Source: Geosiphon pyriformis uo1 (taxonomy: Eukaryota; Fungi; Glomeromycota). Taken from it: 64,000 bases of DNA. The first letter of the stretch is position 1, and every line of letters starts with the position of its first letter. Shown here one piece after another: positions 1 through 64,000 of the stretch. Below the pieces are notes generated by a model. The model saw nothing but the letters and a program-made list of their open reading frames with translations. It was not told the origin of the DNA and searched no databases. Where the stretch lies: contig JAAOMT010000470.1 of assembly GCA_016748015.1 (NCBI GenBank), forward strand, positions 175,788 to 239,787, in the 5' to 3' direction. Both the position numbers and the translations under genes were made by a program.

Positions 1-1128
1 ACAACTTATCCACACAGGCCCGAGCCATATACCAAATACACACAACATTTCAGGATAAACCAGAAATATTGCTCAACAAAGCAATAGATATGGTTACCAG
101 TAATCAATTGGGAAAGATCACTAATGCTCAATTTGAAAAATTACAGACCCAAATAACACAAGTAATTCTCGAAAATAAAATCTAAGAAATACTTCAAGAG
201 GGGGAATTAAATGAGTTGGATTTCAATAGAGCTCAATATTAAAAGGAGGGAATAATGTTACTCATAGAAATATAGGAAATATATTAGCATAATTATTAGC
301 CAATCAGAAGTAGGCATAGTAAATGTGAAATTCCAGGATTCCTCTCAGAAATTTCAGGATTCCAAGAATTTCAGAATTCCCTAACAAAGAATTGCAGGAT
401 TCCAGAATTCCAGGATTTCTTTTATAGAAATTGCAAGATTTCATGAATTCCAGGATTCCTGTCGTGAAGAATTAAGGAATTAAGGAATCTCAATTATGTA
501 TATATAGCAGTAGTATTAGAAACAGAAAAGACAGAATCAATATAACAGAACTCTTAGTCTAAAAACACAATCATCAAATAAATAATTATTCTATATCACA
601 ACCCACTCTCCACTATCAACACTTCATGTTAATAGTAATTGATACTTAATCATGCTAGAACAATAGCTCTTGATCATGGCTATTGACAGGATATTAACAT
701 ACCAAATTGTCTTGATTTATTGTCTCTATTTCTCTTTATTTTCTTTTCTTTATTTTATTTTCTTTCTTTTTTTGATTTTGTTGTTGTATACTAATTGATT
801 AAAAAATTAAGCACTGAGTTATTGGCATCAAAAATAGTCTGATAAAAGACCCAGAAATAAGGGTAGAATTTTATATATTATTGGATAGCTTACCAGAAGA
901 GCACGACTGCCAGACTAAATTCAGCCACCATGCTGAGAAAGAAATTGGGAAAACTCTTGAGAAAAATACATCTACTATTGACACTATTGAATCTTTGTTT
1001 GTTATACAAAGAACTCCATTAAAACCTTCAGATACAACACTTGCAGAACATTATCAATGGAAATAGCTTTGAGCACCAAGTTATGGGTTTGTTATTTAAT
1101 TCAACAGCAAAAATAATCATCTGTAACA
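1..1128 (+). mobile_element. Element A: 3' end of a family-1 Ty3/Gypsy LTR retrotransposon, inserted into the RT of element B; the rest lies left of the window
   Basis: ORF3 C-terminus (NQLGKITNAQFEKLQTQI...DFNRAQY*) at 1-241, PPT AAAAGGAGGGAATAA at 241-255, LTR 256-1128, right flank GTGG, then B RT resumes. Confidence 0.9.
256..1128 (+). repeat. 3' LTR of element A
   Basis: Begins TGTTAC and ends GTAACA. Reverse-complement homologue of the LTRs at 36607-37456 and 53767-54616. GGATTCC/GGAATT array at about 327-490 followed by TATATATAG near 499. Confidence 0.92.
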
Positions 1129-1132
1129 GTGG

Positions 1133-4100
1133 TTAAGCCAGTTTGGAAAAATTCTGGATAAAGTAGTGATAATATTTAGCAAATCCTAAGAATGCTCTTA
1201 ATTCTGTAAAATTTATTAGTACTGAAAAATATTTGATTATCTTAATTTTATTTGGATCTGTTTTAATGCCATTTTTGCTTATAACATGTTCCAAGAATTT
1301 CAATTTTGTTTTGCCAAAGAAGCATTTGGTTGCATTCAGTTTTAATCCAGCTTTTTTTAGTCTCTTAAACACTTGCTGTAAATAATAAAGATGATCATCA
1401 AATGTTTTTGAGAACACATTGGTGTTATCCAAATACATGACTACTGATTTTCATATTAGTTCAGTGTAAATAATCTCTATTAGCTATTGGAATATGGTTA
1501 AGACATTGGTTAAGTTAAATGGCATTACTTCAAACTCAAAATTTCTTTCTTTGGTTGTAAAAACAGTTTTTTCTTTATCTTCTGATTTTATGGCTATTTG
1601 TCAATAACTACTGTTTAGATCTAATGTTGAAAACTATTTTTTTCTTCTGAAAGCATCAAATAATTCTTGAATCCATGGAATTGGATAACCATCTCCATGA
1701 ATAACACTATTGAGTTTTCTATAATCTACACAAAAGCAGATTTTTCTATTTTTCTTCCAAATTAGTACTATTGGTAATGATTATAAACTCATTAATAATT
1801 AAATTAACTCATTGTCTAATATTCAATTGATTTTTTGTCAGATGATTTCATAACTTGCTAATAGTACTTTGTATGCTTTTTGTTTAATTGGCATTGTATC
1901 TTCAGTCTTAATCTGGTGCTAGATGATATCAGTTCTGCCAAATTTGTTTTTACTGGCAAAGATGTTAGTAAAGTTGTTGAATAATATTTTGAGTTGCATA
2001 TGTTAGAATGAGTCTAAGTTTCTTAAGTTTATTTGTTCTAATTGTTCTGGTTAGAGCAAATAACATTTTTTTTGTCTATATATTGTTTGTAATGTGATAT
2101 CCACATATCTGCATAGTTATGGAAAATCTGAAATGGTGCTTAGTAGTTGGTTTTCAATTTTAGTGCTTAAGTATCCAATGGTAATTCTCTTTGGTATTTT
2201 AATGAGGTCTCCAATTGTATTGTAAATAGAAATTTTAATGTGTTTATGACTTTTAGCCAGTATATAGAAATTGGTAATAGCAATCTTTTCTGATTTATAA
2301 TTAATAGTTTCTGCTTCAAAAATTTGGAGTTGATCTCTCATTTTTTTTCTATAACTATTAAATACTGGTCATATGGTGAAATGAAAATTGATTAACAGGT
2401 AGAGATAATTTTTCTTTTGTTAATAACTTTTTTCTCTGCCATATTAATTGGTATATCTATTCAATTTATGAATCCAAATCCACTTATCCTTCTTGTTGTC
2501 ATTCCTAATTTCTCTTTATTTTTCACTAATACTAGCTGAGCTATTTTAACCAGAAATAAGAATATTGCCTGTGCTATTTTTTTATTTGGTTCAATCATAT
2601 AAGTTTTTTCTAAATTATTTTGTAGCATTGCAATAATATTTCCTATATATTCTGCATTAATTATTCCTCCTTTTATATTAATTCTCTTTTTTGCTAAACT
2701 ACTTTTAGATGCTAATTGAATTATTGTGATTACTGAGATTTTTAGTATTACTTTTAAATCAATACAGATGCATAAATGTGGTTCCAATTATATGGCATTT
2801 TTTTGGGATATCTAAAATCAAATTCTGTATTAATATTATATACATATTCTGGCATAATACCTTCATTATTATTGCTGAACCATTTGAGTTTTTGCTCTTT
2901 TAAAAGATCAGGAAGCATGATATATTGTTTTGAGTTTGAATCAGAGTTTGAATCTTCACTGTTGTTATTGCCATATTGAACAAAGCTGGAACCATTATTA
3001 TTATTATTATTGTTTAAGTTTGAATTGCAATTAAGTGGCAATTCTGATTTTGTTTTACATCTGCTAATTGGTTTTTCTTTTTTTGGGATTATGTAGATTA
3101 TACATAGTAGTAGATTGTAAATGAGATTACAATTATTACAATATTAAAAGTTACATGGAATTAAACAATAGTTACATAGTCAAATGTTTAACTCTTCTAA
3201 GCACTGTTCTTGCTTTTTTTGTGCAAATGCCAGGTTTTGATAATGTTCATGAAAGTGCTTGGGATTATTTTTGACATTATTAAAGATGTTAAAAGTAAAG
3301 ATGTATTCTGGTTTGAATAGTGTAAATAGATTATTCTTAATTTTTAGCAGTTCATTGAGAAAAGCATTTTTGATTTTGGTGTTTGTCATTCTTCAGATTT
3401 TATGTTTATTGTATAAATAGTTTTTTAGGTATCATAGTGCTTATTTCTAAATGTTATTAATTGGAGTCTTTTTTTATATTCAATTGTTGATTAAAATTAT
3501 GTACTAACACATTTTGTCACATATTTTTCCTTATTCAGAAATGTCATTCCATATTTTTTTATTGGAAAAAATCATTCTATACATGAGACAAAACTTATTG
3601 TCCCATTTATTTTGTTGCTTTGGTTATCTAAAATGTTCAAAGACATATGGTTGACAATAATATTTCATTATCATGGGCCATTTTTTGTTGTTACCACAGC
3701 ATGCACCCATTGTTGACAATTTTTTGCCACAATCAACACAAATTAATTTGGGTCGACAATAGTTTGATTGTGATTGAATAATAGTAGTATATGGTATATA
3801 TGTAGAGATAGTTGCTTGGAATTTGTTTTTTTCTCTTTTTTTTTTTTTTTCTTCTCAGATAGGTACTAGTGGTAATTTGTTGTGTTTTTTTTCAGCCCAT
3901 AATACCTAATATGTTTCCCAAGTAGGTTTTTCTTCTTTTTTCTCAAACTCAATTAGTGGCTGTTTATTGGTAATGGTCTTGAAATAACCACAAATGACTG
4001 GTACTTGAATGTTCTAACTGTTTTGGCTTAGTTGTAATTCCTGGGTATTTTAGTCAAACATGGCATTAGTTTTGGATAGCCAGTCATTACCAATGAGAAC

Positions 4101-6637
4101 TTGATACTGTGTGGCTTCTATGATAAGAACTTTTATAAATGTGACAATATTATTGACTTTAAATAAGAAGTCATTAATCTTGCCAATAAGAGTTTTAGTT
4201 GCTTTATTGGCTGTAATAATTTTTGTGCTAACAGCATAATTAACTTGGTAACCTAATTGATTCATGAACTATCATGTAATAATACTATCTATTAACTCAC
4301 TATTGAGAATCAGTTTAATAAACTGGCCATCAACTTTGGTGTTGGTGTATATTGTGATAATGGGCTTGGTATTTAGAACAGTTCTACTGAATAATAGTGT
4401 TTCTAATGGAGTTTCTATTTCAAAGAGAAATATTGTGATGAGAAATTTATCTTTTATAATGGTTGTTAGTAAAATGTTGGTAAGTGTTTGTTTCTAATTA
4501 GTTTCTGGTTTGTTGGATTGAATGTTTTCTGGAGTAACTAGAAGACTTAAATAGTTCTGGAAATTTGGGTTTTAGTTATACCCAGTACTTAAATTCCACT
4601 AATGGAATTCTGATGGCTGACTAGATGAACTAGAAATCAATTAGTACATTACTATTACCGATCTTTAATTTTGCTGTGTATATGTAATTTTCAGTTTTTG
4701 GTTTTTAGATGACATTTAAGCTGAGTTCTATGGTGGTGTTGAAATAGATTGGGTTTGATAAATTACTTGTGGCTGTGGTTAATAAATAACTGGGGCTGAG
4801 ATTTGATAAATTAGAAGTGTGTATATTAGTTGTTGTGTTATTAATATGTAATAAAGTTGATATTGATTTAATTTAAGAAATAATTCAGAGTTTAAAACTG
4901 ACAATTGAGGTTTTAATACTGGTTTTTTGATCATTAATTATTGATTCTGGTGTGACAATTTATTTTTACATGGCTTTGTTTTTCACAATTGTAGCAAACA
5001 TACATTTCTGATTGCCATGGTTGATTTGTTACTAATAATAGACATAATTAATTCTAAAATTGATTTGTGTTTCTCTGTTTTTTATGATATTGTAATGGCT
5101 GATAAATTGCTTGATTGTTGTTGTTAGCTAAGTATCTTTCTAATTTCTGGTTGATTGACTTATTGAATTGCCTCAGTTTTGAATTCAATTCAAATGATCC
5201 ATTTATTACTAAGTTTATGACTTGGGTATAGTTGGCTTCTAATTTAGTTGATTCAAAGTCTCTGATATGATTGATTGCAACTTAAAGTGTATTTGGGTGC
5301 ATTAGACGTATTTATTGCAATAAACTATAGTGTAAGTCTTAGATAAATTGATTCAAGATCTGTAACACTGTAAAATAGTCAGCTTTAATTGTCTAGATCT
5401 AGCACAAATTTCTGTGGAAGTGTCCTAAATAAATAGTGACTGCTTTAGTATCTCCTTGCTTAATAATAGTAAAGCTAATAATTAAGCAATTGATGCTATT
5501 ATAATTGTTAAAATATTGTAGAAATACAACTTTGAACATGTTAAAATCTTGGGATTATTTTATAAGATTTTAATATCATAAATCGGCTGTATCTTAGAAA
5601 AAATATGGAATTGTTTGAAGAACTTTGGTGTCATTTCAATTATTAGCTGCAATTGCTTTGGCAATGTTATTTAACTATGCTTGGGCATTATTCTCTTTGT
5701 CAGTGAATTTTTTGATTTTGGCAATTGGTATATAAGTCATTGGTTGTGGTTGTGGTGGTAGTTGTGGTGGTGGTTGGAGTTGTAGTTATTGTTGATAAGT
5801 GACTATTAGTGCAATGGATAGAGGATTGATCATGATTACTAAAAGTAAGTTCTGAAAAACAATAGAAGCTGGGTTTGAATGATTTGGGTTTTGCTGAGTT
5901 GGAACAATCAGAGTTTGAATTTCTGGGTTTTCTGGAATTGAGTTTTGATTATTAACTTCCCAATTACTATCTTCTTCTTCTTCTGAATTAGTTATTTCAC
6001 AAGGACTAGCAGCTCCAAAATCGAGTTGAGGTGGTGGAAATTGAAATTCTAATAGCATAGGTAATTACAACTTAAATCCTTTAAAGTAATTGTTATAAGT
6101 TTCTAATAAATTGGCTTTTTTTTGTTGGCTTTGAAACATGATTTTTGCTGCTGATGTTTTTGCTGTTAATGTGGACACATCTGCTAATGTAATGTTGATG
6201 GTATTCCCTGATATATGATGATATAATAGGTAAATGAGTGAAATTACTCTTGGTTTCTTTTAAGTAGATGATTGTATGTTTTTTGGTGTTCTTGTTAGTG
6301 TTTATAATTTTTCTTTGTTTTTGTCTGCAAAGATAATAGGAAATTTTTGTCTGGTGTGTTTTTCAATTTTTTTATTAATTTCCATAATTATTGGGACAAA
6401 CAAATAATTTTGTGAAAGAGTGGTGTTTTGAAATAATTCACTATAAAAATTGGTAAATGCTGTTTTCAGATTTTTTTGATCTTCTAAATGAGATTTGATC
6501 CTTTTATTGATGTAAAAATTGAAGATTAACTCTGCTGGCCAATGATTACTTGTTAATTCTAGGTAAAGTTGATAGTGTTAGAATAAAGCTTTCATAAATC
6601 TTAAGTGGTTTGCCTCTGTTACTTCTAATTCTGCTAC
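1133..6637 (-). pseudogene. B gag-pol pseudogene: Gag, CCHC knuckle ~4950-5000, aspartic protease ~4000-4370, Cys-rich domain ~3110-3760, dUTPase ~2460-2855, RT ~1133-1990
   Basis: ORF-track fragments are collinear with the less decayed copies E, G and H, with many TAA/TGA/TAG stops. Confidence 0.88.
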
Positions 6638-6701
6638 TGTTTTGGATGATTGTTGTTGATATTGGTTCTTTGTTAAATTATATCTCACAGGAAGCACCAA
6701 A

Positions 6702-7612
6702 TATTACAGGTGATTATTTGGAGTCTGAAACAAATAACAAACTCATAACTTGATGCTTAATAACTAATGTGAGTTGATAATTTCTAAAGATTTTCATATC
6801 TGAAGATTTTCATACTTAAAAGTTTTGGTAAAGTTTTTTGTATAATAGACAGAAATTTAATAGTGGTTTTTAGTAGTCTTCTGAAATCGCAATTTTGTCA
6901 ATTTTTTTCTCAGCTTGATGGCCAGCAATTCTTTGGTAAGTAATTTTTAAATTTAAGTATTTATCCTCTCACAGAAGTTTTTTATTAGACAATCTTTAAT
7001 ATCAATAACTCAGTGTTTAATTTTTAATCAATTAGTATACAACAAACAAAAAATAAAGAAAAAAATAAAATCAAAACATAAAAAAATTTGGCCAAGGTAA
7101 TTTAAAAATTAGTATTCTGTCAATAGCTATGATCAAGTACTATTGATTTAGTATAGTTAAGTATTAATATTTATCAACATGAGTTGTTAATAAGGAAAAA
7201 ATAAATTGTAATGGTAACAAGTATTTTATTGATATTTGATATATCTACTTCAAATCATAGAATACTATTGTATAATAGAATGGATAGGAAGTTAGAATGG
7301 AAGATTTTTAAAAAAACTAAGAATCTTTCTTTCTGTTTCTAATATTACTACTATATATACATAAATTTTATTATATAAGATTCCTTGAATTTTTTAATTT
7401 TCTAGCCAGGAATCCTGGAATTCTTGAAATCTTGTAATTCCTTGAAAAAAATCCTGGAATTCTGGAATCTTGCAATTTTTTATACTGGAATCCTGTAATT
7501 GCAAGAATCTTGCAATTTCTCTGAGAAAAATCTTGAAATTCTACTTTTATTGTGTCTTATTTTGATTGACTACTTTGTACTAATATATAATTTTTATATT
7601 CTATAAGTAACA
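6702..7612 (-). repeat. 5' LTR of element B
   Basis: TATTAC...GTAACA ends, adjacent PBS, GGAATCCTG array at about 7377-7541. Confidence 0.88.
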
Positions 7613-8162
7613 ATACACAACAAAAAACTTTTGAAGAATCTTTGATTTTTTCTTTGCATTTTTGGCATTCTAATACTAATTTTTTTGATGGCCATTTTCC
7701 TCATTCTATTAATACTTGTTTAATTTTTTTAGGCAATTTTCAAAGTTTTTTATCTAAATATGTTTTTGGAAAGATTATTGATTATAATTGATTATCTAAT
7801 CCAAAAGAAATATCTTGCATTAATGATTGCTTTCTACTTGGACTTAAATTTATCTTGCTTGCAATTAAAGCATTTTTACTAAATGTTACATGATTAGAAC
7901 TATTATTAAAAACAAATATAGCTGTACAATCTGGATATAATTTCTCAAAAATTAGAATTGCTTTATATTTAATTTGTTTAAAAAGATGGTTTGCTGTTTA
8001 ATAATTATCTTGATTTATATTAGATTGTAAATAGTATTGTATTTTTTTTGGTATATTAGAATAGTTTTTTATATTATTTTGTTGTAAATATAAACATTTA
8101 TCAATTTTAGTTAGAAATTTACTGACCATAATTGATTTTCTATTTTCTTTTTTTCTTAGTGG
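7613..8162 (-). pseudogene. Decayed DDE DNA transposase (IS630/Tc1/mariner-like, fungal type), downstream fragment; ground layer of the nest
   Basis: Manual translation: PLRKKENRKSIMVSKFLTKID...KAILIFEKLYPDCTAIFVFNNSSNH...SRKQSLMQD...KKIKQVLIE*GKWP...ECQKCK. This matches the LRKKG.G.SIMVSEF / F.FDNSSNH / KG.KQVL.ERG motifs after G>A decay and joins in frame to 55955-56552. Confidence 0.75.
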
Positions 8163-8370
8163 TGTTACAAGTGATTATTTGGGGTCTTAAATTAAATAAC
8201 AAATCTGTAACTTGGTGCTAATAGCTAATACAATTATTATAATCTGAAGATTTTGGTTGTCTGAAAATTTTGGTTAAGTTTTTTGTATAATAGACAGAGA
8301 TTCAATAGTTGTTTTTAGTAGCCTTCTGAAATCGCAATTTTCTCAATTTTTTTCTTAGCTTGGTGGCTGG
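8163..8370 (-). repeat. D 3' LTR, U5-side part (interrupted by C)
   Basis: Matches 55108 to about 55315; continues at 28314 after the CTGG duplication. Confidence 0.9.
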
Positions 8371-9190
8371 TATTACAGGTAATTATTTGGGGTCTCAAAG
8401 CAAATAACAAATTCATAACTTGGTGCTCAATTGATATACCAATGTTAATTACTGAAGATGGTTTGTATCTGAAGATGTTAGATAAGTTCTTTGTATAATG
8501 AACAGAGAATTAATAGTTGTTTTCAGTAGCCTCCTGAAATCACAATTCTATCAATTTTTTTTTGGCTTGGTGGTCAGCAATCCTCTGGTAAGTAATTTAT
8601 AATTCTTATACATGTTCTACTCACTTGCAGAGGTCTTTTACCAGGCAATCCTTGATGTCAATAATTCAGCACTTAATCCTTAATCAATTTAGTAAACCAC
8701 AAAAAGAGATAATGATAAAACAAAATAAAAAAAAATAAAGAAAATAAAGAAATAAGCCAAGGCAATTTTGTTAAAGTTAGTATTTTGTCAATAGCCATAA
8801 TCAAGAGTTATTGTTCTAGTGTGGTTAAGTATGAATTTCTATCAACATGAAGTATTGATAGTGGAAAGTGGATTAAGATAGTGAATAATTATTTATTGAT
8901 ATTTGTAATGTAAAAGGTTGCTTAGATCAAATCTAAACTGAGAAGTCTCTAACTAAAGGATTCTGCTCTTTTCTATTTCTATTACTACTGTTATATATAC
9001 ATATTTGAAATTCCTCAATTTCTTAATTTTTCACACCAAGAATCCTTTGCAATTCCTTGTACAAGAATCCTGAAATTTCTGGAATTCTGCAATTCTTCTT
9101 GAGAAAAATCCTGAAATTTTACATTTACTACAATTATTTCTGATTGGTTAATTTATGTGCTAATATACTTCCTATGTTCTATAAGTAACA
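8371..9190 (-). repeat. 3' LTR of C
   Basis: TATTAC...GTAACA; homologous to 27440-28313 but with fewer array units. Confidence 0.92.
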
Positions 9191-9204
9191 TTATTTTCTC
9201 TTTT

Positions 9205-9870
9205 TTAATATTGAGCTTCATCAAAATCTCCCAAATTTCCTAACTCTAATTCTTTGTCTTTGAGTATTTCTTGAACTTTTTTTTCGAGAATTACTTGAAT
9301 TATTTTGTTTTGTAATTTTTTAAATTGGGTGTTGGTTATTTTTTCCATTTGGTTAACTGTAATAAAGTCCATTTCTGGATTAAGTAAAATTTCCAGTTTG
9401 TCTTAGAATCCAGCATGCAATCTATAGATGGTTCTTGCTTGTGTTGTTAGATTGTTTTTTTCCATAAATTGTTTTAATTGTTGCAGTATTGTTGTGTTGA
9501 ATAATTGTTTTGTTTTATCTGTATATAAGTTCTGAATATTCAAGTGTTATCCCAAGTGGAAATAACAAAAGTTTCTTGGAAATTCGTGTATTCACTATTT
9601 CCATGTTTCTTTGATCAACTCTTAATATGTGGTAATACTTGTTGGTTCTTCTATTGCTAATTTTATTTTCAGAACCCTTTTGTTGATAGTGTTTTCTGTT
9701 TTTCTTTGACTTTTGTATTTGGGTATCTTTCTGGTATCTTGGTATTGAATGGTTTGTTGGTTGATAGTAATTTCTATATTCTGTTTTTGAATCAGTTGGA
9801 AGATTTGTTGTATTAGTAAGTGCATGTTGTTAGTGATTTCCATTTTTCTAAAGTCTTCTATTGCATCTAC
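9205..9870 (-). pseudogene. C ORF3 (unknown accessory protein)
   Basis: MEITNNMHLLIQQIFQLIQKQNIEITINQQTIQY... homologous to the ORF3 of A, D, E and F; ends FDEAQY*. Confidence 0.75.
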
Positions 9871-9903
9871 TATGTTTTTATATTCTCTTTTTATTGTTCA
9901 ATT

Positions 9904-11281
9904 TTACGTATTCAGTCCAATGATTATAATTGGTTCCAGATCTTGTGGAATCTCCTCTGATTGAACTAGTATTCTCTATACTCCTAATTGTGGAATATTA
10001 CTGATAGATGGTGACACTATATGGTAATATGATTTCAGTTAATTACTATGTGCTGTTTTGGCTAAGATTTTGTTGTTCCATCTTAATTTATAAGCTCTAT
10101 TTCCAAGAATTTTTTCTATGTAAAATGGTTTGTCTCATTTGGGGTTAAATTTTCCACTCCATTGTTTTTCTGCTTTAATATGATGTAAAAGTACTTTGTC
10201 TCCAATTATGAATTCAACTGGTTTATTTGGTAGTTGGTTATTGTGTCTTTCTTTTTGTTTTTCTTGTGATTTTTAAATGTTATCAGCTGCTTTTCATCAT
10301 TTGTTTTCTAGTGTTTCCATTAAGTCATATGTTTTTCTTAGCAACATTTCTTAAAAATTGTCTTCAATTATTGGTTTTGTTAGATAAGTGCTGACTTTTA
10401 TTTTAACTAGTAATATTGCTGTTCTACTATATACTAATTCAAATGATATTGCTTGTGTAGTGTCTTGCTTTATTGTCTAATAAGCAAATAATATTAATGG
10501 TATAATTAAGTCCCATTCATCCTGGTTTTTTTGGCTGATTTTGGCAATGGCTTTACACAATGTTCTATTAAACCTTTCAACTAACCCATTTGTTTGTGGA
10601 TGGTATAGTAATGATAATGGTCTTTTTATTCCAAATCTTTGACTTAATTCTGCCAATATTCTATTCACAAAATGAGTTCTCTAATCTGATAATATTTCTT
10701 TTGGATATTCATGTTAACATATTGAATCTTAATAAATAAATTTACCAATGGATTCTGCATCTACTCTTTGAATGGCTTTTTGCTTCTGGCTATTTTGTAA
10801 GATAATTCATGACTATTGCAATATATCTGTTGTCTCTGCTAGTGATTGTTAATAGTTTGACTAAGTCAATTCCAATATGGTTAAATGGTTGTCCCACTTT
10901 GATTGGTCTCAATGGTTCATTGGATTTTGTTCCACCTCTTCTTTGACAAGTATCACAATTTTGAACATATTAAATTATGTTTGGATACATTGATGGCCAA
11001 TAGTATCTTTTCTTGGTTTTTTCTATTGTTGCTTCTTTATGGAAATATCTTGCTGTTGGATCTGAGCGCATATTGAACAATATTGTCTCTTTCTCTGGTT
11101 CTGTGATTACTTTGGTTGGTTGATCTGGATTTCTTTTGTTCTTCTAGTAAAGTATATCTTAATGGTTAATAAAATATTTTGATTGTTGTTTTATGTTTCT
11201 TTGTTTTTTTTGAGATAATTTTTTCTTGAACAATTTGGTATTTATATAATGTTGGAGTTGTTGATATTTTTGTATATTCAT
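9904..11281 (-). pseudogene. C integrase (separate ORF)
   Basis: Own ATG at 11281; HHCC region, IGIDL, HPQTNGLVERFN, GPF-type C-terminal module. Confidence 0.9.
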
Positions 11282-11311
11282 CTTTTGTTATATTTTTGGA
11301 TTGAAATGTTC

Positions 11312-14300
11312 TTAGATTTGTCTTATTCACAACAATCCATCAGCATTTCCGTTTTCTTTTTTTTTTTTATAATGTACTGTATAATTAAATGATAAAAGTT
11401 CTATTTTCCATCTAGCATAGTGATTGTCTGCAAATTTTTGTTTTTGAATTGAAATCAATTCTTTATGATCAGTATATACATCAAACTTTTGACTCAAGTA
11501 TTTTTTCTATTTGATAACAGCCCAATAGACAGCTAAGTGTTCCAGTGCTAAAATTCTATAGTTTTTTTCAGCTAGACTTAAGCTTCTACTGGTATAAGCT
11601 ATTGGATGTTCTTTTCCATTTGGTTCTTTCTGTGATAGTACTGCTCCCAATGTTTGGCCTAATGTATTGGTAATAATGATGAATAGTTTGTTGTAATCTG
11701 AATACATCAACACTGGAGCTTAAATAAGTTTTTTTCTCAGTGTGTTAAATGCTTCTTGTTGAGCTTCTGTCTATTTATATTTTACATTCTTAGTTTGTAA
11801 ATAATGGAATGGCTGAGCCAGTTTAGAAAAGTTCTTGATAAAACGGCAATAATATCCAGCAAATCTTAAGAATGCTCTTAGTTCTGTCAAGTTGGTTGGT
11901 ACTGAAAAGTTTTTTACTATTGTGATCTTATCCAGATCCGTTTTGATACTGTTTTTGCTTACAACATGTCCTAAAAACTTGAGTTCTGTTTTTCCAAAGA
12001 AACATTTGTTTGCATTCAATTTCAGTTCTGCTCTTCTCAATCTTTTGAACACTTGTTGAAAATGATATAGATGGTCATTGAATGTCTTGAAGAACACATT
12101 GGTGTTATCCAAGTATACAACTACTGATTTCTATAGTAGTCTAGTATAGACAATTTCCATAAGTCACTGGAAAGTGGCTGGAGCATTCATCAAGCCAAAT
12201 GGCATAACCTCAAATTCGAAATTTTCTTCTTGTGTTGTGAAAGCTGTCTTCTCTTTATCTTCTGATTTCATGGCTACTTGCCAATAACCACTGTCTAAGT
12301 TTAGTGTTAAGAACCATTTCTTTCCTCCAAAAGCATTGAAAAGTTCTTGGATCTTTGGAGTTGGATAGCTATCTCCTTTTGTTATTTCATTTAGTTTTTA
12401 GTAATCCACACAAAAGCAGATTTTTTCATTTTTTTATGGACTAGTACCACTGGTAATGACTATAAACTCATTGATGACTGAATTAGCCTATTGTTAAGCA
12501 TCTGATTGATTTCTTGACAAATGATCTCATGGCTAGCTGGTGGTATTCTGTATGCTCTCTGTTTAATTGGCATTGTATTTCCAGTCTTAATTTGATGTTA
12601 AATGATGTCAGTTCTGCCAAATTTGTTTTCACTGGCAAAGATGTCATTGAAATTGTTAAATAACATTTTGAGCTGCATATGTTGTAGTGAATCTAAGTTT
12701 CCCATGTTCATTTGTTCTAATTGTTCTGATTAGAGCAAATAACATTTATTTCGTCCATATATTGTTTGTGATGTAATATCCACATATTCACAAAGTTGTG
12801 AAAAGTCTGGAATGATGTCTGGCAGTTGGTTTTTAATTTTAGTGGTTAAGTATTCAATGGTTGTTCTTTCTGGTATCCTGATGATATCTCCTGTGTTGTT
12901 GTAGATGGAAATTTTTATGCAACTGTGATTCTTGGCTGGTATGTGTAAATTGACTAATCCAATCTCTCCTAATTCGCAAAGTTTTGCTTCTGCCTCAAAA
13001 ATTTAAACCTGATTCTTTACTTTTCTTTCTATAACTACCATGTACTAGTCATATGGTGAAATAGAAATTAATTGATGGGTGGAGATAATTTTTTCTTTGT
13101 TAACAATTTTTTTCTCTGCCATATTAATAGATACATCTATTCTATCTGTTGATTTAAATTCCTGTATTCTTCTTGCTGTTATCCCTAGTTCTTCCATATT
13201 TCTTATTAACACTAACTAAGCTATTTTTACCAGAGGTAGGAATATTGCCTGCGCTATCTTTTTATTTGACTCTATAATATGTGCTTTTTCTGAGTCATTT
13301 TGTAGCATAGCAATGATATTTTCTACATATCCTGTGTTAATTATTCCTCTTCTGATGTTAATTCCCTTTTTGGCTAAGCTGCTTCTAGATGCTAACTGAA
13401 TTATTGTTGTTGCTGGAATTTCTAATACTATTTTGAGATCAATGTAGATGCACGAATGGGGTTCCAATTTAATGGGATTTTTTCTTGGATATCTCAGATT
13501 AAACCCTGTATCAGTATTGTGTGCATGTTTTGACATAATATCTTTATTGTTATCACTGAATCATTTCAGTTTCTGCTCCTTGGTAAGATTAGAGAGTGCA
13601 ATATATGTTTCTGGGTTTAAATTGGAGTTCGAATTATTGTTATTTTTATTGTCATATTAAGCAGAGCTGAAACTGTTATTTTCATCATTGTCATTATCAG
13701 AGTTTGAATCAGAATTGAAAGTTAATTTTGATTCTGATGCACAGCTGTTGATTGGTTTTTCCTCTTCTGAGATTGTGTAAATCATGCGTGTTGGTAATTG
13801 TAAATGAGATCACACATATTACAATATTGAAAGTTACATAGTATGAAACAGTAGTCACATAGCCTTGTATTTATTTTTTCCAGACATTGTTCTTGTTCTT
13901 CTCTTGTTGGTGCCAAGTTTTAATAGTGCTCATAAAATTTCTCTGGGTCTGCTTTAATATCCAAAAAGATGTCTGAATTGAAGATAAGGACTATGTTGAC
14001 TGGTTCTGAAGGGTTGTTCTTTATCTTCAAAATCTCACTGGGTAAAGTGCCTTCTATTTTGGCATTGGCCATCTGCCAGATCTCATCTTCATCATGTGGG
14101 TAGCCATCCAAGTGAGAGATTGCTCAGTGCCAGGCAACAGTAATAGGTGTTCCTTAACTTACTTAGTCACTGATAAGAATTGTATACTGGCATAAAGCAT
14201 TATATGTTCTTTCTCGACCAGGAATGTTGTTCCACATTTTTATGTCGAGTAATCATTCACCACAAGCAAGACATGATTCATTGTCCCACTTTTATTGCTT

Positions 14301-15169
14301 CTTTGGGTAGTCATAACATTTTTTATGACACAGCTTACAGTAGTAGTGAGTTTTTGTCCAATAGTCTTTATCAGATGTGATCCAAGCTCTCATAGAGAAA
14401 AGTTTCTTTCTATAGTTCTTGCATTTGAGGGGTATATATGGCAGCTCTTTTATTGGTTCTCATGAATACTCTTTTTTCTAGCCACTAGTTATTTCTTTTG
14501 TGGCAGTGGTTTCTTTGGGTGGGTTTTTTTCCTTCTTTTTTTCTTTTTCTTTGTTGGTTTTTTCTCATTCCCAGATTGGCAGTTTGTCTGGGCCATTGTT
14601 AATTTTTCAGATGTGGTCTGCATTCCAGATAAGTTTTTCTCTTTGTTTTCTTTTTCTGTTGTTGTCTCAGGAAAGTATTGGCAGTAGTTTGTTGTGGTTC
14701 TCGTCAGCCCACAACACTTGATAGGCTTTCTAGGTAGGTTTTTTTTTTTCTTTCTCGAAGTCAATGAGTGGTCATGTTATAGTGCTGGGTTTAAAATGGC
14801 CACATATTGTTGGTATTTGTGTGTGTTAGCCATTTTGACTGATTTACAACTTTTGTGTTGTCCAGTCAAGTATTGCATTTGTTTTGGACAGTCAGTTATT
14901 ACCAATAAGGGCTTGGTACTAAGTAGCTTCCATGACTAAGACTTTGGTTGGTACTATAATTCCATTAACTTCAATAGAGAAATCATTTATTTTACCAATA
15001 AGAGTTTAAGTCATTCCATCAGCTGTAATGATTCTGGTGCTAGTAGTGCAGTCAACTCAACAATTTAATTGATTCATGAATTGTTTGGTAATTATGCTGC
15101 CAGCTGATCCACTATCTAGTATCAGTTTGATGGACTGACCATCAACTTTGGCATCAATATACATTATGG
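11312..15169 (-). pseudogene. C pol, 3' part: protease (from the interruption), Cys-rich domain, dUTPase 13140-13536, RT, RNase H
   Basis: LILDSGSAGSII near 15100; TGFNL/SRSSL/KIAQ dUTPase motifs; YLDN RT; EHPIAYTSRSL RNase H. Confidence 0.9.
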
Positions 15170-16148
15170 TGTTACCAACTGAAACTTGAAATATTAATTA
15201 ACATAATATTACCCTTATAATTTTTATTATTAAATTAGCATATATTATCATTCAAATTATCACTTATTATTTAATCAAATTATTGAATATTACCAATTAA
15301 TTAATAATCCAATTTGTACTATAGAAATTAGGATGATCAAATTACACAATACTCCGAACCATTTAATATTCAAGAGTTCACTAAAATTTGTAAAAATTTG
15401 CCTAAATAATTAATAGTTCACCAAAATATTTAATAGTTCGCAGAAATAACTTGTAAATTTGCCGAAAGGTATCTTTAGTTTGTCGAAACCATAGTAAAAA
15501 AAATAGTTCAAATTCATAGACTAGTATTACAACAAGTTGTATAAAAGAAGAGCTTTTTTCTTTGAGAAAATGTATTCTTTACCTTTAGATATCTTACTTG
15601 AGACTTATTAATTAGAATTGTTTTCACAAAAATGAAATAAAAATCAAATAATTCAAAAAGTCAACTTTCTTAATTATTGCACTTAAAAATTCCCAAAACC
15701 CAACTAACGTTTTGAAATTAATTAGCTACCAATTTCAATAAACTGTTAGTGACTCCAGGCCTGGATAGAAAACGTTTCCCTTGACAGAATTCTATTTCTT
15801 TTACATTTCTTTTATTTTTCTTTTATTTTTTTATTAAATTCATTTGGGTAGCCTACAGACAAGATTCCTGTAGAAGAGTTGACTTTCACAGCAAAGTAAC
15901 TACACATTTTTAGTAAGCTTTCAGATGAGCAATTCCTGGGAAAGAGTTGACATTTACTACAATGTAACTACACAAGTAACTGGTATAGAATTGGCCATTC
16001 CACTCATAAGTCCAGCAGTTCAAATTATAGGAGATAATTTGAAAATAAATTCAGTTATTGGAGGTTCAACCACATCCAGAAAACGTGAATTTACAGCAAA
16101 CAGGCATCAACAACCATTAAGAAAAGAGACCAAAAACCTCTGGTAACA
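15170..16148 (+). repeat. 5' LTR of F
   Basis: TGTTAC...GTAACA; about 20-bp TTCGCCGAA-like array 15375-15488; TATAAAA near 15540. Confidence 0.95.
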
Positions 16149-16194
16149 TTTGGTGCTCTCTCACGAAAATAACACAGTAACAACAACTTCAAAA

Positions 16195-19100
16195 GTGGTG
16201 ACTTAAACAGATTCAAGAACTCTAGAGTATTATCAGTCAATCTACACCCACTGCAAGCAGAGATTTAACATTCCAGACGGAATTGAAACATTCAAGAAAA
16301 CACTTTACCAGTACATTGAAAATTGCATCAACAATTATCTTCTTGAAAACTACAATATTTCAGAAGTTAGACACAACTTATATGAAAGCTTAATACATTA
16401 CTCTCGTCTAAACACTTAGGATTTTAACAGTCAAATACTTGAAACATACTTCCAAGAACTCAACTTCAATATCATTCAGTATTGTGAAAAAAATTACCCA
16501 GTAAAACAGAAATTTTCTCTTAGTTTTGAATCGGAAACAGAAGAAGGAAAAAAAAAAGGAAACAAAAACTCAGAACTACTCCCAATACACCTAAAACCAC
16601 TGCCAAATATTTACAAACTCCAGAACAAGAAACCAGCTTTAAATTACCACTCTTAATTACACCATTTCCAGCTTTACTTGCTTAGCCGCAAACACCAAGT
16701 TTACCACTTATTTGGTTTTCAAGAATAGAAGATTTTCAGTCACCCAAAAGCCCTATTCAACAACAGGAACCAATATTAACCAGCACAAACCTTATTGACT
16801 ACTTAGCAAAAAATCAAAGTGAAGAGACCAAATCAGAACAAAAAACAGAAGACTCAAAAAATGAAAAAAAAATGGCCTCCACATATATCACAAAAATCCC
16901 TGAGTTCACAGGAGAAGACAATGAAACCAGTTCTCAAGAATGGCTTGACAAAGTCTCAAAAGCAGAAGATGCAAATGGTTGGAATGCTGCCAGAATGTTA
17001 AAAACAATTCCATACTTCTTACAAGGAACAGCTGGTAAATGGTTTGAAAACTTGGAAGCCCTGCCAGAAAACTGGAAAGCATTCAAAACTGCTTTTCTAG
17101 AACAGTTCACTGACAATAACACTTTCATTACTCTTTCAAAATCGGTTTTGAAATATCAAGCAAGAACCAAGTGAATCAATTATGACCTATCTTGGGAAAT
17201 TCAACAAACTGCTTAGAAGAATTTGCCAATTGGAAACCAATGAATACTACTCTAATGCACAAATCTTGGATCAATTCATTGCTGGACTAAAAGACAAACT
17301 TATCAAAAAAGTTTGCCCACATGCACCAGAAGATTTAGCCACTGCTATTCAACAGGCAAAAAACTATGAAATGGCCATGGAAAAAGCCAACTGTACCAAA
17401 CTTGTTAATCTGGCTATTGGAGAAACCAGTTCAGCAGCTGAAGAAAAAATTGACCAATTAACCAAGAAAGTTGAAAACTACTTCACCAACCAACAGCAAC
17501 AACAGCAGCCATAGCAATTACAACAACCACAAAGATACCAACCCCCACAACAACACAATCAAAACAAATTCGGACCACTATCCAACAACCAAATCCAAAA
17601 TTGTCACTATTGTGGAATTTTAGAACACTGGAAACATGATTGTAGAAAATTGCAACAAGACCAACAACAGAGGAACAATCAATGTTATTCCCAACCACAA
17701 CAATCATATTATCCACCACCACCAGCTCAATATTTACCAAGGCCACAATATCCAAACCACTATTATCAACCTGCTCTACAACCAATCCAACAACAGTATC
17801 AACAACCATCCACACCACAATATCAAGTGCTAGCCAGAAAATTGATTCAATATAATCAATTTACATCACAAAACCGTTTTTCAACAAACAACAACAGATT
17901 TAATTTCAACAACTAATTAACCACTTAAAATTCGAATCAACATAGGTCCACACATTATCACACTCAACCCAGTTATCTTACAATACCAGAGGAATCAAAT
18001 TTTCAGCAAACTGCACTTTTTGAAGGTGAAGCTGCAGCACCAAGACAAAACCCTTCCAACAATATTATCTCACCAGCCAGAATTGCCCGAAATGCCAATC
18101 TTTCAGACATCTTTCCATTCGAATTTGAAGCCAATGAATTACCATCTCTACTCAGCAATGTAGCAGTTAACAAACAAAAAGCTATTACAGCAATGTATAC
18201 TGAAGCTGAAGTAGAAGGAAAACCAATTCGCTTAATATTAGACAGTAGATCTGCTGGAAGTATTATCACCTACCAATTAATACAACAGCTTCAACAAACT
18301 GTTGACAAACCAGCTCAAACTGTTATCATTACAGCAAATGATATAAAGAAGACACCAGTAGGAGAAATTGATAATTTTCTATTCACCATTGATGGAATCA
18401 CTATTCCAGTTAAAGTCCTAGTCATGGATGCACCCCAATATCAAGCTTTTGTTGGAAATGATTGGCTTCTCAAGACCAATGCAAATTTAGATTGGGAAAC
18501 TCAGGAATTAAAAATCTTATATCAAGGACAACACACCATAATATCTGTTATGTGTGGAACTTTCAATAAACAATCAAAAAAAGCCCTAGTACTTGAATTT
18601 GAAGAAGAAAAAAAAATGCCACTCACTGAAACCTACATGGCTCTTGAATTAACATCCAATTGGGCTGAGGAAACAAAACAAGAAATCTTTGAAGAATTAA
18701 GAAGATGGAAAAAAGTTAGATATTCTACACCAGAACCATGAAAACAATCACCCTACATTCCACTTAAATACAGAAATTGTAACAAAAAACTTTTATCAAT
18801 GGAAGCCTGCATTTTGCCTAAAGAAAAATATGAAAATCATACTTGTTATTACTGCAAGACTTGCCACAGAGAACGATAGGGCCATCTAATAAAAAGAAGT
18901 GAAAAATGGGACAACACCCCTTGTTTGACTTGTGGAGATATGCTACCAGAAGAATGCAATTGGATTGATGTAGCAATGAAAGGAGAAGTCTGCAATCAAA
19001 TTTGCCAATATGCTTTATCAATTTCAGAAAAAGTTAAAAGAGGAACACTCTTTAATGCAGCATACAACAGTGCTTTTAACAAACTTTATCACTACTCCCA

Positions 19101-21751
19101 TAATGCTGAGATGATTTTTGACCTAGCAATGACATTAGTTAATAAAGCTACCAAAGAAAATGTCTGTCAAATAAAAGAAGCAGAATACATTGAATACACC
19201 ATGGAATTAGCTGAATTCGATTACGAAGATAAAGTAGAAGTCTACTACCAAATTGCAAGTTACACCTACCCAACCCAAGAAGCTCAAATTCAATAATTAG
19301 AGCAAATAAACATTAGGCTATGTGAAGAATGCATTATGCCTTGTAATGAACAGTGGTGTCCTGAATGCTATACTCTTAGCATTCCACTACCAATTAAAGA
19401 TAACCAGTATGAAATCGAATTTGGAATACAGAATGAAGAAGTCCCAGTAACTTTTATTTATCTCACCGAAAACCAACTGGCTATAACACTCAAATACTTC
19501 AACAATAAAGGACAAGGAATCAAGCCTGAAAAAGCCCACAAAATTGACGCTGAATATGATTTAAGATATCCAGAAAGAAATACCCTCATTCTTCAACCAA
19601 AATCTTTTACAAGAATTAATCTAAAAATTGCCTTTGAAATCTCACCAGGAATCATGATGCAAATTGTCTCCTGATTCTTCCTAGCAAGCAAAGAAATCAA
19701 TATAAAAGAAGGAATTATTGATGCTGGATACACTGGAGATATTACAGTAATGCTTCAAAATGAAACTAACAAACCATTCAAGATTGAACATGCTGAAAAG
19801 ATTGCCCAAGCTATTTATTTACCCTTAATCAACATTTCGGGTTTGCAATTAGTCAATCAAAGAGAACAATTAAGGAAAAGCGAGAGAGGAACCCAAGATT
19901 TTGGTTCAACTGGACGATTCATGATTCCAGTTAATATAGCCCTCAATACACAGAATGAATCTCACCAGATTCTCAGACTTCCACAACCAATAACCATTTC
20001 ACCCTTTGGAGAATATCACGAAATTTATACCTGTAGAAAACCCACCACTACTCAACAAATTTTCGAAGCCAATGAACAAATTTGCATGAAACATGGCATC
20101 TCAATCCCAAATATTTATATTCCAAAAGGAATGAAGAAAGTTCGAATTACTTTTTACAACCTCAATCATCACCCCATCATTTTACTAAATAATTTGGAAA
20201 TCAGAATTATTCATAGCAAAATCTTTCAACAAGAATTACCTCAAACAGTTTTAAATTTTTCAGAAATTATTGGACATTCTCTCCCAAAATTCAATCTAAA
20301 ACCCAGTGCTGAAAACTACCACATTGTTATTGGAAAGTTATTCTGAATTAACATAGGACAACTAGAGCCCCAACAACAGAATCAAGCAGTTAATTGCAGA
20401 ACATACAGACATATTTGCTAAAAACAACAATAATTTAGGAAGAACTGATTTGGTTCAACATCAAATCTATACAGAAGATGTCAAATCTAGACGACAACAA
20501 GCATACCAAGTTGCTCTAGAAAGCCATCAATTTATCCGAGAAGAAATTCAAAGGATGCTCAACAATAGGCTCATCCAACCGTCAATGAGCTCATGAGCTT
20601 CACCAGTAGTACTTGTTAAAAAGAAAAATAGAAAAATTTGATTTTGCATTGACTATAAACAATTAAACAATATCACTATTGGAGATGTCTACCTCTTTTC
20701 TCGAATTGATAATATGTTAGATGCTCTTGGAAAATCCAAATACTTTTCAATACTGGATTTAGAAAGCAGATACTGGCAAGTTGCCATGGACCCCAAAGAC
20801 CATACCAAAACAGCATTTACCACACAAGAAGGGAACTACAAATTCAATGTAATGCCCTTTGGATTGTGTAATGCCCCAGCAATATTCCAGAGACTCATGG
20901 ATGTTGTATATACTGGATTTTTTTGGAAATCAGTAGTTGTCTACCTTGATAACACTGATGTTTATTCACCATCTTTTGAACTCCATCTAATTCACCTGCG
21001 AGAAGTTTTTCAACAATTACATAAAGCAGAACTAAAATTAAACATTGAGAAATGCCATTTTGGAAAAACAAGTTTGGCTTTTCTTGATCACATTGTTAAT
21101 AGAGAAGGAGTTAAACCAGATTCAGGAAAAATCAGTGCTGTTAAAAATTTCAAAGTTCCATGGAATACTACAGAATTAAGAGGATTTGTTGGATTAGCTT
21201 CCTATTATTGAAAATTCATTAAAGGATTCTCAGAGATCACAAAACCTCTTAACCAACTCAATACCAAAAATGCAGAATACAAATGAACAGAAGAACACCA
21301 AAATGCATTCAAAAAACTCAAAGAAAAGCTCATTACAGCTCCAATTCTTGCCTACTCAGACTTCAATAACTGATTCCAATTAGCCACAGATGCCTCATAT
21401 ACTGCTTTTGGTGCTATCTTATCACAATTAGATGACAGCAGCAATGAATGAGTAATTGCTTACGCCAGTAGAACACTAAAACCAGCCGAGAAAAACTATC
21501 CAGCAACAGAATTAGAAACTGCAGCAGTAATATGAGCCTTATACCACTTTGACCTTTATTTCAAACCTAAGGAATTTGATATTATTACTGATAATATTGG
21601 ACTCAAATGGTTACAAAACAAAAACATGAAGTTGAATGCAAAACAAACCAAATAGACAGAATTTTTGGCAAACTACCAATATATAGTACATCACAAACCA
21701 GAAAAACTCCACACCAATGTTGACTGTCTTTCCAGAATAAGACAAGATTAG
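16195..21751 (+). pseudogene. F gag-pol (Gag, CCHC, protease, Cys-rich domain, dUTPase, RT, RNase H)
   Basis: MASTYITKIPEF capsid start at 16872; LILDSRSAGS; dUTPase 19520-19918 (RGTQDFGSTG); YLDNTD; ends CLSRIRQD*. Confidence 0.92.
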
Positions 21752-21799
21752 AAAACACAAATCAACACTCAACATAACCAACCTAACAACCAACAAACA

Positions 21800-23185
21800 A
21801 TGAATTCAAAAGACTACAACAATCTCAAACAATATTTGAAGACATTAACAATCCCAACAGATTGGTCTTCAGATGAAAACCATCAATTACAACAACAAAC
21901 CAAACAATATTTCCTACACAACAACATTATTTATCATTAAAATTTCAAAAACCCAGACAAACCACTCAGATTAATACAAGAACATGAAAAAGAGACTATA
22001 TTATACAACATGCACTCAGATCTTTCATCAGTACACTTTGGAAAAGACAGCACTATTCAAAGAACACTAGAATACTATTTTTGACCCTAAATAAGAAAAA
22101 ACATACATTAATATGTTAAATGTTGTGATAGTTATCAAAGAAAAGAAGGAATACGTCCTACTGAACCTTTAAATCCAATCAAAGTTGGACAATCTTTTGA
22201 CCGAGTTGGTATCGATTTAGTCAGACCACTACTTATTATTACGCAAGGAAACCGATACATAACAGTAGCAATAGATTATCTTACCAAATGGCTTGAAGCC
22301 AGAGCTATTCAATGAGCAGATGCAAAATCAGTAGCAAATTTTATTTACAAAGACATTATTTGTAAACATAGATGCCCAATTGAACTTTTATCCGATCAGG
22401 GGACACATTTTGTGAACAACCTAATACAAGAAATTTGTAAATGATTTAATGTCAAAAGACTTTTATCTTCGCCCTATCATTCACAGACAAATGAATTAGT
22501 AGAATGTTTTAACAGAACATTGTGTGAATCACTAGCCAAAGTTTCAACAGATTTTGAGCAGGAATGAGATATCTTTATTCCATCAGTGTTACTAGTATAT
22601 AGAACACTAAAACAAGATACAACAAAACACATACCATTTGACCTTACTTATGAAAGAACAGCAAAACTACCAATTGAATTCATAGTAAAAACATACCCAG
22701 TACAACCAATTACAGAAGAAAACTTACAAGAAACACTTCAGCGAAGAGCTTATACTCTTCTCAGTACTTTAGAAGGAAAAAGACAAATAGCAGCCACTTA
22801 CATTGAAAATTCACAAACCCAACAAAAAAAAAGACATGACAACAAACTGCCATCAGTTACAAACGAATTTAAAGTTAGAAATAAAGTTTTTTTACACTGA
22901 ACTAAGGCTGAAAAACAATGGAATAGAAAATTTGAACATAAATAGGATGGACCATTCTTTGTTTATGAAATCTTAGAAAATGGATCATACAAGTTAAGAC
23001 TTGATGGGAAAATACTAGCAAAAGTTGCACATGGAGATCGATTGAAACATTATCACTCCAGAACACATCCTAAACCATTAATTCCACAAATTGGTACACA
23101 TTCTCCTTTAATTAACCCCAAAGATATTCCCCAAAATTTGGAACCAATAGTTGTTATTGAACAACATCCCAACTTGAACACTTAA
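21800..23185 (+). pseudogene. F integrase, separate 462-codon frame
   Basis: ATG at 21800 after a 48-nt A/C spacer; MHSD..HF, VGIDLV, LLSDQGTHF, GPF module; TAA at 23183-23185 in the same frame. Confidence 0.9.
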
Positions 23186-23302
23186 TTACTATAGAGTCTC
23201 CTATAAAAATTCAAAAACAATCCTACAAAAATAACATAAAAATTTACATATCCAAAAATAATTTTATTTAGGAAAATTTTTAGCTTTGTAAAAATTATTA
23301 TA

Positions 23303-24009
23303 ATGACTATTTCACAAAACATTTAACAATTATTTCAAAAACTAATGTTAGCTTTAAAAACAATACCTGAATTATCTATTACTATTACAGGAAAACATAT
23401 TAATTATACTCAAACAGAAACAGCCACAATCTTATCCCCAAAATCACAAAATTATCACCCTTATAAAAAAACATTAGAAGTTATTCTGGAATTCACCTAC
23501 CAGAACTTTTGAAGCTTGTTTTAAAAGAAAATTTGTCATTCCCACCTATTGACATTCCACCAAATGCCACAATTCAACAAAAACTTCAACAGTGTTTTAA
23601 TGAAGAAAACAGTAAATACTCTCCAATTTATAGATATTTTCACATTGGAAAAACACTGCATGAACAAAAACTGGAACTTACAACAGCCAATCTTACAAAA
23701 GAAGCCATTTAGAAACAACTCTACAATGAATTTAAGACTATGACTGGACCAACAAACAGTTGCTACAAACTTAGAGCAGCTCTTAAATTTTATGACCTAT
23801 TTCACACCTGTGAAAATGTCCTACAAAACCCAATTTTACAACCACTGAAGATCCAATACATTGGAAAACTCACAAAACTGAAATTTCAACAATTTTCAGA
23901 CCAAATTTTTTCAGTAATTTTGGATTATTATCTGGAATGTACAGACAGTACTTGGACTTCGACAGAGCTCAGTCTTGAGGAGAAGATTATGTTACCAACC
24001 AAAACTTGA
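23303..24009 (+). pseudogene. F ORF3 (unknown accessory protein, runs into the 3' LTR)
   Basis: MTISQNI.QLFQKL...ITITGKHINY...YRYFHIGKTL...AALKFYDLF...YIGKLTKLKFQQFSDQI, with one frameshift near 23509. Confidence 0.72.
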
Positions 24010-24955
24010 GATATTAATTAACATAATATTACTCTTATAATTTCTACTATTAAATTAGCATATATTATTGTTCAAATTATCACTTATTATTTAATCAAAT
24101 TATCGAATATTACCAATCAATTAATAACCTGATTTGTATTATAGAAATTAGGATGATCAAATTACACAATACTTCGAACCATTTAATATTCAAGAGTTTG
24201 CTGAAATTTGTAGAAATTCGCTAAAATAATTAATAGTTTACCAAAATATTTAATAGTTTGCAGAAATAACTTGTAAATTTGCCGAAAGGTATCTTTAGTT
24301 CATCAAAACCATAGTAAAGAAAATAGTTCAAGTTTATAGACTAGTACTACAACAAGTTGTATAAAAGAAGAGCTTCTCTCTTTGAGAAAATGTATCTCTT
24401 ATTTTTAGATATCTTACTTGAGACTTATTAATTAGAATTGTTTTCACAAAAATGAAATAAAAATCAAATAATTTAAAAAGTCAACTTCCTTGAAAATTCC
24501 CAAAACCCAACTAATATTTTGAAATTGATTAGCTACCAATTTCAATAAATTGTTAGTGACTCCAGGCCTGGATAGAAAATGTTTCCCTTGACAGAATTCT
24601 ATTTTTTTTACATTTCTTTTATTTTTCTTTTATTTTCTTATTATAATCATTTGGATAGCCTACAGACAAAATTCCTGTAGAAGAGTTAACTTTCACAGCA
24701 AAGTAACTACACATCTTTAGTGAGCTTCCAGATGAGCAATTTCTGAAAAAGAGTTGACATTTACTACAACATAACTACACAAGTAACTGGCACAGAATTG
24801 GCTATTCCACTTATAAGCCCAGCAGTTCAAATTATAGGAGATAATTTGAAGATAAATTCAGTTATTGGAGGTTCAACCACATCCAGAAAACGTGAATTTA
24901 CAGCAAACAGGCATTAACAACCATTAAAAAAAGAGACCAAAAACCTCCAGTAACA
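23990..24955 (+). repeat. 3' LTR of F
   Basis: Direct repeat of 15170-16148. Confidence 0.95.
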
Positions 24956-24959
24956 ATGG

Positions 24960-27380
24960 TTATGAGTTTCTCTTTGAGGGTAGCTCCATTGAACAATAGG
25001 ACTTCTGAGAGTTCATTAATTTCAAAGAGAAATATAGTAACAAGTGACTCATCTTTCATAATGGTTACTGGTAAGATGTTGTTAGTAAGTATGGATTGTT
25101 GATTGGACTCTGGGTTGTGGGATTGGGTGTTTTCTAAGGTAACCAGAAAACTTAAATAGTGTTGGGAATTCGAATTTTGGGTGGGCCCAATTCTCAAATT
25201 TTGTGACCGTAATCCTGTTAAATAGTGTGAAAAGCTAGGGATCAGTTAGTGAACAACCATTGCTGATCTTTAGTTTTAAGCAATTCTGGATCTCGGATTG
25301 CCTGATGTCATTTGAGCTGGGTTTTGGAGTAGTGTCTAAATTGGCTGTGGTTGATAAATTACTGGTGACTGCAGTTGATAGATTGTTTGGTGCTGTGGTT
25401 AATAAATTGCTGGTGTCTGTGGTTGATAAATTGAAGGTACATATACTGGTGGTTAATAGATTGGCTGCTGTGTCATTGGCTGGTAAGTGGGTTGATATTG
25501 ATCTTGATTTGGGTAATGGTTCAGGAGGTTTGAAATTGGTGATCAGAGTTTCTGTATTGATTTTCTGATTGTGAGTTACTATACAAATGGCAATTGACTC
25601 AGATATGGTCTTGTTTACTACAGTTGTAGCAGACATGCATCTTAGGCTGCCATGGCTGATTGGATGATAATGATGATCATAACTGATTTTGAAAATGATT
25701 TGTGTTTCCTGAATTATTGTGTTATTGTGGTGGTTGATAAATTGCCCAATTGTCAGCTAAGTATCTCTTTAATTTCTGATTGATTGAATTACTAAATTGT
25801 TTTAATTTGGAATCCAATTCAGATGATCTATTTATTACTAAATTAATGGCTTGGGTATGGTTGGCTTCTAATTTTGCTGTTTCAAAATCTCTGATGTTGA
25901 TAACTACAGCTTAAAGATCTGCTGAGTGTAATAGACATATGTATTGGAGAATGCTACTGCACAATCCTCTAATAAATTGATTAAGAATTTGTGGTGCTGT
26001 AAAATAGTCAGCTTGAATTGCCTGAATTTGGTGTAGGTTTCTATGGAAGCATCTTATATATGTAGTGACTGCTTCAGTTTCCCTTTGTTTCATGGTGGTG
26101 AAAGTGTTGACCAGGTAATTGATACTATTATTGTTACTAAAGTATCTCAAAAACTCTGTTTTGAATGTGTTAAAGGTGACCAGTTTGTTGATCAAGCTTT
26201 AATACCAGGAATTGGCAGTGTCTTGTAAGAAGTATGGAATTGCTTGAAGTGCTCTGGCATTGTCTCAATTATTAGCAGTAATGACTTTTGTGACATCATT
26301 AATTTATGCTTGGGCATCATCTTTTTTGCTGGTGAATTTTTTGAGTTTGGTGATTGAAGCATAGGCCATTAGATTCAAGTTTAATGGTTGTTGTGGTAAC
26401 AGTTGAGATTGTTGCAGCTGTTAAAGTGGCTGTTGAGATTGTTAAAATGGTACTGGCAGTGGTTGGATTTACTGATCCAGTTGCTGTAATGGCTAACCAA
26501 TTGGTTCAACTGGTTAATTAATTATGATTTCTGGAGGTACATGTTGTTGATTAATTAAATCAGAGTTTCAATTATTCTGATTTGGCGGTGTTTGAATATT
26601 TGGAGCTTTGATTTCTGGATTTTCTAAATTTGAATTTTGTGGAGTTTGACTGTTTGGAGTTTCAACTTCTGGGTTTTCTGGGATCAGGTTTTGGTAAGTA
26701 AATTCCTGATCTTCTTCTTCTTTTTCTGATTTTGTTACTTCTCATGGGTCAAAAATTCCAAAATTGGATTGAGATGGCAGTGATTGATATCCTGATGATG
26801 TTGGTAATTGTGATTTAAATTCTTCAAAATATTCACTATATATTCCTAATAGATCTGTTTTCCTTTGTTTACTTTAAAATAGAAGTTGGCCAAACATTGA
26901 TGTCATATTTGATGTGAATGCATCTACTGACATTATGTTGATGGCACTTCCAGATGTATAGTGATAGGATGAGTTGTTTGGTGATTCAACTCTGGTTTTC
27001 TTTCAAATAGGTGGTTGTATTTATTTTGGTGTTACAGCTGGTGTTTGTAATCTTCCTTTGTCTTTGTTTATGTAAGTGATGAGGAATTGTTGTTGGGTGT
27101 ACCTTTTAATGGTTTGGTTTATTTTTCTGATGATTGGTGTGAAACTGTAATTTCTTGGTAAGCTGATATGTTGAAACAATTCTGTATAGAAATTTTCTCT
27201 TGTGGATTCGATGTTAACTGTTTCTCCTAAGCAATCTGTGCTTTTGTCATTAATGTAGAAGTTAAAGGCTGATTCTGCTGAGAAATGGTTATTGTTTAAT
27301 CCTAATTGTTGGCTGTACTATTGAAACAAAGATTTGGTGAATCCTAAATAGTTGGTTCTTATAATTTCTAATTCTGCTAC
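24960..27380 (-). pseudogene. C gag (5' part of gag-pol)
   Basis: Retrotransposon gag core (FLRYFSNNNSIN...QILNQFIRGL), knuckle near 25600, Q/P/Y-rich linker. Confidence 0.88.
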
Positions 27381-27439
27381 TTTTGGAATAATTGTTGGTA
27401 CTGTTCTCTATAGGATTATATCTTACAAGAAGCACCAAA

Positions 27440-28313
27440 TATTACAGGTGATTATTTGGTGTCTCAAAGCAAATAACAAACCTGTAACTTGGTGCTCAAT
27501 TAATATACTGATGTTAATTACTGAAGGTGGTTTGTATCTGAAGGTGTTAGTTGAGTTCTTTGTATAATGGACAGAGAGTTAATAGTTGTTTTCAGTAGCC
27601 TTTTGGAATCACAATTCTATCAATTTTTTTCTCGGCTTGGTGGCCAGCAATCCTCTGGTAAGTAATCTGTAATTCTTGTACATGTTCTACCCACTTGCAG
27701 GAGTCTTTTACCAAGCAATTCTTGATGTCAATAATTCAGTGCTTAATCCTTAATCAATTTAGTAAACCACAAAAAAAGATAAAAATAAAACAAATAAAAA
27801 AAAACAAAAAAAATAAAGAAATAAGCCAAGGCAATTTTGTTAAAGTTAGTATTTTGTTAATAGTCATGATCAAGAGCTATTGTTCCAGTATAATTAAGTA
27901 TGAATTTCTATCAACATAAAGTGTTGATAGTGGAAAGTAGATTGAGATAGTAAATAATTATTTATTGATATTTGTGATATAGAAGATTGCTTAGATTAAA
28001 TCTAAACTGAGAGGTCTCTAACTAAAGGATTCTGCTTTTTTCTACTTCTATCACTATTGCTATATATACATAATTGAGATTCCTCAATTCCTTAATTTTT
28101 TACACCAGAAATCTTAAAATTTCTGGAATCCTACAATTTCTTTAGAAGGAATCTTGCAATTCTGGAATCTTGCAATTCCTTGTACAAGAATTCTGAAATT
28201 TTTGGAATCCTGCAATTCCTCTTAAGAGGAATCCTGAAATTCCACATTTACTATGGTTACTTCTGATTGGTTAATTTATGTGCTAATATATTTCCTATGT
28301 TCTATGAATAATA
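27440..28313 (-). repeat. 5' LTR of C
   Basis: Adjacent PBS; homologous to 8371-9190. Confidence 0.92.
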
Positions 28314-28957
28314 CTGGCAATTCTTTAGTAAGTAATTCTTAATTTTAAGTGGCTATTCTCTCACAGGAGTTTTTTACCAGACAATTCTTGACATTAATAA
28401 CTCAGTGCTTAATCCTTAATTAATTAGTAACAACAAAGAAATAAAATACAAAAGAAAATTTAAAGAAAATAAAATGTAAGCCAAGACAAGTAACATTAGT
28501 ATTCTGTTAATAGCCATAATCAAGAGCTATTATTCTAGTATAATCAAGTATTTAATACTATCAATATAAAGTTTTAATAATAAGAAAAGTGATTTAGATC
28601 ATAATAATTATTTATTGATATTGATAATTATAATAAAGATATGATAATAGGAAGGTATTGGTAATTTCTAAATTATTCTTTTCTGCTTTTAATGCTCTTG
28701 TTATATATACATAATTTAGATTTTATAAGATTGTTTACATTCTTGAGAGATATGTTATAATTTTTTGAGCAATGCTCATATTGCTGAGTGATGTGCCTTA
28801 ATCTTCTAAAATTGCTCTATATTGCTAAGCAATGTGCCATAATTTCTGATATTGCTCCATATTGCTGAGCAATATGCTTATGTGTTAACTACTATTTTTT
28901 TATTGGTCTATCTGTTTTCCTCCTATTTTCTTTTATATATTTTTTTTATGAGTAATA
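28314..28957 (-). repeat. D 3' LTR, U3-side part
   Basis: Matches about 55311-55954 and contains the ATTGCTGAGCAAT array at 28735-28880. Confidence 0.9.
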
Positions 28958-28970
28958 TTATCTCCTCCTT

Positions 28971-29620
28971 TTAATATTGAGTTCTGTCAAAATCTTCACT
29001 TTGAATTAAGTCTAATACTTTTTTTTTAATATTGTTTGTTTAACTTTGTTTCTTATATTTTTGATTTACATGTTGTTTATTTTTTCCCATTGGTTAATAG
29101 TAATTGTTTCTATGTTAGAATGTAACAATATTTCTGGGTAATTTTGAAATATTGTGTGTAGTCAATAGATTGTTCTAATGTGCAGTAATAGATTTCTTTT
29201 CTTCTTGATAATATTTTCAATATTCTGTATTGTTTCTTAATTAAATATTCTTTTGGCTTTATCAAAATATAATTTCTGAATGTTTAACTTTTGTCCCAAC
29301 TGATAGTAGTAATATGGTATTGGAAATTGTTCTGTCCATTATTTTTAATTATCTTTTGAAAGTTCTTTTGTTGAAACCATGATGGGTATTTTTCTAAAAA
29401 TGTTTTTTACTTTCTCTACTATTTTGTTTAACCAGTTTTTTAATTGTTTTTGTGGTTACTAATATGGTGTACTTTTTTTTTGTTTAGTGTCTTGATAACA
29501 GATTGTTTGGTAATTGATGACAATTTCTATGTTTAATTGTTGCTGACTTAAGGCCTGAAACAATTGTTGAACTAAGGTGTAAATATGATATGGTATTTCT
29601 ATTTTTTTTGTTGCTTTTGT
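28971..29620 (-). pseudogene. D ORF3 (divergent allele)
   Basis: HIYTLVQQLFQAL...WTEQFPIPYYYYQLGQKLNIQKLY...IRTIY.LHTIFQNYPEILL. Confidence 0.7.
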
Positions 29621-29656
29621 CACATATTCTGTGTCTTTATATACTCTTTTGGTTGT

Positions 29657-31044
29657 TCAATTTGATGTGTTTGGTTCAATAATTATAATTGGTTCTGGGT
29701 CTTGTAGAATCTTATCTGGTTGGACTAGTATTCATTGTACTTTCAGTTGTGGAATATTATTGGTGGATGATGATACTATATAGTGATATGGTTTCAATCA
29801 ATCACTATGTGCTGCTTTGGCTAAGATTTTGTTGTTCCATCTTAATTTATAAGCTTCATTTCCTAGAATTTTTTCTATGTGAAATGGTCTGTTTCATTTG
29901 GGATCAAATTTTCTACTTTATTGTTTTTCTGCTTTGGTATGATGTAAAAGTATTTTGTCTTCAATTCTGAATTCAATTGGTTTATTTGATAGTTGGTTAT
30001 TATGTCTTTTTTTTTGTTTTTCTTGTGATTTTTAAATATTATCAGCTGCTCTTTGCTGTTTGTTTTCTAGTGTTTTGATTAAGTCATATGTTCTTTTCAA
30101 TAATATTTCTTGGAAATTGTCTTCTGTTATTGGTTTAGTTGAATATGTGCTAATTTTTATTTCCACTGGTACTGTTGCTGTTTTACAGTATACTAATTCA
30201 AATGATATTGCTTGTGTAGTATTTTGCTTTATTGTCTAATAAGCAAATAATATTGATGATATAAACAAATCTCATTCATCTTAATTTTTTTGGCTAATTT
30301 TGGCAATTGCTTCACATAATGTTCTATTGAATCTTTCAACTAAGCCATTGGTTTATGGATAATATAGTAATGATAATAGTCTTTTTATTCCAAATTTTTG
30401 ACTTAATTCTATTAATATTCTATTTATAAAGTAAGTTTCTTAATCAGATAGTAATTTTTTTGGGCATTTGTGTCGACAAATTAGATCTTGATGAACAAAT
30501 TTAGCTATAAATTTTGCATCTGCTTTTTAAATGGCTTTTGCTTCTGGCCACTTAGTAAGATAATCCATGATTACTGCAATATATCTGTTTCCTCTGCTGG
30601 TTATTGTTAATGGTCTGACTAAGTCAATTCCAATGCAATCAAATAGTTGTTCTACTTTGATTGATTTCAATAGTTCACTGGGTTTTATTCTTCTTTTTCT
30701 TCTTCTTTAACAAACATCACAATTTTGAACATATTGAATAATATCTGGATACATAGATGGTCAATAGTATCTTTTTCTGGTTTTTTCCATAGTTGCTTCT
30801 TTATAGAAATGTTCTGCTATTGAATCTGAGTGCATATTGAATAGTATTGTTTTTTCTCTGGTTCTGTGATTACTCTGAGTAGTTGGTCTGGATCCTTCTT
30901 GTTTTTCCGATATAATATATTTTAATAAGTGATAAAATATTTGGATTGTTGTTTTATGTTGTTTTATTTTTTTGGAGATAATTTCTCTTTGAACTGCTGG
31001 ATACTAATATAGTATTGGAGTTGTTGATATTTTTGTGTATTCAT
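29657..31044 (-). pseudogene. D integrase (separate ORF)
   Basis: ATG at 31044; collinear with the C and E integrases. Confidence 0.88.
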
Positions 31045-31073
31045 CTTTTGTTATATTTTGGGTTAAAATAGTT

Positions 31074-34000
31074 TTAGATTTGTCTTATTCATGACAAACT
31101 ATCAGTATTTCCATTTTTTTTTGTAATATACTGTATAATTAAATAGTAAATATTCTATTTTTCATCTAGTATGACAATTATCTCCAAATTTTTGCTTCTG
31201 AATTGAAGTCAATTCTTTATGGTTAGTGTATATGTCAAATTTTTGGCTTAAGTATTTCTTCTATTTCATAACTGCCTAATAAATTGTTAAGTGTTTTAGT
31301 GCTGGTATTCTATAGTTTTTTTCTGCTGAACTTAAGCTGCAACTAGCATATACTACTGGATGTTCTCTTCCATCCAGTCTTTTTTGAGATAGTACTGCTT
31401 CCAATGCTTGATCTGATGCATCAGTTGTAATTATGAATAGCTTGTTATGATCTGAATAGATTAGTACTGGAGCTTGAATAAGCTTTTTTCTTAATGTATT
31501 AAAAGCTTTTTGCTAGTTTTCTGTCCATTCATATTTGGTGTTCTTTGTTTGGAACTGGTATAATGGCTGAGCCAGTTTGGAAAAGTCTTTAATGAATCAG
31601 TAATAGTAACTCACAAATCATAAGAATGCTTGTAATTCAGTCAAGTTGGTTGGTATTGAGAAGTTTTTAACTATCTTAATTTTGTCTGAATCTGTCTTGA
31701 TTCCATTTTTGCTCACAACATGTCCCAAAAATTTTAATTCTGTTTTGCCAAAGAAGCATTTGGTGACATTTAACTTTAATTTGGCTCTTCTTAGTCTTTT
31801 AAATACTTGTTGAAAATAATGTAAATGATTATTGAATGTCTTGGAGAACACATTGGTATCATCTAAATAAACAACTATTAACTTCCACAGTAGTCTAGTG
31901 TAGACAATTTCTATAAGCCATTGAAATGTGGCTAGAGTATTTATTAAGCCAAAAGACATAACTTCAAATTCAAAATTTCTTTTTCGGTTTGTAAAAGCTA
32001 TTTTCTTCTTATCTTCTGGTTTTATGGCTACTTGTCAGTAACCATTGTCTAAATCTAAAGTTAAAAACCATTTTTTTTTTCAAAAACATTGAAAAGTTTT
32101 TGGATTTTTGGGTTTGAATAGCTATCTCTCTTTGTTACTCTATTAAGTTTTTGGTAATCTACACAAAAGTGAATTTTTCCATTCTTTTTATAGACTAGTA
32201 CTATTGATAATAATCATGGACTCATTAATAATTGGATTAATTCATTATTTAACATCTGATTGATTTCTTGTTAAATAATTTTATAGTTTGTTGGTGGTAT
32301 TTGGTATGTTCTCTGTTTAATTGTCATTGCATCTTTAGTTTTGCCAAATTTATTTTTACTGGCAAAAATGTCATTGAAGTTGTTGAGTAATATCTTAAGC
32401 TACATACATTGTAGTGAGTCTAAATTTTCTAAGTTCATCTGTTCTAATTGTTCTGATTGGAGCAGATAACATTCTTCTCATTCATATATTGTTTATAATA
32501 TAATATCTATATATCTACATAGTTGTAGAAAGTCTAAAATAGAGTTTGGTGGTTGTTTTTCAACCTTAGTGCTTAAATATCTGATGGTAGTTCCTTTTGG
32601 TATCTTAATAACATTTTCTGTTGTGTTGTAGATGGGAATTTTGATATGTTTCAGGCTTTTGGCTAATATATAAAGATTGGTAAGTTTAATTTTTTCTGAT
32701 TCATAAATAATAGTTTTCACTTCAAAAATTTGAGCTTAATTTTTTACTCTTTTTTTTATGGCTAACATGTATTGGTTATATGACAGAATAAAAATTAATT
32801 GACAGGTGAAGATAATTTCTTTTTTGTTAAAAATCTTTTCCTCTACTATATTGACTGGTATATCTATTTTACCTATGAATCTAAATCTACTAATTTCTTT
32901 AGCTGTAATTCCTAATTTTTTTCTGTTTCCCACTGATACTAATTGAGCTATTTTAACCAAAAACAAAAATATTGTCTGTGCTATTTTTTTGTTTGGTTCT
33001 ATAATATAAGCCTTTTCTGAGTCATTTTGTAATATTGTAATGATATTTCTCATATATCTTGCCTTAATTATTCTTCTTCTGATATTGATTTCTTTTTTTG
33101 CTAAACTACTCTTAAATGCTAATTAAACTATTATTGTTTCTGGGATTTTTAATGTTACTTTGAAATCAATGCAGATGTGTAAATATGGTTCCAATTTGAT
33201 GGTTTTTTTTCCCAGATATCTTAAATCAAACTTTGTATCAATATTATGTGTGCATTCTGGCATGATATCTTTATTATTATTGCTAAATCATTTAAGTTCT
33301 TGCTCTTTGGTGAAATCAAGAAGTGCAATATATTGTTCTGGGTTTAAATTAAAGTCCAAACTATTGTTATTTTTATTGCCATTTTAAACAAAGCTGGAAC
33401 TATTGTTTTTGTCATTATCATTTTCAAAGTTTGAATCAAGATTGAACTGTAATTTCGATTCTAATATACAATTACTGATTAGTTTTTTCTCTTTAGGAAT
33501 CGTGTAGATTATGTACATCAGTGGATTGTAAATGAGATCACATTCATTACAATATTAGAAGTCATATGGAATTAAATAGTGGCTACATAATAAAGTGTTT
33601 AATTGCTCTAAACATTGTTCTTGTTTCTCTCTAGTGGGTGCTAATTCTTGGTAGTGTTTATGGAATTGTTCTGAGTCTATAGAGTCTAGGACAATATTTG
33701 GATTTGGGCTCCAATTGAGTTTTATGGGTTTTGGTAAGTTGTTTTTAATTGTTTTTATTTCTTTTGGTAATGCTTTTTCAATTTTGACAAGTGCTATTCA
33801 CCATATTTTATCATTATCATGTAGACATCTGTCCAAACATTTTACTGCTCTTCTCTATACTGCTTCTATTGATGTTTTTTTTCTTATCTAATTACTTATT
33901 AAAATCATGTATTGGCACAATTTTTTACACATTTCTCCTTACTCTGGAATGTTATTTTACATTCCTTCATCTAAAAGAGTTTTTTTACATACAAGACATG

Positions 34001-36606
34001 ATTCATTATCCCACTTTTCTTGTTATTTAGGTTATCCAAAACACTCTAGAATACATGATTGGCAATAAAACTTTGTTGCTGTTGTTCATTCCTTGTTATT
34101 ATCATAGCATGCCATAATTAATGCAAATAAGTTTTGGTTGATAATAGTTTAACTGAGTTTGTGGTATATAAGTGTATGGTATATATGTAAAGGTAGTGGC
34201 TTGAATTGGTTTTTCTTCTTTCTTCTTGCCTTTTCCTTTTTCTTTTTCTTCCCAGATAAAAATTAATGGTAGTTTATTATGATTGTTATTGGCTTATGAG
34301 ACTTGATAGGCTTCCCAAGTAGGTTTGTTTACTTTTTTTTTGATATTAATTAGTGATGCTGGTGTAGTCATAGGTTTAAAGTAACTACAAGTTGCTGGTA
34401 TACATATGTGTTGGTTATTTTGGCTAAGTTGCAATTCTTGAATCTTCTAGTTAAGCACAGTGTTTGTCTTGGACAGCCAATTATTACTAACTAAAACTTG
34501 GTACTAAGTGGCTTTTATTACCAATACTTTGATGGGGACAATAATACCATTGACTTTAAAAGAGAAGTTGTCAATTTTGCCAATAGAAGTTTTGATTGGC
34601 CCATCAGCTGTAATAATCCTGATGCTTACCACATGATTAACTTGGTGATCTAATTGGTTTATGAGTTGTCATGTGATAATACTGCCTGCTAAACTGCTGT
34701 TCAAAATCAGTTTGATTGACTGACCATTGATTTTGGCATTAGTGTATATTGTGGTGATAAGTTTGGCATCAAGGGTGGCTTTATTAAAAAGAAATGTTAC
34801 AGTTGGTTCTTCAATTTTGAAAGGAAAAATGACTGTTAGTAATTTGTTGTTGATAACTATTGTTGATAAAATATTGCTGGTAAGTGGTTTTTGGTTTGTT
34901 TTCTAATTGTTGGTTTGGGTGGTTTTGGGAGTCACAAGAAGGCTTAAATAGTTCTGAGAATTCAGGTTTTGGACATATTTAGTTCCCAAATTCCTTGGAT
35001 GCAATCCTGAAGGTTGTTAAGATGTACTAGGAATTGGTTGATGAACAATCATTGCCAATCTCCAATTTTGCTAAACAGTTCTCAGTCTTTGATTTCTATT
35101 GGGCACAGTTATTGGTGATGGTGTTTGAATGGTTTGTAGTTGATACATCACTGATAACTGTGGTGGTTAATATATTATAGGTGTTATTAGTTGATAAATT
35201 AGAAGTATGTACATTGGTTGTTGTGTCATTGGAATGTAATTGAATTGATATTGATCTTGATTTGGATAATAACTTGGAGTTTGAAATCTGCAATCAGAGT
35301 TTTGATATTAATTTTCTGATCATAAATTATTGTTATAAACTCTGCAGCTGGCTCTAATATAATCTTGTTTATCACAATTATAGCAAACATGCATCTTTGG
35401 TTGTTATGGTTAATTGGTTGATGATGATAAACATGTTTGATTTTGGAAATAATTTGAGTTTTCTGAATTATTATGTTATTGTGATGATTGATAGATTGTC
35501 TGATTGTTAGCTAAATACCCTTCTAATTTCTGATTAATTGAATTACTGAATTGTTTCAATTTGGAATCCAAGTCAGATAATCTGTTTATTACTAGATTCA
35601 CAGCTTGGATGTAGTTGGCTTTGAGTTCTGCAGCTTTAAAATCTCTGGCATGAGTAATGGCTGCTTGAAGGTTGGCTGGATGTAGTGAACATATATGTTG
35701 CAGAATGCTGCTGTATAATTTACAAATGAATTAATTCAAGATTTGGGCTATGGTGAAATAATTGGCATTAATGGCTTGGATTTGGCACAAGTTTCTGTGG
35801 AAATGTCTTAGGTAAGTAGTGACTGCTTCAGTTTCTTCTTGCTTGATGATGGCAAAGGCATTGGCTAAATAATTAATACTATTATTGTTGCTAAAATATC
35901 ATAGAAACTCAAGCTTAAATGCATTAAAATCTTGAAGTTTGTTGACTAAACTTTGATATTACAAGTTGGTAGTATCCTGAAGGAAATATGAGATGGTTTG
36001 AAGTGCTTTGGCATTGTTCCATCTATTGGCTGTGATGGCTTTTTCTATATTATTTAGTCATACTTGCACATCATCTTCTTTGCCAGTGAATTTTTTGATT
36101 TTGGCAATTGGTACATATGTTATTAATTGTTGTTATGATAGTTATTGAAGTGGTTGTTGTGGTTGTTATTAAGGTAATACTTGCAACTATTAAATTGATT
36201 CAGTAATTGGTTCAATTAGTGACTAATTGATTACAATTACTGAAAATAAGTATTGCTAATTAATAATGTTAGAATTGAGATTGTTCTGATTTTTTAAAGT
36301 TAAAACACTCAAAGTTTGGTTTTCCAGATTTTCTGAGATTGGATTTTTAGTATTAATTCCTTAATTGCTATTTTTTTCTTCAGAGTCAGTTAATTTTTAA
36401 GGACTGATGACTCTAAAATTTGGTAGTGGTGGTGGTGATTGAACTCCTAATAGCATTGGAAATTATGAGTTAAATCCCTTAAAATAATTACCATATGTTT
36501 CTAATAACTTTGCTTTCTTTTGTTTACTTTGGAATGGAATTCTGTTTAGTGGTGTTGTTATGCTTACTGTAGATGTGTCTATTATATTAATAGTGCTTCT
36601 AGGTGT
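31074..36606 (-). pseudogene. D gag-pol, main part (N-terminal piece continues at 54617-55043)
   Basis: RT YLDDTNVF (31618-31959), dUTPase about 32870-33263, protease about 34400-34760, gag core about 35600-36120. Confidence 0.9.
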
Positions 36607-37456
36607 TGTTACAGTTGATTAATTGAGGTCTCAAATCCAATAACAAACTTGTAACTTGGTGCTCAAAAAGCTATTTCCATTAATGATATTCTGAAAGTAT
36701 TGTATCTAAAGATTTTGATGGAGTCTTTTGTATAATGAACAGAGATTCAATAGTTGTTTTATCCATAGCTTCCCAGACTCGCAAGTCTGTCAATTCTTTT
36801 CTCAGCTTGGTGGCTGGCAATCCTCTGGTAAGTAATCTGTATTTTCTGTACATGTCCTACCCACTCGCAGGAGTCTTTTACCAGGCAATCCTTGATATCA
36901 GTAATCAGCACTTTTAATCAATTGGTTAGTGCACAATAACAAAATCACAGAAAAATAAAAAAAATAAAGAAATCTAAAGAAATAAGCCAAGGCAATTTAC
37001 AGATTAGTATCCCGTCAATAGCTGTGATCAAGAGCTATTGTTCCAGTATGGTTAAGTATCAATTACTATCAACATAAAGTGTTAATAGTGGGGAGTGGAT
37101 TGAGATATGAAATAATTATTTATTTGATGATTGTGTTTCTAGGCTAAGGATTCAGTAGTATCAATTCTGTCTTTTCTGTTTCTAACACTACTGCTATATA
37201 TACATATTTGAGATTCCTCAATTCCTCAATTCCTTGTGACAGAAATCTTGGAATTCCTGGAATCCTGCGATTTCTGATGAAAAAAATCCTGGAATTCTGG
37301 AATCCTGCGATTTCTTGTTGAGGAATCCTGAAATTTCTGGAATCCTGCAATTTCTCTAAAAGGAATCCTGGAATTCCACATTTACTATGTCTACCTCTGA
37401 TTGGCTAATATCTACTGACTAATAATACTATATTTTCCTATATTCTATGAGTAACA
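36607..37456 (-). repeat. 3' LTR of E
   Basis: 850-bp direct repeat of 53767-54616; 40-bp-period array 37241-37378. Confidence 0.95.
37241..37378 (-). promoter_or_regulatory. U3 enhancer-like array (40-bp period, GGAATCCTGGAATTC(C)TGGAATCCTGCRATTT core) upstream of the LTR TATA box
   Basis: Units start at 37241, 37281, 37321 and 37361; TATATA at about 37195-37202; the same array occurs in the A, B and C LTRs. Confidence 0.65.
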
Positions 37457-37470
37457 TTATTCCTTTCTTT

Positions 37471-38121
37471 TTAATATTGAGCTCCGTCAAAATCTAATTC
37501 CTTTAATTCTCCCTCTTGAATTATTTCTTGAACTTCTTTTTCGAGTATTACTTGTGTTATTTGACTTTCTAATTCTTCAAATTGGGTGTTGGTCATTTTT
37601 CCCAATTGATTATTTGTAACTGTATCCATTGCTGTGTTGAGTAAAATTTCTGGTTAGTCTTAAAATCTCATATATAGCCGATAAATGCCTTAAGCTTGTG
37701 TGGTTAGATTGTTCTTTCCCACAAATTGTTCCAGTTGTCTCAGTATTGTTGTGTTAAATAACCATTTTGTTTTGTTGGTGTACAAATTCTGGATATTTAT
37801 GTATTGTCACAAATGGAAATGACAATAGTTTTTCGGAAATTGTTGTGTCCACCAAGTCCAATTTTCTCTAGTAAGTTCTTGGTGTAGTCCGACTATTTGT
37901 TGTTCTTTTATGGCCAATTTTATCTTGGTTATGATCTTGTCAACAACATTTTCAAGTCTTTTCTGTACTTTGTGTTGTGGTATCTTTGCCATATTTTTGT
38001 AATGAATGGTTTGTTGATTGATTGTAATTTCTATTTCCTGGTGTTAGATTAATTGAAAAATTTGTTGGACTAGTGAATGGATATTGTCCATAATTTCTAT
38101 TTTTCTGATCTTTTCTGTCAT
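37471..38121 (-). pseudogene. E ORF3 (about 215 aa, unknown function)
   Basis: Single frame with point stops: IHSLVQQIFQLI...NYCHFHL.QYINIQNLY...TQA.GIYRLY...NQLGKMTNTQFEELESQI...FDGAQY*. Confidence 0.78.
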
Positions 38122-38154
38122 GTCAACTATGTTTCTTATATATTCTTTTGTCAA

Positions 38155-39537
38155 TCAATTGGACGTGTTGTTGTTGATGATAATGATTGGTTCCAGATCT
38201 CATGGAATCTCATCTGGTTGGACTAGTATTCTCTGTACTCCCAATTGTAGAATATTATTGGTAGATGCTGATGCTATCTGGTGATATGGTTTCAGTCAAT
38301 CACTATGTGCTGCTTTGGCTAAGATTCTGTTGTCCAGTCTTAATTTGTAAGCTCTATTTTTTAAAATTTCTTCTATGTAAAATGGTTTGTTCTATTTGGG
38401 ATTAAATTTTCCACTCTATTGTTTTTCTGCTTTGGTATGATGTAGTAATACTTTGTCTCCAATTTTAAATTCAACTGGTTTGTCTGGTAGTTGACTATCA
38501 TGTCTTTTTTTCTGTTTTTCTTGTGACTTTTGAATATTATTAGCTGCTCTTCTTCATTTGTTTTCCAATGTTTCCATTAAGTCATATGTTCTTTTCAGCA
38601 ATGTTTCTTGAAAATTCTCTTCTGTTATTGGTTCAGCTAAATATGTATTAATTTCTCTCTTTACTGATAATGTTGCTGTTCTCCCATACACTAATTTAAA
38701 TGGTGTTGCTTGTGTAGTATCTTGTTTCATTGTCCAATAAGCAAATAGTACTGATGGTATGAACAAATCCCAATCATTCTGGTTTTCTTGGCTGAGCTTA
38801 GCTATTGCTTTACACAATGTTCTGTTAAATCTTTTGACCAATCCGTTGGTTTGTGGATGGTATGGTGATGATAATGGTTTCTTAATTCCGAATCTTTGGC
38901 TCAATTCTGTTAATGTTCTGTTCACAAAATGAGTTCCTTGGTCTGATAATAATTCTTTTGGACATCCATGTTGACAAATCAAATTCTGATGAACAAATTT
39001 GGCAACGGATTCTGCATTTGCTCTTTGAATTGCTTTTGCCTCTGGCCATTTAGTGAGATAGTCCATAGCTACTACTATGTATCTGTTTCCTCTGCTGGTG
39101 ATTGTTAATGGTCTGACTAAATCAATTCCAATATGGTCGAATGGTTGTCCCACTTTGATTGGTCTTAATGGTTCACTGGGTCTTGTTCCTCCTTTTCACT
39201 GACAAGCATCATAATTTTGAACATATTGAATGATGTCTGGATACATTGATGGCCAATAGTATTTCTTTCTGGTTCTTTCTATGGTTGCTTCTTTGTGAAA
39301 ATGTCCTGCTGTTAGATTTAAGTGCATGTTGAATAATATGGTCTCTTTTTTTAGCTCTGTAATTACTCTGGTTGGTTGATCTGGATCCCTTCTATTTTTT
39401 TGATAAAGTATATTTTGGTGAGTGATAAAATATTTTGATTGTTGTTTGATACTCTTTCGTTCCATTTGAGATAAATTCTTCTTGAACTGTTGAATAGTTA
39501 TATAATGTTGAAGTTGTTGATATTTTTGTATGTTCAT
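38155..39537 (-). pseudogene. E integrase, separate 461-codon frame
   Basis: ORF-track pieces 39196-39537 (MNIQKY...MH...GHF...DACQ) and 38554-39153 (IGIDL, SDQG, HPQTNGL) are in one frame. Confidence 0.93.
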
Positions 39538-39601
39538 CTTTTGTTGTATTTTTTGTTAGTATTGTTCTGGTTTTTGTTATATTTTTGGATTTGAAATGTT
39601 G

Positions 39602-42600
39602 TTAGATTTGTTTTATTTATGACAAACTGTCAGCATTTCTATTGTTTTTTCCTTTCTTATAATGTATAGTATAAGTATATTGTGAGAGTGCCATTTTCTA
39701 TCTGGATTGGCAGCCATCATTACATTCTTGCTTTTGAAGTGATGTTAATCCTTTATGATCTGTATATATCAAACTTTTGGCTTAAGTATTTGTTCCACTT
39801 CATAACTGCCCAATAGATTGCTAAGTATTCTTGTTCTGGTGTTCCATAGTTTTTTTCGGCTGGTGTTAAATTTTGGCTGGCATATGCTACTGGATGTTCT
39901 CTGCTGTCTGGTCCTCTCTGAGATAGTACTGCTCTCAATGCTTAGCCAGATGCATCAGTGGTAATGATGAATTGTTTGTTGTGATCTGGATAAATCAGTA
40001 CTGGAGCTTGAATGAGCTTTCTTTTCAGAATATCAAAAGCTTCTTGTTGACTTTCTGTCCATTCATATTTTATATTTTTGTTTTGCAGTTGGTTGAGTGG
40101 CTGCGCTATCTTGGAGAAGTTCTTGATAAAACGTCAATAGTAGCTGGCAAATCCCAAGAATGATTTCAGTTCTGTTATATTGGTCAGCACTGGAAAGTTC
40201 TTTACTATCTCTATTTTCTCTGGATCTGTTTTGATGCTGTCTTTGCTGACTATGTGTCCCAAGAATTTTAGTTCTGTCTTGCCAAAGAAGCACTTTGTTG
40301 CATTTAACTTTAGTCTTGCTCTTCTTAGTCTTTCAAACACTTGTTGAAGATAATGAAGATGATTATTAAATGTTTTTGAGAATACATTGGTGTCATCCAA
40401 GTATACAACTATTAATTTCCACAATAAGCCAGTATAAATGATTTCCATTAACCATTGGAAAGTGGCTGGAGCGTTGGTTAAGCCAAATGGCATCACTTCA
40501 AATTCAAAATTCCCTTCTCTAGTAGTGAATGCCATCTTCTCTTTGTCGGCTGAATTCATGGCTACTTGCCAGTAACTACTGTTCAAGTCTAATGTTGAGA
40601 ACCATTTGTTCCTGCCAAAAGTGTCGAATAATTCCTGTATTCGTGGAGTTGGATAACTGTCTCCACGAGTTACACCATTGAGTTTCTTGTAGTCCACACA
40701 AAATTGAATTTTTCTATTTTTTTTATGGACAAGTACCACTGGTGATAACCATGGGCTCATTAATAATTGAATTAGTTTGTTGTCAAGCATTCAGTTTATC
40801 TCTTAACGAATGATCTCGTGGCTGGCTGGTGGCACTCTGTATGCTTTTTGTTTAATTGGTATTGTATTTTCAGTTTTAATCTGATGCTGGATGATGTCAG
40901 TTTAGCCAAACTTGTTTTCACTGGCAAAAATGTCATTGAAATTGTTGAGCAATATCTTGAGCTGCATATGTTGTAGTGGATCTAGATTTCCCATGTTCAT
41001 TTGTTCCAATTGTTTTGGTTAGAACAAATAACATTCGTTTCATCCATAGATTGTTTGTGATGTGATGTTGACATATCTACAAAGTTGTGGAAAGTTTGGA
41101 ATAGGGTTTGGTGGTTGGTCTTCTATTTCTGTGGTTAAATATCCAATGGTGGTTCTTTCTAGTATGTTGATAACATTGTCAGTGTTGTTGTAGATGGGAA
41201 TTTTTATGTGGCTATAGCTTTTGGCTGGTAGGTGGAAATTGATCAGTCTAATCTCTCCTGATTCACAAAGGTTTGCTTCAGCTTCAAAAATCTGTTCTTG
41301 CTCTTTTTTCTTCTTTTCTATTGCTAGCATGTACTAGTTATATGGTGGAATGGAAATAGCTTGACCAGTTGAGATAATTTTTCCTTGGCCAACAATTTCT
41401 TCCTCTGTCATATTAATTAGTACATCTATTCTATCTATTGACCCAAATCCCTGTATCCCTCTTACTGTTATTCCTAATTCTTCCTTATTTTCCATTGGTA
41501 CTAACTAAGCTATCTTAACCAATGGTAAGAATATTGCCTGTGTTATCTTTTCATTTGGCTGTATTATATAGGTCTTTTTTGAGTCATTTTGTAGCATAGC
41601 AATGATATTTCCTACATATCCCACATCAATTATTCCTCCTCTTATATTAATCTCTCTTTTTACTAAACTACTCTGGAATGCTAGTTGAACTATTGTTGTT
41701 GCTGGGATTTCCAGTGCTATTTTCAGGTCAATGCAGGTGCATGAATGTGATTTCAATTTGATGACATCTTTTCCTGGATATCTTAGATCAAACCCTGTAC
41801 CGGTATCATGCACTCGTTCTGGCATGATGTCTTTGCTATTGTCACTGTATTATTTCAACTCCTGTTCTTTAGAGAGATCTGGTAGAGCAATGTATTGTTT
41901 GTAGTTAAGATTGGAGTCTGAATTGTTGATATTTTTGTTGCCATATTGCATGGAACTGGAACTGGTGTTTTCATTGTCATTATTGTTGGAGTTTAAATTG
42001 AGATTGTAAACTAATTTCGATTCCAATGCGCAGCTGTTGGTTGGTTCCTCTTTCTTAGGGATTGTGTAGATCATGTATGGTAGTGGATTGTAGATGAGGT
42101 CACACTTATCACAATATTGAAAGTTACATGAAATTAAACAGTGGTCACATAATCTGGTGTTTATTTCTTCCAAGTATTGCTCCTGTTTCTCTCTTGTGGG
42201 TGCTAACTCCTGGTAATGTTCATGAAATTGCTCTGGATCTAAAAAATTTATGACTGGTTCTGGGTCCCAGTCAAGTTCTATGGGCTCTGGAGGATTGTTC
42301 TTGATCTTTCTGATCTCTTTGGGTGTTGCTCCTTTTATTTTGGTGATTGCCATTTTCCAAATTTTGTTGTCGTCATGTGAACAACTATCTAGTCGTTGCA
42401 TGGCTCTTCTCTAGGCTGCTTCTATTGGGGTTCTTTTCCTTATCCAGTCGCTTATTAGAATTGTGTATTGACATGACATGTCACACGTTCTTCTATGTCT
42501 TGGAATGTTGTTCCATATCCCTTTATCTAACAGGGTCTTCCCACAAGCGAGACAAAGTTGGTTATCCCATTTTTCTTGTCTCTTTAGTCATTCAAAGTGT

Positions 42601-45275
42601 TTAAATATGCATGGATGATAGTAAAACTTTGTTGCGATGTGGTATTCCTTATTGTTGCCACAGCATGCGCCCATTGACGACAGTTTCTTGCTGCAATTGA
42701 CGCATACAAGCTTTGGCTGATGATAATTGGATTGTTGTGGAGTGTGATGGGTGTAAGAATTATAAATAGTAGCAGTTGGTGGCATTTCTTCTTTCTTTTC
42801 TTTTCTTTTTCCCTTATCTTTGTTTCATTCCCAACTTGAGACTTCTTCTTGTTCATTGTCAGTCCAAGTCAGATCATCAGTTTCCCAGATAAATTCATTT
42901 GTTTGCTTTTTTTTCTTGTTGTCATCCCAAGAGAGTATTGGTGGCAGCTCATTGTACTCTTCGTTAGCCCACGACACTTGGTAAGCTTCCCAGGTAGGTT
43001 TTGGTTTCTCTTCCTCAAAGTTAATTAGTGGTGCCATGGTGTTGGTAGTCTTAAAGTGGCCACACATTGCTGGTACATGCATGTGTCACCAGTTCTGGCT
43101 GATTTAAAGCTCTTGTGTGTTCCAGTCCAGAGTGACATTTGTCTTGGACAGCTAGTCATTACCAATTAGAGCTTGGTATTGGATGGCTTCCATAACAAGT
43201 ACTTTAATTGGAACTATAATGCCATTAATTTCAATTGGTAAGTCATTGATTTTACCAATTGGAGTCTTGGTTGCTCTATTAGTCATGATGATTCTGGCAC
43301 TAGCAGCTCAATCAACTCGGTGACCTAATTGATCCATGAGTTGTCATGTGATGATGCTGCCTGCTGAACCACTGTCAAGAATTAGTTTGATGGGATGGCC
43401 ATCAATTTTCACATTAGTGTACATGGCTGTAATTGGCTTTTCTTCTAGTGCAGCTCCACTGAATAATGGCATGGTTAACAGTTTCTTAAGTTCGAATGGA
43501 AAAATGGCGTCTAGAGATTCATCTTCAGTGATTGTGGCAGGTAGAATGTTGCTGGTAGGTGCTTGTTTGAGTTCTCAGTTGTTGGGTGTGGCATTTTCTG
43601 AAGTAACCAAGAGACTTAAATAGTTTTGGGAATTCAGGTTTTGGATGGCGCCTGTACTCGAATTCCGAGAACGGGGTCCTGAGCTTTGATAAGAGGAGCT
43701 GGAGATTGGTTGATGAACAACCATTGCTGATCTCTAATTTTGAGCAATTCTGGATCTCGGGTTTCCTGATTTCATTGTAGCTGAGTTTTGGAGCAGTGTT
43801 TGGATTGATGGTTGAGACTAATAAATTATTTGGGGCTGCGGCTGATAAATTATTGAAGGCTGCTGTTGATAAATTGCTGGTGGCTGCGGTTGATAAACTG
43901 GAGGTTGATATACTGGCAGTTGATAGATTGGTTGCTGCATTATTAGCAGGTAAGTATTTTGATATTGGTTTTGATCTTGATTTAGATAATGATTCAGAGT
44001 TTGGAACTGGCAATCAGGATTTCTGTATTGATTTCCCAATCATTGGTTGCTATAAGTATGGCAATTAACTCGAATATAGCCTTGTTTACTACAGTTATGG
44101 CAAACACGTGTTTCTGGCTGCCATGACTGACTAGGTGCTGCAGATGATAATGGATGTGACTGATTTTGGAAATGATTCATGTTTCCTGAATTATTGCATC
44201 ATTGTAGTGGTTGATATATGATGCGATTGTCAACTAAGTATCCCTTTAATTTCTGATTAATTGACTCACTGAATTGTTTCAATTTGGAATCCAATTCAGA
44301 TGATCTATTCATGACTAGGTTTACTGCTTGGGCGTGGTTGGCTTCTAACTCAGCTGCTTCAAAATCTCTGGCATGTGTAACTGTGGTAGGAAGGTCAACT
44401 GAATGCATTGGGCATATTTGTTGGAGGAGGTTACTGCACAAACCTCTAATAAATTAGTTCAAAATCTGTGGTGCTATAAAATAGTCAGCTTAAATTGCTT
44501 GGATTTGGTGCAGGTTTCTATGAAAGCATCCCAAGTAAGTGGTGACTGCTTCAGTCTCTCCTTGTTTGATGGTGATGAAAAGGTTAGCTAACTTGTTAAT
44601 GCTATTATTGTTACTGAAATATCTTAAGAATTCTGTCTTGAAGTCGTTGAAGGTTTGAGATTTGACAGCTAGACTTTGATACTATGCATCTGTGGTGTCT
44701 CTTAGAAAGTATGGGATGGCTTGAAGTGCTCGGGCATCATTTTATCTATTCACAGTAATGGCTTTCTCTACGTCATTCAGTCATACTTGCGCATCATCCT
44801 CTTCACTGATAAAGTTGTCAAGTTTTACAATTGGTATGTAGGCCATTGGGTCTAAGTTAGGTTGTTGTGATGGCTGTTGAAGTGGTTGTTGTTATACTGG
44901 TTGTTGGAGTGGTAGTTGAAATGACTGCTGTATGGGTTTGGCTATTGGATTAATTGGTGGTTGATTGATAACAATTACCGGAGGTAAGTTTTGCTGATTA
45001 ATTAATTCGGGGTTTGGATTGTTCTGTCTTTGATGTTTTGAAGTTTTGATTTCTGAATTTTCTAGATTTAAATTTTGCTGAGCTTGAAGGTTTGGGGTTT
45101 CAACTTTCAGGTTTTTGATAATTGGTTGTTGATAAGTAAATTCTTGATCTTCACTTTTTTCTTCTTCTTTCTCTGATAATTCTCACAGAGTAGTGATTCC
45201 GAAATCTGGTTGTGCTAGTGGTAATCGAATTCCTGATGGCGTTGGGGATTGTGATTTAAATCCTTCAAAATACAT
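39602..45275 (-). pseudogene. E gag-pol, main part (N-terminal piece at 53155-53704)
   Basis: RT 40134-40790 (MPFGLTNAPATFQ, YLDD), dUTPase 41440-41825, LILDSGSAGS near 43370, CHNC.K.G.I..NC knuckle. Confidence 0.93.
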
Positions 45276-46244
45276 TGTTACCAAATGAAATTAGAGATAT
45301 TATTTAGCATAAAATTATCTTATAATTCCTATCATTAATTAGCATATATTATCATTTTAAATGATCACTTATTACATTAGCAAAAAAATGTCCAAAATTA
45401 TTATTTAATTAATAACTCAAATTGTACACAACACAAATGTAACCTAATTGCGATGATCAATCATGCAATACCCTGAACTATGTAACATTCAGAAGTTTGC
45501 CAAAATTTGTAGAAATTTGCTGAAATAATTGATAGTTTACCGAAATATCTAATAGTTTGCCAAAATAACTTGTAGTTCGCCGAAATGTATCTTTAGTTCA
45601 GCAAAATTGTAGAAAATAGCAAAGTTCAAGTTCATAGAATAGTGTTACAACAAGTTGTATAAAAGAAGAGCTTCTCTCTTTGAGAAAATGTATCTTACTT
45701 TAGATTTATCACTTAGAACCATTCCTACATACACAAAAAGAAATAAATATAAAACCAAACTCTTTAAATTATTGCACTTGGAAAATCCTTAAAACCCAAC
45801 TAACATTTTGAAATTGATTAGCTACCAATTTCAGTAAACTGTTAGTGACTCCAGGCCTGGATAGAAAACGTTTCCCTTGATAAAATTTCATTTCTTTTAC
45901 ATTTTTTTTATTTTCTTTTATTTTCTTATCATAATCATTAGAGTAACCTACAGACAAGATTCCTGTAGAAGAGTTGACTTTCACAGCAAAGTAACTACAC
46001 ATTTTTTGTGAACTTCCAGACGAGCAATTTCTGGGAAAGAGTTGACGTTTACTACAATGTAACTACATAAAGCAACTGGCACGGAATTGGCCATTCCACT
46101 TATAAGCCCAGCAGTTCAAATTATAGGAGATAATTTGAAGATAAATTCAGTTATTGGAGGTTCAACCACATCCAGAAAACGTGAATTTACAGCAAATAAG
46201 TATCAACAACATTACAGAAAAGAGACCAAAAACCTCCAGTAATA
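45276..46244 (+). repeat. 5' LTR of G
   Basis: TGTTAC...GTAATA; homologous to the F LTRs. Confidence 0.95.
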
Positions 46245-46292
46245 TTTGGTGCTCTCCCACGGAAATAACACAGCAAAAAAAACAACTTCAAA

Positions 46293-49200
46293 GTGGTGAC
46301 CACACCAGACACAACAACTCTAAAGTATTACCAATCAATTTACACCCACTGCAAGCAAAGATTCAACATTCCAGACGGAATTGAAGTTGTCAAGAAATCA
46401 GTATACCAATACATTAAAAACCGCATCAACAATTATCTTTTTGGAAATTACAATATCTCAGAAGTTAGAAGCAACTTTTACAATAATTTAGCACACTATT
46501 TACAGTTGGAAACTGAAGACCTTAATAGTGAAACACTTGCCACTTACTTTCACAAACTTAATTTTAACATTATCAAATACTGTGAAGAAACATATCCAGT
46601 GCAGTCTCAATACACTATTGATTTTGAATCAGAAACAGAAACAAGCAACAAAGGCAAAAACAAACTAAAGCAATATTCAAGAACCACCCCAAATACTCCA
46701 ACACTACCAAAAACAACTGCCAAACATTTACAAACACCTGAACAAAGAACCAGCTCAAAACTTCCACTTACTATCACACCTTTTCTAGCTTTACTTGCAC
46801 AAACACAAACACCTAATTCACCCTTGAATCAATTTGCAAGACCAGAAGATTTTACATCACTCAGAAGTCCCACCAGACAACAAGAACCCCTTCAAACTAG
46901 TTCCAATCTCCTTGATTTTCTAGCTGAAAATCAAAGTAAACACTCTGTGACAGCAGCAAATGAAGAAAACAACTCTGAAATAACTGAAGAAGAATCAATA
47001 GACAGTGAAAACGAAGAAGACGAAATGACAACATACATCACAAAAATCCCTGAATTCAATGGAGAAGATATTGAGACCAGTCTTCAAGAATGGCTCGACC
47101 AAGTTACTAAAGCTGAAGATGCAAATGGATGGAATGCTGCCAGAATGTTAAGAACAATTCCCTACTTTCTCAAAGAAACAGCAGAAGAATGGTTTGAAAA
47201 CCTTGCCGCCCCATTCAATGATTGGAATGCTTTCAAAGCAGCCTTCCTTGAACAGTTCACCGACAATAATACCTCCATCACTCTTCGCAATTGTTTTCGA
47301 AATATCAAACAAGAACCCTCCAAATCCATTATGACTTATATTGGGAAATTCAACAAACTTCTCAGACGGATTCGCCAACTCGAGACAAATGATTATTATT
47401 CTGATGCTCAAATCTTGGATCAATTTATCACTGGTCTAAAAGATAAACTAATTAAAAAGGTTCACCCACACACGCCAGAAGATTTAAACTCTGCCATACA
47501 GCATGCGAAAAGATACAAAATGGCCATGGAAGAAGCCAATCGTACAAAACTTGTAAATTTGGCAATTGGAGAACCCAGCTCAGCAGCTGAGAAAAAAATT
47601 GACCAACTCACAAAGAAGGTCAAAAACTATTTTTCCAACCAACAACAACAACAACCCCAAAGATATCAACCACCCCAAAAACGAAATCAAAATAACTTTG
47701 CACTACTTTCCAATAACCAGCCCCAGAATTGTCATTACTGTGGAATCTCCGGCCACTGGAAAAGAGATTGCAGAAAGCTACAACGAGACCAACAAAATAG
47801 GGGTAATCAACGTTACTCTCCACCACAGCAATCTTATTATTAACTATTACCACCAGCTTACTATCTATCAAGACCCCAATACCAAAATAACTATTATCAG
47901 CCTGCCCCACAACCAATCCAACAGCAATACCAATAACCACTCACACAACATTATCAAGTACCTGCTCGAAGACTGATTACACAAAATCAATTCACACCAC
48001 AAAACTGATACCAAGTAAACAACAGTAGAATCAATTCAAACAACCAATTGGTTCCCCAAAATACCACTCAACCAAGATCCAACCATTACCACACTCAACT
48101 TAGTTATTTAACAATGCCAGAAGAACAGGATTTTCACCATACTACATCCTCAGAAGGTAGAGCTGCAGCACAACAACAACGAAATCCTTTTCATAACCAC
48201 ACCACTATTCCACCAGCCTGAATTGCTAAAAATGCCAATCTCTCTGATATCTTTCCTTTTGAATTTGAAGCAAATGAATCACCATTCTTGCTTAGCAATG
48301 CAGCGGCTAATGAGCAAAAAGCCATCACTGCAATGTATGCAGAAGCTGAAGTAGAAGGAAAGCCAATTCGCTTGATTCTAGACAGTAGATTTGCTGGAAG
48401 CATTATTACCTACTAGTTAATGCAACAGTTGAAAAGAAATGTTGACCGACCAGCTCAAACAGTAATCGTCATTGCCGATGGCATGAAAAAGACACCAGTA
48501 GGAGAAATTGACAATTTTCCATTCACTCTTGATGGAATCACCATTTCAGTCAAAGTTCTTGTAATGGACGCATTCCAGTACCAAGCTCTCGTCAGAAATG
48601 ATTGGCTTCAAAAAGCCAATGCTAATCTGAATTGGGAAACACAAGAGTTAATAATCTCCTACCAAGGACAACACGCCCGAGTACCTGCCATTTGTAGTAC
48701 ATTCAACAAACGCTCTAAAAAAGCCCCAGCTTTTGAATTTGAACCAGAAGAAGAAAAACCAATAATCGAAACATTTATGGCTCTTGGATCAATGTCCAAC
48801 TGGGCCGATGAAACAGAACAAGAACATTTTATCCCACACACTAAACCTGAAACCTCTGAATGGAATATATCTTACTCAAAACTCGAACCAAGAAAACAAT
48901 GCCCCTATATTCCCCTTAAATGTAAGGACTGCCACAAGAAACTATTGTCAATGGGAGCCTGCATTTCACCTGAAGAAGAATATGAGAATCATACTTGTTA
49001 TTACTGCAAGGCTTGCCACAGAGAGCAATGGGGCCATCTAATAAAAAGGAGCAAAAAATGGAACAATACCCCTTGTTTGACTTGTGGAGATATGCTACCA
49101 GAAGAATGCAATTGGATTGATGTAGCAATGAGAGGAGGCGTCTGCAATCAGACCTGCCAATATGCTTTATCAATTTCAGAAAAAGTAAAAAGAAGAATAC

Positions 49201-51914
49201 TCTTTAATGCAGCATACAATAGTGCTCTCAACAAACTTTATCACTACCCTCATAATGCCGAGATGATTTTCGACTTAGCAATGGCATTAATTAATGGAGC
49301 TACCAAAAAAGATGTTTGTCAAATGAAGGAAGCAGAATACATTGAATACACTATGGAATTAGCTGGATTCAATTATGAAGATGAAGTAGAAGTCTACCAC
49401 CAAATTGCAAATCACACCTACCTGACCCAAGAAGCTCAAATTCAATGATTAGAGCAAATGAACATTAGGCTATGTGAAGAATGCATTATGCCTTGCGATG
49501 AACAGTGGTGTTTTGAATGCTATGCTTTTAGTATCCCCTTGCCCAACGAGAATGATGAGAATGAAATTGAATTTGGAGAACCTAAAGAAACAGAAGAAAT
49601 TGAAACAACACCCATCTACCTTATTGAAAATCAGTCTGCTTTACAACTTAAATACTTCAACAACAACGGACAAGGAATAAAACCCAAAAAGACACACAAA
49701 ATTGATGCTGGATATGACCTAAAATATCCAGGCAAAGATACTCTTGTTCTCAAACCCAAATCTCTCACAAAAATCAACCTCAAAATTGCACTCGAAATCC
49801 CATCAGGAGCAATGGTTCAAATCACCTCCCGGTTCTCTCTGGCAAGCAAAGGAATCAATGTCAGAGGAGGAATTATTGATGCTGGATATACTGGAGACAT
49901 AACAGTGATGCTTCAAAATGAAACTGACAAACCATTTAAGATCGAACATGCTGAAAAAATTGCCCAAGCTATTTACCTACCCTTAATCAACATTTCGGGT
50001 TTGCAACTAGTCAATCAAAGAGAACAATTAAGAAAAAGCGATAAAGGAACCCAAGGTTTTGGTTTAACTGGACGATTCACAGTTCCAGTTAATATAGCTC
50101 TTAACACACAAAACAAATCCCACCAGATTCTCAGACTTCCACAACCAATTACCATCTCACCTTTTGGAGAACATCTGGAAATCTACATTTGCACAAAGCC
50201 AACAACCACACAACAAATTTTTGAGTCCAATGAACAAGTCTGCTTGGAACATAATATTTTGATCCCAAACATTTATATTCTAGAAGAAACAAAGAAAGTC
50301 CGAGTTACTTTTTACAACCCCAATAATTACCCCATAATTTTATTAAATAATTTAGAAATTGGAGTTATTTACAGTAATATATTTCAATAAGAATTACCCC
50401 AAACAGTCCCTGATTTCCCTGAAATTATTGGACATTCACTACTGAAAATCAACCCAAACCCTAGCTCTGAAAACTACTATGTTGTCATGGAAAAACTATC
50501 TTGAATCAACATGGGACAACTTGAACTATAACAACAAACCCAGCTCAAAGAACTAATTGCAGAATTTGCTGATATCTTCGCCGAAAACAACAATAACTTA
50601 GGAAGAACTGATTTGGTTCAACACCAAATCTATACAGAAGATGCCAAACCCAGATGACAACAAGTCTACCGAGTTGCTCCAGAAAGTCACCAATTTATCT
50701 GAGAAGAAGTACAACGGATGCTTAACAATAGGCTTATTCAACCATCAATAAGCCCATGGGCCTCACCTGTGGTTCTAGTTAAAAAGAAAAATGGAAAGAT
50801 ATGATTTTGTGTTGATTACTGACAACTCAACAGTGTCACCATTGAGGATGCCTACCCTCTTCCCCAAATTGATAATATGTTGGATGCCCTTGGAAAGTCC
50901 AAATACTTTTCGACATTAGATTTAGAGAGTGAATACTGGCAAGTTGCTATGGATCCCAAAGACCGCCCCAAAACAGCATTCACCACTCAAGGAGGAAATT
51001 ATGAATTCAATGTAATGCTTTTCAGATTATGCAATGCACCAGCAACATTCCAAAGACTCATGGATGTTGTTTACAAAGGCCTCCTTTGGAAATCAGTAGT
51101 AGTTTATCTTGATGACATTGATGTTTATTCACCATCTTTTGAGCTACATTTAAGTCACCTGCGAGAAGTTTTTCAATAATTACGGAAAGCAGGATTGAAA
51201 CTAAACATTGAAAAATGCTACTTCGGAAAAACAAGTTTAGCTTTTCTTGGTCATATTGTTAGCAAAGATAGAATTAAACCAAACCCTGGAAAAATCAGTA
51301 CTATCAAGAACTTTAAGACTTCACAAAATACCACAGAATTAAAAGGATTTATTGGATTAGCATCTTATTACCGAAAATTCATCAAAGGATTCTCAGAAAT
51401 TGCAAAACCCTTCAACCAGCTCACTACTAAAAATGTCGAATACAAATAGACAGAAGAACACCAAAATGCCTTCGAGATACTTAAAGAAAAACTCACAACA
51501 GCTCCAATCCTCACCTACCCAGATTTTAGCAACCGATTCTGGTTAGCAACTGACGCCTCTTATACTGCCTTTGGTGCCATCCTATTACAGTTAGATGACA
51601 ATGGAAATGAGCAAGTAATTGCTTATGCTAGTAGAACATTAAAGCCAGCCGAAAAGAACTACCCCACAACAGAATTAGAAACCGCAGCAGTAATCTGGGC
51701 CCTACATCACTTCAACCTTTACTTCAGACTCAAAGAATTCAATATTATCACTGATAATATTGGACTTAAATGGCTTCAAAACAAAAACACCCAGCTGAAC
51801 ACAAAACAAATCCAATGGACAAGATTTTTAGCTAATTACCGATACATCATACACCACAAACCAGGAAAACTCCACACCAATGTTGATTGTCTCTCAAGAA
51901 TGAGGCAAGATTAG
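46293..51914 (+). pseudogene. G gag-pol: one 1874-codon frame (Gag, CCHC, PR, Cys-rich, dUTPase, RT, RNase H) broken only by nonsense mutations
   Basis: ORF-track pieces starting at 46293, 48420, 49458, 50877 and 51195 are all in frame; CHYCGISGHWKRDC; DAGYDL/GIIDAGYTG/KIAQ/GTQGFG; YLDD; ends CLSRMRQD*. Confidence 0.95.
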
Positions 51915-52173
51915 AAAACAAAACCAACACCCATCTGAATTAACAGCATCAAAACAACAAACAATGAACTCTGAAAACTACAACAATCTCAAACAATATT
52001 TTCTACACAACAACATTATCTATTATTAAAATTTCAAAAACCCAACCAAACCACTCAGATTAATACAAGAACCAGAAAAAGAGACCAAATTTTTTCAATA
52101 ATTTTGGATTATTATCTGGAAATAACAGACAGTACTTGGACTTCGATGGAGCTCAGTCTTGAGGAGGAGGTTA

Positions 52174-53154
52174 TGTTACCAGACGAAATTAGAGATATTA
52201 TTTAGCATGAAATTATCTTATAATTCCTATCATTAATTAGCATATATTATCATTTCAAATGATCACTTATTACATTAGCAAAAAAATATCCGAAATTATC
52301 ATTTAATTAATAACTCAAATTGTAAACAACACAAATGTAACCTAATTGCGATGATCAATCATGCAATACCCCGAACTATGTAACATTCAGAAGTTCGCTG
52401 AAATTTGTAGAAATTTGCCGAAATAATTAATAGTTCACTGAAATATTTAATAGTTTGCCGAAATAATTTGTAGTTTGCCGAAATGTATCTTTAGTTCAGC
52501 AAAATTGTAGAAAATAGCAAAGTTCAAGTTCATAGAATAGTGTTACAACAAATTGTATAAAAGAAAAGCTTCTCTCTTCAAGAAAATGTATCTTACTTTA
52601 GATTTATCACTTAGAACCATTCCTACACACACAAAAAGAAATAAATATTAAATAATTCGAAAAACCAAACTCTTTAAATTATTGCACTTGGAAAATCCTC
52701 AAAACCCAACTAATGTTTTGAAATTGATTAGCTACCAATTTCAGTAAACTGTTAGTGACTCCAGGCCTGGATAGAAAATGTTTTCCTTGATAAAATTTCA
52801 TTTCTTTTACATTTTTTCTATTTTCTTTTATTTTCTTATCATAATCATTAGGGTAACCTACAGACAAAATTCCTGTAGAAGAGTTGACTTTCACAGCAAA
52901 GTAACTACACATTTTTTGTGAGCTTCCAGACAAGCAATTCCTGAGAAAGAGTTGACATTTACTACAACATAACTACATAAAGCAACTGGCACGGAATTGG
53001 CCATTCCACTTATAAGCCCAGCAGTTCAAATTATAGGAGATAATTTGAAGATAAATTCAGTTATTGGAGGTTCAACCACATCCAGAAAACGTGAATTCAC
53101 AGCAAATAAGTATTAACAACATTACAGAAAAGAGACCAAAAACCTCTGGTAACA
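52174..53154 (+). repeat. 3' LTR of G
   Basis: Direct repeat of 45276-46244. Confidence 0.95.
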
Positions 53155-53704
53155 ACGTGCCATATGGTTCTAGTAAGTCTTCTTTTTGTTGTTTGCTTTG
53201 GAACTGAAATCTTTCAAATATTGATGTCACATTTGATGTGGATGTATCCACTGATGAAATATTGATGGTGCTTCCAGGTGTGTAGTGATATGATGGAGTG
53301 GTTGGCAATTCTATTCTATGTTTCTTTCAACTAGGTAACTGTATTCCTTTTGGTGTTGCTGCTGGTGTCTGTATTCTTCCTTTATCCTTGTTTGTATAGG
53401 CAATGAGGAATTGTTGCTGTACATATCTTTCAATACTTTAATTGATCTCTCTGATAATTGGTGCGAAACTATAGTTCCTTGGTAAGCTGGTATGTTGAAA
53501 CAGTTCTGTATAAAAGTTTTCTCTGGCTGATTCAATGTTTACTGTTTCTCCTAAACAGTCAGTAATTTTATTGTTGACATAGAAGTTGAAGGCTAATTCA
53601 GCTGGGTAATGATTACTATTTAATCCTAATTGTTGGCTGTATTGTTGAAACAAGGATTTTGTGAATCCTAAATGGTTTGCTCCTATATTTTCTGATTCTG
53701 CCAC
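53155..53704 (-). pseudogene. E gag N-terminal extension
   Basis: GTG at 53704, (V)AESENIGANHLGFTKSLFQQY...; continues at 45275. Confidence 0.85.
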
Positions 53705-53766
53705 TTTTGGATGGTGTTTGTTGATGCTGGTTTTCTGTAGGATTATACCTTACAGGGAACACCAAA

Positions 53767-54616
53767 TGTTACAGTTGATTAATTGGGGTCTTGAATCCAA
53801 TAACAAACTCATAACTTGGTGCTCAAAAAGCTATTTCCATTGATGATATTCTGAAAGTGTTGTATCTAAAGGTTTTGATGGAGTCTTTTGTATAATAGAC
53901 AAAGATTCAATAGTTGTTTTATCCATAGCTTCCCAGACTTGCAAGTCTGTCAATTCTTTTCTCAGCTTGGTGGCTGGCAATTTTCTGGTAAGTAATCCAT
54001 ATTTTTTGTATGTGTCCTATCCACTCACAGGAGTCTTTTACCAAGCAATCCTTGACGTCAGTAATCAGCACTTTTAATTAATTGGTTAGTGCACAATAAC
54101 AAAATCACAGAAAAATAAAGAAAATAAAGAAATCTAAAGAAATAAGCCAAGGCAATTTGCAGATTAGTATTCCATCAATAGCCGTAATCAAAAGCTATTA
54201 TTCCAGTGTGGTTAAGTATCAATTACTATCAACATAAAGTGTTGATAGTGAGAAGTGGATTGAGATATGAAATAATTATTTATTTGATGATTGTGTTTCT
54301 AGGCTAAGGATTCGGTGGTATTAATTCTGTCTTTTCTGTTTCTAACACTACTGTTATATATACATATTTGAAATTCCTCAATTCTTCAATTCCTTGTAAC
54401 AGGAATCCTGGAATTCCTGGAATCTTACGATTTCTGATGAGAGGAATCCTGGAATTCTGGAATCCTGCGATTTTTTGTCAGAGAATTCTGAAATTCCTGG
54501 AATCCTGCAATTTCTCTAAGAGGAATTCTGGAATTCCACATTTACTATGTCTACCTCTGATTGGCTAATATCTACTGACTAATAATACTATATTTTTCTA
54601 TATTCTATGAGTAATA
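53767..54616 (-). repeat. 5' LTR of E
   Basis: Direct repeat of 36607-37456 with adjacent PBS. Confidence 0.95.
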
Positions 54617-55043
54617 GTATATAGTAATATGATGGATTAGCAAGTGAATCAAATCTTTGTTTCTTCCAAGTGAGTAGTTGAATTTGCTTTGGGGTTCCTG
54701 CTGGTGTTTGTAATTTTTCTTTTTCTTTGTCCACAAAAGTAATAGAAAATTTTTGCTTGGTGTATTTTTCAATTTCTTTGTTTATTTCTGTGATTAAGGG
54801 TGCAAATAAATAGTTTTGTGGAAGGGTAGTGTTTTGGAGTAATTCACTAAAGAAATTGTTAAAAGCAGATTCTGAATCTTTTTGATCTTCTAAGTAATAT
54901 GCAATTTTTTCATTAACATAACAATTGAAAGTTGATTCTATTGGCCAATTATTATTTACTAATCTGAAATAAGTGTGATAATATTGGAATAAAGATTTTG
55001 CAAATCCCAAGTGATTTGTTTTTGTTTCTTCAGATTCTGCTAC
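54617..55043 (-). pseudogene. D gag N-terminal extension
   Basis: LGFAKSLFQYYHTYFRL...; homologous to E 53438-53704. Confidence 0.85.
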
Positions 55044-55107
55044 TGTTTTGAATAGTTGCTATTGGTGCTGGTTCTCTGTTGGATTATACTTTACAAAGAG
55101 CACCAAA

Positions 55108-55954
55108 TATTATAATTGATTATTTGGGGTCTCAAATTAAATAACAAACCTGTAACTTGGTACTAATAGCTAATACAATTATTATGATCTGAAGATTTTG
55201 GTTGTTTGAAGATTTGGTTGAGTCTTTTGTATAATAAACAGAGATTCAATAATTGTTTTCAGTAGTCTTCCAGAATTACAATTTTGTCAATTTTTTTCTT
55301 AGCTTGGTAACCAGTAATTTTCTAATAAGTAATCCTTAATTTTAAGTGTTTATCTTTTTACAGAGGTCTTTTACCAGACAATCCTTGATGTTAATAACTC
55401 AGTGCTTAATCTTTAATTAATTAGTAACAACAAAGAAATAAAATACAAAAAAAAATTTAAAGAAAATAAAATGTAAGCCAAGGCAAATAATGTTAGTATT
55501 TTGTCAATAGTCATGATCAAAAGCTATTGTTCTAGTGTAATCAAGTATTTGATACTATCAACATAAAGTGTTGATAGTGGAAAGAGTAATTTAAATGGTA
55601 ATAATTATTTATTGATATTGATAATTATAATAGAGATGTGGTAATGGAAAGGTATTGGTAATTCTTAAATTATTCTTTTTTGCTTTTAATGCTTTTATTA
55701 TATATACATAATTTAGATTCTATGAGATTACTCATATTTCCAAGTAATATGCTATAATTTCTTGAGCAATACTCATATTGTTAAGCAATATGCTCTAATC
55801 TTCTAATATTGCTCCACATTGCTAAACAATATGCTGTAATTTCTGACATTACTCCATATTGCTGAGCAATGTGCTTATGTGCTAACTACTACTTTCTTAT
55901 TTGTCTATCTGTTTTTCTTTTATTTTTTTTTATATGTTTTCATTATAAGTAACA
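55108..55954 (-). repeat. 5' LTR of D
   Basis: Matches 8163-8370 plus 28314-28957; ends GTAACA; PBS adjacent. Confidence 0.92.
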
Positions 55955-56552
55955 GTGACAAATTTTCATGTTCAGCCCATATGCTATATTTGCTATTATT
56001 TGAATAAAAAATGTATTTATTATGGACTACAAGAACTCTTTCTTTTTTTCTATTAAGTAAGTTAGTACATATTTGATCCATAAATTCATTTTTATACTTT
56101 GACATATATTTTTTATGCTCATATATTTTTTCAAAAAAATTTTTTCAAAATTACAAGACATTATTTCTTTTATGTTTATTATAATATAAGCCTTAATAAT
56201 GTTGTTGAAATAAATAACTAAGAATTTTGAACCATCTTATTGCAGTTATAAGACTAGTAGTTTTTTTATTATTATTCTAATATTAAAAAACAATTTATGC
56301 TTAATGAATTTTTTAAATGTGGTTGGAGTAACATTGAAGTTTTGGTTTTTAATTCAATTATAACATCTTTCTGCAATGTCTTTATTATCAATTATTCTAA
56401 TTTTTTTTTGGTGTTTTCTATGTTTTAATGTTGAAAGCTTATTATTAAGCAACTAATACTTTACAAGATATCAAATTTTTTGTGCTTTTTATATACTACT
56501 ATTAATAAAAACTTTCTGTGCAATTTTCAAACTAACATTAATTTTTTTATGT
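55955..56552 (-). pseudogene. Decayed DDE DNA transposase, upstream fragment (continues at 8162)
   Basis: Translation ...KHRKHQKKIRIIDNKDIAERC...TAIRWFKILSY...GLYYNKHKRNNV...VLVVHNKYIFYSNNSK..IWAE is consistent with the YYDGHER.DV and HDE..FY.ND motifs after G>A decay. Confidence 0.72.
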
Positions 56553-57429
56553 TGTTACAAAATGGTTTTCTTGTTATATTTAATTGCTGATATCCTGTTT
56601 TAATTGCAATCAGTCTTTCGTGAGTTTCTTAATTCTATTTGTGTGATAATGTCACTGTTATACTAAAGGCTTTCTTTTTAATGTTGCAATATAAGTTATT
56701 CTTCAATTTCTGATTGTTGTGTGTGTTTATGTACTCCTTCTCAGAAGCTGAACTGAAATCTACCCACTGTCTGGGGTCTTCTCTGAGGCTATTCTTGCAA
56801 TTGCCTGATGTGTTTCTCTAATCTAGAAACACAGAATGTTAATAGTCTTTAGTGCTTTTTTTCTAATTCTTACAATAAAGCTTTTATCAATTAGTAACAA
56901 CGTGAATAATCTTGATCAAGGATTATTCTTTCAAGAGATTCAGTTGATGAATGATAGTTTCATTCAATAAATAATACAAGTAAGTTTCTTAATACTTTGG
57001 GTTGTGATAATTCAGTTTTAAATATTCTTTTTCATTTTTTTTTGATTTAAAGGTTTCTTGGGATATTTAATTTAAAAGTATGGTTTAAAGTGGAGTTTGT
57101 TGGATAAAATTGGATCTATTGCTTGATAAGTTATGATTTTTATTACTTGATTGTTTTTTTCCCAATATTAAAACTACTGTATATATACATGTTTGTAGTT
57201 CTACGAGAAAACACATTGTAATACTTTCTTTTTGATATTTCAACCTGGTGTTTGTTGCTATCACCAGTTGGTGTTGGCTGCTATTGTAAACTGGTGCTTG
57301 CCACTATCGCGAGATGGTGTTTGCTACTATGTTAATTATTACCTTTTTAAGATATTACTGCACTATATTATGATTGAATAGTTTGTATTATTTTTATGAT
57401 TTTTTTTGCTAAATTCTTAAACCATAACA
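56553..57429 (-). repeat. 3' LTR of H
   Basis: TGTTAC...ATAACA; matches 63419-64000; 23-bp array 57246-57330 upstream (minus strand) of a TATATATA box near 57180. Confidence 0.92.
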
Positions 57430-57442
57430 TTATCCCCTCCTT

Positions 57443-57595
57443 TCAAAATTGAGCTTCATCGAAATTGAAGTTAATTTTTTCATTAAATTCTAAGTTACTA
57501 TAGTGGTTTAATACTGTATTATTAATTTGTTGTTGTAATTCTTGAAATTGCGAATTGGTAAGTCGTCCAATACTGTTGGTTGTTATTATGTTCAT
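57443..57595 (-). pseudogene. H deletion scar: 50-aa mini-ORF joining the integrase-position ATG to the ORF3 C-terminus
   Basis: MNIITTNSIGRLTNSQFQELQQQI...NFDEAQF*; the tail aligns with the ORF3 ends of A, C and E. Confidence 0.75.
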
Positions 57596-57624
57596 GGTTG
57601 TTGTGGCAGGTGGGTTGGTAATTT

Positions 57625-60600
57625 TTATGTGTGTCTCATTCTTGACAAACAGTTAGCATTAGCATTTTTGGTACCTTTTTTGTATTTGATAATATAATTG
57701 TATGGTGCTAACGTTTGTGACCATCTGGCGTATTTTCTTTTTAGCGCTTTCTTGTTATTTAACCAGACCAGACCTCTATAATCTGTTGTAATCTCAAAGG
57801 GTTGGTACTGTAAATATGTGTCAAAGTGAACACAACTCCAGACTACTGCTAAGCATTTAAGTTCATGTGCTGCATAGTTTTGTTTTGCTGTACTGAGATT
57901 TCTGCTGGCATAAGTGATTACACGTTCTCTTCCATTATCATTTTTTTGTGACAGAATGGCTCCAAGTCCAGTTCCAGAGGCATCTGTGGCCAAAATGAAT
58001 TTCTTGTTGAAATTCAGATAGATTATTATTGGTGATTCAATGAGCTTTCATCTAAGGTACTTAAAAGCTTTTTGTTGTGCTTTGGTTCATTCAAACTTCA
58101 CATTTTTGGATAGTAAGTAATTAAGGGGTTTGGCGATGTTTGAAAAGTTTTTTACAAAGTGACAGTAGTAAGATGCAAGTGCTAAAAAGCTTCTAACTTC
58201 TGAAACGTTTCAAGGTACTGGAAAATTTTTCACTTTGTCTATTTTTGATGGATCTGGTTTTATTTCATCTTTTCCAACTACGTGTCTTAAAAATGCTAGC
58301 TTATTTTTCTCAAAGAAACATTTTTCTAGATTTAGTTTAAGTCCAGTGTGTCTCAATCTCTCAAAAACTTGTTGTAAATGTTGGAGATGATCCATGAATT
58401 TTGACAAGAAAACATTTGTATCATCTAAGTAGACAACAACGGATTGCCACAGAATTCCGGAGTAAATTATGTCCATTAGTTTTTGGAATGTCACGGAAGT
58501 GTTTGTTAATCTAAATGGCATTACATTGAACTCATAATTGTTATTTTGTGTTGTGAATGCTGTTTTATGCCTGTTCTTTGGGTCCATTTCCACTTGCCAG
58601 TACCCACTGGTCAAGTCCAGTATAGAAAACCATTTTGCTCCTCCAAAAACATCAAAAATTTTGTCAATTAACAGTATTGGGTATGAGTCTTTGGTTGTTT
58701 TGCTGTTTAGTTTGCGATAGTTGACACAAAATCTAATTTTTCCGTTCTTTTTTCTTACTAAAACAACTGGTGAGGACCATGGGCTCATTAATGGTTGTAT
58801 TATTCTTTTTTCCAACATGCTTTGAACTTCTTTTCTGATAAAATTATGCTCCATTAGTGGGACACGGTAAGCGTGTTGTTTTTCAGGTCTGGCATCTCCA
58901 ATGAGAATTTGGTGTTGAACCAAGTTGGTTCTTCCAAATTTGCCATTTCGTGAAAATATATCAGAGTATTTTAAAATTAATGCTTTTAATTGTTGCTGTT
59001 GGTCAGGATCCATTGTTCTAATGTTTAATTTGGCCAATTCTTCTGGTGTAAATTGATAGCATTCTAATGGTTGTTGCCAATTTATTGAAGTGAGTTCACA
59101 GTAGAGGGCAATTTCTGGGAAATTTAGAATTTCTTGTGGTATTGACGCATTTTCTAGCTCCGTTCCGAGATATCCAATAATGGTATCTTCCGGAATGTAG
59201 ACAGTTTCTTCTGTGGTGTTTGCAATAGGAATTTTTATCCATTGAGCTTTATCAGCTGGAATAAAAAGATTAGTAAGTCCTATGAGAAACTGTTGGCAAG
59301 TTTCTGAATAGGGCTCAAATATTAGGTCTTTTTCTTTAATTGTCCTTTTTATTCTTATTTCTGATTTTCCATATAGTAGAAGCGTGATGGACCACTCATT
59401 TTTAATTACTTCGCCTTTTTCCTTTATTGTTTCAGTGAAATTCACTTCAATTCCTTTTCCTGTTGATCTGAAACCAAAAGTTCTTCTCGTTGTTTGTGAC
59501 AATTTTTTACAATTTTCTACTGACACGAATTTCCCAATTTTTACCAATGGTAGAAAAATTGCTTGTGCAATTTTTTTCTTAGATTTAATGATATAAGGCT
59601 TTTCTGAATTGTTCTGTAGCAAAACCATCAAATTTCCAGTGTATCCAGAGTCAATTACTCTTCCTTGAACACTTATTCCTTTTTTTGCAAGGCTTGATCA
59701 CAACACTATTTGAACCATTATTCCTGGCGGAATTTTAACCACTATTTTTAGGTCAATTTTGGTGATGCTCCTGAGTGGTAATGTTGTGGATTGGTCTTCC
59801 GGATAATGTAGATCGAATCCGGCGTTGGTTGGATGAACTCTTTCAGGTATTATTCTTAAGTGCCTGTTGTCAAAGTATTGGATGTCAGTTATCTGTTCTA
59901 AGTCGGTATAGACTACAAATTTTTCTGACTTGGGACCGTCAGGTAAGTCTTGTTGATTTATTGATTGATTTTGAGACTGCTGATTCTCAATTTCCATTTT
60001 TCTTTCTAAGCCTTTTTTGTCTTGACACTCTTCACAGCACTGATTTTGGCACAGGATGAGACAGTTTTCACAGAGGTAAGTGTTAATTTGGGCGAGATAT
60101 TGTTCTTGCTCTTGTCAAGTGGGACATAGTTGTTAGTAGTAGTTCTGGAATTCGTCCACTGGGTCGAACATGTTGTAGCTGGTAACTTTGTCGGCTACTT
60201 CGGCTGACTCTTTCCAACATTGTATTTCTTCGGCAGTTCCTCTTCTTACTTTGGCTTGTACAGTATTGTACAATTTGTCCTCATCGTGTGAGTAGTGCTG
60301 TAGTCTTTTTAATGCTCTATTGAATGCTGCTTTGAACGGCATTCCTCCTCTTATCCAGTCACAGATGAGGATTGTGTATTGGCAAGTTGCATTACACATT
60401 CCTCCTCTGTCTGGTATGTCATTCCAGTCACACCCTCTTGGTAACGGTTCTCCACAAGTGAGGCATAGTTCCTCGTCCCATTTTCCGTGTCTTTCTGGGT
60501 AACCGTATTTTTCTTTGTTACAATAGTTACAATAGTAGTGGGTGGGGTTTCTTGGGTCTTTGTCTGGTGCACTACACACAGTCATAGACAAGAGTTTCTT

Positions 60601-63336
60601 CTTGCAAACCGAGCATTCTAACTTTGGTCTGCGTCACTGGTGGTTTCTTTGTGAACTTACCTGGTTCTATTCAGATCTTTTTTTGCTGGTCCACATTGGT
60701 ATGGCTGGTAGTCCTGTTCTTTGGTCATCAGCCCAAGAGAGCTGATAGGTTTTGATGACTGGTAGTGCTGGATTTTCCTCAAATTTGAAAGTAGGTCTTT
60801 GGTTGGCACTGGGTTTTTGGAAGTGGTCACAGGTGGCTGGAATTTTGGCCTGGTGGCCATTATAATTGATCAGAAGCTCTTGGGTGGTCCAGTCTAGGGT
60901 GGTGTTGGCTTTTGTTAATCAGTCATTCTCTACTAACACTTGATATTGTGTAGTATCCATTACTAATACTTTTGTAAGTATTACTATGTTGTTAATTTCA
61001 AAAGGAAATGAGTCGATTTTGCCATAAGGCAGCTTTGTACTTCTATCGGCTGTTATGATTTGGGACGTTGCAGCACGATCAACTTTGAAACCCAGTTGGT
61101 TTACTAGTTGAAGCATTACGATGCTTCCAGCAGATCTGCTGTCTAAGATAAGTTTGATTGGGATATTGTTTACAGTGGCTTCCGTATACATAGCAGTGAT
61201 TGGGCGTTTTTCGTCTAATGCTGTTCCACTAAACATAGCCTCGTTTTCTTCTAATTCAAAAGAAAAAATAGCTATGAGGCTGCTATTTTCAGTGGCAACT
61301 GCTGGTGGTATTGTCTGGCTCAATTTGTTGGAGGAATTCTTGATTCTGTTTATGTTTTTACCATTATTATTTCCAATGATCAGATTTTCTGGTATATTAA
61401 GATAAGTTTGTTGATAATTTTGGTAGTTTGGATTGGTTTGCTAATTGGTTTCGGCGTGGTTTGGATTCCTCTGGACCAACGCATTCTGGTTCTACATGGG
61501 CTGATTTTGGGCCTTGGGATGTCAATTCGGGTTGGCTATCATGGGCTGTTGCTGGTAAGCTCCTTGATTTTGATACATGATGGGATATTGGTGTAGTATT
61601 GGTATGTACTGGTTTCTGGGCATTTGGGGTGGCATGTAGTAATTATTTTCGTGTGCTTTCTGCATCATTTGCGTTCGACATTGACTAATCAAATATCCTA
61701 CGTATTTGCAAAAATGGCAAGCACGCGTTTCTGTTCTGAATTCCTGGCGCAATGAGCGATTATTTCAACTGTTGTTGACTTCCTGGCTGCGTTTTTGGGG
61801 TGGTTGGTATGTATTTCTTCCCAGATCCGGGATGAGGTAACTTTCTATTTTCTTAGAGAGTTCCTCCCCTAATTGTGTTACTCTTTTCTCTAATGTTTCT
61901 GTCTTATTTTCCTCCATTACCATGTTAACTATTTGACTATGGTTAGCTTCTTTCTCAGCCAATTCAAGGACTCTGGCGAGCGTAATGGCTTCTGGTAAGG
62001 AATTAGGGTGGGTAGGGTGTACTTTTCCTAAAATGCTACTTTTTAATCTTCTAATAAACTGATTTAAAATCTGAGGATCAGTGTAGTATCCTTGTTCAAT
62101 CGCTTCAATCTAATGACAAATTCAATTGAATTGAGCAAGGTATTGGGTAACAGTTTCACTGGTATTTTGCTTGATAGTATTGAATTCATTCTGTAGTTGG
62201 ATTATGGTATTTGGGTTGCTAAAATACTCCAGGAGTGCATTTTTAAATTTGGTGAAGCTTGTGAGTTTTGTTTCCAGGCTTTGATACCACGAGTTGGCTG
62301 TGCCTTTCAGGAAGAAAGGTAATGTTTGAATTACTCTTTGGTCATTCTAGTTATTTGCTTGAATGGCTTTTTGTGCTTCTCTGAGCCATGTGTGCACGTC
62401 TATTTTTTTTTCCTCTCCTGAGAAATCTGTTAGCCTTGCAATGTATGGTGTGGTCATTTCGTTGCTGTTTTCTGCTGGTGGACTTATTGGTCTAAGAGGA
62501 AGTGGGATGATATTTCCTTGAGCATTCCTAAAGGTGACTTCCCTTATATCCAGTTCTTCCTCTTGATCACAAGTTTCTTGGTTTCTGGACTGGCTGCTTG
62601 TTCCAGTAACTGGTCTTGTGATTGTTTTTTCGCTGGTCTCTTTTTCGGATTCCAATTCAGACTCCTCTTCATGGTTTTCAAACCCCATTCTAAATTTTGG
62701 CTGAAAAAAAGGGTTTTGAAATAGTGATGAATATTCTCCTGTAATTGGTATGTCTCTCCAGTTACATTGTTTAATTTTATCAGTATAACTAGGAGTTCTT
62801 GGCATTTGTGGAGTTGATGTTGATGATGATGCAGCTCTTAATGGAATTTGTATCTTATTTTCTGGTGAAAAATGGTATGATTTATCTTCTGGTAAATAAA
62901 TATGTTGTTTCTTTATTGATTAAGTGACAGTTTTCTTTGGTGTTTGAGCTGGTGTTCCTAGTTTTTGCTGGTTACTTTCCTGATTAGTTTCTAAATTTTT
63001 TTTGGTTTTGTTGGCACGTTCCCTAGTGTTTCCTGTGGATATTGGAAAATTTTCGTTGGTGTATTGCTCAATTTTTCAATGGATTTTGACAATAGTTGCG
63101 GCTATTACTGCTACTTCTTTTGTAGTGTATTGTGATAATTCTCTATACAATCCAAGTTTTGCGTCGTGTGGTTCTTCTTCCTTTCCTATATGATAATTTA
63201 TTTTGGCATTGATATAATAAGTGAGGGCAGATTCTGCTGGACAACACCCTTCTGGTAATCCAAGATCACTTTGATTTTGTGTGTAAATAGCATGGCAGAA
63301 TTCAAGAACAATAAGATTAGGGGTTTTTGTTACCAC
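57625..63336 (-). pseudogene. H gag-pol: one 1904-codon frame broken only by nonsense mutations
   Basis: ORF-track pieces starting at 63336, 62805, 61323, 60591, 59997, 59631 and 57993 are in frame; CHFCKYVGYLISQC, LILDSRSAGS, AGFDL, YLDD, ATDASGTGLGAIL. Confidence 0.95.
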
Positions 63337-63418
63337 TTTTGTCTCTTCTTTTTTAGCAATGAATTATTGCTAATTATTATTTCTTTTTTGATTTTCTTTC
63401 CTTATAGGGTTCACCAAA

Positions 63419-64000
63419 TATTACAGGATGGTTTTCTTGTTATATTTAATTGCTGATATCCTGTTTTAATTGCAATCAGTCTTTCGTGAGTTTCTCAATT
63501 CTATTTGTGTGATAATGTTACTATTATACTAAAGGCTTTCTTTTTAATGTTGCAATGTAAGTTATTCTTCAATTCCTGATTGTTGTGTGTGTTTATGTAC
63601 TTCTTTTCAAAAGCTGAACTGAAATTTACCCACTGTCTGGGGTCTTCTCTGAGACTATCCTTGCAATTGCCTAATGTGTTTCTCTAATTTAGAAACACAG
63701 AATGTTAATGGTCTTTAGCACTTTTTTTCTAATTTTTACAATAAAGCTTTTATCAATTAGTAACAACGTGAATAATCTTGATCAAGGATTATTCTTCCAA
63801 GAGATTCAGTTGATAAATGATAGTTTCATTCAATAAATAATACAAGTAAGTTTCTTAATACTTTGAGTTGTGATAATTCAGTTTTAAATATTCTTTTTCA
63901 TTTTTTTTTGATTTAAAGGTTTCTTGGGATATTTAATTTAAAAGTATGATTTAAAGTGGAGTTTGTTGGATAAAATTGGATCTATTGCTTGATAAGTTAT
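63419..64000 (-). repeat. 5' LTR of H (partial)
   Basis: Near-identical to 56553 to about 57134. Confidence 0.93.

Follow-up and report, generated by a model that had tools for sequence, protein, structure and literature searches.

The elements of the window

The window, by which we mean the whole 64-kb stretch of DNA that was analysed, contains several nested LTR retrotransposons. Element F is bounded by an LTR pair (91.4% identity; 67 transitions, 4 transversions) with the ends TGTTAC..GTAACA, and it is inserted within the protease region of another element, C. Its features and those of the other copies discussed below are as follows.

15170-24955, + strand: element F, with LTR pair and 4-bp target duplication ATGG
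15170..16148, + strand: 5' LTR of F (TG...CA, 979 nt), with the ATGG target duplication just 5' of it
16151..16168, + strand: primer-binding site of F, starting with TGG, 2 nt past the LTR; G, H, E, C and A have comparable TGGTG sites
16195..16871, + strand: N-terminal Gag extension of F, putatively GUG-initiated, AUG-depleted
16872..17916, + strand: Gag capsid, whose first residue is a conserved Met, with a CCHC knuckle; carries a frameshift in F; Ty3_capsid, Retrotrans_gag and zf-CCHC in the intact ORF of G
17929..18600, + strand: aspartic protease (PR) region of F (Asp_protease_2, 3e-7)
18601..19460, + strand: Cys-rich domain of F (CxxC repeats), found in every family of the window
19462..19911, + strand: dUTPase of F (Pfam dUTPase, 7e-21 on G)
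20390..21751, + strand: reverse transcriptase (RT) and RNase H (RH) of F (RVT_1, RT_RNaseH), final codon TAG at 21749-21751
21752..21799, + strand: RH-IN spacer of F, 48 nt, A/C-rich, non-coding, with no G and no ATG
21800..23185, + strand: stand-alone integrase (IN) ORF of F, 461 codons; zinc finger, DDE core and GPF motif; 9 internal stops
23303..24010, + strand: ORF3 of F, about 230 codons, crossing the polypurine tract into the 3' LTR; an early stop and frameshift, and a later stop
23958..23989, + strand: conserved motif before the polypurine tract, and polypurine tract (PPT) of F
23990..24955, + strand: 3' LTR of F, with ATGG on its 3' side
45276..53152, + strand: element G, of F's family, with frame-continuous Gag-Pol, IN/ORF3 deleted; inserted in E
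8373..28311, - strand: element C, of the second family, into which F is inserted; RH stop; IN ATG at 11281; ORF3 from about 9843
36609..54620, - strand: element E, also of the second family, with G inserted in it; IN ATG at 39537; ORF3 at 38091-37474
56555..64000, - strand: element H, of the third family; IN/ORF3 deleted; IN ATG at 57595

Pfam and tblastn give the domain order of F as Gag (CA, CCHC)-PR-Cys-rich-dUTPase-RT-RH / IN / ORF3, and its nearest named proteins are gene models of Geosiphon pyriformis. The Cys-rich domain has no Pfam or PHROG match above noise. G keeps the long frame best: a single frame runs from GTG 46293 to TAG 51912 (about 1,873 codons), interrupted by in-frame stops only, and returns Ty3_capsid (5e-9), Retrotrans_gag (5e-14) and zf-CCHC in Pfam. 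In both G and H, an internal deletion spans early IN to the tail of ORF3. F itself is a dead, decayed Ty3/Gypsy copy, with nine stops in IN, eight in RT-RH and five in PR-dUTPase, and frameshifts in gag, upstream of RT and in ORF3; the initial annotation, which called it structurally complete, was right about the list of parts but not about the state of the element. Its further statements, that the same plan recurs in C, D and E and in deleted form in G and H, and that three families with non-aligning LTRs are represented, are borne out by the common RH stop described below and by LTRs that have only low-complexity stretches in common.

The start of Gag

The N-terminal Gag extension is under coding constraint in the families of the window. 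Differences between F and G fall 33/16/55 on the three codon positions (P=5e-8), and ATG is rare, with two in F and one in G against about 12 expected. Out-of-frame ATG is depleted in the leader of G (one, against 5.4 in codon-shuffled sequence; P=0.011) and in that of H (P=0.034). The extension begins at AAAGTGG in F, G, H and E, with GTA instead in C and A. We consider it likely, for the families of the window only, that Gag starts at this GUG. Splicing may supply an AUG instead, since F, G, E and C have a YAG directly 5' of the GUG; H and A have none in that position. The GUG start claimed earlier is supported for the window's subclade but does not extend to the whole lineage: Gag of the long relatives L020, L053 and L062 is preceded by an in-frame ATG.

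Separation of integrase from Pol

The RH frame ends at the identical codon (LSRxRxx*) in all six window copies that keep the junction, across the three LTR families, with TAG in F and G and TAA in C, D, E and H. The spacers to the IN ATG measure 48, 49, 30, 29, 64 and 29 nt in F, G, C, D, E and H, respectively, and fall in all three frames. Other genomic copies of F, viewed in the contigs of one DNA run, part from it straight after the RH stop (loose ends at 21750, with a trough in depth). The window is heavy in transitions, 110 against 5 transversions in the F and G LTR pairs together, and three internal stops are common to F and G, two of which fall at R and W of intact relatives. Parallel decay does therefore yield common stops, and the window by itself is no proof that RH and IN are separate; the proof comes from the relatives.

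Free-integrase queries retrieved 542 candidate loci from soil metagenomes, of which the nearest 80 were examined. RH and IN, which the initial annotation had proposed not to be fused, are split in 31 of the 31 loci that have both. IN is unbroken in 28 of these, and most of the loci have long unbroken ORFs on either side of the junction. In Rhizophagus irregularis, protein P0016, which has several close members, is a free integrase of 422 residues that begins at the same Met. These relatives refute the idea that C>T decay of dead copies created the split, which we hold to be extremely improbable. Met1 is invariant across 34 aligned integrases with 39-54% identity to the first row. The start codon lies in a strong context, with a purine at -3 in 45 of 51 sequences and G at +4 in 44 of 51 (one row, L081, is not a member of the lineage).

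An ordinary RH-IN fusion made by readthrough or frameshifting at the RH stop was also considered. The spacers of F and C (48 and 30 nt) are in frame, UGA-CUA sites occur elsewhere in the lineage, and some of its members have RH and IN fused. However, the 31 spacers are spread evenly over frames 0, 1 and 2 (10/11/10), and their lengths run from -20 to more than 500 nt. Most (24/31) are no longer than 100 nt; the IN start overlaps the RH stop (-20 to -1) in six loci, L023 and L065 providing examples of such overlaps, and lies at +2 in one; L002 has an A/C spacer, and seven loci have spacers above 100 nt (159-943), the longest of which, in L041, follows an internal decay stop. The spacer of C carries a second in-frame stop, no common context is found 3' of the RH stop, and Met1 does not vary. 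These spacer data already largely refute a bypass of the stop, and we regard it as very improbable. The split in every one of the 31 relatives, together with the invariant Met1, argues against decay, readthrough and frameshifting alike, and we conclude that the three-cistron layout (Gag to RNase H, AUG-started IN, ORF3) is almost certainly real.

ORF3

F's decayed ORF3 resembles the intact ORF3 of L002 (30% identity, E 8e-16) and a 140-residue family at an HH probability of 90; its direct match to the family profile is weak (E 0.016), so that L002 provides the connection. The family comprises 613 clusters at E<=0.001. Among 36 loci that extend 600 nt or more downstream, 23 have a match to the family and 13 have none; in L009 a NUDIX gene occupies the place of ORF3. 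As the reading of the initial annotation demands, ORF3 is under purifying selection as judged from codon positions, the differences between E and C numbering 35 at second against 69 at third positions (P=1.6e-4).

ORF3 is not an Env protein. None of 132 ORF3 proteins exceeds a mean hydropathy of 1.8 over 19 residues, the level of a transmembrane stretch, and the predicted structure is small and all-helical (pLDDT 95.7). No Pfam family is common to 20 members, there is no PHROG match and no PDB sequence match under E 0.25, and Foldseek found nothing in PDB or BFVD, an absence that is no proof of a new fold. The best VIA matches reach Z 5.1 (rmsd 3.2, 69 aligned) and Z 4.9 (rmsd 3.6, 63 aligned), and leads in Atlas at 0.91-0.94 are a closterovirus coat protein and a phage translation repressor. 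A weak sequence hint of H2TH/uS13-like nucleic-acid binders in the C-terminal part (E 0.95) found no confirmation among the fold matches listed. Tentatively, ORF3 could be a regulator or nucleic-acid binder.

At the IN-ORF3 junction, the start overlaps the stop in three of 14 loci, and the gap exceeds 1 kb in two of 14. C, D and E have an in-frame TGA followed by a conserved stretch, and here ORF3 may be reached by readthrough from IN; against this, IN of the relatives stops at that point and their ORF3 has its own ATG.

Relationship to other elements

In its LTRs, PBS, PPT, capsid and CCHC Gag, PR-RT-RH-IN order and the GPF motif in IN, F resembles Metaviridae such as yeast Ty3. The best PDB sequence matches to the RT of H are to Ty3 (E 2.5e-47), ahead of the RTs of caulimoviruses, foamy virus and HIV. 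The Metaviridae profile places integrase inside pol and gives env as the third gene (PMC7879559), whereas in F a separate ORF encodes IN, and the product of the third gene lacks a transmembrane segment. Because IN lies outside the pol polyprotein, we regard the lineage as a variant derived from Metaviridae and not as a canonical member. Errantiviruses and env-bearing Gypsy elements have as their third ORF an envelope with a transmembrane domain, which ORF3 lacks. The chromodomain that marks chromoviruses was not found: IN stops soon after the GPF region in the 34 aligned sequences, and PF00385 has no match on the close free integrases.

A dUTPase between PR and RT has been published for fungal Gypsy elements (PMC2864245). 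PosPlaTy3-5, the Phanerochaete elements and Tmt1 of Tuber share this position with F, but in the accessible parts of their descriptions they have a fused Gag-Pol or Gag plus Pol, unlike the free IN of F (PMC2864245; PMC6431247). In the window a dUTPase is present in A, C, D, E, F, G and H, but it is no mark of the lineage, with a match in only one of 38 metagenome loci of at least 2.5 kb (L062). Troyka is likewise unusual among LTR retrotransposons and has the order PR-RT-RH-IN, but the accessible part of its description gives it CG..CG ends, a 3-bp target duplication, no GPF/Y motif, a fused IN and animal hosts only (PMC12440569), while F is fungal and has TG..CA ends, a 4-bp duplication, the GPF motif and a free IN.

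The RT and IN trees have matching subclades, and IN is therefore the element's own. Its capture from an outside DNA transposon is unsupported for the same reason, in trees built without a Ginger reference. RT is nested among fused Gypsy-type Pol proteins in a tree built without the curated GyDB/REXdb set or a Copia outgroup. Fused relatives (P0283, P0288, P0291, P0293, P0321 and P0297) fall inside the 94/95 RT clade and the SH 100 IN clade. A split-only clade appears in none of 200 bootstrap trees, and the AU test does not reject it (p=0.24). The distinct lineage with a free integrase that was proposed earlier is supported; the trees do not show the split elements to be an exclusive clade. A search of viral contigs gave nothing close and two distant loci. 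We found no description of the layout in the literature, Repbase, GyDB and most subscription papers lying outside the scope of the search.

How the integrase may be made

Gag to RNase H would be translated as one frame, and ribosomes that finish it would restart at the IN AUG. The extended Gag-Pol of the window's families would start at a weak GUG, with leaky scanning reaching the capsid AUG. Restart of low efficiency over a short, G-poor spacer would leave IN scarce relative to equimolar Gag and RT. As IN lies outside Pol, it would need to reach the particle or the cDNA unfused, perhaps through binding of RNA or RT, much as foamy-virus Pol is recruited via RNA. ORF3 would be a soluble accessory protein, probably one that binds nucleic acid. 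As a whole, this account of a three-cistron element with IN made by restart seems to us evenly balanced.

Ribosomes that have translated a long ORF usually reinitiate poorly unless a dedicated signal helps them, and we identified none upstream of the IN AUG in the window. RNA viruses use coupled termination-reinitiation, as for calicivirus VP1/VP2, where the start lies on or near the stop of the long ORF. The IN start is likewise near a stop, but the window's spacers of 29-64 nt include no overlaps, and no upstream RNA signal of the calicivirus type was identified at RH-IN junctions. We suggest reinitiation at the IN AUG as the most likely route, with a confidence just short of even; subgenomic RNA and internal entry are its rivals.

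If IN and ORF3 came from subgenomic RNAs, made from an internal promoter or by splicing, the spacer would be a 5' UTR. The strong IN start context suits cap-dependent initiation, and spacers of 159-727 nt in six of 31 loci, like the IN-ORF3 gaps above 1 kb, are hard for reinitiation. Foamy virus makes its whole Pol, including IN, from a spliced RNA, with genomic RNA as the scaffold for packaging (PMC7828637), and Cer1 of C. elegans makes CERV, which drives RNA export, from a spliced RNA (PMC10309623). By analogy, foamy-virus Pol resembles the free IN as an enzyme made apart from Gag that would need its own packaging route, although foamy virus separates the whole of Pol and the window's lineage IN only; Cer1, as an LTR retrotransposon that encodes its own accessory regulator, one other than Env, may offer a parallel in function for ORF3. 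However, splice acceptors (a branch point with YAG) are not in excess 5' of the IN AUG (7 of 41, against 7.9 in shuffled sequence), which makes the original comparison with a complex retrovirus an overstatement. The stop-start overlaps (6/31 at RH-IN, 3/14 at IN-ORF3) would be unneeded. Nor can ORF3 arise by leaky scanning of an IN RNA, since the IN ORFs are not depleted in AUG (725 against 660). We consider subgenomic RNAs unlikely, if a serious contender.

Internal ribosome entry would rely on a structured element in one subclade; in the others, an unstructured A-rich leader would serve. In that one subclade, a 39-nt stem-loop (RNAalifold structure) ends 0 to about 30 nt 5' of the IN AUG. 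Seven of its 12 pairs show compensatory changes, and none of 500 shuffles reaches its score, which was obtained on the same alignment that produced the structure. Its 19 matches in 62 sources are all on the + strand, as internal entry would have it; L020 and L033 are loci with the hairpin. Against internal entry, the stem-loop is missing from the window and from the other 42 loci searched, and it may equally be a packaging or protein-binding site. It has no family match in Rfam (one sub-threshold miRNA match), and it suits internal entry or a subgenomic leader no less than it does reinitiation. Internal entry appears improbable. A different subclade has a predicted UGA-CUA readthrough site 5' of RT.

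Implications

In textbook LTR retrotransposons and orthoretroviruses, IN enters the particle fused to Gag-Pol. A large and diverse lineage without this fusion must dose and deliver IN in another way, and we suggest that IN is likely to be made and packaged by a non-textbook route. A bolder reading, which we hold to be doubtful, is that these elements are an undescribed, polycistronic major branch of Ty3/Gypsy in mycorrhizal fungi, with IN uncoupled from Pol. For translation from one genomic RNA, different subclades would have acquired devices of their own (overlaps of stop and start, a new structured RNA before the IN AUG, UGA-CUA readthrough before RT, and paired GUG and AUG starts of Gag), and ORF3, with a new fold, would act in trans for its own element, driving restart or delivering IN. 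Intact natural copies make dosing and delivery of IN testable with reporters. The lineage also provides a new RNA motif, a new family of proteins and what would be a eukaryotic case of polycistronic translation in a nuclear retroelement. Pipelines that expect IN within Pol may misclassify these abundant elements. Two Glomeromycotina gene models, P0279 and P0281, are mis-spliced, jumping from RH to IN and skipping both ends, for which the split layout accounts.

Array and domain layout

The window holds an array of decayed LTR elements, partly nested, in which G, a member of the F family, sits inside E.

Element copies in the window
15170-24955, + strand: F, lying within the protease region of C and flanked by a 4-bp duplication (ATGG)
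45276-53152: G, internal deletion of nearly all of the integrase (IN) and ORF3; IN ATG and ORF3 tail retained
56555-64000: H, internal deletion of nearly all of IN and ORF3; IN ATG and ORF3 tail retained

The element map of the initial annotation was borne out: capsid, CCHC, protease, dUTPase, RT, RNase H (RH) and IN follow in the expected order (Pfam), dUTPase is present in all seven copies that retain its region, and the RH stop codon has the identical position in F, G, C, D, E and H; next in each copy come 29-64 A/C-rich bases and then ATG-AA. The frame of G is unbroken from GTG 46293 to TAG 51912; Gag to RH is therefore one ORF. F, described as structurally complete, does have the full domain order but is dead (22 stops counted over three frames, plus frameshifts). 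Among named proteins, gene models of Geosiphon pyriformis come nearest to IN (57-77% identity over IN pieces), followed by Rhizophagus integrases (41-45%), so that the host most likely belongs to the Glomeromycotina.

The insertions are probably young and heavily C>T mutated afterwards, because almost all differences within the LTR pairs are transitions (67 versus 4 transversions in F, 43 versus 1 in G), in all C contexts. Across the F, G and H pairs, with transversions nearly absent, the transitions fall at CA (57), CT (36), CC (22) and CG (18), which points to a directed C>T process not confined to CpG.

The split between RH and IN

Decay is a real risk as the source of shared stops, and the Gag-Pol regions of F and G have three internal stops in common. 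We nevertheless rejected decay as the origin of the RH stop, which is unlike the decay stops in four respects: the spacers behind it occupy all three frames, contigs from a DNA run diverge at it, the IN Met is constant, and relatives are split. In that run, possibly the window's own source, 19 contigs with the F family depart from F right after the first two letters of the stop, summed depth drops by a factor of about 30 over the spacer and climbs back within IN, and no alternative letter of the stop was found among 40/45 variant rows. All 33 intact integrases aligned (chosen from 120 matches) begin with Met at F's column. Relative loci were retrieved by a DNA pattern blind to the junction (best 80 of 542 candidates); 32 of the 82 fetched carry both RH and IN, and all 31 metagenome loci among them are split. 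L081, the sole fused one, is only distantly related (30% identity).

When longer proteins were sought, the matches included gene models from Glomeromycotina that contain RT-RH-IN. Two of these, P0279 and P0281, skip both the end of RH and the beginning of IN, a pattern that we infer to be that of mis-spliced models. Six metagenome or run-contig proteins (P0283, P0288, P0291, P0293, P0297 and P0321) are apparently fused, their junctions having been read except in P0321. Separate phylogenies of RT-RH and IN give matching clades, but a split-only clade was not recovered. The RT-RH tree (47 of 138 rows) unites 27 split rows, P0279 and P0281 included, and the six fused rows in one 94/95 clade with an unresolved base; the split-only clade appears in 0/200 bootstrap trees and is not rejected by the AU test (p=0.24). 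In the IN tree the matching clade (SH 100) has the same subclades, with two fused rows nested with starred support. P0293 retains a Met at the IN start behind an 11-residue linker, most canonical rows having 25-40. Our preferred reading is that one fission would have been followed by re-fusions.

The ICTV profile of Metaviridae places IN within pol, and its third gene is env (PMC7879559). A dUTPase between protease and RT is known in fungal Gypsy elements, according to the part of PMC2864245 consulted. Troyka differs from F in ends, TSD and motif in the sections seen (PMC12440569), and Kuafuorterviruses, as far as their description was seen, are animal elements. Nothing on a free IN was found in the portions consulted of PMC13468544, PMC10508981 and a Rhizophagus TE preprint, nor was the layout described elsewhere in the literature searched, Repbase and GyDB lying outside the search. 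We regard the free-IN organisation as a real and probably unpublished variant of Ty3/Gypsy, whose mechanism we infer from sequence.

Expression of IN

Readthrough or frameshifting from RH into IN is contradicted by the frames and lengths of the spacers, and acceptor counts upstream of IN give no support to splicing. We favour restart at the IN AUG after termination because RH and IN lie close together (24/31 spacers are at most 100 nt and 6/31 overlap), the start context is strong, and the window spacers are G-poor and free of ATG. The long spacers and a subclade hairpin keep alive two other routes, by which IN may come from a subgenomic RNA or by internal entry.

This hairpin is a covarying 39-nt stem-loop (5' GUGAAAGC, loop CANNGUGA; 7/12 pairs compensatory) a short way 5' of the IN AUG at L020:5189-5235, L033:4460-4506, L013:582-628 and 16 further loci (19 matches in 62 sources), with no Rfam family and 0 matches in the window. 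An acidic Cys/His-rich extension past RNase H (235-590 residues), which has no Pfam family, is present at L020:4356-5166, L029, L033, L040, L041, L044 and L053; hairpin-bearing loci with sufficient upstream DNA have it.

Between protease and RT, 6/19 loci have UGA-CUA, 39-79 codons 5' of RT, likely a readthrough site; five of the six lie within one 100-supported clade.

In-frame UGA-CUA
L006:2882
L007:870
L028:902
L030:3290
L053:3358
L065:1585

At L039:3552 the context is present with the frame shifted. F 19294-19300 (TAA-TTAG) and G 49446-49452 (TGA-TTAG) have a common stop within the Cys-rich domain, where H has Tyr; its most likely origin is a Trp codon that decayed in parallel in both, though it may be a readthrough site resembling that of the UGA-CUA clade. 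Directly 5' of RT, H 59000-59250 and L020 give a weak, sub-threshold Spuma_A9PTase match (E 0.04 and 0.01), and foamy-virus PR-RT chains are also alignable from this region.

Gag start

In F, G, H and E the sequence AAAGTGG occurs about 40-90 nt past the LTR; at this site C and A have GTA, as G>A decay of GTG would give. ATG cannot become GTG by this decay. The 240-codon Gag extension is coding (P=5e-8) and AUG-poor; in G an in-frame stop lies 9 codons 5' of GTG, and no in-frame ATG precedes the capsid Met. In the run contigs the second GTG is variable and the first does not vary among the matches listed. A weak GUG with leaky scanning to the capsid AUG would fit, an arrangement that we liken to MLV glyco-Gag. 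As a trait of the whole lineage, the proposed GUG start does not hold: long relatives carry an upstream ATG in its place, and it is therefore local to the window's subclade.

ORF3

The ORF3 of F, read from ATG 23303, is similar to that of L002, which is intact and 230 aa long (E 8e-16); L002 is the nearest relative in both trees. A non-circular comparison links their subfamily to the common 140-aa form (HH probability 90, E 1.6e-6), and the family is found 3' of IN in 23/36 loci that have 600 nt or more of downstream sequence; its profile gathers 613 clusters at 50% identity. Purifying selection is seen as coding constraint between E and C (P=1.6e-4; LTR control P=0.82). The predicted model is all-helical (pLDDT 95.7), with conserved Arg and Tyr residues, a median pI of 8.8 and no membrane segment; family, sequence and structure searches matched no family or fold. 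Judged by composition only, ORF3 may bind nucleic acid. At L009:1876-2889 a NUDIX hydrolase ORF (E 1.4e-10) occupies its position.

ORF3 of F, G and L002 extends across the PPT into the LTR. A lineage-wide motif near TTCGCAGGAGCTC, its frames differing, lies directly 5' of the PPT (window 23958-23989 and 52142-52173, plus 12 loci) and is probably a cis-acting signal.

Follow-up and report, generated by a model that had tools for sequence, protein, structure and literature searches.

The window, by which we mean the whole 64-kb stretch of DNA that was analysed, consists of eight nested or adjacent decayed LTR retrotransposons that were delimited through self-alignment and LTR ends (Table 1). 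They are lettered A to H, the letters being matched to those of an original prediction for this DNA by inference from the layout. Between the LTR pairs lie gag, PR, RT, RH and IN in the order that marks Ty3/gypsy elements, and the Pfam matches to gag (Retrotrans_gag, Ty3_capsid), aspartyl protease, dUTPase, reverse transcriptase (RVT_1) and integrase (rve) assign the elements to this group. The LTRs end in TGTTAC..GTAACA, decayed in some copies, the PBS reads TTTGGTG, and a purine tract precedes the 3′ LTR. Self-alignment reveals dense nesting: the insertion of C separates the 3′ LTR of D into two pieces (8165-8367 and 28317-28946), and E has inserted close to the D 5′ end. Every copy in the window is broken. 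Since the two LTRs of a pair are separated by 43-88 transitions and just 1-7 transversions, and CpG stands at 0.21 of expectation, relatedness was measured in transversions.

Several further features of these elements were observed. A dUTPase domain lies between protease and RT (49458-50390 and 58210-59628). In D, E, F, G, H and L001, a near-intact element outside the window, RNase H ends in a stop and IN follows as its own ORF (window 21745, 31105, 39610, 51908 and 57637; L001 774-800), so that pol is split. G and H, which belong to different families, are both without IN and most of ORF3, the deletion beginning just past the RNase H stop (51908-52030 and 57580-57640). The U5 sequence GAGCACCAAG, seen at 27430-27500 and at the corresponding ends of the A, B, D and E LTRs, is complementary to TTGGTGCTC of the PBS region, so a U5-PBS hairpin could form.

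Table 1. Elements, ORF3 copies and U3 features in the window
Feature	Coordinates	Strand	Remarks
Element A	1-1128	+	Cut by window edge
Element B	1130-7615	-	Without 3′ half and without ORF3 in window
Element C	8371-28311	-	Inside D, contains F
Element D	8165-55952	-	Ty3/gypsy LTR retrotransposon; self-alignment, LTR ends
Element E	36607-54620	-	Inside D, contains G
Element F	15170-24955	+	Inside C
Element G	45276-53154	+	Inside E
Element H	from 56555	-	Runs off window end
A ORF3, C-terminal part	1-242	+	Window edge cuts the rest
C ORF3, decayed, A/C/E type	9205-9870	-	
D ORF3, decayed	28971-29635	-	7 internal stops, frameshift near 29020; start approximate
D candidate specificity helix	about 29165-29195	-	Within D ORF3
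E ORF3, decayed, A/C/E type	37471-38124	-	
F ORF3, distant type	23303-24018	+	About 22% to A/C/E type; one frameshift near 23460
G ORF3, C-terminal remnant	52026-52205	+	About 59 codons; IN and most of ORF3 deleted
H ORF3, C-terminal remnant	57443-57631	-	About 60 codons; IN and most of ORF3 deleted; 94% identity with P0218/P0219 from the database
Recombined block in D	28500-29700	-	IN stop to about 150-200 nt past TATA; transversions from C/E about 20%, against 2-3% in IN
A 3′ LTR array, A/B/C/E type	327-459	+	Lag test, site listing
B 5′ LTR array, A/B/C/E type	7409-7519	-	Site listing
C 5′ LTR array, A/B/C/E type	28125-28243	-	Shortened 3′ LTR copy at about 9064-9120
E 3′ LTR array	37242-37377	-	7 copies GGAAT-N6-ATTCC, period 40; same array at 54402-54537
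D 3′ LTR U3 array	28777-28876	-	3 copies of 19-bp palindrome CAYATTGCT-N-AGCAATATG, period 40-41
D 5′ LTR U3 array	55733-55873	-	4 copies of the D 19-bp palindrome, period 40-41
D 3′ LTR TATA box	28702-28711	-	55708 in D 5′ LTR
F 3′ LTR array	24195-24309	+	6 copies of AGTTCGCCGAAAT-like sites, period 20-21
F/G further arrays	15375-15489 (F 5′), 45494-45607 (G 5′), 52392-52505 (G 3′)	+	AGTTCGCCGAAAT-like sites
H 3′ LTR array	57246-57330	-	4 copies, period 23

ORF3, a separate gene

ORF3 is a real, separate gene under purifying selection. Between the ORF3s of D and C/E, 53-59 transversions fall at third and 21-24 at second positions over about 210 codons. In C, D and E it lies downstream of IN in the same frame; IN stops at the same codon in all three, and full-length relatives of ORF3 begin at their own Met. 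In L001 it forms a separate 230-aa ORF, 316 nt after the IN stop and out of the IN frame, that continues through the PPT into the LTR. Open copies encode 209-239 aa, and many full-length open copies exist.

The peptides by which the original prediction had recognized the A/C/E and D ORF3s are found in the sequence, and the strong divergence it had described for D is borne out, as identity to database proteins of the A/C/E type is 39-41% for D ORF3 against 59-84% for C and E. A profile search of 1.84 billion representatives returned 112 ORF3 relatives, and ten that were looked up comprised seven G. pyriformis and three metagenome proteins. All 68 proteins matched with E ORF3 are named Geosiphon pyriformis, as are all 120 of the matches listed, from a total of 189, in the search with F ORF3. 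Relatives were absent from viral contigs in all three scans, and phage records gave no match to the RT. The ORF3 types are A/C/E, D-like (P0232 and P0240, 60-63% identical to D), H, F/G, one more Geosiphon type and the metagenome types.

Three other accounts of the reading frame were considered and rejected. An in-frame C-terminal extension of IN conflicts with the stop shared by C, D and E and with the separate frame 316 nt away in L001, and L001 also rules out a read-through IN-ORF3 fusion in which the TGA might be a decayed CGA. An env-like protein of the errantivirus kind, with signal peptide and transmembrane segment, fails on hydropathy, the maximum over 19 residues being 0.27-1.29 in seven of seven proteins, none of which has a membrane segment by this measure.

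The ends of the frame vary between types. In F/G and L001 it crosses the PPT into U3 (window 23960-24020 and 52145-52205; L001 3095-3148) and the protein ends in an acidic tail (6-7 D/E and 0-3 K/R among its final 30 residues) that might serve as an activation domain; the A/C/D/E/H-type ORF3s end just before the PPT. The IN-ORF3 spacer of F, about 120 nt long (23190-23300), contains TATAAAA and TTTTTAG, a possible splice acceptor, and is without the F/G motif.

The ORF3 product is predicted to be a soluble, helical, stand-alone protein. The helical model of P0009 has a pLDDT of 74.8, with a core at about 90, and places a helix at residues 117-127, a four-residue Gly/Asn turn and a second helix at 132-145. 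Searches used whole-protein models, so that neither is a known fold excluded nor a new fold shown by them: Foldseek with P0009 found nothing at E 0.001 or better in either PDB or BFVD, VIA gave a best Z of 5.8 that is driven by long helices, and the best Z of 5.1 for the P0082 model (pLDDT 48.3; 6hn7_A, rmsd 3.1, 69 aligned) is level with unrelated rows. Searching the PDB by sequence with ORF3 returned 0 matches, PHROGs and NCBIfam gave weak scattered matches only, and 35 ORF3 scans yielded no Pfam family match above cut-off, including none to DUF1985 or DUF287. DUF1016_N, which is HTH-like, scored a sub-threshold 18.7 bits against a cut-off of 32.8 (E 0.002 and 0.0039) and was matched at E 0.1 or better by 2 of 23 members; a match to FtsQ, implausible in itself, had the better E of 0.0005. 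Comparison by hhalign with 15 YhcG N-termini (those left of 23 loci, 5 of which were not supplied, after 3 of 18 translations proved to contain stops) gave a probability of 1% or less from a shallow profile and did not confirm the DUF1016_N hint. The ESM Atlas gave no usable match to P0009, and for P0237 the nearest cluster consists of Mucoromycota proteins (0.94, 176/256 features), which is a lead only.

U3 arrays and the recombined block of element D

The predicted 40-bp-period array beside the TATA box of A, B, C and E is present: over the 170 nt that precede TATA, the strongest lag is 39-40 in the A 3′, B 5′, C 5′ and both E LTRs, 41 in both D LTRs and 23 in the H 3′ LTR, and 0/200 shuffles reach it in each. 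The sole exception among the nine LTRs of A-E and H that make up this test is the C 3′ LTR, where the array is partly lost and 19/200 shuffles reach its lag; the four F/G LTRs lie outside the test, their 20-21-bp copies being listed separately (Table 1). Periods overall are thus 39-41, 20-21 and 23 bp. The unit in A/B/C/E is a 16-bp inverted repeat with alternating 23-24/17-bp spacing. That both D LTRs carry a different palindrome array of about 40 bp also holds, with three and four copies spaced 40-41 bp apart, and local alignment to the A/B/C/E arrays gives z of 0.3-1.4 against 29-49 within A/B/C/E (60 shuffles). The TATA box of D lies about 245 nt from the LTR start, likewise in A, B, C, E and H. 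The 20-21-bp array of F/G, the distant ORF3 of F and the 23-bp array of H were described correctly, but the F/G and H arrays stop about 60 bp short of TATA, the G ORF3 is a remnant and that of H has about 60 codons left.

The arrays of A, C and E are only 1-5% transversions apart, while ORF3 divergence between C and E amounts to 11% over all positions and 14% at third ones, and that of R/U5 to as much as about 20%, so the array is either constrained or exchanged within its type. A decaying CpG, visible as CG/TG/CA/TA variants at one core position, is found in the A/B/C/E, F/G and L001 motifs and less surely in those of D and H.

Two likenesses between motifs were noticed post hoc. One strand of all five contains WTYGC, for which a simulation (22/20000) covered exact 4-mers, not the degenerate core. 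The F/G and L001 motifs both have TTCGCC, and their ORF3 helices share R-x-x-A-A-x-R-L-Y.

In L001 the U3 carries a clustered motif at irregular spacing (4 copies, 0/60 shuffles), with one copy reversed, that is not palindromic. TTGCCCT occurs five times in the element against 0.35 expected (0/200 shuffles), three times in U3 and twice in the spacer between IN and ORF3, where the sites are 21-bp phased about 45 nt before a TATAAAT (1/5000 and 1/500 shuffles). The spacer is not a copy of U3, as 70/200 shuffles align equally well. This layout is that of one element, and L002 belongs to the same LTR family; in C, D, E and F of the window no copy of the element's own U3 motif was found upstream of ORF3.

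Within the L001 spacer (2173-2336), CCCT cores were observed at 2220, 2240, 2261 and 2282, in 20-21-bp phase and followed by the TATAAAT, a candidate internal promoter.

Element D took ORF3 and U3 as one old recombined block on a C/E-like backbone. Transversions between D and C/E amount to 5-7% in RT-RH, 2.4-2.6% in IN and 20-21% in ORF3, with a jump at the IN stop near 29700 and continued divergence over ORF3, PPT, U3 and the start of R. Third positions differ at 53-59 of 210 in ORF3 and 10-12 of 169 in the IN core, so the block is older rather than just quicker to change as protein. D groups with C in the RT tree (support 0.975), and the ORF3 tree places D outside A/C/E (1.000). Among A-E, mosaic structure is also seen in R/U5, in RT and at the gag end. 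The original prediction regarded D as the same family in RT, IN and U5; RT and IN bear this out, at 2-7% transversions to C/E, but R/U5 is mosaic in A-E and the divergence runs past TATA. In contigs of run X1 aligned to D and E, the D-type ORF3 occurs in many contigs, and the few D-E joints among those listed (28622-37163, 29104-37627 and 28961-37463) have short or unstated sides and fall in conserved stretches, so that they neither establish nor exclude uncoupling.

Mere decay was rejected as the source of the D divergence, since D differs by transversions and the differences within LTR pairs are nearly all transitions.

Because its ORF3 and U3 arrived in one contiguous block, the co-change in D is a single linked event and not evidence of cognate binding. 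The original prediction had counted a single 3′-end recombination against itself, and for D such an event took place, but a cognate pair would also have to move as one block, so this origin does not refute the cognate idea. F/G and H differ from A-E by 21-25% transversions in RT as well, and therefore provide no independent contrast between ORF3 and array.

Cognate regulation and its alternatives

Four array types pair with four ORF3 types, with 0 mismatches in the seven window elements that retain any ORF3. The original prediction of a DNA-binding ORF3 is supported in part: the D contrast reduces to one event, but the motif repeat in L001 and, weakly, covariation of a helix are leads in its favour. 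The decaying CpG at the centre of most motifs is a further lead, reminiscent of anti-silencing by VANC. At residues 132-138 (P0009 numbering), the predicted start of the second helix, A/C/E types match one another at 5-6 of 7 positions, D-like types at 0-2 of 7, and A and H types at 0 of 7, in small groups of three C, two D-like and two H proteins. The segment ranks 2 of 107 windows, with a nominal P of 0.02 for a choice made after the alignments had been seen and a best-of-all-windows P of 0.43; against D alone, residues 176-182 outscore it. Only about 300 nt separate the candidate helix from the array, and recombination is common elsewhere in these elements. We take the predicted helix 132-145, conserved within an array type and different between types, as a weak lead for cognate recognition.

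What we tentatively favour, at a little short of an even chance, is that ORF3 is a cognate DNA-binding regulator of its own U3 array that would activate or de-silence the LTR. ORF3 would be made from a subgenomic transcript and would bind the phased U3 sites via helix 132-145, which would set the specificity; bound ORF3 would activate or de-silence the LTR rather than repress it; and ORF3 and array, about 300 nt apart, would be swapped as a cassette, as D has done. Possible, though we hold it with considerable doubt, is the wider proposition that a fungal LTR lineage encodes its own sequence-specific transcription or anti-silencing factor without a named domain, in which factor and CpG-centred array would diversify together as an exchangeable cassette, in the manner of phage immunity regions, with at least five orthogonal pairs on shared pol backbones.

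The arrays could instead be enhancers for different host factors, with ORF3 doing another job and co-varying as a fast-diverging neighbour in template switches, a reading that we regard as credible without thinking it probable. One block is enough to account for D; R/U5, RT and the gag end are likewise mosaic among A-E; and in the accessible text on plant elements U3 variation between subfamilies supplies different host regulatory motifs (PMC10794571). The A/C/E LTRs contain CCAAT and two to three two-unit heat-shock-like sites, but a three-unit heat-shock element was found in only one of seven LTRs scanned. A host factor serving both L001 promoters would explain that layout too. This reading requires, however, that arrays in one and the same position serve four or five unrelated host factors, and it does not predict that residues 132-138 track the array when ORF3 otherwise falls to about 65% identity, although that covariation is weak.

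It is unlikely that ORF3 is an accessory for integration, packaging or nuclear import that works with the separately encoded IN, the arrays being unrelated to it. In D, E, F, G, H and L001 a stop closes RNase H and IN does stand as its own ORF, ORF3 follows IN in frame in C, D and E, and the elements are densely nested; but D joins a C/E-like IN (2.4-2.6% transversions) to an ORF3 20% away, so that ORF3 travels with U3 and not with IN, and in L001 it is out of frame and 316 nt distant. Least probable of all is a Rev- or Tat-like protein that would bind the arrays as RNA for export or stability. The genomic transcript does carry U3 at its 3′ end, and in A-E and F/G the motifs are palindromic. 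Those of H and L001, however, lack this symmetry, L001 has one site in reverse orientation and places its sites shortly before two TATA-like boxes, and spacings of 20-21 and 40-41 bp fit the phasing of DNA.

Comparison with known systems

Tnt1 is a plant example of subfamilies that share a pol and differ in their U3 motifs. The modular evolution of plant U3 regions offers the same picture of subfamilies with common pol and different U3 motifs, and in the accessible text no element-encoded factor accompanies the U3 in plants, unlike the situation here (PMC10794571). The Retand/TRP28 Ty3/gypsy elements of plants have an additional ORF that separates pol from the 3′ LTR, tandem repeats particular to the family and a prediction of DNA binding, but the TRP28 ORFs are antisense and their repeats internal (PMC11963269), whereas ORF3 is in sense, its arrays lie in U3 and it has no match to TRP28. 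LTR elements of bdelloid rotifers also bear a dUTPase and varied, exchangeable ORF3s; these are env-like, GDSL esterase or DEDDy exonuclease, and the fungal ORF3 is without a membrane segment or such a Pfam match (PMC5408684).

Self-encoded sequence-specific activators have been shown for complex retroviruses (Tas) and plant DNA transposons (VANC, TnpA), with cognate activation extended to TnpA and transposases in a 2026 preprint (10.64898/2026.08.24.746577). In open-access text, supplements aside, we found no such activator in a fungal LTR retrotransposon and no description of this fungal ORF3 family, although TE libraries in supplements may include these elements. LTR elements make up 41.2% of the G. 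pyriformis genome (PMC11952901), and a cognate anti-silencer, if real, could explain their spread in a methylated genome. As there are open natural ORF3 copies with defined candidate sites for the A/C/E, F/G and L001 types, the cognate question is directly testable.

The original prediction likened ORF3 to foamy virus Tas, which binds upstream of the internal promoter and in U3 (PMC3185757). No sequence match of ORF3 to Tas appeared in any library scan, so the comparison stands as an analogy, for which VANC is at least as close. Like Tas/Bel1, ORF3 is an accessory ORF located past the structural genes and before the 3′ LTR, and in L001 only, one motif precedes the accessory gene as well as the LTR TATA box; unlike it, ORF3 belongs to Ty3/gypsy elements without env, the sites are tandem palindromic arrays rather than single response elements, and the window elements are without internal sites. 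Experiments have shown that VANC proteins bind tandemly repeated motifs particular to their family and remove methylation (PMC5735166), while ORF3 is known here from sequence. ORF3 and VANC of the Arabidopsis VANDAL elements are both accessory genes whose divergence outpaces that of the core enzyme, both go with short tandem motifs in non-coding DNA that are specific to the family, and both occur in a methylated host genome; VANDALs, however, are plant DNA transposons, and VANC has DUF1985/DUF287, to which ORF3 has no match. If the proposed role is right, ORF3 would work like VANC or Tas, yet it is a member of neither family.

Follow-up and report, generated by a model that had tools for sequence, protein, structure and literature searches.

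A conserved third gene behind pol in dUTPase-bearing Ty3/Gypsy elements of Geosiphon pyriformis, with a possible link to a prokaryotic domain

The elements and their ORF3 copies

The window, as we call the whole stretch of 64,000 nucleotides of Geosiphon pyriformis DNA that was analysed, consists of decayed LTR retrotransposons that are nested in one another. They were mapped by tblastn and blastn, and are referred to by the letters A to H used in that mapping. Element G (45276-53152) is nested inside F, between the two LTRs of F, and element D (15170-24955) is inserted in element C. The map and Pfam give gag, protease, cysteine-rich insert, dUTPase, RT, RNase H and integrase in the order of Ty3/Gypsy, and the elements have TGTTA...TAACA LTR ends, 4-bp duplications, a polypurine tract (PPT) and TGGTG after the 5' LTR. 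A dUTPase between protease and RT is already known from fungal elements. The cysteine-rich insert, of about 200 aa between protease and dUTPase, is found in every element that has that region, and no Pfam family was above cut-off for it.

Between integrase and PPT there is a further frame, ORF3. In element F it has 216 codons from ATG to TAA (37471-38121, minus strand), and translation gives five internal stops, at codons 26, 105, 144, 154 and 156; this copy is dead. It starts 33 nt after the pol stop and ends right at the PPT, which is followed by the 3' LTR (TGTTA at 37456). Relatives in the databases start three codons further upstream, with MVD..., and 38121 is the first ATG remaining in F.

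The first-pass annotation had proposed a frame of about 210-235 aa at this position in A, C, D, E and F and C-terminal remnants of it in G and H, and homologous frames were indeed mapped in all of these, so seven of the eight elements retain ORF3, whole or in part. The position stands, with these qualifications: the D and G frames run through the PPT, A has 79 codons inside the window, and D is frameshifted in its N-terminal third and E near its tail, in addition to the five stops in F. Element B (about 1130-7600) has neither integrase nor ORF3 and has lost its 3' region.

Most or all of the integrase has been lost by internal deletion from G, H (56555-64000) and B. G and H retain the ORF3 tail, the DNA motif ahead of the PPT and the PPT itself, and their LTR pairs are 94-96% identical. 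Decay is almost wholly by transitions (73 of the 76 places listed). The gag frame apparently begins within the 5' LTR and continues across both the end of the LTR and the primer-binding site (…NIWCS…); further upstream, the 5' LTRs contain pyrimidine tracts and AG sites that resemble an intron end.

Table 1. Features of element F, ORF3 copies of the other elements, and recurrent features (positions in the window)
Feature	Position	Strand	Remarks
ORF3 of element F, decayed, 5 stops	37471..38130	-	relatives' start codon at 38130
ORF3 N-terminal module QQIFQLI...IEITINQQTIHY, predicted helix and beta-hairpin	38005..38100	-	low-confidence model
ORF3 conserved helical core	37520..37880	-	Y.Y..(I/L)G..L; G(K/P)(T/N)N turn; A..RLY..F; (I/L)GK(I/L)T..F...I
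Conserved DNA motif TTYRAYRGARCTCARTHTTRA adjoining PPT	37471..37491	-	'FDGAQY*' in F, other frame in D and G
PPT of F	37457..37470	-	
3' LTR of F	36607..37456	-	TGTTA...TAACA; U3 repeats ahead of TATA-like box
5' LTR of F	53767..54616	-	92.6% identical to 3' LTR; 4-bp target duplication ATAC/ACAC
Integrase of F	38155..39501	-	zinc finger, core, SH3-like C-terminal part; in the frame of ORF3; TGA 38157-38155
Remaining pol of F	39608..43514	-	protease, Cys-rich insert, dUTPase, RT, RNase H
ORF3 of element C	9205..9873	-	5 stops
ORF3 of element E	28967..29623	-	7 stops, 1-nt indel near tail
ORF3 of element A	3..242	+	last 79 codons, cut by window start
ORF3 of element D	about 23303..24009	+	one frameshift (N-terminal third); 3' LTR from 23990
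ORF3 of element G, C-terminal remnant	about 52082..52190	+	internal deletion took most of integrase and ORF3
ORF3 of element H, C-terminal remnant	about 57443..57600	-	matches P0189/P0192 family
Cysteine-rich insert	48840-49448, 42782-42177, 60621-60136, 18694-19293, others		
Start of gag frame inside 5' LTR	53900-53700 (F); 46200-46270 (G); 16100-16170 (D)		
U3 repeats, A/C/E/F LTRs	37230-37380 (F)		GGATTCC/GAAATTTC runs, heat-shock-element-like spacing
U3 repeats, D/G LTRs	near 15370-15500		TTTGCC(G/T)AAA-like
U3 repeats, H LTR	near 57330-57240		AGCAAACACCA
U3 repeats, metagenome element L001			TTTGCCCTAG

Conservation and selection

The F and C copies of ORF3 are 58% identical (E 1.6e-72) and the profiles of the D-type and F-type match with 98.9% probability (P 1.7e-17) over 108 columns, a likeness that exceeds chance. 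Between ORF3 families, and with the metagenome elements described below, identity is 20-36%. The motifs that had been listed as shared across families are present in the alignments.

Pairwise dN/dS was estimated among the window copies without transition correction and, given here in brackets, with kappa 3. For ORF3 it is 0.25 for F-C with a 95% bootstrap range of 0.14-0.39 (0.42, 0.27-0.60), 0.34 for F-E (0.62), 0.30 for C-E (0.59) and 0.14 for F-A (0.23), where some of the bootstrap lower bounds are skewed by saturation. For the integrase core F-C gives 0.22 (0.32) within a range of 0.22-0.45 (0.32-0.68), and RT gives 0.09-0.23 (0.17-0.38). All these values include neutral decay after insertion, and are thus pushed towards 1. 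With regard to indels, F and C differ in ORF3 by one of 9 nt, and F and E by indels of 3, 3, 9 and 3 nt, after which, at the tail, come one of 1 nt and an end gap. All but the one near the tail of E are multiples of three, as against 3 of 44 in the LTRs.

ORF3 is under purifying selection, with dN/dS of 0.25-0.6, similar to that of integrase. A dN/dS near 1 between families had been named beforehand as one of the results that would tell against the first-pass annotation, and the values among window copies are well below it. One could still see in the frame a non-functional 3' sequence that lacks stops by descent only, as every copy in the window is broken and NCBI's gene models for these repeats are in many cases chimeras, but the dN/dS values, the triplet indels, the 20-36% identity across families and metagenome elements and the confident fold make this extremely improbable. 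ORF3 is a third, element-owned gene of a dUTPase-bearing Ty3/Gypsy clade. It is separate from pol, reads in the sense direction and lies between pol and the 3' LTR, occurs in most copies and shows pol-like conservation, as is characteristic of sense additional ORFs. Extra ORFs behind pol are already known as a kind, but this family is previously undescribed: a search of literature drawn mainly from outside the subscription journals gave no published description of it.

There is a separate observation on the end of the integrase gene. The SH3-coding stretch (38556-38287 in F, and its equivalents in C and E) has almost no four-fold synonymous change, with changes among C, E and F at 1 of 45 four-fold sites as against 25 of 96 in the integrase core. 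The dip has p 0.001-0.03 per pair when all synonymous codons are used, for a stretch that was picked post hoc. It is absent in comparisons with D and with L001, and RNA folding of the stretch is not unusual (z -1.5). Recent recombination could account for it, as could a signal specific to the lineage, for instance an internal promoter of ORF3.

Relatives in Geosiphon and in metagenomes

All 55 matches of the first protein search are hypothetical proteins of Geosiphon pyriformis. A search with the D-type gave 208 proteins, 23 of the 120 listed being exactly 239 aa, and a profile run against 1.84 billion representatives had 118 matches. Ten proteins were looked up, of which seven are from Geosiphon, and P0207, P0216 and P0278 are metagenome records; nearly all named relatives are Geosiphon proteins. 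P0279, near the profile threshold, was rejected as a false positive, being a repeat protein. Intact ORF3 proteins are of 209-239 aa and end at or just inside the LTR. Repair of a consensus, which had been suggested earlier, is unnecessary because such intact natural copies exist.

Hundreds of the Geosiphon 'hypothetical protein' models (G9A89_*, among P0001-P0333) are ORF3 copies, which the gene predictor has often spliced to gag, integrase, LTR or other repeats. Of the 56 core sequences, 13 were gene models with gaps or of chimeric make-up, and these were left out of the profile comparisons.

Six metagenome loci (L001 to L006) were obtained by means of an integrase pattern. In L001 pol is nearly intact, and there is an intact ORF3 of 230 aa (P0216) with its own ATG, which is in another frame than pol and begins 313 nt behind the pol stop. 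L005 has a probable distant ORF3 (10.6 bits, with none of 500 shuffles as good), and the ORF behind integrase in L004 is a weak candidate only, as 6 of 500 shuffles score as well. In the case of L002, a related element with its integrase end at about 1150-1200, there is a purine tract directly behind integrase and no ORF3, and the gene is therefore not universal in the wider group. L003 ends too early to show the region. L006 carries at 1500-2161 an env-like frame of an unrelated insect-type Gypsy element. The ORF at L005:581-1174, of 197 aa behind integrase in a more distant element, ends through the same pre-PPT motif as the window elements.

The integrase and ORF3 trees both place D outside the group of C, E and F; the order inside that group differs between the two, and the deeper forks are without resolution. 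No ORF3 relatives were detected in IMG/VR, in a GTDB pattern search, among phages (best E 5), or in a profile search, run without positive control, of 201 sampled genomes from one phylum, and these blanks are not proof of absence.

Properties of the predicted protein

The highest 19-residue Kyte-Doolittle mean, a measure of hydropathy only, is 0.27-1.29 in all seven intact proteins, each of which has one or two cysteines; three of the seven are acidic overall (pI 5.1-5.9). The full-length AF2 model is poor (pLDDT 48), and suggests an N-terminal helix and beta-hairpin. In contrast the core model (P0216 residues 78-215, 138 residues, built with 63 sequences) is confident, with pLDDT 88.7 and pTM 0.79. 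It has seven helices in an all-helical globule with no beta strands. Helices 50-65 and 70-84 (numbering of the model) flank the conserved G-K-T-N turn, and the two helices around the G(K/P)(T/N)N turn are predicted to resemble a helix-turn-helix. A chromodomain was considered and rejected, as the core model lacks beta strands and a stop separates ORF3 from integrase; Pfam searches gave no chromodomain match. No PD-(D/E)XK or other nuclease family was found in ORF3 in the family searches.

The evidence supports a soluble, mostly helical protein that is not env. The first-pass annotation, which saw no transmembrane stretch, took the protein for soluble and helical and stated that it was not env, is supported; a confident match to env or to some other described ORF, which would have told against it, was not obtained. 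ORF3 does have the position and orientation of env (PMC7264820), so an env-like or cell-to-cell movement protein has to be considered. With such low maximum hydropathy and so few cysteines in the seven intact proteins, an all-helical globule for a core, and no env match among the viral structures or families searched, we regard it as very improbable.

What the core resembles

No curated family claims ORF3, in keeping with the earlier failure to recognise one. Sequence searches of Pfam, PHROGs, NCBIfam and PDB gave nothing above cut-off; the commonest PHROG match is phrog_23683, of unknown function, for 13 of 42 members (best E 4e-4). Foldseek, which had been proposed as a check together with a predicted structure, returned an empty list for the full-length model and nothing at E<=0.001 in PDB or BFVD for the core, and a later structure comparison had a best Z of 4.5. 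That check thus gave a confident core and no significant structural relative. An ESM Atlas search with full-length P0002 also gave no usable match.

The lead that recurs is DUF1016_N (PF17761). The best Pfam match is copy D (E 0.007, 16.9 bits as against a gathering cut-off of 32.8), and E<=0.1 is reached by 2 of 42 members in one set and 0 of 23 in another. In ESM Atlas DUF1016_N scores 0.89, and a DUF1016/ParB-HTH cluster 0.87, where anything below 0.9 is a lead only, with unnamed bacterial and phage clusters ranking above them at 0.94 and 0.91. Using a DUF1016_N profile of 41 members, hhalign gave 56.6% (P 1.1e-4, 61 columns) for the D-type; with all ORF3 families the figure is 20.6% (P 0.0011). 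The F-type profile, the type to which the copy at 37471-38121 belongs, has no match (P 0.18). The alignment registers YW.IG on YF.IG, and MR.FY..F on A.RLY..F. None of 150 block shuffles or 60 column shuffles reaches the real scores and reversed profiles score lower, but the best block shuffle comes close (27.8 as against 30.4). Three metagenome proteins alone, and 24 Geosiphon D proteins alone, give the same YW.IG and F..F anchors. The split into D and F was made after the data had been seen, with three families tried, and a P of 1e-4 is not significant over a library of the size of Pfam.

The related families fare less well. Against DUF3102 (PF11300, 25 members) hhalign gives P 0.19 for ORF3 and 0.035 for the D-type, and against the ParB HTH 0.21 and 0.035, while DUF1016_N itself matches DUF3102 at P 3e-4 and ParB at 0.004. 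The ORF of L005 is weakly like DUF1016_N (P 0.005). In BFVD a phage DUF3102 protein is third in the Foldseek ranking (E 1.0, TM 0.33). The longest span among the best 50 structural matches is that of Spo0J/ParB (Z 5.2, rmsd 4.1, 91 residues), and the KorB DNA-binding domain gives Z 4.2 with rmsd 2.4 over 54 residues. Both are within noise, as are all the structure Z-scores, and unrelated helical proteins rank higher.

DUF1016_N probably carries a helix-turn-helix. The passages on it in PMC1189080 describe no more than a predicted helical domain, with no confident structural matches, ahead of a PD-(D/E)XK nuclease, and do not establish that it binds DNA. The likeness to DUF1016_N of YhcG consists of the YW.IG helix (Y(F/Y).IG in ORF3), two more helices, a glycine turn and an F..F-like end. 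The alignment covers 58-61 columns and leaves out the C-terminal half of ORF3; ORF3 also differs in its extra N-terminal helix-hairpin module, its eukaryotic retroelement context and a score far below the Pfam cut-off. YhcG has its PD-(D/E)XK nuclease and ParB its N-domain, whereas ORF3 has neither attached. On balance we slightly favour true homology of the ORF3 core with DUF1016_N. The remark made earlier that one segment loosely recalls helical nucleic-acid-binding domains, then offered as speculation, gains moderate support from DUF1016_N, and is still to be read as a possibility suggested by sequence likeness.

If the likeness is no more than coincidence between amphipathic helices, ORF3 could be a protein-binding suppressor of host silencing, acting on methylation or small RNAs and binding no nucleic acid. 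This would fit the conserved columns of ORF3, which are largely hydrophobic or structural, and the preponderance of transitions in the decay, and in the related Rhizophagus CG methylation of transposable elements and small RNAs have been reported (PMC8647823). It is at odds with the clustering of K143, N145 and R155 (P0216 numbering), conserved residues of exposed type, at the turn and the following helix, and with the recurrence of the DUF1016_N anchors in two separate subsets, and we think it unlikely.

The 3' end and the reading frame

The last codons, (D/N)FD(G/E/R)AQ(Y/S/F)-stop, are in another frame than the body of ORF3 in D, G and L001, and are therefore not a protein motif. The ORF3 frame of D, G and L001 has no stop before the PPT and continues through it into the LTR, and 108 of the 120 D-type proteins listed end with such read-through of the PPT. 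The underlying 21-nt DNA motif occurs seven times in the window, each time ahead of a PPT, and is kept in all seven elements that have a 3' end, whichever frame reads it. The shuffle control for this motif is partly circular because the pattern was drawn from these same sites. A loosened form of it is also present in L001 and L005 and is absent from the other 121 loci, which are mostly bacterial. The motif is best read as a cis-acting signal which the tail of the gene overlaps.

A role in RNA export, packaging or translation, with ORF3 binding the RNA of the element like Rev or CERV, would give this motif, present in L001 and L005 as well as in the window, a possible function as binding site. 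The pyrimidine tracts and AG sites of the 5' LTRs resemble splice acceptors, so unspliced RNA may need export, and an accessory protein of Cer1 plays such a role in C. elegans (PMC10309623). Yet the motif may merely serve plus-strand priming, the family searches found no RNA-binding family or arginine-rich motif, and the sole recurring lead points to a domain of prokaryotes that is fused with a predicted nuclease for DNA; we consider an RNA factor quite unlikely.

The other end of the gene differs between families. In F (38157-38128) ORF3 shares the frame of pol, from which a single conserved TGA and eight further sense codons separate it, and the same holds for C and E; read-through of the pol stop is therefore possible for the F-type. 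In D there is a spacer of 117 nt with further stops between pol and ORF3.

Some chromovirus targeting domains extend into the 3' LTR. ORF3 could similarly be an integration-targeting or integrase-accessory module that stands in for a chromodomain and is produced on its own or, in the F-type, by read-through behind that single TGA. In favour of this, the C-terminal part of the integrases is SH3-like and gave no chromodomain match, and the window elements have inserted into each other. Against it are the spacer of D with its stops, the change of frame after 313 nt in L001, the start methionine kept in every ORF3 family, and the PPT right behind integrase in the related L002, and it seems to us an unlikely explanation.

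Possible function

We return to the reading that we prefer, though tentatively and with the balance a little against it: that ORF3 is a soluble helical DNA-binding accessory regulator, distantly related to DUF1016_N and kept by purifying selection. The protein would be translated, starting at its own ATG, from a subgenomic or spliced RNA, would enter the nucleus and would bind DNA of its own element, either LTR or cDNA. There it could raise or time transcription of the element, or shield it from methylation.

The U3 regions have short repeats ahead of a TATA-like box that are distinct for each LTR family, and these are candidate sites for ORF3; host factors account for them equally well. The heat-shock-element-like pattern is marginally enriched in F-type LTRs (8 matches as against 3.1 expected, reached in 1 of 100 shuffles).

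A more specific proposal, which we find rather doubtful, is that a Glomeromycota Gypsy clade captured a prokaryotic or phage gene with a DUF1016_N-type HTH and made of it a transactivator or anti-silencing factor that recognises its own LTR, and that this possibly lies behind the LTR expansion in Archaeosporales. LTR sequence makes up 41.2% of the G. pyriformis genome (PMC11952901).

With regard to annotation, hundreds of G. pyriformis 'hypothetical proteins' are this transposon gene. Overall the accessory gene family is real, and its link to a prokaryotic domain is of moderate strength and testable. With intact natural ORF3 copies and a confident core model a direct test is feasible, and if both the prokaryotic link and DNA binding are true, a regulator domain of bacterial type would be at work in a fungal retrotransposon, which is unusual.

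Comparison with known systems

LTR retrotransposons are thought to need gag and pol only, and for most extra ORFs the function and origin are given as unknown in the part of PMC7264820 that deals with them. That account covers sense additional ORFs (aORF-3S or ORF3) between pol and 3' LTR of Ty3/Gypsy elements in plants. ORF3 of Geosiphon has in common with them its position, orientation, presence in most copies and pol-like conservation; those described there are env-like with membrane segments, whereas the Geosiphon protein is soluble and of no named family. In fungal Gypsy elements a figure legend of PMC2864245 marks an 'add. ORF of unknown function'.

Bdelloid rotifers have dUTPase-bearing LTR elements with ORF3s that are not env, described in PMC5408684 as GDSL esterase, DEDDy exonuclease, coiled-coil and TM proteins. 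The likeness lies in a dUTPase in pol and a captured non-env ORF3 common to several families. The difference is that the rotifer ORF3s are recognisable enzymes or membrane proteins, and no such domain is present in ORF3 of Geosiphon.

With regard to function, VANC of VANDAL transposons and Tas of foamy viruses are transposon-encoded anti-silencing or transactivator proteins. GENE23 of Grande is also among the element-encoded proteins of this kind (PMC7264820). The likeness of ORF3 to VANC, Tas and GENE23 is a functional analogy only, that of a nuclear factor acting on its own family, which is the role that we infer for ORF3.

Follow-up and report, generated by a model that had tools for sequence, protein, structure and literature searches.

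Where does translation of Gag begin in the Ty3/gypsy retrotransposons that fill this stretch of the Geosiphon pyriformis genome (64,000 nt, hereafter the window)? An initial annotation of the sequence proposed that gag opens at a conserved GUG behind an AUG-depleted leader, and that a second start at a conserved capsid AUG gives a long and a short form of Gag. We examined this proposal using the copies in the window, gene models of their homologs and comparison with known two-start systems.

The elements and their reading frame

Self-comparison and domain searches showed that the window is made up of seven nested, decayed Ty3/gypsy elements and one lone LTR. Elements B, C, D, E, and H lie on the minus strand, and the remaining two, F and G, on the plus strand. 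The insertions are nested, with F in C, E in D, and G in the extension of E. They belong to three lineages (G/F, B/C/D/E, and H) and display the hallmarks of Ty3/gypsy elements, namely direct LTRs with TG...CA ends, a primer binding site (PBS), and a short target duplication. The LTR pairs are 84–96% identical by self-comparison, and the 4-bp target duplication is exact at F and one transition off at G and E. Decay is of the C>T/G>A type and affects CpG sites most: the share of sites differing between LTR pairs was 0.59 and 0.82 at CpG, compared to 0.14–0.35 in other contexts. Since 18494 contigs from one DNA sequencing run match 1.7 kb of G, the G family must be very abundant; a survey has noted a striking LTR expansion in the Geosiphonaceae (PMC11952901).

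A profile search retrieved 362 proteins. In three protein searches, we found no homologs outside Geosiphon among the 330 matches listed, all of which were G. pyriformis gene models. The homolog sets used below comprised the best 120 of 422, the best 120 of 142, and 90 of 90 matches; all were predicted automatically from decayed copies in a single species, and they cover three lineages only. The p-values treat related copies as independent and thus overstate significance, though the three lineages agree. Rfam returned no match over 45200–56000.

Element G (plus strand) illustrates the layout. Its 5′ LTR (TGTTAC...GTAATA, 45276–46244) is 94% identical to the 3′ LTR (52174–53154) and carries a TATA box (45658–45665) conserved in all four G/F LTRs, from which transcription would start ~30 nt downstream. 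The PBS (46247–46262) begins with TGG 2 nt past the LTR end; no tRNA gene was found in the window. The putative long-form start is a GTG at 46293–46295, and the candidate short-form start is the capsid ATG at 47025–47027, the first stable Met column in each lineage. This Met is followed by the capsid and a CCHC zinc knuckle (47025–47777; PF19259, PF03732, and PF00098) and, in the same frame, by protease, a Cys-rich segment, dUTPase, reverse transcriptase (RT), and RNase H (47778–51911). The domain order across the elements is capsid-nucleocapsid (NC)-protease-RT-RNase H-integrase, with the dUTPase between protease and RT. Integrase is the last domain in C, D, E, and F; domain searches gave no integrase match for the other three elements (G, B, and H), nor did we detect an env. 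The Pfam Ty3_capsid model begins at the conserved capsid Met, at profile position 7, and by this layout translation from the capsid AUG would give a Gag-Pol of the usual Ty3 type, to which the extension is an addition.

The frame opened by the GTG in G contains 18 stops in 1902 codons. All 5 of those up to the protease fall on Gln/Arg columns in the homologs; in H, the first 10 stops, over the corresponding stretch, coincide with columns of Gln, Arg, or Trp. We conclude that the stops reflect decay and that gag-pol is a single frame at least to the protease; a programmed stop between gag and pol was rejected on the same grounds. With gag and pol in a single frame, the long and the short form would each be a Gag-Pol.

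The extension in front of the capsid is about 240–340 codons long. In G, an in-frame TAA nine codons upstream of the GTG is followed by 244 codons without Met up to the ATG at 47025, exactly as initially annotated. A helical block said to be conserved across families does align over G/F, B/C/D/E, and H, where the extensions share 17–23% identity. AlphaFold2 predicts a four-helix domain in G (46311–46592, residues 7–100, pLDDT 77), followed by a disordered, low-complexity linker rich in Pro, Thr, Gln, and acidic residues (46593–47024), in which pLDDT is <50 from residue 115. Differences within the helical part favor third codon positions (28:15:45 for G/F and 17:12:42 for E/C), and third positions account for 32 of 69 transversions when three disjoint pairs are pooled (p = 0.017). 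By its pattern of substitution, the extension is coding.

The helical domain had no significant Pfam match (best E 0.0065, in one of 12 members), and its best hit in a PDB sequence search had an E value of 0.21. Foldseek searches of PDB and BFVD gave no match at E ≤ 0.001 and no matrix protein among the matches listed, and an Atlas search yielded no usable match. The traits of a retroviral matrix protein were likewise lacking: there was no matrix-fold match, residue 2 is Ala rather than Gly, and the net charge of the first 125 extension residues ranges from −3 to +5. Nor did we find a membrane anchor in the extension, where the best 19-residue hydropathy was 0.66–1.37 in six of the seven copies; a value of 2.05 occurred only in B, within the decayed Pro-rich linker.

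The GTG at the start of the extension

The sequence AAAGTGG is present where it had been reported, with its GTG at 46293 in G and 16195–16197 in F (plus strand) and at 53702–53704 in E and 63334–63336 in H (minus strand), and the GTAG reported for the remaining copies is likewise there, as GTAGCA, with GTA at 6635–6637 in B, 27378–27380 in C, and 55041–55043 in D (all minus strand). The corresponding capsid ATGs lie at 16872 (F), 44846 (E, whose extension is split by G), 62457 (H), 26369 (C), and 5740 (B); in D, whose extension is split by E, the capsid codon near 36123 is ATA. The conserved Met at the start of the capsid is thus present in six of the seven elements, as annotated. Its context is not uniformly good, with C at −3 in C, E, and B.

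The start site shares an A-rich-GTG-GCN motif in all three lineages. Of the 25 nt upstream of it, 12–16 are A, and the frame is closed 6–23 codons upstream in each copy. The spacer between the PBS and the start site is 44–80 nt long in the seven copies, contains no ATG, and covers all three mod-3 classes. Among the gene models, the start column is Val in 93 of 104 (G/F), 110 of 115 (B/C/D/E), and 67 of 77 (H), or 270 of 296 overall. Met is found in only 14 of the 296 (7, 3, and 4, respectively), so that the consensus does not have an ATG at the start site, and Ile in one, in the G/F set. The following residue is Ala in 67/110, 101/115, and 55/77 models. The residues flanking the start and the spacing to the first helix vary among lineages, and from the upstream stop to that helix GTG is the sole near-cognate codon that all of them have in common. 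The site presents a conserved near-cognate codon in good context and in frame with the capsid AUG, with the codon read as DNA in four of the seven window copies and deduced from protein columns in the copies outside the window.

Could the site have been an ATG that decayed? True Met columns decay to Ile (at the capsid Met, Met 67 and Ile 14 of 84 in one set and Met 50 and Ile 11 of 63 in another), and the start column is Val; ATG as the ancestral start codon is ruled out on these grounds. The 14:1 ratio of Met to Ile at the start column is what G>A decay of GTG, but not of GTA or ATG, would produce and points to GTG, not GTA, as the codon in these copies, bearing in mind that gene predictors favor copies with an ATG. 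Nine of the 296 models read Leu at the start as a result of splicing at AG|TG, which requires TG there too. Counting against GTG, three of the four B/C/D/E copies have GTA, more than the CpA change rate of 0.14–0.25 per pair readily gives. No difference at the GTG appeared among the 40 listed of 248 sequence differences between G and the sequencing runs.

AUG depletion up to the capsid AUG

Of the aligned residues in the extensions of the three lineages, 0.13, 0.28, and 0.39% are Met, compared to 1.7, 1.3, and 1.8% in the capsid. We found no stable Met column in the extension (0 of 243, 0 of 336, and 0 of 292, or 0 of 871), and the first stable one is the capsid Met; the capsid-NC region has 4, 4, and 6, in addition to the G capsid Met, which an alignment shift splits over two columns. 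Those extension columns that are rich in Met mix it with Thr or with Val and Ala, as codons with a decayed CpG typically do.

The depletion extends to the other frames and to the leader. ATG occurs at 5.2 per kb in leaders and 5.3 in extensions, compared to 17.2 in capsid-NC and 19.3 in pol; the leaders of the seven elements hold 23 ATGs in 4445 nt (observed/expected 0.35). General loss of ATG by decay is ruled out, as the ratio in pol of the same copies is 0.99. Per 100 codons, the three frames of the extension contain 0.55, 0.85, and 0.10 ATGs vs. 1.2–1.7, 2.4–3.2, and 1.2–1.4, and out-of-frame ATGs number 0.95 in the extension, 3.9 in capsid-NC, and 4.4 in pol. The codon-junction test removes amino-acid bias: in the extension, G follows 17 of 192 AT-ending codons (9%) vs. 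95 of 352 other T-ending codons (27%), while in pol the figures are 195 of 628 (31%) and 354 of 1102 (32%). The deficit is significant on its own in six of the seven copies, the exception being H, in which the raw count of out-of-frame ATGs (5 in 292 vs. 30 in 1062 codons, p = 0.4) is not significant; all seven extension ATGs of H sit at CpG-type columns, as do most of the leftover ATGs between the two starts in general. Pooled over seven copies, ATG counts per 200-nt bin are 6, 7, 5, 9, 9, and 5 before the capsid AUG and 40, 14, 18, 21, 15, and 10 after it, and the control triplets CAT, TTG, CTG, and GTG show no step at this point. Independently of the DNA in the window, the pattern of decay in homolog columns tells the same story at Asn, Asp, His, or Tyr codons followed by G: a CpG-level rate of G>A (>0.2) was found at 11 of 13 such columns in the extension and 7 of 15 in the capsid (one-sided p = 0.03), compared to 16% of other columns. 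Since they mutate at the CpG rate, the junctions in the extension were originally NAC-G, not NAT-G.

For G itself, the annotation had counted only two ATGs in any frame within 45691–47024, both explicable by CpG decay. We find the same two, at 46057 and 46960, where 14–17 would be expected, and both do look like CpG decay: the first is ATG in two of the four G/F LTRs and ACA in the other two, and at the second the next residue in homologs is Glu in 66 and Lys in 53. The leader portion (R-U5, PBS, and spacer; 45691–46292) has one ATG in 595 nt. The leader is depleted of AUGs but is not, as the chosen interval might suggest, AUG-free. An ATG at 45688–45690, 30 nt from the TATA box and just outside that interval, is present in all four G/F LTRs and opens frames of 13–35 codons that are unlike in length. 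Going by TATA promoters in general, we take it to lie at about the cap site; an AUG at the cap site is poorly used. The B/C/D/E lineage carries a 7-codon upstream open reading frame (uORF; 54212–54235, minus strand, in the 5′ LTR of E) whose start is ATG in seven of the eight LTRs of this type and ATA in one. With its poor context (a pyrimidine at −3 and T at +4), this uORF would be bypassed by some ribosomes or followed by reinitiation, and it could have a regulatory role. The remaining leader ATGs vary with ACG/ACA among copies.

Initiation, alternatives, and related systems

Out-of-frame AUGs within coding sequence matter only if scanning ribosomes have to cross it, and their depletion is thus the main argument for leaky scanning to the capsid AUG. 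As judged from the sequence, the AUG-depleted, GUG-opened extension is a real, strongly selected feature, and its best reading is that GUG initiation combined with leaky scanning probably yields Gag-Pol in two forms, the long one minor and the short one major. Ribosomes would scan from a cap near TATA+30 on unspliced RNA, and a part of them only would initiate with Met-tRNA at the GUG. The others would run on to the capsid AUG and make the major, short product. A few long subunits would then co-assemble with the short ones, each carrying the four-helix domain on a flexible linker, and this domain may serve the particle as an accessory that binds host factors or RNA. The conserved GTG-GCN in its A-rich context, the frame closed upstream, the Met-free coding extension, the AUG depletion, and the single frame through the protease were all seen in the sequences. 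The annotated pair of starts is well supported by the homolog columns and by a depletion in all frames that ends at the capsid AUG, from which initiation at the GUG itself is predicted. Scanning would have to cover 1.3–1.7 kb, and we found no hairpin downstream of the GUG common to the copies (z −2.3 to +2.3 in six copies). One conserved leader AUG retained in each of two lineages (G/F and B/C/D/E) counts against this reading. We would put at about even the chances of a fuller version, in which the particles are mosaics made from one unspliced RNA and one frame: the GUG would meter a minority Gag-Pol bearing a previously unknown four-helix domain, ~1 kb of coding sequence would be kept AUG-free in all three frames, allowing the majority of ribosomes to get as far as the capsid AUG, and the uORF may let the translation state of the host tune the ratio.

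A spliced AUG could in principle replace the GUG, with an exon ending in A joined to AG|TGG (giving A|UG) or an upstream ATG exon spliced to an acceptor located between the PBS and the start site, and with unspliced RNA scanned to the capsid AUG. Such an arrangement, which the annotation had named as a finding that would overturn its proposal, would likewise leave all frames depleted of AUGs; all lineages have AG|TG at the start site, predictors used it as an acceptor in the nine Leu models, one of 442 models (P0150) joins the uORF AUG to the extension, and a potential donor, AAA|GTAACT, is conserved in G/F. However, our checks of the splice sites, although indirect, make it unlikely. The acceptor is AAG in five of the seven copies, T makes up only 5–25% of the 20 nt upstream of it, no branch-like YTRAY lies within 50 nt in six of seven copies, and better CAG/TAG sites occur 15–33 nt upstream of the start site. 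On the donor side, the GT at the LTR end is preceded by T (B/C/D/E and H) or by G/A at a CpG site (G/F), so that an intron from there would give TTG or GTG rather than ATG; no A|GT donor is common to the lineages, and the donor behind the uORF AUG is missing in C. The models also share no upstream exon, having different first pentapeptides in 49 of 88, 65 of 94, and 48 of 57 cases, and the starts they use most often are either ATGs produced by CpG decay or located 5′ to the TATA box. Three sequencing runs, none recorded as RNA, gave 18494, 9, and 3 contigs against G, with 14 joints, none of which had GT..AG ends; these have no bearing on splicing or expression. Loose ends with poly-T at 45891 were dismissed because they fall on a T-rich tract.

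An origin of the short form from a second RNA initiated inside the element, as that of Ty1 p22 from Ty1i, or from internal ribosome entry or shunting is improbable. Besides the Ty1 precedent, the long scanning distance and the leader AUG kept in G/F and B/C/D/E speak for such a route, but neither an internal promoter nor internal entry requires AUG avoidance that is even across leader, helical domain, and linker. The GUG might also be the sole functional start, with the protease freeing the capsid from a long polyprotein and the conserved Met serving as a cleavage-site or structural residue. Single-frame polyproteins require processing anyway, the capsid AUG context is weak in some lineages, and a mild junction deficit is seen in capsid-NC too (45 of 235 vs. 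84 of 293, p = 0.014). We nevertheless consider this very unlikely, as it leaves unexplained the purge of out-of-frame AUGs, their return within 200 nt past the capsid AUG, and the shared site of the first stable Met in three lineages. Equally poor are the prospects of several weak near-cognate starts, of reinitiation after the uORF, or of GTGG as an RNA signal for packaging or priming, which could cite the position of GTGG near the PBS and profiling of murine leukemia virus (MLV) glyco-Gag, where little signal was described at the accepted CUG and neighboring starts appeared instead (PMC5120145, PMC5778647), but which face a GTG that is the only near-cognate codon there common to all lineages, that remains in frame even though the spacing to the PBS covers all mod-3 classes, and that opens a Val-Ala-Thr/Glu sequence resembling a Met-Ala N-terminus.

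If GUG initiation with leaky scanning is correct, one of the closest known systems is PEG10, a domesticated Ty3/gypsy gag-pol gene of mammals. Its Gag is described as having two starts, a non-AUG codon and, further downstream in the same frame, an AUG, with a pol-extended product arising from either (PMC2800197). PEG10 differs in being a host gene that uses a CUG, adds 34 residues, involves a −1 frameshift, and has a splice variant supplying an AUG (PMC2800197), whereas the Geosiphon elements are mobile and have a GUG, an extension of 226–337 residues with a predicted folded domain, and one frame through the protease. In adeno-associated virus (AAV), a weak ACG start on one mRNA gives the minor, N-extended VP2 and leaky scanning the major AUG form, VP3 (PMC10112878); this is an unrelated DNA virus with a different capsid fold, and for Geosiphon a comparable ratio and co-assembly are our inference. 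The annotation had drawn its analogy to MLV glyco-Gag, which likewise has a near-cognate start located 5′ to gag in the same frame, its extension being read at ~7% of gag (PMC5120145, PMC5778647). The analogy is limited to the mechanism of translation. In glyco-Gag, the 88 added residues include a signal sequence, and the product is a type II membrane protein (PMC5120145, PMC5778647), while the Geosiphon extension has no hydrophobic anchor, the downstream AUG is at the capsid rather than the matrix, the codon is GTG rather than CTG, and both forms would be Gag-Pol. Given the absence of a membrane anchor, the extension system, as read from these features, is not a glyco-Gag and would work like AAV VP2/VP3 or PEG10.

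Among fungal LTR retrotransposons, Ty1 has a long and a short Gag, but p22 is reported to start at AUGs on an RNA that begins internally and to lack part of the capsid (PMC5408680), all of which the Geosiphon short form would keep. In the LTR retrotransposon Cer1, the Gag region is linked to an additional protein, CERV, made separately from a spliced mRNA; the likeness is by description only (PMC10309623), and the role given to CERV in genomic RNA export could be a lead for the function of the helical domain. Filamentous fungi do start long, conserved, AUG-free extensions at near-cognate codons, as described for Neurospora cpc-1, although this is a host transcription factor from another phylum with several weak starts (PMC5487733). 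GUG ranks second among near-cognate starts in one review (PMC5666671). In titles and abstract openings of the open-access literature, we found no mobile LTR retrotransposon with a Gag extension opened by a conserved GUG. A near-cognate start with leaky scanning is known from viruses and PEG10, and its use with a large domain of unknown nature appears undescribed.

If the two-start reading is true, a very abundant family of fungal elements hides an accessory domain that ATG-based annotation misses, and hundreds of "hypothetical proteins" attributed to the host are mis-spliced models of the extension domain. AUG avoidance in all frames that ends at the capsid Met would provide a simple signature for finding two-start Gags elsewhere, and decayed copies allow such avoidance to be tested statistically.

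Upstream reading frame and AUG density

When the B/C/D/E-type LTRs were compared, we found a short upstream open reading frame (uORF) of seven codons, encoding Met-Leu-Ile-x-x-x-Thr-stop, at 54212–54235 on the minus strand and at the equivalent spot in seven further LTRs of this type. Its length is constant in all eight, and it lies 127–179 nt downstream of the TATA box. The uORF may have a role in regulating start choice, or the conserved stretch may instead be a DNA or RNA motif. Past the putative short-form start at the capsid AUG, the first 200 nt of all elements pooled contain 40 ATGs per 1400 nt. This is roughly double the density further downstream, and the overshoot is owed partly to conserved Asn-Gly, Asp-Ala and Trp codons.

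Other LTR and leader motifs

Short palindromes occur in the leader: CCAGGCCTGG in four of four G/F LTRs (45850–45860), CTTGATCAAG in the H LTR, and one with a TGATCA core in the E-type LTRs. We regard these as candidate RNA dimerisation sites. The G/F LTRs (4/4) also carry a U5 direct repeat, in two copies of roughly 30 nt, GAGTTGAC...GTAACTACA, at 45965–46075. A further motif, TTACTTAC, is conserved in the E-type LTRs (e.g., at about 53960, read on the plus strand) and in the H LTR; on the antisense strand it matches a perfect GTAAGT splice donor, hinting at a possible antisense transcript.

Pol organization and nesting

A dUTPase domain (49683–50072 in G) was found in all seven elements, placed between protease and RT in the same frame in every lineage. 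Upstream of it lies a Cys/His-rich segment (about 48850–49550 in G), for which no Pfam match was found at an E value of 0.01. Integrase gave no match in G, where RNase H leads almost directly into the 3′ LTR (51911–52174); G may have lost internal sequence or may be non-autonomous. The duplicated target sites measure 4 bp (junctions 15170/24956, 45275/53155 and 54616/36606). Three elements are inserted within other elements, and in two cases the target was the gag extension, the stretch between the GTG and the capsid AUG.

Gag copies in the host annotation

Hundreds of annotated host "hypothetical proteins" (matches P0001–P0442) are decayed copies of these elements' Gag with invented upstream exons, and the gene count of the host annotation is inflated as a result.

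Follow-up and report, generated by a model that had tools for sequence, protein, structure and literature searches.

A conserved cysteine-rich domain with three predicted zinc fingers between the protease and dUTPase of Geosiphon pyriformis Ty3/Gypsy elements

Ty3/Gypsy retroelements of the fungus Geosiphon pyriformis carry a cysteine-rich domain of about 205 amino acids, with 13 conserved Cys, that is in frame with Pol and lies between the aspartic protease (PR) and the dUTPase. It is a conserved accessory domain of Pol with three predicted zinc fingers and a predicted helical core, and our tentative suggestion is that it functions as a protein-binding adaptor rather than as an enzyme.

Copies of the domain were located by tblastn, with copy G as the query against the window, i.e., the whole 64,000-nucleotide stretch of DNA that was analysed (E 3e-146 to 9e-14; Table 1). 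All seven window elements that have both a PR and a dUTPase carry the domain between them, with the reverse transcriptase (RT) following, and so the domain that the first-pass annotation placed at this position is real. None of the seven has lost it. The seven elements are all decayed, and the six domain copies in which in-frame stops were counted have from one to 11 of them.

The elements are assigned to Ty3/Gypsy because gag has a capsid and a CCHC knuckle and pol has the order PR-RT-RNase H-integrase. The dUTPase lies between PR and RT in the window elements, as indicated by Pfam and the layout. The integrase is 3' of RNase H in elements F and E and has been lost from element G. The LTR pairs of G and F start with TG, the two LTRs of F are 91% identical, and TGGTGCTCTC, a primer-binding-site-like sequence, follows the 5' LTR in both elements. 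A chromodomain was not found on either of the two integrases scanned, those of F and E (chromo families, E up to 0.5; stops read as X). Chromoviruses carry a chromodomain at the integrase C-terminus, and these two integrases do not show this feature.

Table 1. Features of element G and copies of the Cys-rich domain in the window
Feature	Positions	Strand	Remarks
5' LTR, element G	45276..46244	+	followed by a primer-binding-site-like TGG run
gag frame, element G	46269..47843	+	capsid; single CCHC knuckle at about 47727-47777
Aspartic protease, element G	48333..48698	+	one stop; Pfam Asp_protease_2 matches the F and H copies
Domain copy G	48903..49520	+	about 205 aa; tblastn match 48900-49520; one in-frame stop at 49446-49448
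Predicted zinc site 1 (copy G)	48921..49016	+	C-x2-C-x24-YC-x2-C
Predicted zinc site 2 (copy G)	49074..49157	+	C-x2-C-x19-C-x3-C into first long helix; low model confidence
Predicted helical core (copy G)	49158..49463	+	mostly acidic; contains YPH(D/N) block and the stop at 49446-49448
Predicted zinc site 3 (copy G)	49473..49520	+	C-x2-C-x3-C-x4-C-x2-C
dUTPase, element G	49650..50075	+	Pfam dUTPase, E 7e-21
RT and RNase H, element G	50649..51911	+	stops present; integrase absent downstream
3' LTR, element G	52174..53154	+	94% identical to 5' LTR
Domain copy F	18751..19368	+	82% identical to G; element integrase without chromodomain
Domain copy H	60025..60621	-	37% identical to G
Domain copy B	13812..14441	-	34% identical to G
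Domain copy E	42102..42710	-	33% identical to G; element integrase without chromodomain
Domain copy D	33540..34118	-	28% identical to G; frameshift at 5' end
Domain copy A	3129..3758	-	27% identical to G; tblastn match 3156-3746; most decayed

The known range of the domain is narrow. The domain searches returned 312, 322 and 427 matches, the named relatives are Geosiphon pyriformis proteins, and hundreds of the 'hypothetical proteins' of this fungus are pieces of this domain of Pol. An intact Pol, P0234, is encoded on a metagenome contig; its domain is 34-46% identical to those of the window lineages and is also directly N-terminal to the dUTPase. The tree of the domain follows the PR/dUTPase/RT tree, and the domain was already in place before the four lineages represented by G, H, E and P0234 diverged. 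The first-pass annotation had suggested that it may be a captured domain that binds chromatin or RNA or counters silencing. This ancestry, together with the observation that all 350 flanks of at least 60 aa map back to the same retroelements, speaks against a traceable donor.

The Cys content of the domain is 8.0%, versus 0.4% in the rest of the P0234 Pol. The 13 Cys form three clusters that are kept across the four lineages, and 12 of the 39 columns identical in all four are Cys; the same 39 columns include no His, no Asp and one Glu, and His is not a conserved ligand. In the six window copies checked, Cys has been lost six times from the 13 conserved columns, each time to a TAY codon, which is one G-to-A step from a Cys codon. 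The dN/dS of the domain is 0.15-0.31 (computable in 12 of 15 pairs) and exceeds 1 in no computed pair, with synonymous sites near saturation between lineages; in the between-lineage comparisons the flanking linkers have a much higher dN/dS. By these rates, the domain is under purifying selection. The dN/dS values, the Cys conservation and the structural model agree with the earlier proposal of a folded module with several probable zinc sites.

Distances for the domain are 1.39-2.04, compared with 0.47-1.11 for PR, dUTPase and RT; this roughly twofold faster divergence may reflect relaxed constraint. The rate and the missing donor would suit a passenger that was captured once with the dUTPase and was kept as a folded spacer harmless to Pol processing; other dUTPase-bearing fungal Gypsy elements are also described, in the available part of the source, with no mention of such a domain (PMC2864245). 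However, a passenger is hard to reconcile with 13 Cys and a hydrophobic core that are kept across lineages as distant as 34-46% identity to P0234, with a dN/dS well under that of the linkers, or with seven window elements that have all retained the domain, and we consider this explanation quite improbable. A twofold faster divergence is also what one would expect of a binding surface and not of an enzyme core.

The first-pass annotation described the domain by a composite pattern, of which the Cys clusters hold and the literal blocks do not, since they are not in all copies. YPHD occurs letter for letter in one of the seven window copies (copy G has YPHN), RGG.C occurs in two and CQY in six, and the intact P0234 lacks all three. 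Therefore, the view of YPHD and RGG as essential blocks is not supported, and the YPHD His, which is Glu in P0234, and the RGG block are probably not catalytic.

This replacement of His by Glu counts against an enzymatic role for the domain, for instance as a RING-like E3 ligase, deaminase or nuclease. There are some hints of such a role: RING and PHD are among the weak Foldseek matches of the first model, RING-CH ligases and endonucleases are among the weak viral ones (E 0.32 and above), and copy G has a PCxxC word. RING and PHD fingers have C3HC4 or C4HC3 spacing, and zinc-dependent deaminases have an HxE ... PCxxC motif. Spacing patterns were scored across 358 domain-bearing proteins, with a separate tally for the seven window copies, and the RING, PHD and deaminase patterns were each found in 0 of the 358. 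As no fold match reached E 0.001 either (Foldseek, both models, viral matches included), an enzyme is the least probable of the explanations and we regard it as very doubtful.

No significant domain match was obtained in Pfam, PHROG, NCBIfam, PDB, Atlas or the fold searches, and the earlier statement that the domain matches no standard Gypsy domain is upheld. In particular, none of these searches strongly matched a domain previously described for this position. Confidence in the two models is modest (mean pLDDT 62.5 and 68.5, pTM about 0.4). In the AlphaFold2 model of P0234, site 1 is a treble-clef-like hairpin-hairpin-helix (pLDDT 86-87 in the vicinity of the Cys pairs), and the helical core has pLDDT 77-89. 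The site 3 pattern is present in six of the seven window copies and in P0234. The Cys spacing fits three zinc sites, and three zinc ions are likely bound. The pairing of the Cys is ambiguous because pairs 2 and 3 are also spaced 17-18 residues apart in 84 of the 358 proteins. A C-x-H-x12-C-x2-C arrangement within about 40 aa was found in 0 of the 358; a looser form (C-x-H-x9-14-C-x2-C) occurs in 19, and among the window copies only in E and D.

LIM fingers bind proteins, and their tandem spacing is C-x2-C-x16-23-H-x2-C-x2-C-x2-C-x16-21-C-x2-(C/H/D). LIM-domain proteins are nine of the 46 Foldseek matches listed for the P0234 model (E 1.9-5.9, 39-62 columns) and are absent among the matches for the first model. 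LIM is also sub-significant in the site 1 sequence search (E 5.9) and in Atlas (0.80), and it is not among the 10 Pfam families matched by site 1. The LIM spacing pattern occurs in 0 of the 358 proteins and 0 of the seven window copies. The sub-significance of every LIM signal, the lack of LIM matches for the first model and the missing LIM spacing count against an adaptor.

In the main rival to the adaptor reading, the domain would remain fused to the dUTPase and tether it to the element's RNA or cDNA, or to the RT complex, keeping dUTP low at cDNA synthesis, by analogy with betaretroviral NC-dUTPase. The position directly N-terminal to the dUTPase in all seven window elements and P0234 would suit a tether, as would a finger 1 that is basic in all seven sequences scored (net +2 to +10) and is preceded by 20 residues with a pI of 9.7 in P0234. 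There are also precedents in NC-dUTPase itself (PMC4531489) and in Juno elements, where an extra zinc knuckle adjoins the dUTPase (PMC5408684), as far as the available parts of these sources go. However, NC-dUTPase is basic (PMC4531489), whereas the domain, linker and dUTPase together have a pI of 4.9 in P0234. In addition, a CCHC knuckle pattern occurs in just one of the 358 domains and in none of the seven window copies, gag already supplies the element with a CCHC knuckle, and the linker to the dUTPase (41-84 aa) is poorly conserved between lineages and acidic in P0234. A tether is thus a serious possibility, although we think it rather unlikely. The acidic charge of the domain itself (pI 4.7 in P0234) also makes a general RNA chaperone role less attractive.

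The adaptor reading would work as follows. Zinc would be bound at the three predicted sites, the element's protease would release the domain from Pol, the domain would be packaged in the particle, and the N-terminal finger and helical core would contact a protein. The partner would most plausibly be a host factor met at nuclear entry or integration, and the domain would then replace the chromatin-reading module that the elements lack. Several observations count for an adaptor: the Cys spacing fits three zinc sites, the P0234 model gives a finger at site 1 and a helical core, LIM proteins recur among its sub-significant matches, no His/Asp/Glu motif stands out among the 39 invariant columns, the domain diverges faster than the enzymes, its overall charge is acidic although finger 1 is basic, and neither the F nor the E integrase has a chromodomain at the threshold used. 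A targeting role needs an extra contact because the domain is not attached to the integrase.

Pol is a low-abundance, packaged product, and this, as well as the location of the domain inside Pol with no separate ORF, argues against an anti-silencing factor that would act on the element's own DNA or on a host methylation or RNAi protein. Such a role would fit the CpG depletion of the window (observed/expected 0.21) and the excess of transitions between the two LTRs of G (43 of 44 differences), which together suggest heavy methylation. GATA and CDCA7 zinc fingers are also found among the weak Foldseek matches (E 5.0-5.9), and in G. pyriformis LTR elements are reported to account for 41.2% of the genome (PMC11952901, available part). 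Nevertheless, the copies are heavily decayed and the domain displays no positive selection where dN/dS was computed, and so anti-silencing seems improbable. We give equally little credence to a bolder proposal, i.e., that a new three-zinc fold in place of a chromodomain is excised from Pol, attaches to a host protein of chromatin or silencing, directs integration or protects new copies, and helped the lineage to take about 40% of the Geosiphon genome.

The domain is a real but modest addition to the known parts of retrotransposons: the parts list of LTR retrotransposons gains an unnamed, selected, predicted multi-zinc domain. Because P0234 is an intact natural copy, the domain is testable at the bench. 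The predicted treble-clef-like finger, ending in YCxxC and a helix, weakly resembles the LIM fingers of CRIP, CRP1 and MLP/CRP3 (PDB 1iml, 1b8t, 2o10), but this resemblance has no significant score, the spacer is 24 residues, and the LIM spacing with its His ligand is absent, as noted above. CERV of the C. elegans element Cer1 (PMC10309623) is likewise an accessory protein that is restricted to one lineage of LTR retrotransposon and contains Cys, and no RNA-binding motif was recognised in it in the part of the source available. The likeness is by description only, and CERV differs: it is a nuclear protein in its own right, has a single Cys loop and has been shown to act in RNA export.

Among fungi, dUTPase-bearing Ty3/Gypsy elements include PosPlaTy3-5 of Postia placenta and elements of Phanerochaete and Tuber (PMC2864245). 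PosPlaTy3-5 has its dUTPase between protease and RT, as do the Geosiphon elements, and the likeness is one of layout only; the available text on it and its kin describes chromodomains, which the two Geosiphon integrases scanned lack, and leaves unmentioned the Cys-rich domain that the Geosiphon elements have. The predicted zinc sites of this domain are all-Cys and three in number, in contrast to the CCHC knuckles of betaretroviral NC. The NC-dUTPases of MPMV and MMTV (PMC4531489) also have a zinc-finger module immediately before the dUTPase, but in the available part of that source NC derives from gag, has 81-95 aa and is basic, whereas the domain is internal to Pol, about 205 aa and acidic; the basic pI of NC-dUTPase is not found here. 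The Juno LTR retrotransposons of bdelloid rotifers (PMC5408684, available part) similarly have an extra zinc module near the dUTPase in the PR-RT interval, in that case a single knuckle after the dUTPase instead of a large multi-finger domain before it. Together, the Juno knuckle, the betaretroviral NC-dUTPase and the Geosiphon domain support a pattern in which zinc modules are recruited beside retroelement dUTPases.

Among the matches listed, the Cys-rich segment of about 205 amino acids between protease and dUTPase is an accessory domain of Ty3/Gypsy Pol that is real, unnamed and of narrow range. Decayed Ty3/Gypsy elements lie clustered in the window, which comes from a genome in which LTR elements make up 41.2% (PMC11952901), and tblastn found seven copies of the domain there (A, B, D, E, F, G and H). 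The order protease-domain-dUTPase holds in all seven window elements having both enzymes. In the alignment of window copies, F is 82% identical to the reference copy G and the remaining copies are 26-36% identical to it.

Positions of element G and of other conserved segments in the window
Feature	Position (strand)	Remark
5' LTR, element G	45276-46244 (+)	
gag, element G	between 5' LTR and protease (+)	with CCHC knuckle
Protease, element G	48333-48698 (+)	
Domain, copy G	48903-49520 (+)	
dUTPase, element G	49650-50075 (+)	
Post-dUTPase segment	50076-50390 (+)	~110 aa, conserved; matching segments in F, H, E, P0234
RT + RNase H, element G	downstream of dUTPase, RNase H end at 51911 (+)	
3' LTR, element G	52174-53154 (+)	94% identical to 5' LTR
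Extra frame, E/B/D-type elements	37474-38118 (-), 9208-9858 (-), 29018-29620 (-), 3-239 (+)	~215 aa, after integrase up to 3' LTR
N-terminal gag extension	46269-47027 (+), 16210-16868 (+), 62869-63360 (-), 54591-55058 (-), 53282-53704 (-), 26958-27380 (-), 6212-6643 (-)	~140 aa, upstream of capsid, conserved

A word-indexed search with copy G returned 312 matches among longer proteins and a profile from the seven window copies 322 of similar length; all 120 rows listed in each search are hypothetical proteins of Geosiphon pyriformis. When 1.84 billion representatives were searched by profile, 427 matched at E 0.001; of the best 150, 130 were new and blastp assigned every one of them to some window copy, and the 277 weaker matches may include relatives from other fungi. 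Ten of these were checked for source: nine come from Geosiphon and one, here called P0234, is an ENA record, a Pol fragment of 1064 amino acids without stops that has protease, domain, dUTPase and RT. With the P0234 domain as query, three of 70 candidates were P0234 itself and two Geosiphon proteins. All flanks of at least 60 amino acids in the 358 domain proteins (191 upstream, 159 downstream) match window elements, and therefore these flanks provide no non-retroelement context. Internal gaps are common in the Geosiphon proteins and are probably artefacts of gene models that skip stops.

The first-pass annotation could not assign the segment to a standard Gypsy domain, and this agrees with our searches, as no Pfam, PHROG or NCBIfam family was found on it at cut-off or recurrently. 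PDB sequence, Atlas and fold searches gave no significant matches. The one recurring resemblance, below significance, hints at LIM: nine of the 46 Foldseek rows listed for the P0234 model (E 1.9-5.9), one sequence-search row (E 5.9) and one Atlas row (0.80). The fold search with the G model gave no LIM rows, and none of the 358 proteins has the LIM spacing. RING, PHD and deaminase patterns were likewise absent from the 358 proteins, as was the spacing C-x-H-x12-C-x2-C.

Thirteen conserved cysteines form three clusters, C-x2-C-x24-YC-x2-C (site 1), C-x2-C-x19-C-x3-C (site 2) and C-x2-C-x3-C-x4-C-x2-C (site 3), the last preceded by about 105 mostly helical residues. Presumably the domain binds zinc, and more than one Cys pairing is possible. 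The conserved words reported earlier persist in many of the 358 proteins (YPHD in 84, RGG.C in 111, CQY in 287); none extends to P0234. AlphaFold2 gave pLDDT 62.5 for the G domain (29 sequences) and pLDDT 68.5, pTM 0.39 for that of P0234 (135 sequences). Both models have the helical core; in the P0234 model, site 1 is a hairpin-hairpin-helix and sites 2 and 3 are modelled poorly. Across G, H, E and P0234, 39 columns are identical, including 12 cysteines and no His or Asp; that the domain is an enzyme is the least probable of the readings considered.

Domain dN/dS is 0.15-0.31 in 12 of the 15 copy pairs compared without the frameshifted copy D, three pairs being saturated; G-F, the best-resolved pair, gives 0.27. 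Where it could be computed, the ratio lies at 0.09-0.18 in protease, 0.12-0.38 in dUTPase and 0.11-0.20 in RT; the upstream linker gives 0.20-1.22 and the downstream linker 0.76-1.29. A passive spacer is an improbable reading of the domain, one step above an enzyme. Protease, domain, dUTPase and RT trees (unrooted, six or seven sequences, without D throughout, without A for dUTPase and without B for RT) agree on the order in which G+F, P0234, H and E/B/A are separated, and therefore the ancestor of these lineages already had the domain. Within E/B/A, the protease and domain trees disagree on the order, and support at one node of the RT tree is 49. Distances are roughly twice as large for the domain (1.39-2.04) as for the enzymes (0.47-1.11).

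Six copies counted hold 1-11 in-frame stops each (translated as X). The stop of G at 49446-49448 (profile position 183) is the codon where many Geosiphon proteins end, and is likely a mutation hot spot in the G family. In six window copies checked, all six lost conserved Cys are now TAY codons, consistent with post-insertion decay. The window's CpG observed/expected ratio is 0.21, 43 of the 44 differences between the G LTRs are transitions (11 at CpG, 20 at CpA/TpG) and TpA is under-represented (0.73); together these point to a likely methylation-type decay rather than classic RIP. Element G (45276-53154) has two LTRs and no integrase, an internal deletion, since only the last stretch of an F-type 3' region remains between RNase H and the 3' LTR.

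The extra post-integrase frame is conserved (copies 38-66% identical to one another) and has no Pfam family at cut-off; element F has an unmatched frame there (~23300-23990). The gag extension has no Pfam match, and related pieces lie in LTR-proximal fragments with no pol nearby. The post-dUTPase segment is reminiscent of another dUTPase-like beta fold in degenerate form; comparison by hhalign gave a probability of 0.9% (E 0.058). The stretch at 23990-26831 is truncated and carries an F-type LTR next to a piece that has only gag, in the opposite orientation (25860-26354); this repeats the arrangement at 43438-46242, and these are nested or co-duplicated insertions.

Site 1 is basic in all seven sequences scored. 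The domain as a whole is acidic in five of them, P0234 (pI 4.7) among these; the two basic ones are E and A, the latter being the copy with the most decay. This acidity, the invariant residues that do not look catalytic, the fast-evolving surface, the LIM-like finger of the model and the absence of a chromodomain from both integrases scanned lead us to favor, tentatively, a non-enzymatic zinc-finger adaptor that would bind a protein partner without catalysis. An anti-silencing factor is doubtful, and ranks third, just ahead of the spacer.

No description of the domain was found in the literature searched, whose reach stopped short of the Geosiphon genome papers; the part consulted of an Entomophthora preprint mentions only dUTPase enrichment. 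A dUTPase between protease and RT is already known from fungal Gypsy elements (PMC2864245) and bdelloid elements, of which Juno has an additional zinc knuckle (PMC5408684). In betaretroviruses, a basic nucleocapsid is fused to dUTPase and is proposed to keep the enzyme where RT acts (PMC4531489). Tethering of the dUTPase, second in our ranking and rather unlikely, has this better precedent and fits the domain's position; however, it failed the charge test and also the knuckle test, as only one of the 358 domain proteins has a CCHC knuckle pattern. CERV is an accessory protein that contains Cys, and it shows that such a protein can be indispensable for an LTR element (PMC10309623).
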